A DNA stretch of 40,826 nt from contig DBNU01000178.1 in assembly GCA_002299125.1 (NCBI GenBank), positions 735-41,560 of the forward strand. The letters are read 5' to 3'. This stretch comes from Proteobacteria bacterium UBA664 (GTDB taxonomy: Bacteria > Pseudomonadota > Gammaproteobacteria > UBA7966). The notes beneath the pieces are model-generated. The model was not told the origin of the DNA. It worked only from the letters and a program-made list of their open reading frames with translations, and ran no database searches. Below are positions 1 through 40,826 of the stretch, in pieces (position 1 is the first letter of the stretch; each line of letters opens with the position of its first letter). Both the position numbers and the translations under genes were made by a program.

Positions 1-710
1 AGGCGCGTCTGCGCATGGGCGAACATCTGGCCGAGCGCATTCGCCGCGACTGGCCCGATCACGATATCGATGTGGTCGTACCGATCCCGGATACCTCGCG
101 AACGGCAGCACTGGAACTCGCCAATGCCCTCAAGCTCACCTATCGCGAGGGCTTCATCAAGAACCGCTACATCCCGCGTACCTTCATCATGCCCGGCCAG
201 CAGCTCAGGCAGCGCTCCGTGCGCCAGAAGCTGAACGCCATCCCGCTGGAGTTCGGCGGCCGGAACGTGCTGCTGGTGGATGATTCCATCGTCCGTGGCA
301 CGACCTCCCGGCAGATCGTGCAGATGGCGCGCGAGGCCGGTGCGCGGCGTGTTTACTTCGCCTCGGCGGCACCGCCGGTCCGCTACCCGAACGTCTATGG
401 CATCGATATGCCGACCACCGAGGAGCTGGTGGCCAATGGCCGCACGGAGGCCGAGGTCGGCGCCTGCATCGGTGCTGATCGCATCATCTACCAGGCGCTG
501 CCCGATCTCGTGGCGGCCTGCCGCCGCGGCAATCCCGCGATCGAGGATTTCGATACCTCCTGCTTCACCGGCGAGTACGTGACTGCCGATGTCACGCCGG
601 ATTACCTTTCGGCCCTGCGTGAACGACGCGGCGAGTTCGCGAGGGAGCGCGGCAACGGTGCCCGCAACACCCTCACCGACCTCAGCGCCAACACCGATCC
701 CTACGCCTGA
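1..710 (+). CDS. purF: Amidophosphoribosyltransferase (PurF), C-terminal part; the 5' end lies upstream of the window
   Basis: The reading frame is open from the window edge. It carries the PRTase signature VLLVDDSIVRGTTSRQIV and PurF-type C-terminal motifs (YPNVYGIDMP, CFTGEY). Stop codon at 708-710. Confidence 0.9.
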   Translation, partial: ARLRMGEHLAERIRRDWPDHDIDVVVPIPDTSRTAALELANALKLTYREGFIKNRYIPRTFIMPGQQLRQRSVRQKLNAIPLEFGGRNVLLVDDSIVRGTTSRQIVQMAREAGARRVYFASAAPPVRYPNVYGIDMPTTEELVANGRTEAEVGACIGADRIIYQALPDLVAACRRGNPAIEDFDTSCFTGEYVTADVTPDYLSALRERRGEFARERGNGARNTLTDLSANTDPYA

Positions 711-743
711 TGGCCCTTGGGCAGCGGCCGAGGCCCAACAAGC

Positions 744-1679
744 TCAGCTCCTTTCGCTGAGGAGACCGAGGGCGATGGCCGTGGCTGCGGTGCGGGTTTC
801 CACTCCGAGCTTGATGAAGATGTGCTCCAGATGCTTCTCGATGGTCCGCGGAGATAACCCGAGGATCTCGGCGACGTCACGGTTGGTCTTGCCACGGGCC
901 ACCCACACGAGGACCTCGGTCTCTCTGACGGTGAGACCGAAGGCCTCCTCGAGGCGGCCACGCGCCTCCGTTGGCTGGGACTCCAGGACAAGCAGCCATT
1001 CGTTCTCGAATGCCCGGCCCGCATGGTGCACATGCAGCGTGCCTGCTGGCGTCTCGACGCGCAGGCAAGGCAGCCCGCAGTGCGCATCCGCGATGTGCTC
1101 GCCGTCCCGGATCATCCATTGCACGATGCCCGTGGGAAGGTGTCGTTCAGAGCCGAGCGGAGGCCCAAGCCAGTGGTCGATGAGCGCGAGGGCCCGGCCC
1201 GTGGCCCAGGTGATGGTGCCGTCGCTCCGGCACATCACGGCACGACTCCCCAGTGCGCGCATCGATGCCTCGGCACGACGGGAGAGTCGGGATTTGGCGA
1301 TGTGGGCCGAGAGCCGGGCCAGCAGTTCACGCTCGTTGATGGGCTTGACGATGTAATCGACTGCCCCTTCACCAAAGGCGCGTTCGATGTCCACGGCCGC
1401 AGCCAGGGCAGTGATGAACAGGATCGGCACATCGGCCGTCCTGATGGAAGTCTGCAGTCGATGGCAGACCTCGAATCCGTCGAGGCCCGGCATGAGGACA
1501 TCGAGCAGGATGGCATCCGGCCTCAGGGTCTCGACCAGCGCAAGCGCACTGCTGCCGTCACGGGCGTCGAGTACGGCATAGCCGGCATCGGAGAGCAAAT
1601 CTCGCAGGAGATCGACGCTGGCCGCGGCGTCATCCACAACCAGCACCGTTCCCTTTGCTGGGGGCGAGACGTGACTCAT
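744..1679 (-). CDS. Response regulator: receiver domain, a roughly 110-aa PAS-like middle region, and a LuxR/FixJ-type HTH
   Basis: N-terminal REC motifs (VLVVDD, DAILLDVLMPGLDG, KP). C-terminal LuxR HTH (LTVRETEVLVWVARGKTNRDVAEILGLSPRTIEKHLEHIFIKLGV). The start overlaps the stop of the upstream kinase by 4 nt (1676-1679). Confidence 0.85.
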   Translation of the reverse strand: MSHVSPPAKGTVLVVDDAAASVDLLRDLLSDAGYAVLDARDGSSALALVETLRPDAILLDVLMPGLDGFEVCHRLQTSIRTADVPILFITALAAAVDIERAFGEGAVDYIVKPINERELLARLSAHIAKSRLSRRAEASMRALGSRAVMCRSDGTITWATGRALALIDHWLGPPLGSERHLPTGIVQWMIRDGEHIADAHCGLPCLRVETPAGTLHVHHAGRAFENEWLLVLESQPTEARGRLEEAFGLTVRETEVLVWVARGKTNRDVAEILGLSPRTIEKHLEHIFIKLGVETRTAATAIALGLLSERS

Positions 1680-4600
1680 GTGGTCGTGCGGGTTTGAACC
1701 ACTGTGGCAGCTCCCGCAGAGGAGGCCGGTCGCAACATGGACTCGCTGCCACGATAGCTCCAGTCGAGATCGAGCAACCTTCCGACCACCTGCAGCAGCA
1801 GCAACTCGTCTACCGGCTTGCGCACGTAACTTCTATAGTGCTCCCCGCTCGATCCCAGGTCCGGGGGCGGGCTGGCGGTGACCAGGATCACGGGGATGGT
1901 GAGGCCGCTGGCGTCGAGCGCCTCCAGGGTGGACAGACCGTCCCGGCCAGGCATGGTGAGATCGAGCAGTATCAGATCGGGACGCTGACGGGCTACGGAG
2001 GCGAGGCAATTGTCGCCGTCACCGGCCTCCTCGACCAGAAAGCCGACTCCCTCGAGCAGACTCTTGAGGATCTGGCGCTGCGGTGCCTCGTCGTCGACGA
2101 CAAGTAAGCGACGGCGCAGTCCCAGGTACTCATCCGGGAGCCGGGCGAGATATCCGGGGGGGCGCCCACCGAATCCCCGCACCTCAGGCAGGAACAGTCG
2201 GAACTGAAAGACCGAGCCGCCATCCGGGTTGCTGCGTATTTCCAGTGCGCCGCCCATCAGTTGCACGAGCATCCGGCTGATGGTCAGGCCGAGCCCGACG
2301 CCGTTGCCGCCATCCGCCGGGGTGTTTCGTCCGCGCTGGAAGGCATCGAAGATGCGCTCCGCATCCTCAATGGGAATGCCTGGACCGGAGTCGATGACCT
2401 GGAACAGCGTGAGCTCCCGGGCACAATCGAGCCGCAGGATCACGGCACCGATCGCGGTGAACTTGACCGCATTGGATATGAGATTGATCAGCACCTGCCG
2501 CAATCTCAACTCATCCACCCGTACCCGCCCCGGCATGCGTCCGTGCACGATCAATGACAGCTGGATGCCGCGACTGTCGGCATCCGGCTGGAACATCTGC
2601 ACCACCTGATTGCAGAGCTGGAGCAGGTCGACCTCCTCCGGGTGCAACTGGAACTTGCCGGCCTCGATGCGCGCAAGATCGAGGATGTCGTCGAAGAGAC
2701 TCACGACGTGCTCACCGGACTGAAGGATCACCGCCAGCTCGCGTCGGCGCTCCTCCGGCAATTCCTGGTCCCGCAGCCCACGGCGGGCGTAGCCGATGAT
2801 GCTGTTGAGAGGATTGCGGACCTCATGGCTCATGTCGGAGAGGAAGCGGCTCTTCGCTTGCGAGGCCGTCTCGGCCATCTTCTTGGCTACCTGAAGGGCG
2901 GCATCCGCCTTGCGCCGCTCCTCGATCTCGTTCAGCAGCAGGGCTGTCTGTCGCCTTGATTCCTCCTGCGCAACGATCCGCGTCTCCCGGTTGAGCACAG
3001 CCCACCACCCCGAGATCGCGACGAAGAGCAACAACAGGAGCAACAGTTGCCTGAGGATCTCACTGGTAACGACTTGGGAATGACTGAGTTCGACCAGTGA
3101 AGGCTCGTAGGCAGCAAACAGGAGGCTGACGGCACCGCCGCAGAGCAGGAGCACCAGCAGATAATGCCGCAGCACCACCGGGCCGCGACGTGGCCGCTCC
3201 CACGGCGCAGGCTCATCCAGCTCCTGCTCCGGGCGAGAGCGGCAAGGACGTTTGCAGAGGTCCTCACAGCGCGCATCGAGCGTGCAGCAGAGAGAGCAGA
3301 TGGGCCCAGCATAGGCCGGGCACATCGCCATGTCCTCGCGCTCGAAGCGATTGTTGCAAATACAGCAGGCGAGACTGGCGGCGCTGGTCCCGGCCAGTGC
3401 ATCCGGGCGCGCCAGATAGTAGCGGCCGCCGGTCATCCAGGCGATCGACGGGACGAGGAGAACGGCGGCTGTCAGGGCGACCAGCGAGGCAAAGGCCTGA
3501 GGCCAGATCCCGAACCAGCCCGCGTGGGCGGCGATCCCGAGGAGCGAGCCTACCAAGGTGGCGAGGGTGCCGACCGGATTGATGTCATGCAGGTAGGCGC
3601 GACGGAACTCGATTGATGGCGGACTGAGGCCGAGCGGCTTGTTGATCACGAGATCGGAGACCAGGGCGCCGAACCAGGCGATCGCCACGCAGGAGAACAG
3701 GCTCAGCACCTCTTCGAGCGCCTTGAACACCCCCATATTCATGAGTAGCAGCGCGAGTGCCACATTGAAGGTGAGCCAAACGACGCGTCCCGGGTGGCTG
3801 TGCGTCAGTCTGGAGAAGAAGTTCGACCATGCCAGCGAGCCAGCGTAGGCATTGGTTACGTTGATCTTCACCTGCGAGAGCACCACGAAGACCAGGGTGG
3901 CGAGCAGCGCCAGGTCCGGGCTCGGGAACAGATAGCCGAAGGCCACGAGGTACATACGGGTCGGCTCCATGGCGGGGCCTGATCCGAACTCATGCTGAAT
4001 CACGACGAAGGCGAGGAAGGCGCCCGCAAGCTGCTTGAGCACGCCGGGTACCACCCAGCCAGGTCCCCCGGCGATGGTGGCGCTCCACCAGATGAATGAG
4101 CGGCCGGCACGTCGTTCGGGCATGAAGCGTAAAAAATCCACCTGCTCGCCAATCTGGGCGATGAGGGAGAAGCAGATCGTCATCGCCGCGCCAAAGGCCA
4201 GGGGATCGAAGGCGAGGCCACTCGGTCCCTCACCCTGGAAGCTCGCCCATTGAGTGAAGAGCTCAGGTCGCTCAGCCCAGATCGCCACAAAGGGCAGGAT
4301 TGCGAGCGGGAGCCAGACCGGGAAGGTCCAGAGCTGGAAGCGGCTGATGAAGGTGACGCCGTAGGCCACCATCGGAACGATGGCGATTGAAGAGACCAGG
4401 TAACCCCAGGCAACAGGCAGCCCGAAGTAGAGCTCGAGCATCAACGCCATGATCGCCGCCTCGATGGCGAAGAAGATGAAGGTGAACGAGGCGTAGATGA
4501 GCGAGGTGATGGTGGATCCGATGTAACCGAAGCCTGCCCCACGGGCGAGCAGATCGATATCCACGTTGAAGCGTGCCGCGTAGTAGCAGATCGGCAGGCC

Positions 4601-4867
4601 CGCAAGAAAGACAACCAGTGCGGTCACCAGGATGGCAGCGACGGCATTGGTGAAGCCGTAGCGCACGAAGACAGTGCCGCCGATGGCCTCGAGGGCCAGG
4701 AAGGAGACGGACCCAAGTGCGGTCCCCGCGACTTGCCACTCGCTCAGGGTACGGAAGGAGCGTGGCGCGAAGCGGAGCGCGTAGTCCTCGAGGGTCTCAG
4801 TCGCGACCCAACTGTTGTAGTCGCGCCGGATCCGGAAGATTCGCTGAGACGGGGCGTTCATCGCCAT
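1676..4867 (-). CDS. Hybrid sensor histidine kinase with an N-terminal CodB/NCS1-like permease domain, a Cys-rich module, 2 extra TM segments, HisKA, HATPase and a C-terminal receiver (about 1063 aa)
   Basis: The ORF runs 1676..5053. I place the start at the ATG at 4867 (MAMNAPSQ) because AGGAGA lies 6 nt upstream. The multi-TM N-terminus has permease-like motifs (IGEQVDFLRFMPERR; SQVKINVTNAYAGSLAWSNF). H-box SDMSHEVRNPLNS is at about 2822-2839. G-boxes DSGPGI and GVGLGLTIS are present. REC motifs are LLVVDDE and DLILLDLTMPGRDG. No HPt-like segment follows the REC domain. Confidence 0.85.
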   Translation of the reverse strand: MAMNAPSQRIFRIRRDYNSWVATETLEDYALRFAPRSFRTLSEWQVAGTALGSVSFLALEAIGGTVFVRYGFTNAVAAILVTALVVFLAGLPICYYAARFNVDIDLLARGAGFGYIGSTITSLIYASFTFIFFAIEAAIMALMLELYFGLPVAWGYLVSSIAIVPMVAYGVTFISRFQLWTFPVWLPLAILPFVAIWAERPELFTQWASFQGEGPSGLAFDPLAFGAAMTICFSLIAQIGEQVDFLRFMPERRAGRSFIWWSATIAGGPGWVVPGVLKQLAGAFLAFVVIQHEFGSGPAMEPTRMYLVAFGYLFPSPDLALLATLVFVVLSQVKINVTNAYAGSLAWSNFFSRLTHSHPGRVVWLTFNVALALLLMNMGVFKALEEVLSLFSCVAIAWFGALVSDLVINKPLGLSPPSIEFRRAYLHDINPVGTLATLVGSLLGIAAHAGWFGIWPQAFASLVALTAAVLLVPSIAWMTGGRYYLARPDALAGTSAASLACCICNNRFEREDMAMCPAYAGPICSLCCTLDARCEDLCKRPCRSRPEQELDEPAPWERPRRGPVVLRHYLLVLLLCGGAVSLLFAAYEPSLVELSHSQVVTSEILRQLLLLLLLFVAISGWWAVLNRETRIVAQEESRRQTALLLNEIEERRKADAALQVAKKMAETASQAKSRFLSDMSHEVRNPLNSIIGYARRGLRDQELPEERRRELAVILQSGEHVVSLFDDILDLARIEAGKFQLHPEEVDLLQLCNQVVQMFQPDADSRGIQLSLIVHGRMPGRVRVDELRLRQVLINLISNAVKFTAIGAVILRLDCARELTLFQVIDSGPGIPIEDAERIFDAFQRGRNTPADGGNGVGLGLTISRMLVQLMGGALEIRSNPDGGSVFQFRLFLPEVRGFGGRPPGYLARLPDEYLGLRRRLLVVDDEAPQRQILKSLLEGVGFLVEEAGDGDNCLASVARQRPDLILLDLTMPGRDGLSTLEALDASGLTIPVILVTASPPPDLGSSGEHYRSYVRKPVDELLLLQVVGRLLDLDWSYRGSESMLRPASSAGAATVVQTRTTT

Positions 4868-5048
4868 GCGAGATCTCCTGGGTCGGCCGACGGACACCGG
4901 CAGGCATGCTTGGGCCGCTGCGCCGCTGGCAGACCGGAGCAAGCGGGTTGCCAACCCGGGCATGCGCGGATGGTGCCATCGTGCTCCGCCGAGGCAGCGC
5001 GGTTCAGACAGCTTCACTGCACAGCCATGGGGCGAAGACTCCCTGCTA

Positions 5049-5065
5049 TGCACCAGTCCGGTGCC
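5049..5065. promoter_or_regulatory. NtrC-like dyad TGCACCAGTCCGGTGCC
   Basis: Matches the enterobacterial NtrC consensus TGCACCA-N3-TGGTGCA at 12 of 14 specified positions with the correct 17-bp geometry. It sits 21 nt upstream of the sigma54-like -24 GG at 5086-5087. Confidence 0.35.
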
Positions 5066-5084
5066 TACAGCCGAAGGGATGCGT

Positions 5085-5100
5085 AGGCCTGCGTATTGCC
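5085..5100 (+). promoter_or_regulatory. Candidate sigma54 (-24/-12) promoter for urtA1
   Basis: Sequence is AGGCCTGCGTATTGCC. GG at 5086-5087 and GC at 5098-5099 are exactly 12 nt apart, and the -12 element reads TTGC. It lies about 90 nt upstream of the urtA1 start. Confidence 0.4.
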
Positions 5101-5132
5101 GCAGCGCACCAGAAGGCCCGAGTCTGAGGCCG

Positions 5133-5160
5133 TATCAGGACGCCCCGCGGGGCGCTGATA
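5133..5160 (+). promoter_or_regulatory. 28-nt near-perfect palindrome/hairpin in the urtA1 leader
   Basis: Sequence is TATCAG-GA-CGCCCCGCGGGGCG-CTGATA. The outer 6-bp arms and the 14-bp GC core are self-complementary. It ends 27 nt before the ATG at 5187. Confidence 0.5.
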
Positions 5161-5186
5161 TCGGCCCGCAGGAAGAGACATGGGAG

Positions 5187-6419
5187 ATGAACATGACACG
5201 CAACAACCGACCCCGGGGCCTGTACACGGCCCTCGGCACAGCGCTCCTTACATTGGCCGCCGCGCATGCAGCGGATCATCCGACCGCTGCAGTGAACACC
5301 ACTGGACTTGCAGTCACTGACACCACCGTAGTGGTCGGTCAGCTGCACTCGGCAACCGGGACGATGGCGATCAGCGAGACCGGATCCATTCAGGCCGAGC
5401 AACTCGCCATCGCTCAGATCAATGCGATGGGCGGCGTCCTTGGGCGCAAGATCGAGGTCATCCAGGAGGATGGGGGAAGCGACTGGCCGACCTTTGCCGA
5501 AAAGGCGCGCAAGCTGCTCGTGAACGACAAGGTAGCAGCGGTCTTCGGCTGCTGGACCTCAGCCTCGCGGAAGGCAGTGCTGCCGGTCTTCGAGCGGGAG
5601 AACTCGATGCTCTATTACCCGACCTTCTATGAGGGGCTGGAGCAATCGAAGAACGTCATCTACACGGGGCAGGAAGCCACCCAGCAGATCCTCGCTGGCC
5701 TGGACTGGATCGCCAAGGAGAAGGGTGCGAAGACCTTCTTCCTCGTCGGGTCAGACTACATCTGGCCGCGCACGTCCAACAAGATCGCGCGCAAGCACAT
5801 CGAGAACGTGCTCAAGGGGACCGTGGTGGGCGAGGAGTACTACCCACTCGGGCACACCAACTTCGGTTCGCTCATCAACAAGATCAAGCTGAAAAAGCCC
5901 GACGTCATCTACTCCATCGTCGTAGGCGGATCGAACGTGGCCTGGTGGAAGCAGCTCAAGGCCGCTGGTGTCACACCGGACAAGCAGACGATCCTGACCA
6001 TCTCCGTTACCGAGGACGAGGTACTCGGCATCGGTGGCGAGAATGTCGAGGGACACTACTCCGCGATGAAGTACTTCCAGAGCCTGGACAACGACAACAA
6101 CAAGGCCTTCGTCAAGGCATTCAAGGAGAAGTATGGCGCGGACTCGGTGATCGGAGATGTCACCCAGGCAGCCTACCTCGGTCCCTGGCTGTGGAAGGCC
6201 GCGGTCGAAAGGGCCGGGAGCTTCGACGTCGACAAAGTTGCCGCGGCATCTCCTGGCATCGAACTGACAACCGCGCCGGAAGGCTACGTCAAGATCCACG
6301 AGAACCATCACCTGTGGAGCCGCCTGCGCATCGGCCAATGGCAGCGAGACGGGCAGGCGAAGGTTCTGCACGAAAGCGAACTCCTCGAACCCAATCCCTT
6401 CCCGGAGGGTTACCAGTAG
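5187..6419 (+). CDS. urtA: Urea/short-chain-amide ABC transporter substrate-binding protein (UrtA/FmdD-like), copy 1
   Basis: Signal peptide MNMTRNNRPRGLYTALGTALLTLAAAHA. UrtA-type motifs are shared with copy 2 (HSATGTMAISE, VFGCWTSASRKAVLPVFE). GGGAG lies just upstream, so an alternative start is the ATG at 5193. The in-frame ORF upstream of 5187 overlaps the kinase gene region and is not credible coding sequence. Confidence 0.85.
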   Translation: MNMTRNNRPRGLYTALGTALLTLAAAHAADHPTAAVNTTGLAVTDTTVVVGQLHSATGTMAISETGSIQAEQLAIAQINAMGGVLGRKIEVIQEDGGSDWPTFAEKARKLLVNDKVAAVFGCWTSASRKAVLPVFERENSMLYYPTFYEGLEQSKNVIYTGQEATQQILAGLDWIAKEKGAKTFFLVGSDYIWPRTSNKIARKHIENVLKGTVVGEEYYPLGHTNFGSLINKIKLKKPDVIYSIVVGGSNVAWWKQLKAAGVTPDKQTILTISVTEDEVLGIGGENVEGHYSAMKYFQSLDNDNNKAFVKAFKEKYGADSVIGDVTQAAYLGPWLWKAAVERAGSFDVDKVAAASPGIELTTAPEGYVKIHENHHLWSRLRIGQWQRDGQAKVLHESELLEPNPFPEGYQ

Positions 6420-6634
6420 CGATACCCGCCAGCGACCACCCATGCCTGAGTCCGCGAACGGACAAGTGGTACATGGCGCAGGGCGTGGCAGGGAGTCGGT
6501 GCAGCGAGTGGCATTGCCGCCCGCCCGTGAAGCAGGAGTTCGCGCGGGGCTCTGTGGGGGGCGGCAACGCCGAGGAACATCGACGTGATCAAGGCAGTTG
6601 TTCGTTCAAGAACCTGACAAGAGGAGAAGCGAGA

Positions 6635-7558
6635 ATGGAAGGACTCACACTGGAGGAATTCGGGGCGATCCTCGTGATGCAGGGCTTCAATGGTCTGTCC
6701 TACTTCTGCGTTCTCCTGCTCATGGCGCTCGGGCTTGCGATCATCTTCGGGCAGATGGGGGTCATCAACATGGCGCACGGAGAATTTCTCACAATCGGTG
6801 CCTATGCAACGTTCCTGCTCTCCTGGCTGTCGGAACACTATGCCCCATGGTTCATGCCCTACTACTTCCTGCTCGCGGTCCTTCTTGGATTCGCGGCTGC
6901 CTTCGCCGTTGGACACCTGACGGAACTCGCCCTGATACGACACCTGTACCGCCGACCTCTCGACTCCCTGCTCGCGACCTGGGGTCTCGCTCTCATCATG
7001 CAGCAGGGATTTCGTTCACTGTTCGGCGCGCGTGAGGTCAGTGCCACCTTGCCGGACTGGCTGCTCGGCTCGTGGCAGCCGGTGAGCGGAATTGATATCC
7101 CCCTGAATGGCCTCTTCGTCATGGCACTGACCATGCTGCTGACAGCAGGCGTTCTGATTCTGACCTACCGGTCCAGGTGGGGTCTGCAGATGCGCGCAAC
7201 CACGCAGAACCGGGTGATGGCCGGTGCCGTGGGCATCGATACACAGCAGGTAGATCGCTTCACCTTCGCGCTTGGTTGCGGAATAGCGGGGGTTGCCGGT
7301 GCAGCCTTCACGACCATCGGCTCGACCGGGCCGACCAGTGGGTCCCTGTACATCGTCGACACCTTCCTGGTCGTGGTCTTCGGTGGCGCCCAGAGCATGC
7401 TGGGGACGGTGGCCTCCGCATTCTCCATCGCACAAGCGTCATCGATTCTTGAATTCTTCATGACGGGATCCATGGCAAAAGTGAGCGTTCTTCTGACCAT
7501 CATCGTCATTCTGATGATGCGTCCGGAGGGGCTTTTCCGAGCGAATGTACGCAGATAG
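6635..7558 (+). CDS. urtB: Urea/amide ABC transporter permease (UrtB-like, short form, about 307 aa), copy 1
   Basis: Branched-chain-amino-acid-type permease motifs (GLAIIFGQMGVINMAHGEF, TQNRVMAGAVGI). GAGGAG lies 8 nt upstream of the ATG at 6635. The ORF portion 5945-6634 is an upstream read-through. Confidence 0.85.
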   Translation: MEGLTLEEFGAILVMQGFNGLSYFCVLLLMALGLAIIFGQMGVINMAHGEFLTIGAYATFLLSWLSEHYAPWFMPYYFLLAVLLGFAAAFAVGHLTELALIRHLYRRPLDSLLATWGLALIMQQGFRSLFGAREVSATLPDWLLGSWQPVSGIDIPLNGLFVMALTMLLTAGVLILTYRSRWGLQMRATTQNRVMAGAVGIDTQQVDRFTFALGCGIAGVAGAAFTTIGSTGPTSGSLYIVDTFLVVVFGGAQSMLGTVASAFSIAQASSILEFFMTGSMAKVSVLLTIIVILMMRPEGLFRANVRR

Positions 7559-7566
7559 GCGCGTAC

Positions 7567-8862
7567 ATGACCCAAGCACCAAGGCACGAGGACACGCCAA
7601 TGGACCGAGCCACCGGAATCACACTACGCATTCTTCGCGGTCATGCCGATCTCATCATCCTGGCCGTGCTCATCCTGATCGTGCTGCCACTGATGCTGGA
7701 TATCTTCCGGCTGAATCTGGTTGGCAAGTATCTCACCTACGCCTTCGTGGCCGTAGGCATCGTGCTCTGCTGGGGTTACGGTGGGATTCTGAGCCTCGGC
7801 CAAGGGGTGTTCTTCGGCCTTGGTGGTTACTGTATGGCCATGTTCCTCAAGCTCGAGGCATCGGATCCCGCGAGCACGTCCATCCAGTCGACTCCCGGGA
7901 TCCCGGATTTCATGGACTGGAATCAGCTTACGGAACTGCCCTGGTTCTGGGAGCCTTTCCATAGTTTCGCCTTCACGCTGTTCGCAGTCCTTGCGGTGCC
8001 AGGCATTCTCGCCTTTGTGGTTGGACTCGCGATGTTCAAGCGCAGGGTAGGGGGGGTGTACTTCGCGATCATCACGCAGGCCGTTGCCGCGATCCTCAGC
8101 ATTCTCATCATCGGTCAGCAGGGGTACACCGGTGGCGTCAATGGGATAACGGATCTAAAAACGCTGTTGGGATGGGACATCCGGACCGACTCGGCAAGAT
8201 ACGCCTTGTACTTTCTGAACGGTGCCTTGCTGCTTACGGTACTGGTAGTGGCGCGACTCATCATCGGCAGCAAGTTCGGGAAGCTCCTCGTGGCACTACG
8301 GGACCGCGAGGATCGTGTGCGCTTCTCGGGCTATGACGTCTCCAACTTCAAGATCTTCATCTTCGTCGTTGCCGCGATGATGGCGGCAGTCGGCGGCGCC
8401 ATGTTCACGCTGCAGGTCGGCTTCATGTCGCCCTCCTTCGTGGGCGTGGGGCCCTCGATCGACATGGTGGTCTTTGCCGCCGTCGGGGGCCGCATGTCAC
8501 CCGTCGGTGCCGTCTACGGCAGCCTCCTGGTGAATTGGGCGAGGACGGCCTTCTCGGAGAGCTTCCCGGAGCTATGGCTGCTGGCGATGGGTGCAATCTT
8601 CATCGGAGTAGTGATGCTGTTCCCGAACGGACTGGCCGGGATGGTCGATGGTATGAAAGGGGGCTTCATCCGCTCGACCGCGCGGCTAGGCGGTCCAACT
8701 GGTGCATCCAGGGGTGCCCCTGTACCCGATCAGTGGCCGGTTGGTAGGCCAAGGGCACCGACGGCATGCGAGAGGGGCGCCCTTGAGCCCGGCGGATCAG
8801 TCAGCGTCACGGGACCGAGCGATCATGACCTGGCGGATCGTCAAGGCTCGTTGGCTCATTGA
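7567..8862 (+). CDS. urtC: Urea/amide ABC transporter permease (UrtC-like), copy 1, with a roughly 60-70 codon atypical C-terminal tail
   Basis: Permease core motifs GILSLGQGVFFGLGGY and ALRDREDRVRFSGY. The homologous UrtC2 ends shortly after its LPRGLVG motif. Here the frame stays open for a further 70 or so codons rich in rare codons (AGG, CTA, GTA, TCA, GGA, CAA). Confidence 0.8.
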   Translation: MTQAPRHEDTPMDRATGITLRILRGHADLIILAVLILIVLPLMLDIFRLNLVGKYLTYAFVAVGIVLCWGYGGILSLGQGVFFGLGGYCMAMFLKLEASDPASTSIQSTPGIPDFMDWNQLTELPWFWEPFHSFAFTLFAVLAVPGILAFVVGLAMFKRRVGGVYFAIITQAVAAILSILIIGQQGYTGGVNGITDLKTLLGWDIRTDSARYALYFLNGALLLTVLVVARLIIGSKFGKLLVALRDREDRVRFSGYDVSNFKIFIFVVAAMMAAVGGAMFTLQVGFMSPSFVGVGPSIDMVVFAAVGGRMSPVGAVYGSLLVNWARTAFSESFPELWLLAMGAIFIGVVMLFPNGLAGMVDGMKGGFIRSTARLGGPTGASRGAPVPDQWPVGRPRAPTACERGALEPGGSVSVTGPSDHDLADRQGSLAH

Positions 8863-8881
8863 TCGAGGGGAGGAGGCGATC

Positions 8882-9622
8882 ATGGACAAGCGGATCGTGC
8901 TCGCGGTTGAGGATCTTGGAGTCACCTTCGATGGGTTCAAGGCGGTGGATGGTGTGAACCTCTACGTCGAACAGGACGAGATGCGAGTCGTCATCGGACC
9001 GAACGGGGCTGGGAAGACCACGCTCCTCGACCTGATCTGCGGTCGCACCAGGGCGAGTTCCGGAAGTATCCGCTTCCTGGATCGAGAGCTGACGCAGATC
9101 CCCGAATACAGAAGGGTGCGGCTCGGTGTCGGGAGGAAGTTCCAGAACCCGTCGATCTACGAATCGCTGACCGTTCTGGAGAATCTCGAAGTGAGCTATC
9201 CCCGCGGCAGGACGGTCTTCGGCAGCCTCGCATTCAAGCGCACGCCGGAAGTGCTGCAGCGGATCGAGGAGGTGGCTGCAATGGTCTACCTCGGCGATCT
9301 GCTCCAGGTTGCCGCGGAGACCTTGTCTCACGGCCAAATGCAGTGGCTGGAGATCGGCATGCTGCTGATGCAGGAGCCGCAACTGCTGATGCTCGATGAG
9401 CCGGTCGCCGGCATGAGCGTCAGCGAACGCCAGGCAACGGCTGAGCTGCTGCAACGGATCTGCAAGGGACGTTCGGTGGTGGTCATCGAACATGACATGG
9501 ATTTCGTGAGGAGCATCGCCCATCGCGTGACGGTGCTGCATCAAGGCAAGGTCCTCGCGGAGGGAAGTATGGCCAAGGTGCAGGCGGACCCGAGGGTCGT
9601 CGAGGTCTATCTGGGCCACTGA
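8882..9622 (+). CDS. urtD: Urea/amide ABC transporter ATP-binding protein (UrtD-like), copy 1
   Basis: Walker A GPNGAGKTT, signature-like LSHGQMQWLEIGMLL, Walker B LLMLDEP. GGGGAGGAGG lies 6-15 nt upstream of the ATG at 8882. An in-frame ATG at 8825 is an alternative start. Confidence 0.85.
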   Translation: MDKRIVLAVEDLGVTFDGFKAVDGVNLYVEQDEMRVVIGPNGAGKTTLLDLICGRTRASSGSIRFLDRELTQIPEYRRVRLGVGRKFQNPSIYESLTVLENLEVSYPRGRTVFGSLAFKRTPEVLQRIEEVAAMVYLGDLLQVAAETLSHGQMQWLEIGMLLMQEPQLLMLDEPVAGMSVSERQATAELLQRICKGRSVVVIEHDMDFVRSIAHRVTVLHQGKVLAEGSMAKVQADPRVVEVYLGH

Positions 9623-9635
9623 CGGAGGTGCATGG

Positions 9636-10325
9636 ATGATGCTCGAGGTCAATGGACTCAGCGTGGCGTATGGGCAGAGCGAGGTGGTGCACGATCTGAG
9701 CTTCGCGGTCGGGACGGGCGAGATTGTGGCGCTCATGGGGCGCAACGGCATGGGCAAGACGACGACCTTCAAGGCGCTCATGGGCATCCTGGGCATCCGG
9801 TCAGGGTCGGTGAGGGTGAATGGGCAGGAGCTCTCGGCGAGTGCCCCACATCAGCGAGTACGCAGTGGTCTGGCATACGTGCCTCAGGGCCGGATGATCT
9901 TCCCGAATCTGACTGTGAGGGAGAACATCATGACGGGGCTGCAGACGCGCGCCTGCGCCATCCCGCAGGACGTCTTCACCCTGTTTCCGGTGTTGCTGGA
10001 GATGAGTCAGAGACGAGGTGGCAATCTTTCGGGGGGGCAGCAGCAGCAGCTCGCGATCGCCCGGGCACTCACGACGAATCCCAGCGTCCTGCTGCTGGAC
10101 GAACCGACTGAGGGCATCCAGCCCTCGATCATCAAGGACCTCGCGCGGGTGCTCAAGGAGATCCGCACTCTGCGTGGGCTGACGATTGTCGTTTCTGAGC
10201 AGGTCCTTTCCTTTGCCCTGGCCGTCGCGGACCGCCTGCTTGTCATAGAACGCGGACAGATCGTCGATGAGGTCACGGCCATGAGCGGTGCTGCGGAAAG
10301 AGTGAGTCGCTACCTGTCGGTCTGA
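9636..10325 (+). CDS. urtE: Urea/amide ABC transporter ATP-binding protein (UrtE-like), copy 1
   Basis: Walker A GRNGMGKTT, LSGGQQQQLAIARAL, Walker B LLLDEPTEG. GGAGG lies 7 nt upstream of the start. Confidence 0.9.
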   Translation: MMLEVNGLSVAYGQSEVVHDLSFAVGTGEIVALMGRNGMGKTTTFKALMGILGIRSGSVRVNGQELSASAPHQRVRSGLAYVPQGRMIFPNLTVRENIMTGLQTRACAIPQDVFTLFPVLLEMSQRRGGNLSGGQQQQLAIARALTTNPSVLLLDEPTEGIQPSIIKDLARVLKEIRTLRGLTIVVSEQVLSFALAVADRLLVIERGQIVDEVTAMSGAAERVSRYLSV

Positions 10326-10413
10326 CCAGTTGCGAGAAGCGGCATGCGCTGGCGAGGGGCATCCAGCGCGGTGGCCGAAACCGTGTCGCCCCACATCATG
10401 AGGAGATGCGCAG

Positions 10414-11646
10414 ATGGCCGAGACACTCATTCGGGTCGACCTGAACGAATCGCCCTACAAGAACGACATGGTGCACAATCGCTGGCACCCGGACATACCC
10501 ATCGTCGCGTGGGTGAAGGCGGGCGATGAGTTCATCCTCGAGACCTACGACTGGACTGGAGGGTACATCCAGAACAACGACAGCGCCGACGATGTGCGCG
10601 ATGTCGACCTCACTACAGTGCACTTCCTTTCCGGGCCGATTGGCGTGCAGGGCTGCGAGCCGGGCGATCTGCTGGTGGTCGATTTGCTCGACGTGGGTGC
10701 CAAGCCCGAGAGCCTCTGGGGCTTCAATGGATTTTTTTCCAAGAAGAACGGGGGTGGCTTTCTCACTGACCACTTTCCCCTCGCCCAGAAGAGCATCTGG
10801 GACATCAGCGGGATGTTCACACACTCTCGCCATGTCCCCGGGGTGCGCTTTGCAGGGCTCATCCACCCGGGACTCATCGGCTGCCTCCCGGACAAGGCCC
10901 TGCTCGATACCTGGAATCAGCGCGAGCGGGCCCTGATTGCGACCGCGCCGGACCGTGTGCCACCGCTAGCCTGTCCGCCCTTCGCAGCGACCGCGCACAT
11001 GGGCCGCCTCACGGGCGACGCTGCGGCAAATGCGGCATCCGAGGCTGCGCGTACCGTGCCGCCTCGTGAGCATGGCGGTAATTGTGACATCAAGGACCTC
11101 TCGCGTGGCTCACGGATCTACTTCCCGGTGTACGTGCCGGGTGGTGGACTGTCCATGGGCGATCTGCACTTCAGTCAGGGCGATGGTGAGATCACCTTCT
11201 GCGGTGCCATCGAGATGGCCGGATGGCTACATCTTCGCTGCTCCGTGATCAAGGGCGGCATGGCGAAGTACGGGATCCGCAATCCCATCTTCAAGCCGAG
11301 TCCGATCACCCCTAGGTACGATGACTACCTGATTTTCGAGGGTATCTCGGTAGACGAGGGCGGAAGGCAGCATTACCTCGACGTCCACGTCGCCTACCGG
11401 CAGGCATGTCTCAACGCCATCGCCTATCTGACGAAGTTCGGCTACAGCCCGGCGCAGGCCTATGCGATCCTCGGTACCGCTCCCTGTCAGGGTCACATCA
11501 GCGGAGTGGTCGACATTCCGAACGCCTGTGCCACGCTTTGGCTCCCGACCGACATCTTCGACTTTGATGTGATGCCGGGAAGTGCAGGGCCGTCAAGGCA
11601 GGTCTTTGGTGGAGTCGACATCCCGATGTCGCCCGATCGTGCCTGA
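10414..11646 (+). CDS. fmdA: Formamidase / acetamidase-family amidohydrolase (FmdA)
   Basis: The N-terminus (HNRWHPDIPIVAWVKAGDEFILETYDWTGG, NNDSADDVRDVDL, HFLSGPIGVQGCEPGDLL) closely follows my recollection of Methylophilus FmdA. It is 410 aa long. GAGGAG lies upstream. Confidence 0.85.
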   Translation: MAETLIRVDLNESPYKNDMVHNRWHPDIPIVAWVKAGDEFILETYDWTGGYIQNNDSADDVRDVDLTTVHFLSGPIGVQGCEPGDLLVVDLLDVGAKPESLWGFNGFFSKKNGGGFLTDHFPLAQKSIWDISGMFTHSRHVPGVRFAGLIHPGLIGCLPDKALLDTWNQRERALIATAPDRVPPLACPPFAATAHMGRLTGDAAANAASEAARTVPPREHGGNCDIKDLSRGSRIYFPVYVPGGGLSMGDLHFSQGDGEITFCGAIEMAGWLHLRCSVIKGGMAKYGIRNPIFKPSPITPRYDDYLIFEGISVDEGGRQHYLDVHVAYRQACLNAIAYLTKFGYSPAQAYAILGTAPCQGHISGVVDIPNACATLWLPTDIFDFDVMPGSAGPSRQVFGGVDIPMSPDRA

Positions 11647-11657
11647 GGATCCGTGAC

Positions 11658-11993
11658 ATGCCAGTTTACGAGTACCTGTGTGCGGGATGCGGGGGCTTCG
11701 AGGAGGCCCGCCCCATGAGCGAGAGTGCCCTGCCTGCCACCTGCCCCAAGTGTGGCAACCTGGCGCAGCGGGCGGTGCTGACGCCAGTCGGTGCGGCATT
11801 GATGGATCCGGGCAAGCGACGCGCGCACACCACGAACGAGCGCAGTCGCTCGGTGCCGCAGCTTGCAAGTCAGCGACACGGGGCAGGCTGCAGTTGCTGC
11901 CGGTCAGCGAATGCTCCTCCAGCATCCGAGGCGCGCGCCACAGTACCCACCAAGTCCTTCCCGCTGGCCCGCCCCTGGATGATCAGTCACTGA
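11658..11993 (+). CDS. fmdB: FmdB-family zinc-ribbon putative regulatory protein
   Basis: The start reads MPVYEYLCAGCGGFE followed by ATCPKCG (CxxC ... CxxC zinc ribbon). It begins 11 nt downstream of fmdA, the classic fmdA-fmdB arrangement. Confidence 0.8.
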   Translation: MPVYEYLCAGCGGFEEARPMSESALPATCPKCGNLAQRAVLTPVGAALMDPGKRRAHTTNERSRSVPQLASQRHGAGCSCCRSANAPPASEARATVPTKSFPLARPWMISH

Positions 11994-12659
11994 CGATTCG
12001 GTGTCCTGATCTCACTCGACCAGAAGGCTGGCGGGCAGTCAACCTGTGATTGCTCGCCAGCAGCTTCTGATCTGGCAGCGGTCCCCGGGAGCCAACGGCG
12101 GCCTGCTGTCGGTAGCGTGGTGCTCACGCCCCGAATGGCAGGTCGCACTCCCGTTGACCACCGGGACAGCGCATGTCGGTCTGCCCAGCCTGCATGGCGC
12201 TTTGCACAGGAACGTCGACGCGTGAGCCTCCCCGTGGATGCGTCGGAGGTCCGGTGCCGATTCCCTGGTCGTCAATCTCGAATCCAGCGGAACATCAATG
12301 CCGATGGGCGTCCCCTAATGTACTGACGGCCGCAAGGCGCAGCGCATCGCAACCCTTGATCATGCACTGCGCAGCACAAGGTGGCCCGAGAGGGGTGCGC
12401 TGAGTGCAGGCCGCTTCGGGTCGCAAATGGGAATTGTGGAGCGCATCCGCGTGCGGGACCCATCTGCAAGGGCGTCATGCATCTGCTTGCGTGCGCCGTG
12501 CATCGGGCGACTGAACCTGGGTGTACGACGATGGCGCGCACCGATAAAGGGCGTTATCTGACCTCTTAAGCGCACTAATGGTGCGTCGATGAATGCGGCC
12601 TTCTCGCAGCGGGCCCGCGTATCCATTGCAAGGGATTCGAGATCATCACAAGCAGACCA

Positions 12660-12676
12660 TGGCACGTATCTCGCAG
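12660..12676 (+). promoter_or_regulatory. Sigma54 (-24/-12) promoter candidate for the porin gene
   Basis: Sequence is TGGCACGTATCTCGCAG. GG at 12661-12662 and GC at 12673-12674 are 12 nt apart, and the -24 element is a perfect TGGCAC. It lies about 75 nt upstream of the ATG at 12751. Confidence 0.55.
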
Positions 12677-12750
12677 CGCACAGGATGAGGACGGGGTGTT
12701 TCCCGCCCGCGGCTGCCGCCGCGTCTTCAGGAACGCAGGAGATATCAACC

Positions 12751-13974
12751 ATGAGAACGTCGAGAATGGCATCAGCAATGAATGCGCTGATGCTCATGCT
12801 GCCCGTGGCACTGGCCAGCAGCGGTGCGCAGGCCGCCGCGAAAATCGAGGTCGACGAGGACACCTGGGTGTCGGTAGGGGCGGGTGCACGGCCGGTCTTC
12901 CGCAGTATCGAGAACCGGGCACCATCTGGGGATGGCCGATCGGCGGACTTTGGGATCCAGAGTGCACGTATCTACGTCAACGGGCAACTGAACAAGTTTC
13001 TGAAGTTCGAGTTCAACACGGAGTGCATCTTCTGCGAGGCAGGCGAAGCCTTCGCGGCCTATGAGCCACTGCATCTCCTCGACGCCATCGCCAAGTTCGA
13101 GTTTACGCCGGCCTTCAACCTGTGGGCGGGGCGAATGCTCACGCCATCGAATCGCGCAGAGCTCGCCGGCCCCTACTTCATGGTCGCCTTCGACTTCCAG
13201 AGGACACCGTTCTACCCATCGGACTTCAGTCTTCAGTTCGGTACGGGAGGGGCCGGGGTCTATGCGCGTGACGACGGCGCGACGGCATGGGGCGGCTTGG
13301 GACCTGAGGGACGCTTCCGCTACGTGGTTGGTATGTACAACGGCCTGGAGAGTGCCGCCACCTTTGGCCCCAACCAAGAGGAGAGCGTTCTGCTCGGTGG
13401 ACGCTTCGAGTACCAGTTCCTCGGCATCGAGGACAACCCCGGTTACTACAAGAGCGGAACCTACTATGGCAACGCCGGTGATGTCTTCACCGTGGGTTAC
13501 GTGGTTCAGCACCAGGCGGATGGTGTCGGATCCTTCCGCAATCCCGGTGACTTCCTCGGCATGAACGTGGACGTGCTCTTCGAAAAAGTACTGCCGGCCG
13601 GCGTGCTCACCATGGAGGGCGAGTACAAGTGGTTTGACTCCAACTTCAACGTGGCCGCATTCGCTGATCCGGATTGCTTCTGCATGTTCGATGGCGACAG
13701 CTACCATGCGACTGCTGCGTGGTTGTTCGCGCAGCCGGTCGGATGGGGGAAGCTCCAACCCTACGTTCGGTATACGGCGATCGCGCCAAACGTCGGACAG
13801 GAGACGGATGAGGTGGATGTGGGCATCAACTACATCATCGATGGGCACAACGCCCGCATGTCAGTGTTCTATCAGCACGGAGAGATCAACAGCGGGAGCC
13901 AGGTCAACTTCAACCCCGCCGCGCGCTTCGAGGAGGTAGGGTCGATCAATGTGGGCTTCCAGATGCAGATCTAG
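12751..13974 (+). CDS. Outer-membrane porin, FmdC-like (short-chain amide/urea porin)
   Basis: Signal peptide MRTSRMASAMNALMLMLPVALASSGAQAAA with AGGAGA 9 nt upstream. The sequence is beta-strand-like with alternating aromatic and Gly-rich stretches, and the gene sits in an fmd/urt context. The ORF upstream of 12751 is not credible coding sequence. Confidence 0.7.
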   Translation: MRTSRMASAMNALMLMLPVALASSGAQAAAKIEVDEDTWVSVGAGARPVFRSIENRAPSGDGRSADFGIQSARIYVNGQLNKFLKFEFNTECIFCEAGEAFAAYEPLHLLDAIAKFEFTPAFNLWAGRMLTPSNRAELAGPYFMVAFDFQRTPFYPSDFSLQFGTGGAGVYARDDGATAWGGLGPEGRFRYVVGMYNGLESAATFGPNQEESVLLGGRFEYQFLGIEDNPGYYKSGTYYGNAGDVFTVGYVVQHQADGVGSFRNPGDFLGMNVDVLFEKVLPAGVLTMEGEYKWFDSNFNVAAFADPDCFCMFDGDSYHATAAWLFAQPVGWGKLQPYVRYTAIAPNVGQETDEVDVGINYIIDGHNARMSVFYQHGEINSGSQVNFNPAARFEEVGSINVGFQMQI

Positions 13975-14004
13975 ATGGCAGGGGTCGGAGAGGGCTGCTC
14001 GAAG

Positions 14005-14021
14005 CGGCACCGGGCTCGCAG
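14005..14021 (+). promoter_or_regulatory. Sigma54 (-24/-12) promoter candidate for urtA2
   Basis: Sequence is CGGCACCGGGCTCGCAG. GG at 14006-14007 and GC at 14018-14019 are 12 nt apart. It has the same GGCAC-N5-CTCGCAG core as the porin promoter and lies about 76 nt upstream of the ATG at 14097. Confidence 0.5.
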
Positions 14022-14096
14022 ACGCAGGTGGGTGGCTGTTCCGGCACCCAGAGATGAATTCAGTCCACTACCCAAGGCTCCCAGGAGACCGATGAT

Positions 14097-15380
14097 ATGA
14101 AGAACAGCTTCAAGATGATGTCCATTGCCACAGCCCTGGCCCTGTACGTTCCGGCCTGTCTGGCCGCAGGAGATACGATCAGGGTGGGGGTGTTGCATTC
14201 GCTGTCCGGGACCATGGCCATCAGTGAGACCACGCTGAAGGACACGGTCCTCATGATGGTCGAGGAGCAGAACAAGGCGGGAGGCCTGCTGGGGAAGAAG
14301 CTGGAGGCGGTGGTGGTGGACCCTGCATCGAACTGGCCCCTCTTCGCCGAGAAGGCGCGCGAGCTGCTGGAAAAGGAGAAGGTGGACGTGGTGTTCGGCT
14401 GCTGGACCTCCGTGTCCAGAAAATCAGTCCTGCCGGTATTCGAGGAGCTGAACGGCCTGCTCTTCTACCCGGTGCAGTACGAGGGGGAGGAGTCTTCCCG
14501 CAATATCTTCTACACGGGGGCGGCACCCAACCAGCAGGCCATCCCGGCCGTCGACTATCTGATGAATGATCTCAGCGTCAAGCGCTGGGTCCTTGCCGGG
14601 ACAGACTATGTCTACCCCCGCACCACCAACAAGATCCTCGAGGCCTATCTCAAGGCCAAGGGGGTCGCCGCTGAGGACATCCTGATCAATTACACGCCCT
14701 TCGGGCATGCCGATTGGCAGAGCATCGTGGCGGATGTCCGCAAGTTCGGCAGTGCCGGTAAAAAGACTGCCGTGGTCTCGACCATCAATGGCGATGCCAA
14801 TGTTCCGTTTTACAAGGAGCTGGCTAACCAGGGCATCAAGGCGACGGATATTCCGGTGGTCGCGTTCTCGGTGGGTGAAGAAGAGCTTTCCGGCCTGGAT
14901 ACCAAGCCGCTGGTCGGGCATCTCGCCGCCTGGAACTACTTCCAGAGCGTGGAGACACCGGAGAATGCCGCGTTCATCAAGCGATGGAAGTCCTTCATCA
15001 AGGACGACAAGCGGGTGACCAATGACCCGATGGAGGCGCACTACATCGGCTTCAAGATGTGGGTCAAGGCCGTCGAGAAGGTCGGGACGACGGACCCCAC
15101 GAAGGTCGGGGAGGCCCTTATCGGGGTGACCGTGCCGAACCTGACTGGTGGGTTCGCCACCATGTTCCAGAATCACCACCTCTCCAAGCCCGTGCTGATC
15201 GGCGAGATTCAGGAGGATGGGCAGTTCGCCATCGTCTGGGAGACTCCCGATGTGGTGATCGGCGATGCCTGGTCGAATTTCCTCGATGGCAGCAAGGACA
15301 TCGTGGCCGACTGGACTTTCCCAATCTCATGCGGGAACTTCAACATCCGCACCGGGAAGTGCTCAGGGCAGAGCCAGTAA
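14097..15380 (+). CDS. urtA: Urea ABC transporter substrate-binding protein UrtA, copy 2
   Basis: Signal peptide MKNSFKMMSIATALALYVPACLAAG. Motifs HSLSGTMAISE, VFGCWTSVSRKSVLPVFE and NHHLSKPVLIGEI. AGGAGA lies 8 nt upstream. Confidence 0.9.
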   Translation: MKNSFKMMSIATALALYVPACLAAGDTIRVGVLHSLSGTMAISETTLKDTVLMMVEEQNKAGGLLGKKLEAVVVDPASNWPLFAEKARELLEKEKVDVVFGCWTSVSRKSVLPVFEELNGLLFYPVQYEGEESSRNIFYTGAAPNQQAIPAVDYLMNDLSVKRWVLAGTDYVYPRTTNKILEAYLKAKGVAAEDILINYTPFGHADWQSIVADVRKFGSAGKKTAVVSTINGDANVPFYKELANQGIKATDIPVVAFSVGEEELSGLDTKPLVGHLAAWNYFQSVETPENAAFIKRWKSFIKDDKRVTNDPMEAHYIGFKMWVKAVEKVGTTDPTKVGEALIGVTVPNLTGGFATMFQNHHLSKPVLIGEIQEDGQFAIVWETPDVVIGDAWSNFLDGSKDIVADWTFPISCGNFNIRTGKCSGQSQ

Positions 15381-15442
15381 GACCTCTGGCGAGTGTTCTG
15401 GGCGAGGCTCCGGGGGCTCAGCCCCCCCGGAGCACAGGCGGC

Positions 15443-17083
15443 ATGCCAATAGCAGACAGGGCTCGAATGTTCATCAACACCTGCACATGGGTACGGATCA
15501 CGTTTCTCGCCCTGCATCTTCTCCTCTCCCTGGCCCCGCGAGCCGCGCTCGCGGGCACCGAGGGCGGGACAGACGCCTGGGTCGATGCCATCCGCAGGCT
15601 GGCAGACCGTTCGTTACGTGAGCGCCAGGCTGCGCTCGAGTCGCTCGTGCGATCAGGCGACGAGCGGGTACTTGTCCTGCTCGCAGCGCTCGAGGAGGGA
15701 CGGGTGGTCGAGACCCCGGAAGGGCTCGTCATCCGCGCGGCCGACGGAGCGTCCATCGACGTGGTCAGCATGCAGCCCGTTGCGAAGGCGGCCGAGGGGC
15801 GCAAGTTCACCCTGAACAATCATATGCGCACGCTGATCGCCGATGGACTCGTCATGGCCAGGGTCGCAGGGGGGGATCGCGCTGCGCGCCTGCAGGCATT
15901 GGAGGCGATGCTCGCGCAACCACCTGCGTCGGTGCCCCCGCTCCTGATTGCGCTGCTCGAGTCCGAAACCGACGGGGCGATCCGCAGGGCGCTGCGCGCC
16001 GTCATCGCCCTGTCCGATCTCGGATCCGGGGACCCTGACCGTCAACTGGCGGCGATAACGGTTCTCGCCGACCGCATGCAGCCACAGGTGCACAACCGCC
16101 TTTCAGCACTTGCGGCGGATGCCGCTGCGGACGCCCGCGTGCGCGCAGCCGCAGAGGCGGCGCTCCGTGCACTCGATTCCAGAAGGCAGGTCAACGCCGT
16201 GCTTGAGACCGTGTATTTCGGGCTGGGTCTGGGTGCGGTGCTCGCGTTGTGCGCCATTGGACTCGCCATCACCTTCGGCGTCATGGGGGTCATCAACATG
16301 GCCCATGGCGAGATGATGATGCTGGGTGCTTACGCCACCTTCGTGGTGCAGCAGACCATGCCGGGGGCGTTGGAGTATTCTCTGCTCATCGCGCTGCCAG
16401 CGGCGTTCCTGCTGGCCGCACTGACCGGGCTCGCCATCGAGTGGCTGGTAGTGTCCCGCCTCTATGGCCGACCGCTCGAGACGCTGCTTGCAACCTTTGG
16501 TTTGAGTCTCATTCTACAGCAGGGGGTCCGCAGTGCGTTCGGGGCCACCAATCGCGCCGTGTCCTCGCCGGCCTGGATGAGTGGATCGTTCTCACCCATT
16601 GATGGGCTCGACCTCACCTGGGGACGCCTCTACGTGATCATCTTCAGCCTGGTCGTCTTTGTTGTGCTCAGCCTGATTCTAAGCCGCACGGGGCTCGGGT
16701 TGCAGATCCGCGCAGTCGCACAGAATCGCCAGATGGCGCGCGCCCTCGGCGTCCCGGCCCGGCGCGTGGATGCGATGACATTTGCTCTGGGGTCCGGGAT
16801 TGCCGGCCTGGCCGGGGTCGCCCTGAGCCAGTTGACCAATGTCGGCCCCAATCTCGGTCAGGCCTATATCGTCGATGCCTTCATGGTGGTCGTCTTCGGA
16901 GGGGTCGGCAGCCTCTGGGGAACGCTCGTGGCAGGGTTCTCGCTTGGCATGCTGACCAAATTCCTCGAGCCCTCAGTGGGCGCGGTGCTTGGCAAGGTGC
17001 TGGTGCTCCTGGGCATCGTCGTGTTCATCCAGCGGTATCCACGGGGCTTGTTCCCCATGCGCGGGAGGTCGGTGGAGGCATGA
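15443..17083 (+). CDS. urtB: Urea ABC transporter permease UrtB, long form, with a roughly 240-aa N-terminal Ala/Leu/Arg-rich helical-repeat extension; copy 2
   Basis: The C-terminal half is a UrtB permease (GLAITFGVMGVINMAHGEMMMLGAY, AQNRQMARALGV). The N-terminal part has a signal/TM segment (VRITFLALHLLLSLAPRAALAG) followed by helical repeats. The start is uncertain between the ATGs at 15443 and 15467. Confidence 0.8.
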   Translation: MPIADRARMFINTCTWVRITFLALHLLLSLAPRAALAGTEGGTDAWVDAIRRLADRSLRERQAALESLVRSGDERVLVLLAALEEGRVVETPEGLVIRAADGASIDVVSMQPVAKAAEGRKFTLNNHMRTLIADGLVMARVAGGDRAARLQALEAMLAQPPASVPPLLIALLESETDGAIRRALRAVIALSDLGSGDPDRQLAAITVLADRMQPQVHNRLSALAADAAADARVRAAAEAALRALDSRRQVNAVLETVYFGLGLGAVLALCAIGLAITFGVMGVINMAHGEMMMLGAYATFVVQQTMPGALEYSLLIALPAAFLLAALTGLAIEWLVVSRLYGRPLETLLATFGLSLILQQGVRSAFGATNRAVSSPAWMSGSFSPIDGLDLTWGRLYVIIFSLVVFVVLSLILSRTGLGLQIRAVAQNRQMARALGVPARRVDAMTFALGSGIAGLAGVALSQLTNVGPNLGQAYIVDAFMVVVFGGVGSLWGTLVAGFSLGMLTKFLEPSVGAVLGKVLVLLGIVVFIQRYPRGLFPMRGRSVEA

Positions 17084-18177
17084 GTCTGCTTCGGCTGGCG
17101 CTGCAGGGGGATCGCGGCGGGACCATCCTGCTGGGTGGCCTGTTGCTCGTGACGGTGCTGGTTCCCATTTGCGCACTGATCGTGCCGGAAGGTTCACCGC
17201 TACACCTCTCAGGTTACGCCGTTACCTTGATCGGGAAATTCCTGGCGTACGGTCTGCTCGCCCTGTCCCTGGATCTCGTCTGGGGCTATGCCGGGCTGCT
17301 GAGCCTGGGCCACGGTGCCTTCTTCGCCCTGGGCGGCTACGCGATGGGCATGTATCTCATGCGGCAGATTGGTGATCGCGGAGTCTATGGGCACCCGGTA
17401 CTGCCCGATTTCATGGTCTTTCTCGACTGGCAGGAGCTGCCGTGGTTCTGGCATGGCTTCGAGTATTTCCCGTGGGCCATGGCTGCTGCGCTGCTCGTTC
17501 CGGGCGTGTTGGCGGGCGTTCTCGGGTGGTTCGCCTTCAGATCGAGGGTCTCTGGAGTCTATTTCTCGATCATCACGCAGGCCGTCACCTACGCCCTGGC
17601 ACTCGCCTTCTACATGAATGAACTGGGCTTCGGTGGCAATAATGGATTGACGGACTTCAAGGACATACTCGGTGCCTCACTGAGTGCGCCATCGACGCGC
17701 GTTGCACTCTGCGTGGCAACGGCCTTGGCGCTCGCCATGAGCTATATCGTGATCCGCATGCTGCTCGTGTCGCGCTTCGGTGAGGTCTTGATTGCTGCGC
17801 GTGACGCTGATGGACGCGTGCGTTTCCTTGGCTATCGCGCCCATCACTTCAAGCTCATGGCCTTCGTGCTCTCGGCCATGGTAGCCGGTCTCGCGGGAGC
17901 CCTGTTCGTGCCGCAGGTGGGCATCATCAATCCACGTGAATTCGAACCACTGAGCTCGATCGAGATCGTCATCTGGGTTGCCGTGGGTGGGCGGGCATCT
18001 CTGCATGGGGCCGTGTTTGGCGCGATCATCGTCAATCTGCTGAAAACCTGGTTCACGGCGCAGATGCCCGATCAGTGGTTGTTCCTGTTGGGCGCGCTGT
18101 TCGTTCTGGCCACACTTTATCTTCCACGCGGGCTGGTCGGCCTGCGTATGGCGCGCAAACGGGCACTCGCCGCATGA
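17080..18177 (+). CDS. urtC: Urea ABC transporter permease UrtC, copy 2
   Basis: Motifs GLLSLGHGAFFALGGY and AARDADGRVRFLGY. ATGA overlap with the urtB2 stop. Confidence 0.9.
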   Translation: MSLLRLALQGDRGGTILLGGLLLVTVLVPICALIVPEGSPLHLSGYAVTLIGKFLAYGLLALSLDLVWGYAGLLSLGHGAFFALGGYAMGMYLMRQIGDRGVYGHPVLPDFMVFLDWQELPWFWHGFEYFPWAMAAALLVPGVLAGVLGWFAFRSRVSGVYFSIITQAVTYALALAFYMNELGFGGNNGLTDFKDILGASLSAPSTRVALCVATALALAMSYIVIRMLLVSRFGEVLIAARDADGRVRFLGYRAHHFKLMAFVLSAMVAGLAGALFVPQVGIINPREFEPLSSIEIVIWVAVGGRASLHGAVFGAIIVNLLKTWFTAQMPDQWLFLLGALFVLATLYLPRGLVGLRMARKRALAA

Positions 18178-19001
18178 CACTGACTGACGGAGTGTCAGTG
18201 AATGCTGGCGCGACCCTCGCCGACGGCACCAGCCATCCGGTCAAGCCAGGGCTAGACCTCTCCCACGGTGTGCTGCTCTATCTCGAGGGGATCACCAAGT
18301 CATTCGACGGCTTTCGCGCCCTGGACGACCTCACTCTGACGATCGACGCCGGGGAGCTCCGTTGCATCATCGGACCGAATGGAGCGGGAAAGTCCACGCT
18401 GATGGATGTGATCACCGGCAAGACCCGTCCGGATGCGGGGCGGGCCTGGCTAGGACAGACCATCGACCTCCTGCGGCTGAGTGAGGCCGATATCGCTCGC
18501 GCCGGGATCGGGCGGAAGTTTCAGCGACCGACCGTCTTCGAGGCGCTTACTGTGGAGACCAACCTGCAGATCGCCTGCGCTGGGCAGCGGGGAGTGTGGG
18601 CCACGATGATGCGTCGGCCAACACCGGCGGAGCGGACGGCGATGGAGCAGGTAATCGAGACCGTGGGCTTGACGGCCGAGCGGCATCGCTTGGCGGGCAC
18701 CCTGTCGCATGGCCAGAAACAGTGGCTGGAGATCGGGATGCTGCTCGGCAGCCGTCCCCAGCTCTTGCTTCTTGATGAGCCGGTTGCCGGCATGACGCCT
18801 GGCGAGATCGAGGCTACGGCGCGTTTGCTGCAACAGCTCGCCGGCGAGCACACGGTGGTCGTGGTCGAGCACGACATGGAGTTCGTCCGCGCGATCGCCC
18901 GGCGGGTCACTGTTCTGCATGCGGGCAGCGTTCTCGCGGAGGGCGATATGGCCAAGGTGCAGTCTGATCCGCGGGTGATCGAGGTCTATCTCGGTGGCTG
19001 A
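18174..19001 (+). CDS. urtD: Urea ABC transporter ATP-binding protein UrtD, copy 2
   Basis: Walker A GPNGAGKST, LSHGQKQWLEIGMLL, Walker B LLLLDEP. The start ATG at 18174 overlaps the urtC2 stop. Confidence 0.85.
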   Translation: MTLTDGVSVNAGATLADGTSHPVKPGLDLSHGVLLYLEGITKSFDGFRALDDLTLTIDAGELRCIIGPNGAGKSTLMDVITGKTRPDAGRAWLGQTIDLLRLSEADIARAGIGRKFQRPTVFEALTVETNLQIACAGQRGVWATMMRRPTPAERTAMEQVIETVGLTAERHRLAGTLSHGQKQWLEIGMLLGSRPQLLLLDEPVAGMTPGEIEATARLLQQLAGEHTVVVVEHDMEFVRAIARRVTVLHAGSVLAEGDMAKVQSDPRVIEVYLGG

Positions 19002-19707
19002 GGATCGGGGTTTCCCGTTACTGCGGCTGCAGGATTTGTCCCACTACTATGGGGACAGCCGCACGCTCTGGGACATCACGCTGCAGCTCGATGTGGGGGA
19101 TTGTCTGTGCCTGCTCGGTCGCAACGGGGTCGGCAAGACATCCCTCGCTCGCTGCATTCTGGGCTTGGAGTCCACCAGCGGAGGCCGGATCGATCTCTGT
19201 GGAGAGGACATTACTCGCTTGGGGGTGGAGCAGCGCGTTCGACGTGGTATCGGCTATGTGCCGCAGGGGCGTGAGATCTTTCCGCGACTGACGGTTGAGG
19301 AGAATCTGCTTCTGCCCCTGACAGAGCGCAGGGGCAACGGCATTCCGGAGATCGTGCACGAACTCTTCCCGGTGCTCCACCAGATGCGCAGGCGGCTGGG
19401 CGGCGATCTTTCGGGAGGGCAGCAGCAGCAGTTGGCCATCGGTCGTGCGCTGGTTCTGGAGCCGCGTTTGCTCGTCCTGGATGAGCCCACCGAAGGCATT
19501 CAACCCAATGTGGTCGGTGACATCTCCCGGGCGATCAGGCTTCTCAATGAACGCCACGGGATCACCGTTCTGCTCATCGAGCAGAAGCTGGGCTTCGTGC
19601 GGCATACGGCACGGCGGTTCGCGATCATGGACAAAGGGCGGGTGGTGGCGGACGGTGCCATCGAGGCCCTTGACGATGATCTGGTGCAGCGGCATCTCAC
19701 GGTATGA
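18994..19707 (+). CDS. urtE: Urea ABC transporter ATP-binding protein UrtE, copy 2
   Basis: Walker A GRNGVGKTS, LSGGQQQQLAIGRAL, Walker B LLVLDEPTEG. The GTG start overlaps the urtD2 stop. Confidence 0.85.
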   Translation: MAEDRGFPLLRLQDLSHYYGDSRTLWDITLQLDVGDCLCLLGRNGVGKTSLARCILGLESTSGGRIDLCGEDITRLGVEQRVRRGIGYVPQGREIFPRLTVEENLLLPLTERRGNGIPEIVHELFPVLHQMRRRLGGDLSGGQQQQLAIGRALVLEPRLLVLDEPTEGIQPNVVGDISRAIRLLNERHGITVLLIEQKLGFVRHTARRFAIMDKGRVVADGAIEALDDDLVQRHLTV

Positions 19708-19868
19708 GATCGGGAGGCAGGGCGGCACGCTCTACACGCATCCCCATCCTGAGCGCTGGCGGGGTGCGAGCGGCACGAGGACATTCCCTGTGCCAGGAGT
19801 CTATTCCCAGCTTGCCGACGCTGCCGAATTCGTTGGCGTGTGATGACTGCTGCGGCGTGTACTGACCG

Positions 19869-20687
19869 ATGGCCGGATGGCTTGCAGAACTCGAACTCAA
19901 ACTGGCGCGGGGAGCGCGCGGGTCGCGCATCGCTGACCTGCGTCATGTTGGTCCCCTCCGCATCCAGCGCCCATTTTATCCTGAGGGGCGCGAGCGCCCG
20001 CATGTCTATCTGCTGCACCCTCCGGGCGGAGTGGTGTCCGGTGATGGCCTGGATATCCGCATCGCGGTCGGCGCAGACGCTTCCGTCCTGGTCACCGCGC
20101 CGGGTGCCACCAAGGCCTACCGTTCGAGCGGAGAGTCCGTGCGACAGGAGATCCGACTCATGGTCGAGTCCGGGGGATGCATGGAGTGGCTCCCGCACGA
20201 GACCATCGCCTACGAGGGCGCGCGCCTCAGCTCCCGACTCGACGTGCAACTCGCCAGTAGCGCCCGCTTCTTCGGCTGGGAGGTCCTGTGTCTGGGACGT
20301 CCCGTCAGTGGCGATCACTTTTCTTCAGGTCATCTCGACCTGCGCCAGTCCATCGCGCTCGACGGCAGGCTTCTACTCAGTGAGCGCGTGCTCTGGGATG
20401 AGCAGAGCCTCCCCTGGCGCCACTCGCCTGCCATCCAGAGGGGCTGCAGTCATTCCGCCATCGTCATGGCATGGCCGGGCAGTGTCGCCATGCGTGAGCG
20501 CGCGCATGCGCTGGCGGTCAGCAGTGGTCTGGCTGCCGGTGGGGGGCTCGTGGAAGGGCTGTTCATACACCGGGTCCTGGCTCAGGGGATGCCTGCCTTG
20601 CGCGCGCATCTTCTCGCCCTCTGGGCCGAGTTGCGCCCGCACGTCATTGGAGCGGCACCCTGTGCGCCCAGGATCTGGGCGACTTGA
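19869..20687 (+). CDS. ureD: Urease accessory protein UreD
   Basis: UreD/UreH-like sequence ([27 protein letters not shown]). It occupies the first position of the ure cluster. Confidence 0.85.
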
Positions 20688-20745
20688 GCGGGTTTCGCGT
20701 GCGCGGCCCCACCCTCTGCCTGCATGCACTCATGAGGAGAAGCCA

Positions 20746-21051
20746 ATGGAGTTGACCCCACGAGAACGCGACAAGCTGCTCATCTTCACGGCCGCGCTGG
20801 TGGCGGAGCGCCGGCGGGCCCGGGGCCTCAAGCTGAATTATCCCGAATCCGCGGCGCTCATCTCCGCGGCGATCCTCGAGGCGGCACGGGATGGCCTCAC
20901 GGTGGCGGCGGCCATGCAGCTTGGGCGCTCGATCCTCACGGTGGACGACGTGATGCCGGGCATACCTGAGCTGCTGCAGGAGGTGCAGGTGGAGGCCACG
21001 TTCCCGGATGGGACCAAGCTCGTGACCGTGCATAATCCGCTTGGTCAATGA
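20746..21051 (+). CDS. ureA: Urease subunit gamma
   Basis: [34 protein letters not shown] is a canonical UreA N-terminus. GAGGAG lies 7 nt upstream. The protein is 101 aa. Confidence 0.95.
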
Positions 21052-21070
21052 AAACCTCGCAGGAGAACCC

Positions 21071-21402
21071 ATGATCCCCGGTGAATTTCTCGTGGAGTCG
21101 GCACCCATCGAACTCAGCCCCGGGCGGCCCCGGGTGCGGCTGCGGGTTGCCAATCGGGGTGATCGGCCCGTGCAGGTTGGATCCCATTACCACTTCGCCG
21201 AGACCAACCCCGCCCTCGCCTTTGATCGCGCGCTTGCGCGCGGGCGTCATCTGGATATTCCGGCGGGCACGGCAGTCCGCTTCGAGCCGGGTCAGGAGCG
21301 TGATGTGACGCTGGTGGATTTCGCTGGTGAACGCGCCGTGCACGGGTTCCGGGGCGAGGTGATGGGGCCGCTGGATACTCCGCCAGTCAAGGGGGCCGGG
21401 AC

Positions 21403-21406
<4 letters not shown>
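21071..21406 (+). CDS. ureB: Urease subunit beta
   Basis: MIPGEF start and the [20 protein letters not shown] motif. AGGAGA lies upstream. Confidence 0.95.
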
Positions 21407-23103
<1,697 letters not shown>

Positions 23104-23159
23104 ATTCTGCGCTTTGGCAGGGCCGCACGGGTGCGGCGAAACCGGGGTTGGGATGAACC

Positions 23160-23690
23160 ATGGACACCGCAGGCGAAGGTACCTATGCCCTGCTGCTCAC
23201 GCGCAGGCTGCCACCGGATCTCAAGCTCAATCTGCCGGAGGTTTTGCTCGATCACGCCGGCCGCCAGAGGACGCGCTTGCGCGTCGAGGTGAATGGCACT
23301 TGCTTCGCTGTCCTGCTGTCGCCCGGGCCAACGCTCGCCGACGGTGATCTGCTCGCCGATGCGAACGCCGCGAGGCTGCGCGTGCGCGCTGCCGCAGAGC
23401 CAGTGATGATCGTGCGGACCAGCGACCCTTGTCTGCTGGCACGGGCGGCCTGGCATCTCGGCAATCGGCACGTGGCCGTTGAAATCGAGTCGGGAGGGCT
23501 CTCCCTGCAACCGGACCACGTGCTGGAGTCGATGTTGTCCGGCCTCGGTCTCGCGGTCGCGCGCGACCTGCGTCCGTTCCGGCCCGAGCCCGGGGCCTAC
23601 CACGGTGGTCACGCGCATGTCCTGCGCAACGCGCCCGCAGCCCCCCGTTCCGACTCCCCGTTGGAGCGCGATAGCCGGTATGACCGCTGA
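23160..23690 (+). CDS. ureE: Urease accessory protein UreE
   Basis: Position between ureC and ureF. UreE-like core (AWHLGNRHVAVEI) with a HGGHAH metal-binding patch near the C-terminus. Confidence 0.8.
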   Translation: MDTAGEGTYALLLTRRLPPDLKLNLPEVLLDHAGRQRTRLRVEVNGTCFAVLLSPGPTLADGDLLADANAARLRVRAAAEPVMIVRTSDPCLLARAAWHLGNRHVAVEIESGGLSLQPDHVLESMLSGLGLAVARDLRPFRPEPGAYHGGHAHVLRNAPAAPRSDSPLERDSRYDR

Positions 23691-24369
23691 ATCCCATGCG
23701 CCGGCCGGGCCTTTGGCCAGCCTGTTGCACCTGTCCAGCAGCGCCCTGCCGATCGGTGGATATTCCTACTCGCAGGGTCTGGAGTGGGCAGTGGAGGAGG
23801 GGCTGGTCAGAGACAGCGAGACGCTGCATACCTGGATCGCCTCGCTGCTCGCATTGCAGGTCGCCCGACTCGATCTGCCGGTGTTGCTGCGGATACATGC
23901 GGCCGTGGTTGCGGAGGATCGCGTGGCGGTGCGCCACTGGAACGCGCTGCTCATCACCTTTCGCGAGACCGCGGAGCTGCGGGCGGAGGAGCGCTCGCGC
24001 GGTCGGAGTCTCCTGCGCTTGCTCGATGGGATCGGCATCGAAGCGGCGGCTGAGTGGCTTGCCGAGCCTGACTTCGGTTTCTGTGCGGCCTTCGCCCTGG
24101 CGGCGGCGAAGTGGGACATCCCGCCTTGCTGGGCCTGCGAGGGCTGGGCATGGAGCTGGCTCGAGGCGCAGGTGATCGCCGGTGTGAAGCTCGTCCCCCT
24201 CGGACAGATGCAGGGGCAGCGGTTGCTGGTGGGGTTACGCGGGGAGATCGCGTCGGCGATTGCCGTTGCGATGGGGCTCGTGGATGAGGAGATCGGCATC
24301 AGTGCAACGGGGCTCGCGCTTGCGAGTACCCACCACGAGACGCAGTACACGCGGCTCTTCCGCTCGTGA
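23680..24369 (+). CDS. ureF: Urease accessory protein UreF
   Basis: The LLHLSSSALPIGGYSYSQGLE motif. The start ATG at 23680 overlaps the end of ureE. Confidence 0.85.
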   Translation: MTAESHAPAGPLASLLHLSSSALPIGGYSYSQGLEWAVEEGLVRDSETLHTWIASLLALQVARLDLPVLLRIHAAVVAEDRVAVRHWNALLITFRETAELRAEERSRGRSLLRLLDGIGIEAAAEWLAEPDFGFCAAFALAAAKWDIPPCWACEGWAWSWLEAQVIAGVKLVPLGQMQGQRLLVGLRGEIASAIAVAMGLVDEEIGISATGLALASTHHETQYTRLFRS

Positions 24370-24455
24370 GGGCGTTACGCTGAGGCGTGCGCCCACGGGT
24401 CGGCCTGGCCACCCTGCGGCGGTCTCGCAGCGATTCTTGAACGGAGGAACGACAG

Positions 24456-25112
24456 ATGACACCAACGACACTGCTGCGAGTGGGGATCGGGGGACCGGTG
24501 GGCTCGGGCAAGACCGCCCTGATGGACGCCCTGTGCAAACGCTTGCGGGATGAGTTTCGTATCGCGGCGGTCACCAACGACATCTACACCCGCGAGGATG
24601 CCGAATTCCTAGTGCGCAGCGGTGCGCTTGCCCCCGACCGCATCATCGGTGTGGAGACCGGGGGCTGTCCGCATACCGCCATCCGCGAGGATGCCTCGAT
24701 GAACCTGGCGGCGATCGATGAGCTATGCGCGCGCTTCCCGGATCTCGAACTGGTGCTCGTCGAGAGCGGCGGTGACAACCTCGCGGCGATGTTCAGTCCG
24801 GAACTTGCCGATCTGACCCTTTACGTCATCGATGTAGCCGAGGGCGAGAAGATCCCCCGCAAGGGCGGCCCCGGTATCACCCGTTCGGACCTGCTCATCA
24901 TCAACAAGATCGACCTGGCCCCCCATGTGGGGGCGTCACTCGAGGTCATGGAGCAGGATACGCGTCGCATGCGGCCGGGGCGTCCTTACGTGTTCAGCAA
25001 CCTGCGCACGGGCCAGGGCGTCGAGACCATCGCCCGCTTCATCGTGGCCGAGGGATTGCTCGGCGAGGCCCGACGGCTGGCCGCTGATCGGTCGTCAGCG
25101 GACCGGAGCTGA
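24456..25112 (+). CDS. ureG: Urease accessory GTPase UreG
   Basis: P-loop GGPVGSGKT, plus ESGGDNL and INKIDLAP motifs. GGAGGA lies 7 nt upstream. Confidence 0.95.
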
Positions 25113-25116
25113 GGGA

Positions 25117-26793
25117 TCAGGCCAGTCGATCTCCGGGGGGTATCACGCGGGCGCGGGTCAGTGCGAGGTAGGTGGTATAGCCGCCGGGCAGGTTGGCACA
25201 TCGGAAGCCCTGTTGCAGCAGGAAGCGGGTGGCGTAGTAGGCGCGCTGGCCGACCTGGCAGTAGAGCGCCAGGGGTAGGTCCCGTGGCAGTTCATGGTGG
25301 CGAGAACGTATCGACGAGAACGGCAGGTTGCGCGCGCCCGCGATATGGCCGGCGGCGTACTCATGCGGCTCGCGCACATCCACGAGGCAGATGTCACCGG
25401 TGTCGACGGTGGCCCAGTCGGCAAGCGGCAGATCGCCGTGCAGGTGATTCAACGCGATCATTCCAGCGATGTTCACCGGATCCTTGGCCGCGCCGTACTG
25501 CGGCGCATAGCAGAGTTCGGCCTCCGCCAGATCGCGCACCGTCGCACCCATCTGGATGGCGGTGGCGATGACATCGATGCGCTTGTCCACACCCTCATGT
25601 CCGATCGCCTGGGCACCCAACACCCGGCCGCTGGCCGTATCGAACAACAGCTTGAGATGGATGGGGCGGGCACCCGGAAAGTAGCTCGCGTGGTGTCCGG
25701 GATGCAGGTAGATGCTCCTGTAGCCGCTGACCCCGGCGCGGGCGAGCCCCTTCTCCGGGGCACCCGTGCAGGCGACGGTGAGCCCGAAGGTGCCGACCAC
25801 GGCCGTGCCCTGGACGCCGCGAAACCGGCTCGTGCGACCGCAGAGCGACTCCGCGGCAATACGTCCCTGGCGATTGGCCGGCCCGGCGAGCGGCAGGATG
25901 GTCTCCTGTCCCGTGACCACGTGTCGTACCTCCACCGCATCGCCCACCGCCCAGATGTGTGGATCGGCCGTCCGCATCGCGCTGTCCACCACGACCGCAC
26001 CCGCGGCCCCGAGGGGCAGGCCGGCAGCGGCCGCCAGGGCGTTCTCCGGCCGGATGCCGGCCGCGAGTACCACCATGTCGGTCTCGATTCGTGCCCCGCC
26101 CGCGGTCTGCGCCACCAGGTGGCCATCGGCCTGCGACAGGGCGATCAGGGCATCATCCAGCCGCACCCCCACGCTCAGCGACTCGAGGTGTTCCTGAACG
26201 TACCAGGCCATCTCGGGGTCGAGCGGCGGCATGATCTGTGACCCGCGCTCCAGCAGCGTGATGGCCAGGCCGCGATGGGCGAGGTTCTCCGCCACCTCGA
26301 GGCCGATGAAACCGCCGCCGATGACCAGCGCACGTTGCGGGCGGCGTTCGTCTATCCAGGCCCGCATGCCGACACTGTCGGGAATGGTGCGCAGAGTGAA
26401 CACACCGGGCAGGTCGATCCCTGGGCAGTTGATGCGTATCGGTGTCGCGCCCGGTGCGAGGACCAGGGCGTCGTAGTGCTCGTCCTGCTCGCTGTCCGTC
26501 TCGAGATTGCGCACCCGGATGTGCTTCAGGCTGCGGTTGATCGCCACCACTTCGTGCCGAACGCGCACGTCGATATTGAAGTGGTCGCGGAACAGCGCGG
26601 GAGAAGCCACCAGCAGGGAATCGGCCTCGCGGATGACGTCGCCGACATGGTAGGGCAGACCGCAGTTGGCGAAGGAGACATGCGCGCCGCGCTCGAAGAG
26701 GATGATCTCGGCCCCTTCGTCCAGTCGCCGTACCCTGGCCGCACACGAAGCGCCGCCGGCCACACCACCTACGATGAGAACGCGCTGGCTCAT
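25117..26793 (-). CDS. FAD-dependent pyridine nucleotide-disulfide oxidoreductase of the CoA-disulfide reductase / NADH-persulfide reductase type, with a C-terminal rhodanese domain
   Basis: FAD fold VLIVGGVAGG, redox Cys motif SFANCGLPY, second dinucleotide fold ALVIGGGFIGLE. The C-terminal rhodanese module has active-site loop YCQVGQR. The start is placed at the ATG at 26793 (MSQRVLIVGG), with GAGGAG 9 nt upstream. Confidence 0.8.
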   Translation of the reverse strand: MSQRVLIVGGVAGGASCAARVRRLDEGAEIILFERGAHVSFANCGLPYHVGDVIREADSLLVASPALFRDHFNIDVRVRHEVVAINRSLKHIRVRNLETDSEQDEHYDALVLAPGATPIRINCPGIDLPGVFTLRTIPDSVGMRAWIDERRPQRALVIGGGFIGLEVAENLAHRGLAITLLERGSQIMPPLDPEMAWYVQEHLESLSVGVRLDDALIALSQADGHLVAQTAGGARIETDMVVLAAGIRPENALAAAAGLPLGAAGAVVVDSAMRTADPHIWAVGDAVEVRHVVTGQETILPLAGPANRQGRIAAESLCGRTSRFRGVQGTAVVGTFGLTVACTGAPEKGLARAGVSGYRSIYLHPGHHASYFPGARPIHLKLLFDTASGRVLGAQAIGHEGVDKRIDVIATAIQMGATVRDLAEAELCYAPQYGAAKDPVNIAGMIALNHLHGDLPLADWATVDTGDICLVDVREPHEYAAGHIAGARNLPFSSIRSRHHELPRDLPLALYCQVGQRAYYATRFLLQQGFRCANLPGGYTTYLALTRARVIPPGDRLA

Positions 26794-26839
26794 GGTTCTG
26801 GATCTCCTCGGATCGATTCGGGTTGCGGATGCCACTGCT

Positions 26840-26897
26840 CGCCCCGTCGGTCGCGGATCGAATGGTCACGCGATCTGCGGTGGCAGGCGACGGGGCG
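26840..26897. promoter_or_regulatory. 58-nt nested palindrome in the divergent intergenic region
   Basis: The outer 10-bp arms are perfect: CGCCCCGTCG (26840-26849) and CGACGGGGCG (26888-26897). They enclose an inner 9-bp stem, CGCGGATCG (26852-26860) and CGATCTGCG (26871-26879, one G-T pair), with a 10-nt loop. Confidence 0.5.
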
Positions 26898-27030
26898 CGG
26901 ATTATGGCTGCAACTTGGGCAGCTCGTCAGGCCCGCCACGGCAGCGCGGTAGGAATCATCCCGCTCCCGTGGCCCCAGGTCCGCCCGCGAGGGCAGCAAC
27001 CGGGGCACACCCGAGGCATACTCCCGCGCC

Positions 27031-28242
27031 ATGTCCGCCATCGATGATCCTGAACGCCAGCCGCCCCGCCTCGCCACCCGCGCCGTGCGCGCCGGGCAGG
27101 TCCGTGGCCCCGAGGGCGAGCACTCCGAGCCCATCTACACCACCTCGAGCTTCGTCTTTGCCTCGGCCGCCGAGGCGGCCGCGCGTTTCGCCGGCACCGA
27201 GCCCGGGAATGTCTACTCGCGCTTCACCAATCCCACGGTGCGTGCCTTCGAGGAGCGTCTGAACGCCCTCGAGGGTGGGCTGCGCTGCATCGCCACCGCG
27301 ACCGGCATGGCCGCCATCTCGGCGACCACGCTCGCGCTCTGTCAGGCGGGCGATCACGTGGTCAGCTCACGCGCGATCTTCGGTGCCAGTCTGCAATGGT
27401 TCGAGCAGTGGTTGCCGCGCTATGGCATCGAGGTGACACTGGTCGCGCAGGACGACCTCGATGCTTGGCGTGCGGCACTTGCTCGACCCACTCGGCTCGT
27501 CTTCCTCGAGACCCCCTCCAATCCGCTCATGCGACTGGCCGACATCGCAGCGCTTGCGGATCTCGTGCACGCAGCGGGGGCCCTGCTCGCCGTGGACAAC
27601 TGCTTCTGTACACCGATCCTGCAGCGGCCGTTCGAACTGGGGGCCGACCTCGTCATCCACTCGGCCACCAAATACCTGGACGGTCAGGGCCGCCTGCTCG
27701 GGGGGGCGGTGCTGGCACGGGACGCCGCCGTCGCCGAGGCGGTTCATGGCTTCCTGCGTACGGCAGGTCCGAGCATGAGCGCGATGAACGCCTGGGTGTT
27801 CCTGAAAGGGCTGGAAACCCTGCCGCTGCGGATCCTTGCGCACAGTGACGCGGCCTTGATCGTGGCGCGCTGGCTCGAGGCCCGCCCTGAGGTGCTGCGC
27901 GTGCACTACCCCTTCCTCGATTCGCATCCGCAGCAGGCGCTCGCCCGTCGGCAGCAGTCGGCCGGTGGTGGCATCGTCAGCTTCGAACTGCACGGTGGGC
28001 GGGAGGCGGCGTGGCGCCTCATCGATGCGCTGCGCTGGTTCTCCATTACGGCGAACCTCGGCGACACACGCAGCACCGTTACGCATCCGGCAACCACCAC
28101 GCACGGGCGTCTTGCCGCCGAGACACGCGCTGCGGCTGGAATTGGCGACAATCTGGTGCGGCTTTCCATCGGGCTCGAAGCCGTGGAAGACCTGCTCGAG
28201 GATCTCGATGCTGCACTTCGATGCTGCGCGGCAACAAACTGA
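27031..28242 (+). CDS. metZ: O-succinylhomoserine sulfhydrylase / cystathionine gamma-synthase-family PLP enzyme (MetZ-like)
   Basis: Cys/Met-metabolism PLP family motifs (TRAVRAGQ, EPIYTTSSFVF, YSRFTNPT, HSATKYLDGQG). The protein is 403 aa. Confidence 0.8.
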   Translation: MSAIDDPERQPPRLATRAVRAGQVRGPEGEHSEPIYTTSSFVFASAAEAAARFAGTEPGNVYSRFTNPTVRAFEERLNALEGGLRCIATATGMAAISATTLALCQAGDHVVSSRAIFGASLQWFEQWLPRYGIEVTLVAQDDLDAWRAALARPTRLVFLETPSNPLMRLADIAALADLVHAAGALLAVDNCFCTPILQRPFELGADLVIHSATKYLDGQGRLLGGAVLARDAAVAEAVHGFLRTAGPSMSAMNAWVFLKGLETLPLRILAHSDAALIVARWLEARPEVLRVHYPFLDSHPQQALARRQQSAGGGIVSFELHGGREAAWRLIDALRWFSITANLGDTRSTVTHPATTTHGRLAAETRAAAGIGDNLVRLSIGLEAVEDLLEDLDAALRCCAATN

Positions 28243-28504
28243 CCCGACTGCGCAACCGGTACGGTGTTGCCATATTGCTGTGCAGCATCAAAGGCTTGGC
28301 GTTTCAATCCCGCGTTGCGCCTCGCAAAATGCGCGTGCTAGAGTCCCATCCCGATTTAGGCGGTGCGCGCTTGTGACAGAGACCTGCGAAGTCACGCATC
28401 AACCATGAACCCCCTCCCGTTGCATCCGCGTGACGCCTCAGTTCCGGGTATTCCCGGCTGCCAAGGCGCGCCGACGCACGTCATCCTGCAAGGAGCAACC
28501 GCCC

Positions 28505-29680
28505 ATGGCCGGTCGTAATTTCCTCTTCATCCCGGGTCCGACCAACATCCCCGATCGCATCATGCGGGCGATGCACCTCGCGCAGGAGGACATGCGCGCC
28601 CCGGATCTGCCTGCGTTCACCAAGCCGCTCTACGAGGATGTGAAGAAGGTCCTCAAGACGGACACCGGTCGGGTGTTCATCTTCCCGGCCAGTGGCACCG
28701 GCGGCTGGGAAGCGGCCATCCAGAACACCCTTTCCCCGGGTGACAAGGTGCTGATGTCCGGCTTCGGCCATTTCAGCAACCTCTGGATCGACATGAACCG
28801 ACGCTTCGGGCTCGATGTCCAGGCCCTGGATGTCGAGTGGGGCGAGGGGGTGCCGGCCGAGCAGTACTACGAGATCCTCGCGGCCGACACGAAGCACGAG
28901 ATCAAGGGCGTCTTCGCCACCCACAACGAGACCGCGACCGGTGTCGCCAGCGACATCGCCGCCGTGCGCAAGGCGCTGGATGCCGCCAAGCATCCCGCCC
29001 TGCTGTACGTGGACGGTGTGAGCTCGGTGGCCTCCATCGATTTCCGCATGGACGAATGGGGCGTGGACCTCATCGTGTCGGGCTCGCAGAAGGGCTTCAT
29101 GCTGCCCACCGGTCTCGCCATCGTCGGTGTCAGCCAGAAGGCGCTCGAGGCCATGAAGACGGCCAAGCTCCCACGCTGTTTTTTCGATTTCGCCGATCAG
29201 ATCCGTACCAACGATCTGGGGTACTTCCCCTACACGCCGCCGATGCTCCTGCTGCGTGGCCTGCGCGAATCGCTGAACATGATCGCCGAAGAGGGTCTGG
29301 AGAACATCTTCGCCCGTCACCATCGCTATGCCGAGGCCATTCGCCGCGCGGTCTCCGCATGGGGGCTGTCGTTGGTGGCCAAGGAGCCCAAGTGGTACTC
29401 CGACACCGTGAGCGCCATCTACGTGCCGGAAGGCATCAACAGCAATGACGTCAACAAGCACGCCTACGGTCGCTACAACCTTTCGCTTTCGATCGGGTTG
29501 GCGAAGGTCGCAGGCAAGGCCTTCCGCATCGGTCACCTGGGAGACCTCAACGAGCTCATGGTCCTGGCGACCATCTCGGTGACGGAGATGGCGCTGCTCG
29601 ATGCCGGTGTGAAGGTGGAACTCGGCTCCGGCGTCGCGGCAGCCCAAGGCTATCTGCGCGGGACGGCCAAGGCCATCTGA
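28505..29680 (+). CDS. sga: Serine-glyoxylate aminotransferase (class V aminotransferase)
   Basis: FIPGPTNIPDRIMRAM, NETATGV, GSQKGFMLPTGL and FRIGHLGDLNEL closely follow my recollection of Methylobacterium Sga. AGGAG lies 9 nt upstream of the ATG at 28505. Confidence 0.85.
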   Translation: MAGRNFLFIPGPTNIPDRIMRAMHLAQEDMRAPDLPAFTKPLYEDVKKVLKTDTGRVFIFPASGTGGWEAAIQNTLSPGDKVLMSGFGHFSNLWIDMNRRFGLDVQALDVEWGEGVPAEQYYEILAADTKHEIKGVFATHNETATGVASDIAAVRKALDAAKHPALLYVDGVSSVASIDFRMDEWGVDLIVSGSQKGFMLPTGLAIVGVSQKALEAMKTAKLPRCFFDFADQIRTNDLGYFPYTPPMLLLRGLRESLNMIAEEGLENIFARHHRYAEAIRRAVSAWGLSLVAKEPKWYSDTVSAIYVPEGINSNDVNKHAYGRYNLSLSIGLAKVAGKAFRIGHLGDLNELMVLATISVTEMALLDAGVKVELGSGVAAAQGYLRGTAKAI

Positions 29681-30055
29681 GCCCTGGCTCGCCGTGGGTG
29701 GATGGGCAAGCGCCCCTCCGCCCACGGCCGCAGTCTGGATCGGTACCCGCGGGGGAATGTCCGTGGGCGTGGCAGTCAGTAGCCGGTCCGGCGTCCATCC
29801 CGGTCGGTTCTTCAATCTGTGCCCGGATCCATGCAGTCCGGCTCGACCTGGTCGACGTGACAGGCGGTCCTCGAGTCTCCCGCGGGTGGGGTGTGACCGA
29901 TTTCCGTCGCTTCCCCCGATCTGTCCCCGCGAGTCGCGCGCGCCGCCCTGCTGCCGCAGCCCGGCCGGGCCCCCGCCCGCATCGCGGCGTCCTGCACGTC
30001 GTGCCGAGACGCCCATTGCGGGTCCATCGTTCGCAACCTTCGAGGGGGACCACCC

Positions 30056-31006
30056 ATGAGCTTCACCCAGTTCAAACCCGTCCGCACCCGGCTGCAGCGC
30101 AGCGAGCTGGCGGTGCCCGGCTCCAATCCCACGATGATCGAGAAGGCGCTCACCGCGGACGCCGACTACGTCTTCCTCGACTGTGAGGATGCGGTCGCCC
30201 CGGATCTGAAGGAGACCGCCCGCAAGAACATCATCCAGGCCCTGAATGACCTCGACTGGGCCGGTCACGGCAAGACAGTCTCGGTACGCATCAACGGTCT
30301 CGATACCCACTACATGTATCGCGATGTCGTCGATATCGTCGAGCAGGCAGGGCATAAGCTCGATACCATCCTCATTCCGAAGGCCGGCACGGCAGCCGAC
30401 GTCTATATGGTCGATTGCATGCTCACCCAGATCGAGGAAGCAAAGGGGATCCAGCATCGGATCGGTCTGGAGTGCCTCATCGAGATTGCGCTTGGCATGG
30501 CCAACGTCGAGGCGATTGCCCAGAGCAGCCGCCGACTGGAAGCGCTGCATTTCGGTGTTGCGGATTTTGCGGCGAGCTGCCGCGCCCGCACCGTCAATAT
30601 CGGTGGTCTCAATCCGGATTACCCCGGCGACCAGTGGCACAGTGCCCTGCAGCGCATGGTGATTACCTGCCGAGCCTACGGTCTGCGCGCCATCGATGGT
30701 CCCTTCGGTGATTTCAACGATCCCGAGGGCTATCGCGATGCCGCCCGGCGCGCTGCTGCGATGGGCTATGAGGGCAAGTGGGCCATCCACCCCTCTCAGG
30801 TCGCGCTCGCCAACGAAGTGATGTCGCCACCCGAGAAGGAGGTGGACCGTGCCCGTCGGGTGCTCGTGGCGCTGGATGAGGCGGCCAAAGCCGGCAAGGG
30901 TGCCGCCCAGCTCGACGGCAGGATGATCGACGCCGCTTCGGCCCGCATGGCCGAGAACGTGGTGCGCCAGGCCGACGCCATCGCCGCGCGCTCGGCCAGG
31001 GCCTGA
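30056..31006 (+). CDS. mcl: Malyl-CoA lyase (HpcH/HpaI / CitE-like family)
   Basis: RSELAVPGSNP, FLDCEDAVAPD, INGLDTHYMYRDVVDIVE and GKWAIHPSQ are near-identical to the Methylobacterium MclA motifs I recall. Confidence 0.9.
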   Translation: MSFTQFKPVRTRLQRSELAVPGSNPTMIEKALTADADYVFLDCEDAVAPDLKETARKNIIQALNDLDWAGHGKTVSVRINGLDTHYMYRDVVDIVEQAGHKLDTILIPKAGTAADVYMVDCMLTQIEEAKGIQHRIGLECLIEIALGMANVEAIAQSSRRLEALHFGVADFAASCRARTVNIGGLNPDYPGDQWHSALQRMVITCRAYGLRAIDGPFGDFNDPEGYRDAARRAAAMGYEGKWAIHPSQVALANEVMSPPEKEVDRARRVLVALDEAAKAGKGAAQLDGRMIDAASARMAENVVRQADAIAARSARA

Positions 31007-31066
31007 GCGCGCACCGAGTCAACGCAGCCCTCGTTACCCCTTCAATCGCTTTCCGGAGAACACAGC

Positions 31067-32242
31067 ATGGAAATCCATGAGTATCAGGCCAAGGAGATCC
31101 TCCAGAAGTTCGGTATCCAGACCCCGCCCGGCGGTCTGGCCTACAGCCCAGAGCAGGCCGCCTATCGGGCGCGCGAGATCGGCGGCGAGCGCTGGGTGGT
31201 CAAGGCACAGATCCACTCCGGTGCCCGGGGCAAGGCTGGCGGTATCAAGGTCTGCAGCAATGACGACGAGATCTGGGAGGCCGCCGACGAGCTCCTCGGC
31301 AAGCGCCTCGTTACCCATCAGACCGGGCCGGCCGGCAAGGTAGTGCATCGGCTGTATGTCGAGGCCGCGACCGAGATCGAGCGTGAGATCTACCTCGGCC
31401 TCGTGCTTGATCGGGCCCAAGAGCGCGTCGTGGTGGTGGCCTCTGCCGAAGGCGGCATGGAGATCGAGGAGATCGCCCGGGAACGGCCCGACTCCATCAT
31501 CCGTGCGGCCATCGAACCGGCAGTGGGGATGCAGGACTTCCAGGCGCGTGAGCTCGCCTTCGGCCTCGGTCTGCCCGCCTCGCTCGTGAGCCAGGCCGTG
31601 ACCACCTTCCTCGGTGTCTACCGCGCCTTCCGCGACCTGGATGCGACGATGGTCGAGATCAATCCGCTGGTCATCACCCGCGACGGCCGGCTGCTCGCGC
31701 TGGATGCGAAGATGTCTTTCGACGACAACGCGATCTTCCGGCGCCCGAACATCTCCGAACTGCGGGACAAGTCGCAGGAGGATCCGCGCGAGATGCAGGC
31801 CGCCGACCGTGGTCTGTCCTACGTGGGATTGGACGGCAACATCGGCAACATCATCAACGGCGCGGGTCTGGCCATGGCCACCATGGACATGATCCAGCAC
31901 GCCGGTGGCGAGCCCGCGAACTTCCTCGACATCGGTGGTGGCGCTTCGCCGGAGCGTGTGGCGAAGGCCTTCCGCCTCGTGCTCTCCGACGACAACGTCG
32001 AGGCGATGCTGGTGAACATCTTCGCCGGCATCAACCGCTGCGACTGGGTGGCGGAAGGTGTCGTGCAGGCTGTGCGCAACATCGATCTCAAGATGCCGCT
32101 CGTGGTGCGACTGGCCGGCACCAATGTGGAGGCTGGCCGGCAGATCCTGCGCGACAGTGGTCTGCCCATCATCACCGCCGAGACGCTGGCAGAGGCCGCC
32201 GAGAAGGTGGTCGCCGCGTGGAAACAGGCGACCGGCAAGTAA
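31067..32242 (+). CDS. mtkA: Malate-CoA ligase (malate thiokinase) beta subunit
   Basis: ATP-grasp succinyl-CoA-synthetase-beta fold. The [18 protein letters not shown] motif resembles MtkA rather than E. coli SucC. The gene lies between mcl and mtkB. Confidence 0.8.
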
Positions 32243-32276
32243 GCCGCGGCCAACCGACAGAACGAGGAAAAAAACA

Positions 32277-33176
32277 ATGGCGATTCTTCTGACTTCCGAG
32301 ACCCCGGTCATCGTCCAGGGCTTCACTGGCCAGATCGGCACCTTTCACGCCAAGGAAATGATCGAATACGGCACCCGCGTGGTAGGTGGTGTCACTCCCG
32401 GCAAGGGCGGCACGACCCATCTCGAGCGGCCCGTCTTCAACACCGTCAAGGACGCGGTTCAAGAGACCGGCGCCGAGGCCAGCATCATTTTCGTGCCCGC
32501 GCCCTATGCCGCCGATTCGATCATGGAAGCAGCCGACGCGGGGATCCGCTACTGCGTGGCCATCACCGATGGCATTCCGGCGCACGACATGATCCGGGTG
32601 AAGCGCTACATGCGCCGCTACCGGGTAGAGAACCGCATGCGCCTGACCGGCCCCAACTGTGCCGGTACCATCAGCCCGGGTCAGGGCATGATGGGCATCA
32701 TGCCCGGCCACATCTACATGCGCGGCAACGTCGGTATCGTCGGTCGCTCGGGCACTCTCGGTTACGAGGCTGCATCGCAGATGAAGGCGCTCGGGATCGG
32801 CGTCACCACCTCGGTTGGTATCGGTGGCGACCCAATCAACGGCAGCAGTTTCCGCGACATCCTGGAACTCTTCGAGCAGGATCCAGAGACGAAAGCGGTC
32901 ATGATGATCGGCGAGATCGGTGGTCCGCAGGAGGCCGAGGCCGCGCAGTACGTGCGTGACCACATGAGCAAGCCCGTGGTGGCCTACATCGCCGGTCTCA
33001 CGGCACCGAAGGGTCGTCGCATGGGACATGCCGGCGCGATCATCTCCGCCTTCGGCGAGAGTGCCGCCGAGAAGGTGGAGATCCTGAAGGAGGCCGGTGT
33101 GACGGTGGCACCGAGTCCCGCCGAGCTCGGGGTGACAATGGCGCGCCTGCTGCAGCAGCACGGCATCGCTGCCTGA
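32277..33176 (+). CDS. mtkB: Malate-CoA ligase alpha subunit
   Basis: VQGFTGQIGTFHAKEMIEYGT, GPNCAGTISPG, the phosphohistidine loop GHAGAII, and PKGRRMGHAGAIISAFGESAAEK resemble MtkB. Confidence 0.8.
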   Translation: MAILLTSETPVIVQGFTGQIGTFHAKEMIEYGTRVVGGVTPGKGGTTHLERPVFNTVKDAVQETGAEASIIFVPAPYAADSIMEAADAGIRYCVAITDGIPAHDMIRVKRYMRRYRVENRMRLTGPNCAGTISPGQGMMGIMPGHIYMRGNVGIVGRSGTLGYEAASQMKALGIGVTTSVGIGGDPINGSSFRDILELFEQDPETKAVMMIGEIGGPQEAEAAQYVRDHMSKPVVAYIAGLTAPKGRRMGHAGAIISAFGESAAEKVEILKEAGVTVAPSPAELGVTMARLLQQHGIAA

Positions 33177-33284
33177 CGGCGATCCGGCGCGCAGCCCTTG
33201 CACCCGCCCGGTGCCGGCCCTCCGTGGGTCGGTGCCGCGCGGGTGTTTCGTGGCAAACCCCTACGAGTATCCCCGGAGCCTGAA

Positions 33285-34256
33285 ATGAGCAAGCCGAAGA
33301 TCCTGATAACCCGTGCCTGGCCAAAGCAGGTCGAGGATGACCTCGCGGGCCGCTATGAAGTCACTCGCAACACCAGCGATGTACCAATGACGGTCGCAGA
33401 GCTGCAACAGGCGCTCCGCGATCACGATGCGGTCTGCCCGACAGTCAGCGATCGAATCACGGCCGAGGTGCTCTCGGTGAGACCGCTGCGCACGAAGATC
33501 CTCGGTAACTTCGGTGTTGGCTTCAATCACATCGACCTCGAGGCTGCCCGCGCGGCCGGTGTCACGGTAAGCAACACCCCGGAAGTGCTGACGGACTGTA
33601 CGGCGGACACCGCGATGACAGTCATGCTGATGATTGCGCGCCGAGCCGGCGAGGGTGAACGCCACGTGCGCACCAAGGCTTGGACCGGCTGGCGCCCCAC
33701 CCACATGATGGGCACCAAGGTGACCGGCAAGACGCTCGGCCTCATCGGGTTTGGGCGCATCGCCCGGGCGATGGCCCACAAGGCCCACCATGGCTTCGAT
33801 ATGCGCATCCTCTTCAACGACCCCTTCCCGCCGCCCGCCGAAGTGAGTGCCGCCCTCGGTGCCACGGCCCTGCCGACCGTCGAGGACGTGCTGCGGCAGG
33901 CGGATTTCGTCGCCTTGCACTGCCCCGGTGGCAAGGATACCTACCACCTCATGAACGCCGAGCGTCTGCGGCTGATGAAGCCCGGCGCCTTTCTCATCAA
34001 TACGGCCCGTGGCGATGTGGTGGATGAGGCGGCGCTCATCGAGGCGCTCCGTGCCGGCGCCATCGCCGGTGCCGGTCTCGATGTGTTCGAGCGCGAACCC
34101 CAGGTATCCGAGGCCTTGCTCGGAATGGAGAACGTTGTCCTGTTGCCCCACCTCGGCTCTGCGACCACCGAAACGCGAGTGGCCATGGGTATGCGCGTCG
34201 CCCAGAACCTCGATCTCTTCTTCTCTGGTCAGCCACTGCGCGACAAGGTGGTCTGA
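33285..34256 (+). CDS. D-isomer-specific 2-hydroxyacid dehydrogenase, probable hydroxypyruvate/glyoxylate reductase
   Basis: NAD fold GLIGFGRIARAM, plus LINTARGDVVDE and PHLGSAT motifs. The function is inferred from its position inside the serine-cycle block. Confidence 0.7.
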   Translation: MSKPKILITRAWPKQVEDDLAGRYEVTRNTSDVPMTVAELQQALRDHDAVCPTVSDRITAEVLSVRPLRTKILGNFGVGFNHIDLEAARAAGVTVSNTPEVLTDCTADTAMTVMLMIARRAGEGERHVRTKAWTGWRPTHMMGTKVTGKTLGLIGFGRIARAMAHKAHHGFDMRILFNDPFPPPAEVSAALGATALPTVEDVLRQADFVALHCPGGKDTYHLMNAERLRLMKPGAFLINTARGDVVDEAALIEALRAGAIAGAGLDVFEREPQVSEALLGMENVVLLPHLGSATTETRVAMGMRVAQNLDLFFSGQPLRDKVV

Positions 34257-37027
34257 TGGACCTCAAGCAACTCTTCCCGGTATCGGAGGCCGTCGATCCC
34301 CACGAGGACGCCATCTCGGCCGCTGTCGTCGGTTACACGAACGGCGTGGTTACCTTGCTGTTCAACCTCCTCGTCGAGGTGGTGGCTGAACGTGAACCAG
34401 CCGTGGCAGGAGTGCTGCGCGGGCATCAGGCCATTGATGCCGAGAGTCGTTCGCTGTTGCTGCGTGTGCTGCAGGCGCAGGGGATCTGGTTCCAGCTTCT
34501 CAACATCGCTGAAGAAAACGCGGGCATGCGCCGTCGCCGCACCATCGAGACGGAGCGCGGACTGGCGTCGGTGAACGGCACCTTCGCCAATGTGTTTGCC
34601 CGCGCCGCCGCCGCGGGTGTCACTGCTGAGGAAGTGCAGCGGATCCTCGATCAGGCATCGGTACGCTCGACCATCACGGCACATCCGACCGAGGCGCGTC
34701 GGGTCACGGTCATGCAGATCCATCGGCGCATCTACCTCCTGCTCATGCAATTGGAGGAATCGCGCTGGACGCCGCGTGAACGTGAGCGCATCAAGGCCGA
34801 GCTGCGCACCGAGATTGAACTTCTCTGGCTTACCGGTGAACTGCGTCTGGAGAAGCCCAGTGTCGAACAGGAGGTGCAGTGGGGGCTGCACTTCTTCCAG
34901 GAATCCATCATGGACCGCGTGCCGGAGGTACTTGAGCGCCTTGAGGGGGCCCTCGGTGACGCCTACCCCGGCCAGTCCTTCCATATTCCGCCGCTGCTCC
35001 AGTTCGGCTCCTGGATCGGTGGTGATCGCGACGGCAATCCCTTCGTGACCAACGAGGTGACGGCAAAGACAGTACGCACCCATCGCCTGACCGCCCTCGG
35101 GCATTACCGGGTACGTCTGATCGAGCTCGTGCGCCGATTGAGTCTCGCCGATCATGCGCTCGATTTCCCGCAGGAATTCCGCGAGGCCCTCGCTGCCGCC
35201 TGCCGCCTCGTACCGGAGGCCGCGATCATTCAGGTGCGCAACCGTGGCGAGTGTCTGCGGCAGTTCGTCGCCTGCATGCTTGCGCGCCTCGATGTCACCA
35301 TTGCTGACACTGAGGCGGCACTCGCCGATGCGAGCCCGGCGGCCTACCGCTCTGCGGAAGAGATGCTTGCCGACCTGCGTCTGCTCGAGCGCACGCTGTC
35401 GTCGCTGCGGTCTGACCGGCTCTCTCGCTTGCTGGTGCAACCCTTGCGGCAGGAGCTGGAGACCTTCGGCTTCCGTACTGTCGCACTGGACCTGCGTGAC
35501 AACACCACCACGACCAACCGGGCGCTTGCGGCGTTGTGGTGTCTGCAGCATGGTGAAGGTGCCACGCCGCCGGACTCCCGCTCCCGGGAGTGGCTGGACT
35601 GGTTGGTGACGCAACTCACCCTTCCGCCCGAACAGTTCGCGACGCTCAGTGTCATCCCGACTGATGCGGAGTCCACCATCGGCATGCTGGCCGTCGTCCG
35701 TGACGGAGCCAGCCGTCTGGATGCGCAGGCCTTCAACGCGATGGTGCTCAGCATGACGCGTTGCGCCGCGGACGTGCTGGGTGTGTATCTGCTGGCACGC
35801 CACGCCGGGCTGGTGACGGGTTCTGCCGGATCCGAGTACAGCACGCTGGTCGTGGTCCCGCTGTTCGAGACCATCGATGATCTCCGTGCTGCGCCTGACA
35901 TCATGCGCGAGCTGCTCGGGCACGCCTTCGTGCGGCGCACGGTGGATGCGCAGGGTGGTGTACAGGAAGTCATGATCGGCTACTCCGACAGCAACAAGGA
36001 TGGGGGTTACTTCACTGCCAACTGGGAGCTGCACAAGGCGCAGAAGGTACTCACCGCACTCTCGGAGGAATTGGGTGTGCCCATCTCCTTCTTCCATGGG
36101 CGTGGTGGCTCGGTTTCGCGCGGTGGGGCACCCATCGGCATCGCCATCGGCGCGCAGCCGGCGGGTTCGGTCAACGGCAGGCTGCGCCTGACCGTCCAGG
36201 GAGAAGTGGTCTCCGGCCGTTTTGCCAACCGCGGTACGGCCGGTTACGAACTCGAACTGCTGGCCTCCAGCGTGCTGCGGCATTCCCTGCTTGCCCCGCG
36301 TGATCGCGAGGCACAGGAGCGCCCCGAATTCGACGCCATCATGGGAGAACTCTCCGACCGCTCCTACGCAATCTATCGGCAGCTCGTGGAGCAGCCCGGC
36401 CTCGTGAACTATTACGAGGCGGCGAGCCCGGTGGAGGAGCTCACCCTGCTCAACATCGGGTCGCGTCCGGCCCGACGCTTCGGGGCCAAGACCTTGGGTG
36501 ACCTGCGCGCGATCCCTTGGGTATTCGCCTGGACGCAGAATCGCCATCTGGTGCCTAACTGGTACGGCGTCGGCTCTGCCCTGCAGGGCTACCTTGCGGA
36601 TCACGGTGAGCGCGCCATGTCCGCACTCCGTCGTCTGTACGAGGAGTCGCGACTGTTCCGGATGGTGATGGACGAGGTAGAGAAGACCCTCCCGCAGGTG
36701 GATCTGGCCATTGCTCGCGAGTACGCCAATCTGCTGGAAGACGAGCCAACGCGCGAACGCATCTTCTCGCTCATCGAGGCTGAGTACTGGCTGACGGTGC
36801 GCCATGTGCTGATGCTCTCGGGCCGCCCGCGACTCTGTGATCGTTTCCCACTCTTCCGCCGTCGGCTCTCCCGCCGCCTTCCCACCATCAACGCGGTGGG
36901 TCTCGAGCAGGTCCGACTGGTGCGGCGCTTCCGTGCCGAAAAACAGGAGAACGACTCCGCCGAGTGGCTGGTGCCGCTGCTGTTGTCCATCAGTTGCATC
37001 GCTGCCGGCCTCGGCTGGACGGGCTAG
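34256..37027 (+). CDS. ppc: Phosphoenolpyruvate carboxylase
   Basis: Motifs [31 protein letters not shown] and [14 protein letters not shown]. The start ATG overlaps the stop of the upstream dehydrogenase. The C-terminus reads AAGLGWTG. Confidence 0.95.
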
Positions 37028-37043
37028 GGGAAATCCGCTTTGT

Positions 37044-37067
37044 GCCCAGGAACGCGGGTTCCTGGGC
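37044..37067 (+). terminator. Perfect 10-bp stem / 4-nt loop hairpin 17 nt after the ppc stop
   Basis: Sequence is GCCCAGGAAC-GCGG-GTTCCTGGGC. No U-tract follows, so the terminator function is an assumption. Confidence 0.4.
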
Positions 37068-37173
37068 AGGGGTGGGGTGAGGGGCGCTCCCCGATGGCGT
37101 CGATGCTCGCCTCGGGGATTGCGTTGGTATCGCGCCCGCCGTCAGCCCCGCGCCCTCCGTCATCTCCATGCCC

Positions 37174-37259
37174 TTTGTCATCCCCGCGCAGGCGGGGATC
37201 CAGTCCTTCCGAAGCCAAGGCGCGATCACTCTGGATCCCGCCTTCGCGGGGATGACAAG
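37174..37259. repeat. Inverted pair of REP-like palindromic units (core ATCCCCGC-N4-GCGGGGAT)
   Basis: The unit TTTGTCATCCCCGCGCAGGCGGGGATCCAG occupies 37174-37203. Its near-reverse-complement CTGGATCCCGCCTTCGCGGGGATGACAAG occupies 37231-37259. The two are separated by 27 nt. Confidence 0.8.
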
Positions 37260-37401
37260 CGGTTCAAGGCCGTGCCCGCCTGCGGGCGAATCTCAACGCC
37301 TCCCGTGCGGGGCCGCTACAGACGCCAGCGACGTTCCATCCGGCTGGAGAGAGAGGCCGTGAAGAAATCGTCGCGAGCGGCCCGGTCTCAATGCCTGAGG
37401 C

Positions 37402-38406
37402 ATGCGGGCCGCTAGCAAGGCCAGCGGCGTCGCGCCGCTGGAGAGCGTCCAGCATGTCCCGCAACACCATCCGCAACACCATCCGCCCGGCCCCCGGCCC
37501 CACCTTGGGGGAACCGGCATGAGCAGCACCGCCGGCAGCACACGCAGCATCTTTGAGGTACAGAAGCTTTTCCTCGCCCGTCTGGCGGAGGATTGCGGGG
37601 CGGAGCACCTGGTGATCCCGTCCTTTCCGGACGTGACCCTGCGGATCCGCAATCTGGCTGACGCGGCCGACAGTACCCTCATTCAGCTCGTTGCCGCTGT
37701 ATCGCTCGAGCCGGTGCTGGCGGCACAGGTCCTGCGTCTGGCCAACTCGGCCCTCTATCGCCAGTCGGGGCCCGTCGAGACCTCGCTGGCGCGCGCCATC
37801 CAGCGTCTCGGGATGGCGGAATTGCGCGACATCGCCGTGATGTTCGGTATGCGGCAGTTGTCGCTTGCACCCACGGTGGCTCCGTTCCGCGACTACCTGC
37901 GTGAGGTGTGGGAGCACAGTCTGCTGGTTGCACAGGCTGCGCGGTTCATCGCGCAGCATGCGCGCATGGCCAATGCCGGCTCTGCCCAGCTTGCCGGCCT
38001 GCTGCACGATCTCGGCAAGTTCTATGTGGTGCTGCGGGCGCAGGACTACCCCGAACTACTGGAGGCCGGCCAGAGCCTGGCCAGCATCGCTGCCGACTGG
38101 CATTGCCCGGTGGGTCGCGCCCTGCTCGAGGGCTGGGGCCTGCCACTGCCAGTGCAATTGGTGGCTGAGGAGCACGAAGACCTCGAACGGGACCCCATTC
38201 GCCTGCTGCCGGACCTCACCGACGTGGTGGCCCTGGCCAACGCCCTCGCCAATCACGGAGAGGGTGCCTCGGATGAGGAACTCGTGACATTACTTGCGAC
38301 CGCCGCCGGCCGCCGGCTGCAGCTCGAGCCGGTCGGTCTGCGCAGCTGCTTCCAGTCCGCCCACGAGGCAGCGGAAGAGGCGCGCCGCGCCTTCCCGAGC
38401 CTCTGA
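37402..38406 (+). CDS. HDOD-domain signalling protein
   Basis: HDOD-like core (FPDVTLRIRNL, LEPVLAAQVLRLANSALY, AIQRLGMAELRDIA, GLLHDLGKF). The start is uncertain. The 37402-37518 stretch has coding-like third-position GC (hand count about 32 of 40). The ATG at 37519 has the better-spaced purine-rich RBS. Confidence 0.75.
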   Translation: MRAASKASGVAPLESVQHVPQHHPQHHPPGPRPHLGGTGMSSTAGSTRSIFEVQKLFLARLAEDCGAEHLVIPSFPDVTLRIRNLADAADSTLIQLVAAVSLEPVLAAQVLRLANSALYRQSGPVETSLARAIQRLGMAELRDIAVMFGMRQLSLAPTVAPFRDYLREVWEHSLLVAQAARFIAQHARMANAGSAQLAGLLHDLGKFYVVLRAQDYPELLEAGQSLASIAADWHCPVGRALLEGWGLPLPVQLVAEEHEDLERDPIRLLPDLTDVVALANALANHGEGASDEELVTLLATAAGRRLQLEPVGLRSCFQSAHEAAEEARRAFPSL

Positions 38407-38460
38407 GCCCTCCCCCCGCCGCAAGTGATCGCAGGACCTCTATGAGAAAACGAGGCTGAA

Positions 38461-38613
38461 GCCGTCATCCCCGCGCAAACCAGCCGTCATCCCCGCGCAG
38501 GCGGGGATCCAGTTACTGGCATGGCGGCGGCAAGACGACGCTGGATTCCCGCCGCAGCCTGCCCCCGGGTGTCGTTGTCGGGGGCGGGAATGACGAAGGA
38601 CGCGGGAATGGCG
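38461..38613. repeat. Cluster of the same REP-like units (one truncated copy, one full copy, one inverted copy with a 30-nt insert, one fragment)
   Basis: GCCGTCATCCCCGCGCA occurs at 38461-38477 and again at 38484-38500, where it extends to the full unit ...GGCGGGGATCCAG (to 38513). An inverted variant, CTGGATTCCCGCC...GGCGGGAATGACG, occupies 38541-38595 and has its own internal hairpin GCCCCCG/CGGGGGC. A fragment CGCGGGAATG lies at 38601-38610. Confidence 0.8.
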
Positions 38614-38701
38614 CGTGATTTCAGGCACCTGAAGGGGGCGCGTCGCTTGCCTCCGGCAGCGCTCGAATGGACTCCCGCCTATCCTCACCGGAGTCCCGCG
38701 C

Positions 38702-39343
38702 ATGACCCGCCTCGCCCGAAGCCGTGAGATCCCCTCGATGAGTGACAGCCTCGTTCTGCCTTCCCCGGGGACGGCCAGCTACGCCGATGTGGAGGCCTTG
38801 CCCGAGCGCTATGTGGGCGAACTCATCGACGGCACGCTCTACGCCCAGGCACGGCCAGCCAGCCCGCATGCCCGTGCCGCCAGCCAGATCGGTGGGCACC
38901 TCCTGGTGGCCTTCGACGGCCCCGGGGGTGTTGAGAGTGGTCCACCCGGCGGCTGGTGGATCCTCTTCGAGCCCGAGTTGCACTTCGGTGCCGATGTGCT
39001 GGTGCCGGATATCGCCGGCTGGCGGCGTGAGCGCATGCCGAGGCTTGCGGCGAAGCCGTGGTTCAGCGAGGCACCGGACTGGCTGTGTGAGGTTGGCTCA
39101 CCCGCCACCGGACGGCTGGACCGGGGGCTCAAGCTCGGGCGTTACCATCGGACCGGTGTCGGCCATGTGTGGCCGGTGGAGCCGCTCTCGCGACGCATCG
39201 AGGTGTTCCGTCGCAGTGACGAGGGTTGGGTGCTCGCGGCCCACCACTTCGATGACGACGTGGTGGGCATCGAGCCCTTCGAGCGCCTGCCGCTGGCCCT
39301 GGCGGATCTCTGGCTCGACCTCGAGCCGGTGCAGGGAGCGTAG
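38702..39343 (+). CDS. Uma2-family (DUF820) putative endonuclease
   Basis: The pattern is typical of Uma2 proteins as I recall them (ELIDGTLY, PELHFGADVLVPDIAGWRRERMP, PDWLCEVGSPAT, KLGRYHRTGVGHVW). GGAG lies 8 nt upstream of the ATG at 38702. An alternative start is the ATG at 38738. Confidence 0.7.
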   Translation: MTRLARSREIPSMSDSLVLPSPGTASYADVEALPERYVGELIDGTLYAQARPASPHARAASQIGGHLLVAFDGPGGVESGPPGGWWILFEPELHFGADVLVPDIAGWRRERMPRLAAKPWFSEAPDWLCEVGSPATGRLDRGLKLGRYHRTGVGHVWPVEPLSRRIEVFRRSDEGWVLAAHHFDDDVVGIEPFERLPLALADLWLDLEPVQGA

Positions 39344-39400
39344 CGAAGGCCCGGCGGCCCGGGACGAACAACGCAGACGGACTTCCTCTGCGCCAAAGTA

Positions 39401-39438
39401 CCGGGCGAGGGACGGCCATGGCCCTTCCCCTCGCCCGG
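39401..39438. terminator. Hairpin between convergent genes (11-bp perfect stem)
   Basis: CCGGGCGAGGG (39401-39411) pairs with CCCTCGCCCGG (39428-39438). The loop contains GGCCATGGCC. On the minus strand the stem is followed by TACTTTGG. Confidence 0.45.
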
Positions 39439-39450
39439 GCGGTCACCCGC

Positions 39451-40826
39451 TCAGAACAGGCCGCTGATGCAGCCGTCGTCGTCGATGTCGATCTTCTCGG
39501 CCGAGGGGACCTTGGGCAACCCCGGCATGGTCATGATCTCGCCGCAGATTGCGACGATGAAGCCGGCACCGTTGGCGAGCCGCACCTCACGCACGTTGAG
39601 CGTGTGACCGGTGGGGGCACCCTTGAGGTTGGCGTCTCCCGAGAAGGACATCTGGGTCTTGGCCATGCAGACTGGAAAGAGGCGGTAGTCCGCGTTCCAG
39701 TCGGCCAACTGCTTCTTCGCGGCCGGGCTGAAGGTGACGGCACCGGCACCGTAGATCTTCTTTGCGATCGCTTCGATCTTCTGCTCCAGCGGGAGGTCGT
39801 CCGGGTAGACGAAACATGCTTCACGGGGCTCACCTTCGGCGAGTTCCACCACCGCGCGCGCGAGTTCTTCGGCTCCGGCACCCCCCTCGGCCCAGTGTCG
39901 GGCGACCACGAAGCGCGCCCCGAGCGACTCCATCCGCTCGCGCAGCAGGGCGACCTCGGCCTCGGTGTCGAAGGTGAAGTGATTGACCGACACCACGCAA
40001 GGCAGGCCGTAGTGTTCGCGGATGTTGTTCAGGTGACGCTCGATGTTGACCATCCCCGCGCGCAGGGCCTCGAGGTTTTCCTGATTGAGGTCCTCCTTCT
40101 TCACGCCCCCATGGAACTTCAGCGCGCGAATGGTGGCGACCAGGACCACCGCATCGGGCTTCAGACCCGACATGCGGCACTTGATGTCGATGAACTTCTC
40201 CGCGCCGAGATCGGCACCGAAACCGGCCTCGGTGACGCAGTAATCGCCGAGTTTCAGTGCCGTGCGCGTGGCCGTGACCGAGTTGCAGCCGTGGGCGATG
40301 TTCGCGAAGGGGCCGCCGTGGACGAAGGCGACGTTGTTCTCGAGCGTCTGCACCACATTCGGCTTGATGGCGTCCTTGAGCAGCGTGGCCATCGCACCGT
40401 GGGCGTTCAGATCGCGCGCATGGATGGGCCGACGGTCGCCCATCGAGTAGCCGATGATGGCGCGGCCGAGACGTTCCTTGAGGTCTGCCAGGGACTGGGC
40501 GAGACACAGGATGGCCATGACCTCCGAGGCCACGACGATGTCGTAGCCATCTTCACGCAAGAAACCGTTGGCCGTCCCGCCGATGCCGACGACGATGCGG
40601 CGCAGGGCGCGATCATTCATGTCGACCACGCGCTTCCACTGGATGAGGCGTGGATCGATGTTGAGCGCGTTGCCGTGGTTGATGTGGTTGTCGATGAGGG
40701 CAGCCAGCAGATTGTGCGCCGCACCGATGGCGTGGAAGTCGCCGGTGAAGTGGAGGTTGATGTCTTCCATGGGCACGATCTGCGCGTAGCCACCGCCGGC
40801 GGCGCCGCCCTTCACCCCGAACACCG
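39451..40826 (-). CDS. fhs: Formate-tetrahydrofolate ligase, C-terminal roughly 458 aa; the 5' end lies beyond the right window edge
   Basis: FTHFS motifs ([56 protein letters not shown]). The frame is open to the window edge. Stop codon at 39451-39453. Confidence 0.92.

Follow-up and report, generated by a model that had tools for sequence, protein, structure and literature searches.

A transporter-derived hybrid histidine kinase as the probable substrate sensor of urea and formamide uptake and breakdown genes

Results

In the window, which is the whole 40.8-kb stretch of DNA that was analysed, a histidine kinase and a response regulator are encoded divergently from an urtABCDE-fmdA-fmdB operon. 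The ORFs and coordinates given in an earlier note on this DNA proved to be correct, and the genes of the locus are as follows.

744-1679, minus strand: response regulator, 311 aa, REC/PAS-like/LuxR (ORF, Pfam, AlphaFold2)
1676-4867, minus strand: hybrid sensor histidine kinase, 1063 aa (ORF, translation, Pfam HisKA/HATPase_c/REC)
5181-6419, plus strand: urtA-type periplasmic binding protein, amide/urea type (TIGR03407, 527 bits, above cut-off)
6500-10325, plus strand: urtB-urtC-urtD-urtE block (NCBIfam models)
about 6500-7558, plus strand: urtB (TIGR03409, above cut-off; start approximate)
7567-8862, plus strand: urtC (TIGR03408, above cut-off)
about 8860-9622, plus strand: urtD (TIGR03411, above cut-off; start approximate)
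9636-10325, plus strand: urtE (TIGR03410, above cut-off)
10414-11646, plus strand: fmdA, formamidase (NF045496, 755.6 bits, cut-off 500)
11658-11993, plus strand: fmdB, zinc-ribbon protein with RPWMISH domain (NF053663 and TIGR02605)
12589-13974, plus strand: outer-membrane porin, ExtI/FmdC-like (NF040900, E 1.4e-17, below cut-off)

The neighbours had previously been listed as urtA1-fmdA-fmdB-porin. NCBIfam models showed that these genes are present and that the list was incomplete, since a full urtABCDE set precedes fmdA-fmdB and the porin gene lies about 600 nt 3' of fmdB. Porin homologues occupy the equivalent position at three other loci (L001, L003 and L010). The kinase gene starts with an ATG at 4867, with an AGGAG ribosome binding site 7 nt upstream, and the start codon of urtA is either 5181 or 5193. 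The kinase stop and the regulator start share 4 nt (ATGA; ...ACC ACA TGA / ATG AGT...), an overlap through which the regulator appears to be translationally coupled to the kinase. A urease gene, ureC, is also found within the window (21403-23103).

The kinase consists of 12 TM helices, a Cys-rich module, two more TM helices, a coiled coil, HisKA, HATPase and REC, and the architecture described in the earlier note was thus borne out by Pfam, hydropathy and AlphaFold2. Hydropathy analysis placed 12 TM segments within residues 46-476 and two more at 569-587 and 607-625, in concordance with the AlphaFold2 model, and indicated short periplasmic loops, none longer than about 35 residues. Pfam matched HisKA (671-737), HATPase_c (785-893) and Response_reg (922-1025), the three families that had been expected (PF00512, PF02518 and PF00072), and PF01627 was not matched at E<=1, in keeping with the claim that the kinase has no Hpt domain. 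Its parts are as follows.

3428-4867, minus strand: 12-TM LeuT-fold, CodB-like sensor/transporter domain, residues 1-480 (hydropathy, AlphaFold2, Foldseek, hhalign, conservation)
3233-3385, minus strand: Cys-rich module, residues 495-545 (8 invariant Cys, AlphaFold2)
2984-3175, minus strand: TM13-TM14 hairpin, residues 565-628 (the two further hydropathy segments; AlphaFold2 helices 562-594 and 598-639)
2657-2983, minus strand: coiled-coil linker and HisKA (DHp), residues 629-737 (PF00512 671-737, E 1.2e-19)
2189-2515, minus strand: HATPase_c catalytic domain, residues 785-893 (PF02518, E 2.1e-25)
1778-2110, minus strand: C-terminal receiver domain, residues 920-1030 (PF00072, E 1.3e-18)

The phospho-acceptor His681 lies in the HisKA motif SHEVRNP, and we read the HATPase_c motifs NLISNA, DSGPGI and GVGLGL as the N, G1 and G2 boxes. 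The receiver carries DD at 925-926, the phospho-acceptor Asp969 and Lys1017, and is not followed by an Hpt domain. On the kinase core, TorS-type models scored highest, though under their cut-offs. The Cys-rich module, which the TM13-TM14 hairpin bridges to the kinase part, follows the pattern CxxC-x11-C-x7-CSLCC-x5-C-x3-CK, with invariant cysteines in segment 501-538 (C501, C504, C516, C524, C527, C528, C534 and C538). It was modelled as short beta-strands (pLDDT about 60-70), presumably binds metal, as a Zn ribbon-like module or a cluster, and would lie on the cytoplasmic side according to the 12-TM topology.

A PF02133 match over aa 20-470 had been predicted and was absent; at E<=10, nothing in Pfam, NCBIfam or the PDB sequences (HMMER for PDB chains) matched residues 1-640. 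AlphaFold modelling of this module gave a LeuT fold (pLDDT 80.7, pTM 0.82), for which the top Foldseek match was CodB (7QOA; E 1e-8, TM-score 0.72), followed by Mhp1 (2JLN; TM-score 0.65-0.67), both scores being normalised to the target. Identity to these structural neighbours is 16-19%. An hhalign comparison of the sensor family with E. coli CodB was weak but in register (42% probability, E 2.6e-4) and spanned TM1-TM6, including the DF(L/V)RF motif after TM6, while the NCS1 allantoin transporter AllW (1.8% probability) aligned out of register and the SSS transporter PutP gave 0.17% probability. The NCS1-type identity proposed in the earlier note therefore survives on structure, because CodB and Mhp1 are the best matches in the PDB, and fails on PF02133 and on the sequence models. 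On the model, the sensor domain is a CodB-like LeuT fold that forms a family of its own and is not a recognisable NCS1 member. CodB and Mhp1 are NCS1 transporters and the best structural neighbours of residues 1-480; in contrast to them, the sensor domain lacks a PF02133 match, has motifs of its own and, among the full-length members examined, always comes with a fused signalling output.

The two motifs quoted previously, IGEQVDFLRF (239-248) and SQVKINVTNAYAGSLAWSNFF (331-351), were both found and are nearly invariant in homologues. By our own assignment to TM segments, the near-invariant motifs are SFLALEAIGG in TM1, GSTITSLIYASFTF in TM3, QIGEQVDFLRF in TM6 and SQxKINVTNAYAGSLAWSNFF in TM8. 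Conservation is concentrated in the buried core of the sensor domain, not in its loops, and the TM core is conserved more strongly than the Cys module.

The 640-aa module defines a tight, highly conserved family of at least 600 species, with 53-64% identity from Proteobacteria to Cyanobacteria. Full-length representatives at 50% identity, among the best 150 of 2117 matches, were all 800-1780 aa long; none was an unfused copy of the module, and one apparent stand-alone copy that was checked is a split gene. Every full-length member examined carries the module fused to a signalling output (histidine kinase, GGDEF-EAL or SpoIIE). The outputs in a sample of 42 representatives were HisKA (30), REC (22), GGDEF (6), Hpt (5), EAL (5) and SpoIIE (2), and PF02133 was not among the families listed for them. 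The Cys motif was found in nearly all family representatives, and its eight invariant cysteines are retained across every output class. The module is probably a dedicated sensor.

Conserved linkage to amide/urea genes was among the tests that the earlier note proposed for homologues, and the synteny is strong: urt, fmd or ure genes lie within 10 kb of the sensor gene in 65 of the 80 genomes surveyed, which cover Alpha-, Beta- and Gammaproteobacteria and Cyanobacteria. A divergent urtA immediately adjoins the sensor gene at 50 of the 73 loci with enough upstream DNA, fmdA is present at 44 of 61 loci, and a regulator gene follows the kinase at 65 of 71. The Bradyrhizobium locus has an aliphatic amidase in addition, and in an uncultured Methylobacillus genome (L071) the kinase-regulator pair lies upstream of porin-urtABCDE. 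In the cyanobacterium Leptolyngbya NIES-3755 the sensor has a REC-MarR regulator as its partner, and CN_hydrolase, FmdA, Zn ribbon protein and UrtABCDE genes nevertheless follow; the linkage therefore tracks the sensor and not the output. At about 15 of the 80 loci, amide/urea genes are absent nearby, with unrelated neighbours at certain of these, and a Pantanalinema homologue likewise has no amide/urea genes close by. Sensors linked to fmd and to ure/urt genes differ at only three positions, all conservatively, a pattern that fits one ligand class common to the urea and amide regulons.

In the regulator, Pfam matched Response_reg (12-123) and GerE (249-302), corresponding to a REC domain at 1305-1652 (Asp60) and a LuxR/GerE HTH at 765-947. 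The region between them (966-1253, aa about 143-238) had been called PAS-like. Its AlphaFold2 topology, beta-beta-alpha-alpha-beta-beta-beta at 146-236 in a model with pLDDT 89.6, fits this description, which a fold search did not confirm. The region between kinase and urtA contains a candidate binding site.

5080-5095, strand not assigned: candidate operator TGCGTAGGCCTGCGTA, about 100 nt upstream of urtA (match to family palindrome)

The family-wide palindrome upstream of urtA, TRCGT-N6-RCGTA (consensus TACGTCAATTGACGTA), is a motif drawn up post hoc from a set to which the window itself belonged. Of 54 orthologous intergenic regions between HK and urtA, 38 contain it, as compared to 0.075 in shuffles. 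It occurs once in the window, where 0.09 occurrences would be expected, and is also found 5' of the porin-urtA operon at two differently arranged loci, the Methylobacillus locus and L044. The window's site diverges from the consensus, having two TGCGTA hexamers 10 bp apart and not a clean palindrome. The strict motif is missing from ureC-linked Comamonadaceae loci, and no sigma-70 promoter was recognised.

Discussion

These results suggest that the kinase and regulator are likely to be a dedicated two-component system that induces urtABCDE-fmdA-fmdB when urea or a short-chain amide, e.g. formamide, is available, and that perhaps also switches on the downstream porin gene. The transporter-derived kinase is probably the missing, uncharacterised substrate sensor of these uptake and breakdown genes. 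We infer the ligand solely from the gene neighbourhood. A small amide or urea would bind in a central pocket formed by TM1, TM3, TM6 and TM8 of the CodB-like domain, and a transporter-type conformational change would be relayed by the cytoplasmic 8-Cys module and the TM13-TM14 hairpin into the coiled coil and the DHp domain, altering autophosphorylation of His681. Phosphate may then reach Asp60 of the regulator directly, in which case the kinase's own receiver (Asp969) would serve within the molecule as a modulator or a sink, or it may be passed on by an unlinked Hpt protein. The regulator dimer would bind the palindrome at 5080-5095 and activate urtA transcription. Counting against this reading, a simple ligand-binding model gives the eight invariant cysteines no role.

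Kinase sensing of transport flux or cycling has been proposed for CbrA and histidine. It is conceivable, though rather unlikely, that the LeuT-fold domain here also still transports urea or amides and that the kinase reads flux or cycling and not occupancy by a non-transported ligand. The complete 12-TM fold, modelled with high confidence, and the very strong conservation of the core helices across phyla would suit a working transporter, but genes for a high-affinity ABC importer and a porin are already present at the locus, and the lack of any unfused copy among the full-length representatives in the best 150 of 2117 matches would be unusual for a useful transporter. There is also a precedent in Ks-Amt5 of Candidatus Kuenenia stuttgartiensis, an ammonium-transporter domain joined to a histidine kinase, which binds its ligand without efficient translocation (PMC8534201). 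Like Ks-Amt5, the present kinase probably owes its receptor for a small nitrogen compound to a former transporter; Ks-Amt5 differs in its trimeric architecture, its Amt instead of LeuT fold and its lack of a Cys-rich module. Improbable, in our estimate, is a primary signal that is a cytoplasmic cue and not an amide, read by the 8-Cys module (Zn, Ni or Fe-S metal, or redox) or by the regulator's PAS-like domain, with the transporter-like part as anchor or secondary input. Invariance of the cysteines in all output classes, the extra domain on the regulator and the nearby urease gene would be in line with it, urease being a Ni-requiring enzyme. However, a mere anchor would not be conserved beyond the Cys module, the neighbours are amide/urea uptake and hydrolysis genes and not metal or redox genes, and as far as we can judge from the family, the FmdA-type formamidase does not depend on Ni.

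Co-sensing, as in LuxP/LuxQ, TorT/TorS and BceAB/BceS, would have the kinase detect not the solute itself but UrtA with its ligand bound, or else how active the UrtBCDE importer is. Although urtA is so often the immediate divergent neighbour and the kinase core is closest to TorS-type models, the short periplasmic loops offer scant docking surface, conservation lies in the buried core, and GGDEF-EAL or SpoIIE fusions and loci without urt genes exist; we rate this slightly below the cytoplasmic cue. The least probable reading is a kinase-fused NCS1 permease of the nucleobase type that senses a nucleobase-derived compound, a ligand that the earlier note had suggested. CodB and Mhp1 are indeed the nearest structures, and JGI labels homologues 'purine-cytosine permease-like', but PF02133 was unmatched and is not among the families listed for the 42 representatives, AllW aligned out of register, and no purine or pyrimidine catabolic neighbours were seen among the genes probed at the 80 loci. 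The suggestion is unsupported.

In the literature, we found no functional study or characterised counterpart of this transporter-fused kinase, which agrees with the previous remark that an NCS1-type fusion could not be tied to a characterised system. CbrA/CbrB of Pseudomonas and CrbS/MxtR-type systems likewise use a LeuT-fold transporter domain as N-terminal kinase sensor to control nutrient-uptake or catabolic genes. Their domain belongs to the SLC5/SSS family, whereas the kinase described here is not SSS-like, as the PutP comparison indicates, and unlike theirs it adds the 8-Cys module and TM hairpin between transporter and kinase and is a hybrid with REC. The CbrA/CbrB type, with its SSS-type transporter-fused kinase, has a sigma-54 activator as partner, in contrast to the REC/PAS-like/LuxR regulator of this locus. 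AmiC/AmiR of Pseudomonas aeruginosa is similar in that a dedicated amide sensor lets the substrate induce an operon for a short-chain amidase. It differs in that the receptor AmiC is soluble, resembles periplasmic binding proteins and keeps the antiterminator AmiR sequestered, with no kinase, membrane sensor or DNA-binding output. Gene content equivalent to that of the operon described here is found in fmdCABDEF of Methylophilus methylotrophus (formamidase FmdA, FmdB, porin FmdC and an amide/urea ABC transporter), for which, unlike here, no two-component system is described; FmdB is the only regulator proposed (PMC10781810).

The kinase shares with VirA/VirG of Agrobacterium a HisKA-HATPase-REC order without Hpt and an adjacent cognate regulator, although VirA has an unrelated sensor, made up of a linker and a periplasmic domain that works with ChvE. 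The receiver of VirA acts as a modulator of the kinase, and VirG takes the phosphate directly from the His. As opposed to this layout, five of the 42 diverse members of the sensor family carry Hpt in cis.

Architecture of the kinase-regulator pair and the divergent operon

The hybrid kinase and its regulator are encoded by overlapping genes, in which the kinase stop and the regulator start share 4 nt, within ACATGAGT, as an earlier note on this DNA had read them.

Genes and domains of the kinase-regulator pair
1676-4867, minus strand: hybrid histidine kinase, 1063 aa; ATG at 4867, AGGAG 7 nt upstream
Kinase residues 671-737: HisKA (PF00512)
Kinase residues 785-893: HATPase_c (PF02518)
Kinase residues 922-1025: C-terminal receiver (PF00072)
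744-1679, minus strand: regulator, 311 aa; receiver (Asp60) and LuxR/GerE helix-turn-helix

The earlier note had expected these three kinase domains and no Hpt domain. A Pfam search of the kinase returned all three far above cut-off and did not find PF01627; the tail that follows the receiver is 38 residues long. The catalytic residues, located from motif positions, are intact (His681 in SHEVRNP; D925/D926, Asp969 and Lys1017 in the receiver), and NLISNA, DSGPGI and GVGLGL would correspond to the N, G1 and G2 boxes. The protein therefore has every element of a HisKA-type hybrid kinase, from the DHp histidine and the nucleotide-binding boxes to a receiver with acidic pocket, Asp and Lys. Hydropathy analysis placed 12 TM segments in residues 46-476, followed by a hydrophilic, Cys-rich stretch of about 90 residues and by two more TM segments at 569-587 and 607-625. 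Together with the Pfam domains, this bears out the order described in the earlier note: multi-TM permease, Cys-rich module, two further TM helices, HisKA-HATPase and receiver. The N-terminus is basic; if it is cytoplasmic, both the Cys-rich stretch and the kinase would be cytoplasmic as well.

The regulator belongs to the NarL/FixJ (LuxR-type) group, with Pfam scores of 96 bits for PF00072 and 58.6 bits for PF00196 and with full-length StyR and FixJ among its Foldseek matches. Regulators of this group usually have a REC-linker-HTH layout, whereas this protein has an additional middle domain of about 100 aa. In its AlphaFold model (pLDDT 89.6), residues 146-236 form a beta-beta-alpha-alpha-beta-beta-beta arrangement (local pLDDT 63-91) whose topology appears PAS-like. 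The middle domain had no Pfam or NCBIfam match, and the whole-protein fold search was dominated by receiver-domain matches. Thus, the REC and LuxR parts of the proposed REC-PAS-like-LuxR architecture stand and the modeled topology agrees with the third, but the PAS label itself received no HMM or fold-search confirmation.

A 313-bp intergenic region separates the kinase gene from urtA. On the plus strand, urtA, urtB, urtC, urtD, urtE and fmdA each exceeded the cut-off of their NCBIfam equivalog and, with fmdB, whose product matched its domain models, they make up a urea and short-chain amide utilization cluster of the Urt/Fmd type. An ExtI/FmdC-like porin gene lies about 600 nt past fmdB. The previous description of the locus was correct, except that the complete urtABCDE set, and not urtA alone, precedes fmdA.

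The sensor domain has a LeuT fold nearest to NCS1 transporters

The N-terminal domain had been read as an NCS1-type permease, with a predicted PF02133 match over residues 20-470. This match did not materialize: residues 1-667 had no Pfam match at E<=10, the full kinase had no PF02133 match at E<=1, and PF02133 was also absent from the families found in 42 diverse homologues. The sensor domain likewise had no NCBIfam match at E<=10, and no PDB chain was matched at E<=10, whether by the single sequence (phmmer) or by a family profile (hmmsearch). This profile covered the N-terminal part only, as one that included the kinase part recovered only kinases.

While sequence models thus failed to support the NCS1 assignment, structure comparison pointed to a relative of the NCS1 transporters. 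For residues 1-640, AlphaFold2 with 50 homologues gave a model (pLDDT 80.7, pTM 0.82) that has a 12-TM LeuT fold with NCS1 members as the nearest solved structures. CodB and Mhp1 occupied Foldseek ranks 1-5 (E 1e-8 to 5e-7); the top match was CodB 7qoa (E 1e-8, TM 0.72 on target, 19% identity), and three Mhp1 entries had TM values of 0.65-0.67. Other LeuT-fold families, represented by BasC, NIS, SiaT, SGLT2, Nramp and ApcT, appeared at E>=7e-6, one to four orders of magnitude weaker. A profile built from 42 diverse family members was also compared with three E. coli transporters using hhalign.

hhalign comparison of the sensor family with E. coli transporters
CodB (NCS1): 42% probability, E 2.6e-4, 206 columns in register, TM1-TM6
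AllW (NCS1): 1.8% probability, out of register
PutP (SSS): 0.17% probability

In the CodB alignment, DLLTRGAGFGYxGS lies opposite HLLARFSFGVKGS, and DYLRF opposite DFVRF. We also considered membership of the SSS/SLC5 family, to which the transporter domains of CbrA and CrbS/MxtR belong. The negligible PutP probability, the lack of an SSF match in Pfam and the position of SSS structures below NCS1 in the Foldseek ranking all argue against it, and the earlier view that this is a non-SSS fusion holds. We conclude that the sensor domain is a LeuT fold nearest to CodB-type NCS1 proteins and divergent enough to form a family of its own. The JGI label "purine-cytosine permease-like" on homologues mirrors the same faint CodB/NCS1 signal.

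The sensor family is compact and is fused to varied outputs

A word-indexed search with residues 1-628 gave more than 5000 matches, the best of which had 53-83% identity across about 99% of the query length and belonged to Burkholderiales, Bradyrhizobium, Pseudomonas and numerous filamentous cyanobacteria. In a pattern scan in which each GTDB species was represented by one genome, the family was found in at least 600 species. When the N-terminal-only profile was searched exhaustively with HMMER against 1.84 billion representatives clustered at 50% identity, only 2117 proteins were recovered at E<=1e-3, many of them fragments. The family is compact and slowly evolving, and is not a minor branch of the very large NCS1 family; it has no Pfam or NCBIfam model.

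The family alignment contains near-invariant blocks, namely RRxYNxWVA and EDYALR at the N-terminus, SFLALEAIGG, DLLTRGAGFGYxGSTITSLIYASFTFIFFA, SLIAQIGEQVDxLRF, GPGW, SQxKINVTNAYAGSLAWSNFFSRxTHxHPGRVVW and VAIAWxGAxVADLVINKPLGL. By our assignment, these blocks are located in TM1, TM3, TM6 and TM8, the helices that form the central substrate and ion site in LeuT-fold transporters. Nearly all full-length representatives examined also carry the motif CxxC-x11/12-C-x7-CSLCC-x5-C-x3-C(K/R), with eight invariant cysteines.

Among the best 150 of the 2117 matches, the full-length representatives were all 800-1780 aa long. Their C-terminal domains varied, and PAS or GAF domains were frequently inserted; cyanobacterial members had a HATPase_c match and no HisKA match.

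C-terminal domains among 42 diverse family members
HisKA: 30 of 42
HATPase_c: 29 of 42
REC: 22 of 42
Hpt, in cis: 5 of 42
GGDEF: 6 of 42
EAL: 5 of 42
SpoIIE: 2 of 42

An apparent stand-alone permease in Bradyrhizobium diazoefficiens (L089, 8001-11374) proved to be a split gene, encoding 645 aa and then 410 aa with HATPase and REC. The HisKA region falls in the gap between the two ORFs, and the split reflects either a frameshift or pseudogene or an assembly error in that strain. The remaining short permease-only homologues look like fragments. Since an output was fused in every full-length member examined and the output types are shuffled, this transporter-fold module behaves like a sensory input module.

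The sensor gene is linked to urea and amide genes across phyla

We probed the 80 best genome loci of the family by tblastn with the window's own proteins. Genes of the urt, fmd or ure groups were found within 10 kb in 65 of the 80 loci, which upholds the conserved linkage that the earlier note had anticipated. A divergent urtA with >70% identity was present in 50 of the 73 loci with at least 1.5 kb of upstream sequence, fmdA in 44 of the 61 in which this sequence extended to 7 kb or more, and the regulator immediately followed the kinase in 65 of 71. Carriers included Alphaproteobacteria (Bradyrhizobium, Xanthobacter, Methylocystaceae), Betaproteobacteria (Methyloversatilis, Burkholderia, Paraburkholderia, Achromobacter, Bordetella, Thauera, Polaromonas) and Gammaproteobacteria (Pseudomonas oryzihabitans, Alcanivorax, Cellvibrio, Nevskia). 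The arrangement varied: Comamonadaceae and Methylibium have ureC as the upstream neighbor, and Methylobacillus, Nevskia and Hydrogenophaga have a downstream porin-urtABCDE set. The sensor of the cyanobacterium Leptolyngbya NIES-3755 is paired with a REC-MarR regulator, followed by genes for a CN_hydrolase, FmdA, a Zn-ribbon protein and UrtABCDE, which indicates that the association with amide and urea genes is kept even when the kinase and the regulator both change in type. A minority of the loci are orphans, surrounded by unrelated genes. Among the genes probed, no neighborhood link to nucleobase metabolism was seen.

It was conceivable that urea and amide sensors form separate subtypes. Sensors linked to fmd/urtA1 and those linked to ure/urtA2 differed consistently at only three positions (L/M 249, L/V 402 and F/Y 508), all conservative, and the aligned residues give no sign of distinct ligand classes.

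The closest relative of the window, with 83% identity in JGI metagenomes, also shares the purF-cvpA-dedD-folC-accD-trpA flank. A Hylemonella MAG (L035) has tandem kinase-regulator pairs at 10001-14282 and 16846-21260, of which only the first adjoins urtABCDE-fmdAB; this suggests a paralogous expansion, possibly with different targets. In a Leptolyngbya MAG (L008, 5640-11929), two divergent sensor genes lie side by side, with fmdA beside one of them.

A candidate operator upstream of urtA

A 16-bp palindrome with the consensus TACGTCAATTGACGTA recurs in the intergenic regions between the kinase gene and urtA. The pattern TRCGT-N6-RCGTA was present in 38 of 54 such regions, as compared to 0.075 regions per set for shuffled sequences, usually 100-180 nt 5' of the urtA start; Bradyrhizobium has the variant TACGCGATCTTGCGTA. 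The window contains one copy.

Candidate operator in the window
5080-5095: TGCGTAGGCCTGCGTA, 101 nt upstream of urtA; single pattern match in the 40.8-kb window, 0.09 expected

A relaxed pattern gave two more matches in the window, both within genes, which we take to be chance. Loci L071 and L044 differ in gene order; there, the porin/urtA operon follows the regulator and has the motif about 200 nt upstream of it. In three others (L036, L029 and L014), the motif immediately precedes the kinase gene. The 10-bp spacing of the two half-sites would suit binding by a dimeric regulator of the LuxR/NarL type. Because the pattern is post hoc and the window copy is degenerate, the operator is predicted rather than demonstrated.

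A scan of the intergenic region found no sigma-70 promoter. An NtrC-like site, TGCACCAGTCCGGTGCC (5049-5065), has one mismatch to TGCACC-N5-GGTGCA and is indistinguishable from chance in this GC-rich window. A sigma-54-like GG-N10-GC element, AGGCCTGCGTATTGCC (5085-5100), spotted by eye only, overlaps the candidate operator. Comparable GGTGCA/TGCACC elements are also present in the intergenic regions of Bradyrhizobium and Methyloversatilis. Such elements would fit ammonia repression.

A proposed urea and amide sensing pathway

In soil, in water and in host-associated habitats, nitrogen circulates to a large extent as urea and small amides. To our knowledge, no sensor for substrate-specific urt/fmd induction has been described, and only general nitrogen control and a vague "FmdB regulator" have been proposed. 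We consider that the sensor module is probably a urea/amide sensor, and its physiological role is strongly predicted. In the proposed mechanism, urea and/or formamide or another C1-C3 amide would bind the LeuT-fold pocket, and the conformational change would reach the coiled coil and DHp domain by way of the Cys module and the TM13-14 hairpin. This signal would alter phosphorylation of His681 and lead to phosphorylation of Asp60 of the regulator, which would then bind the palindrome and induce the uptake-hydrolysis operon.

Because the kinase has no Hpt domain, two roles can be envisaged for its receiver. It might modulate or drain the kinase, with His681 serving the regulator directly, as in VirA/VirG, where the kinase receiver is a modulator and the histidine serves the regulator. 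Alternatively, an unlinked Hpt protein might be used; some relatives carry Hpt in cis, whereas the window kinase does not.

Whether a sensor of this origin also transports has precedents either way. CbrA is a transporter-sensor that transports. Ks-Amt5, on the other hand, is a transporter-derived sensor that does not (PMC8534201).

Transporter-fused kinases are known; what differs here is a separate, unmodeled transporter lineage, a unique eight-cysteine coupler and modularity. The unit of about 640 aa comprises the CodB-like LeuT-fold domain, the CxxC...CSLCC...C...C module and the TM hairpin. A broader reading, which we hold tentatively and with less confidence than the sensor role itself, is that this unit may be an undescribed, ancient transporter-derived module specialized for urea and C1-C3 amides, plugged into histidine-kinase, c-di-GMP (GGDEF-EAL) and PP2C outputs from Proteobacteria to Cyanobacteria. 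Under the same reading, the unit in the window would be the long-missing fmd/urt substrate sensor, and the Cys module a new metal-dependent coupler from a rocking-bundle transporter to a kinase. If true, this would be a second, independent LeuT-fold transporter turned receptor, after the SSS-fused kinases, and the unusual coupler and choice of outputs could help in studying how a transporter's conformational cycle is converted into a signal.

With a conserved, easily recognized set of sensor, regulator and operator, urt/fmd regulation could be put to a direct test in Bradyrhizobium, Burkholderia, Achromobacter, Pseudomonas oryzihabitans, methylotrophs and cyanobacteria. The analysis also draws attention to a sizeable family that Pfam and NCBIfam do not yet model. 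The searchable full-text literature, which does not cover subscription journals, held no functional study of it; a 2026 genome report simply depicts the kinase-regulator pair beside urtABCDE/fmdA (PMC13296017). A urea- or formamide-inducible expression switch is a possible use, of relevance to current biotechnology efforts to employ formamide as a nitrogen source (PMC10781810).

Other features of the locus

The fmdB gene (11658-11993) encodes a small Cys-rich protein in which an FmdB zinc ribbon (CxxC_CxxC_SSSS) is joined to the NCBIfam "RPWMISH" domain, and it is co-transcribed with fmdA in most loci. A functional or physical link between FmdB and the Cys-rich module of the kinase is pure speculation.

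The porin gene is followed, within 14097-25112, by a second urtABCDE set, which is paralogous to the first and begins with urtA2 at 14097-15380 (TIGR03407, 568 bits). The strict operator motif was not found upstream of this set in the window. The ORFs that follow it fit a urease cluster, including a ureC-sized ORF at 21403-23103 and a UreG-like CobW domain at 24456-25112. The locus thus holds two Urt importers, of which one is tied to formamidase and the other to urease.

A formate-tetrahydrofolate ligase gene, partial at the window edge (39451-40824, minus strand), could serve to assimilate the formate released by formamidase; it lies about 27 kb from fmdA, and at this distance the functional link is uncertain. 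The interval between the two includes a PEP carboxylase gene (34256-37027) and a gene for an HDOD-domain protein (37402-38406). Four long ORFs on the minus strand at 28481-34151 (769, 435, 343 and 296 aa), with no Pfam match at E<=1e-6, may be spurious antisense ORFs in this window of 65% GC.
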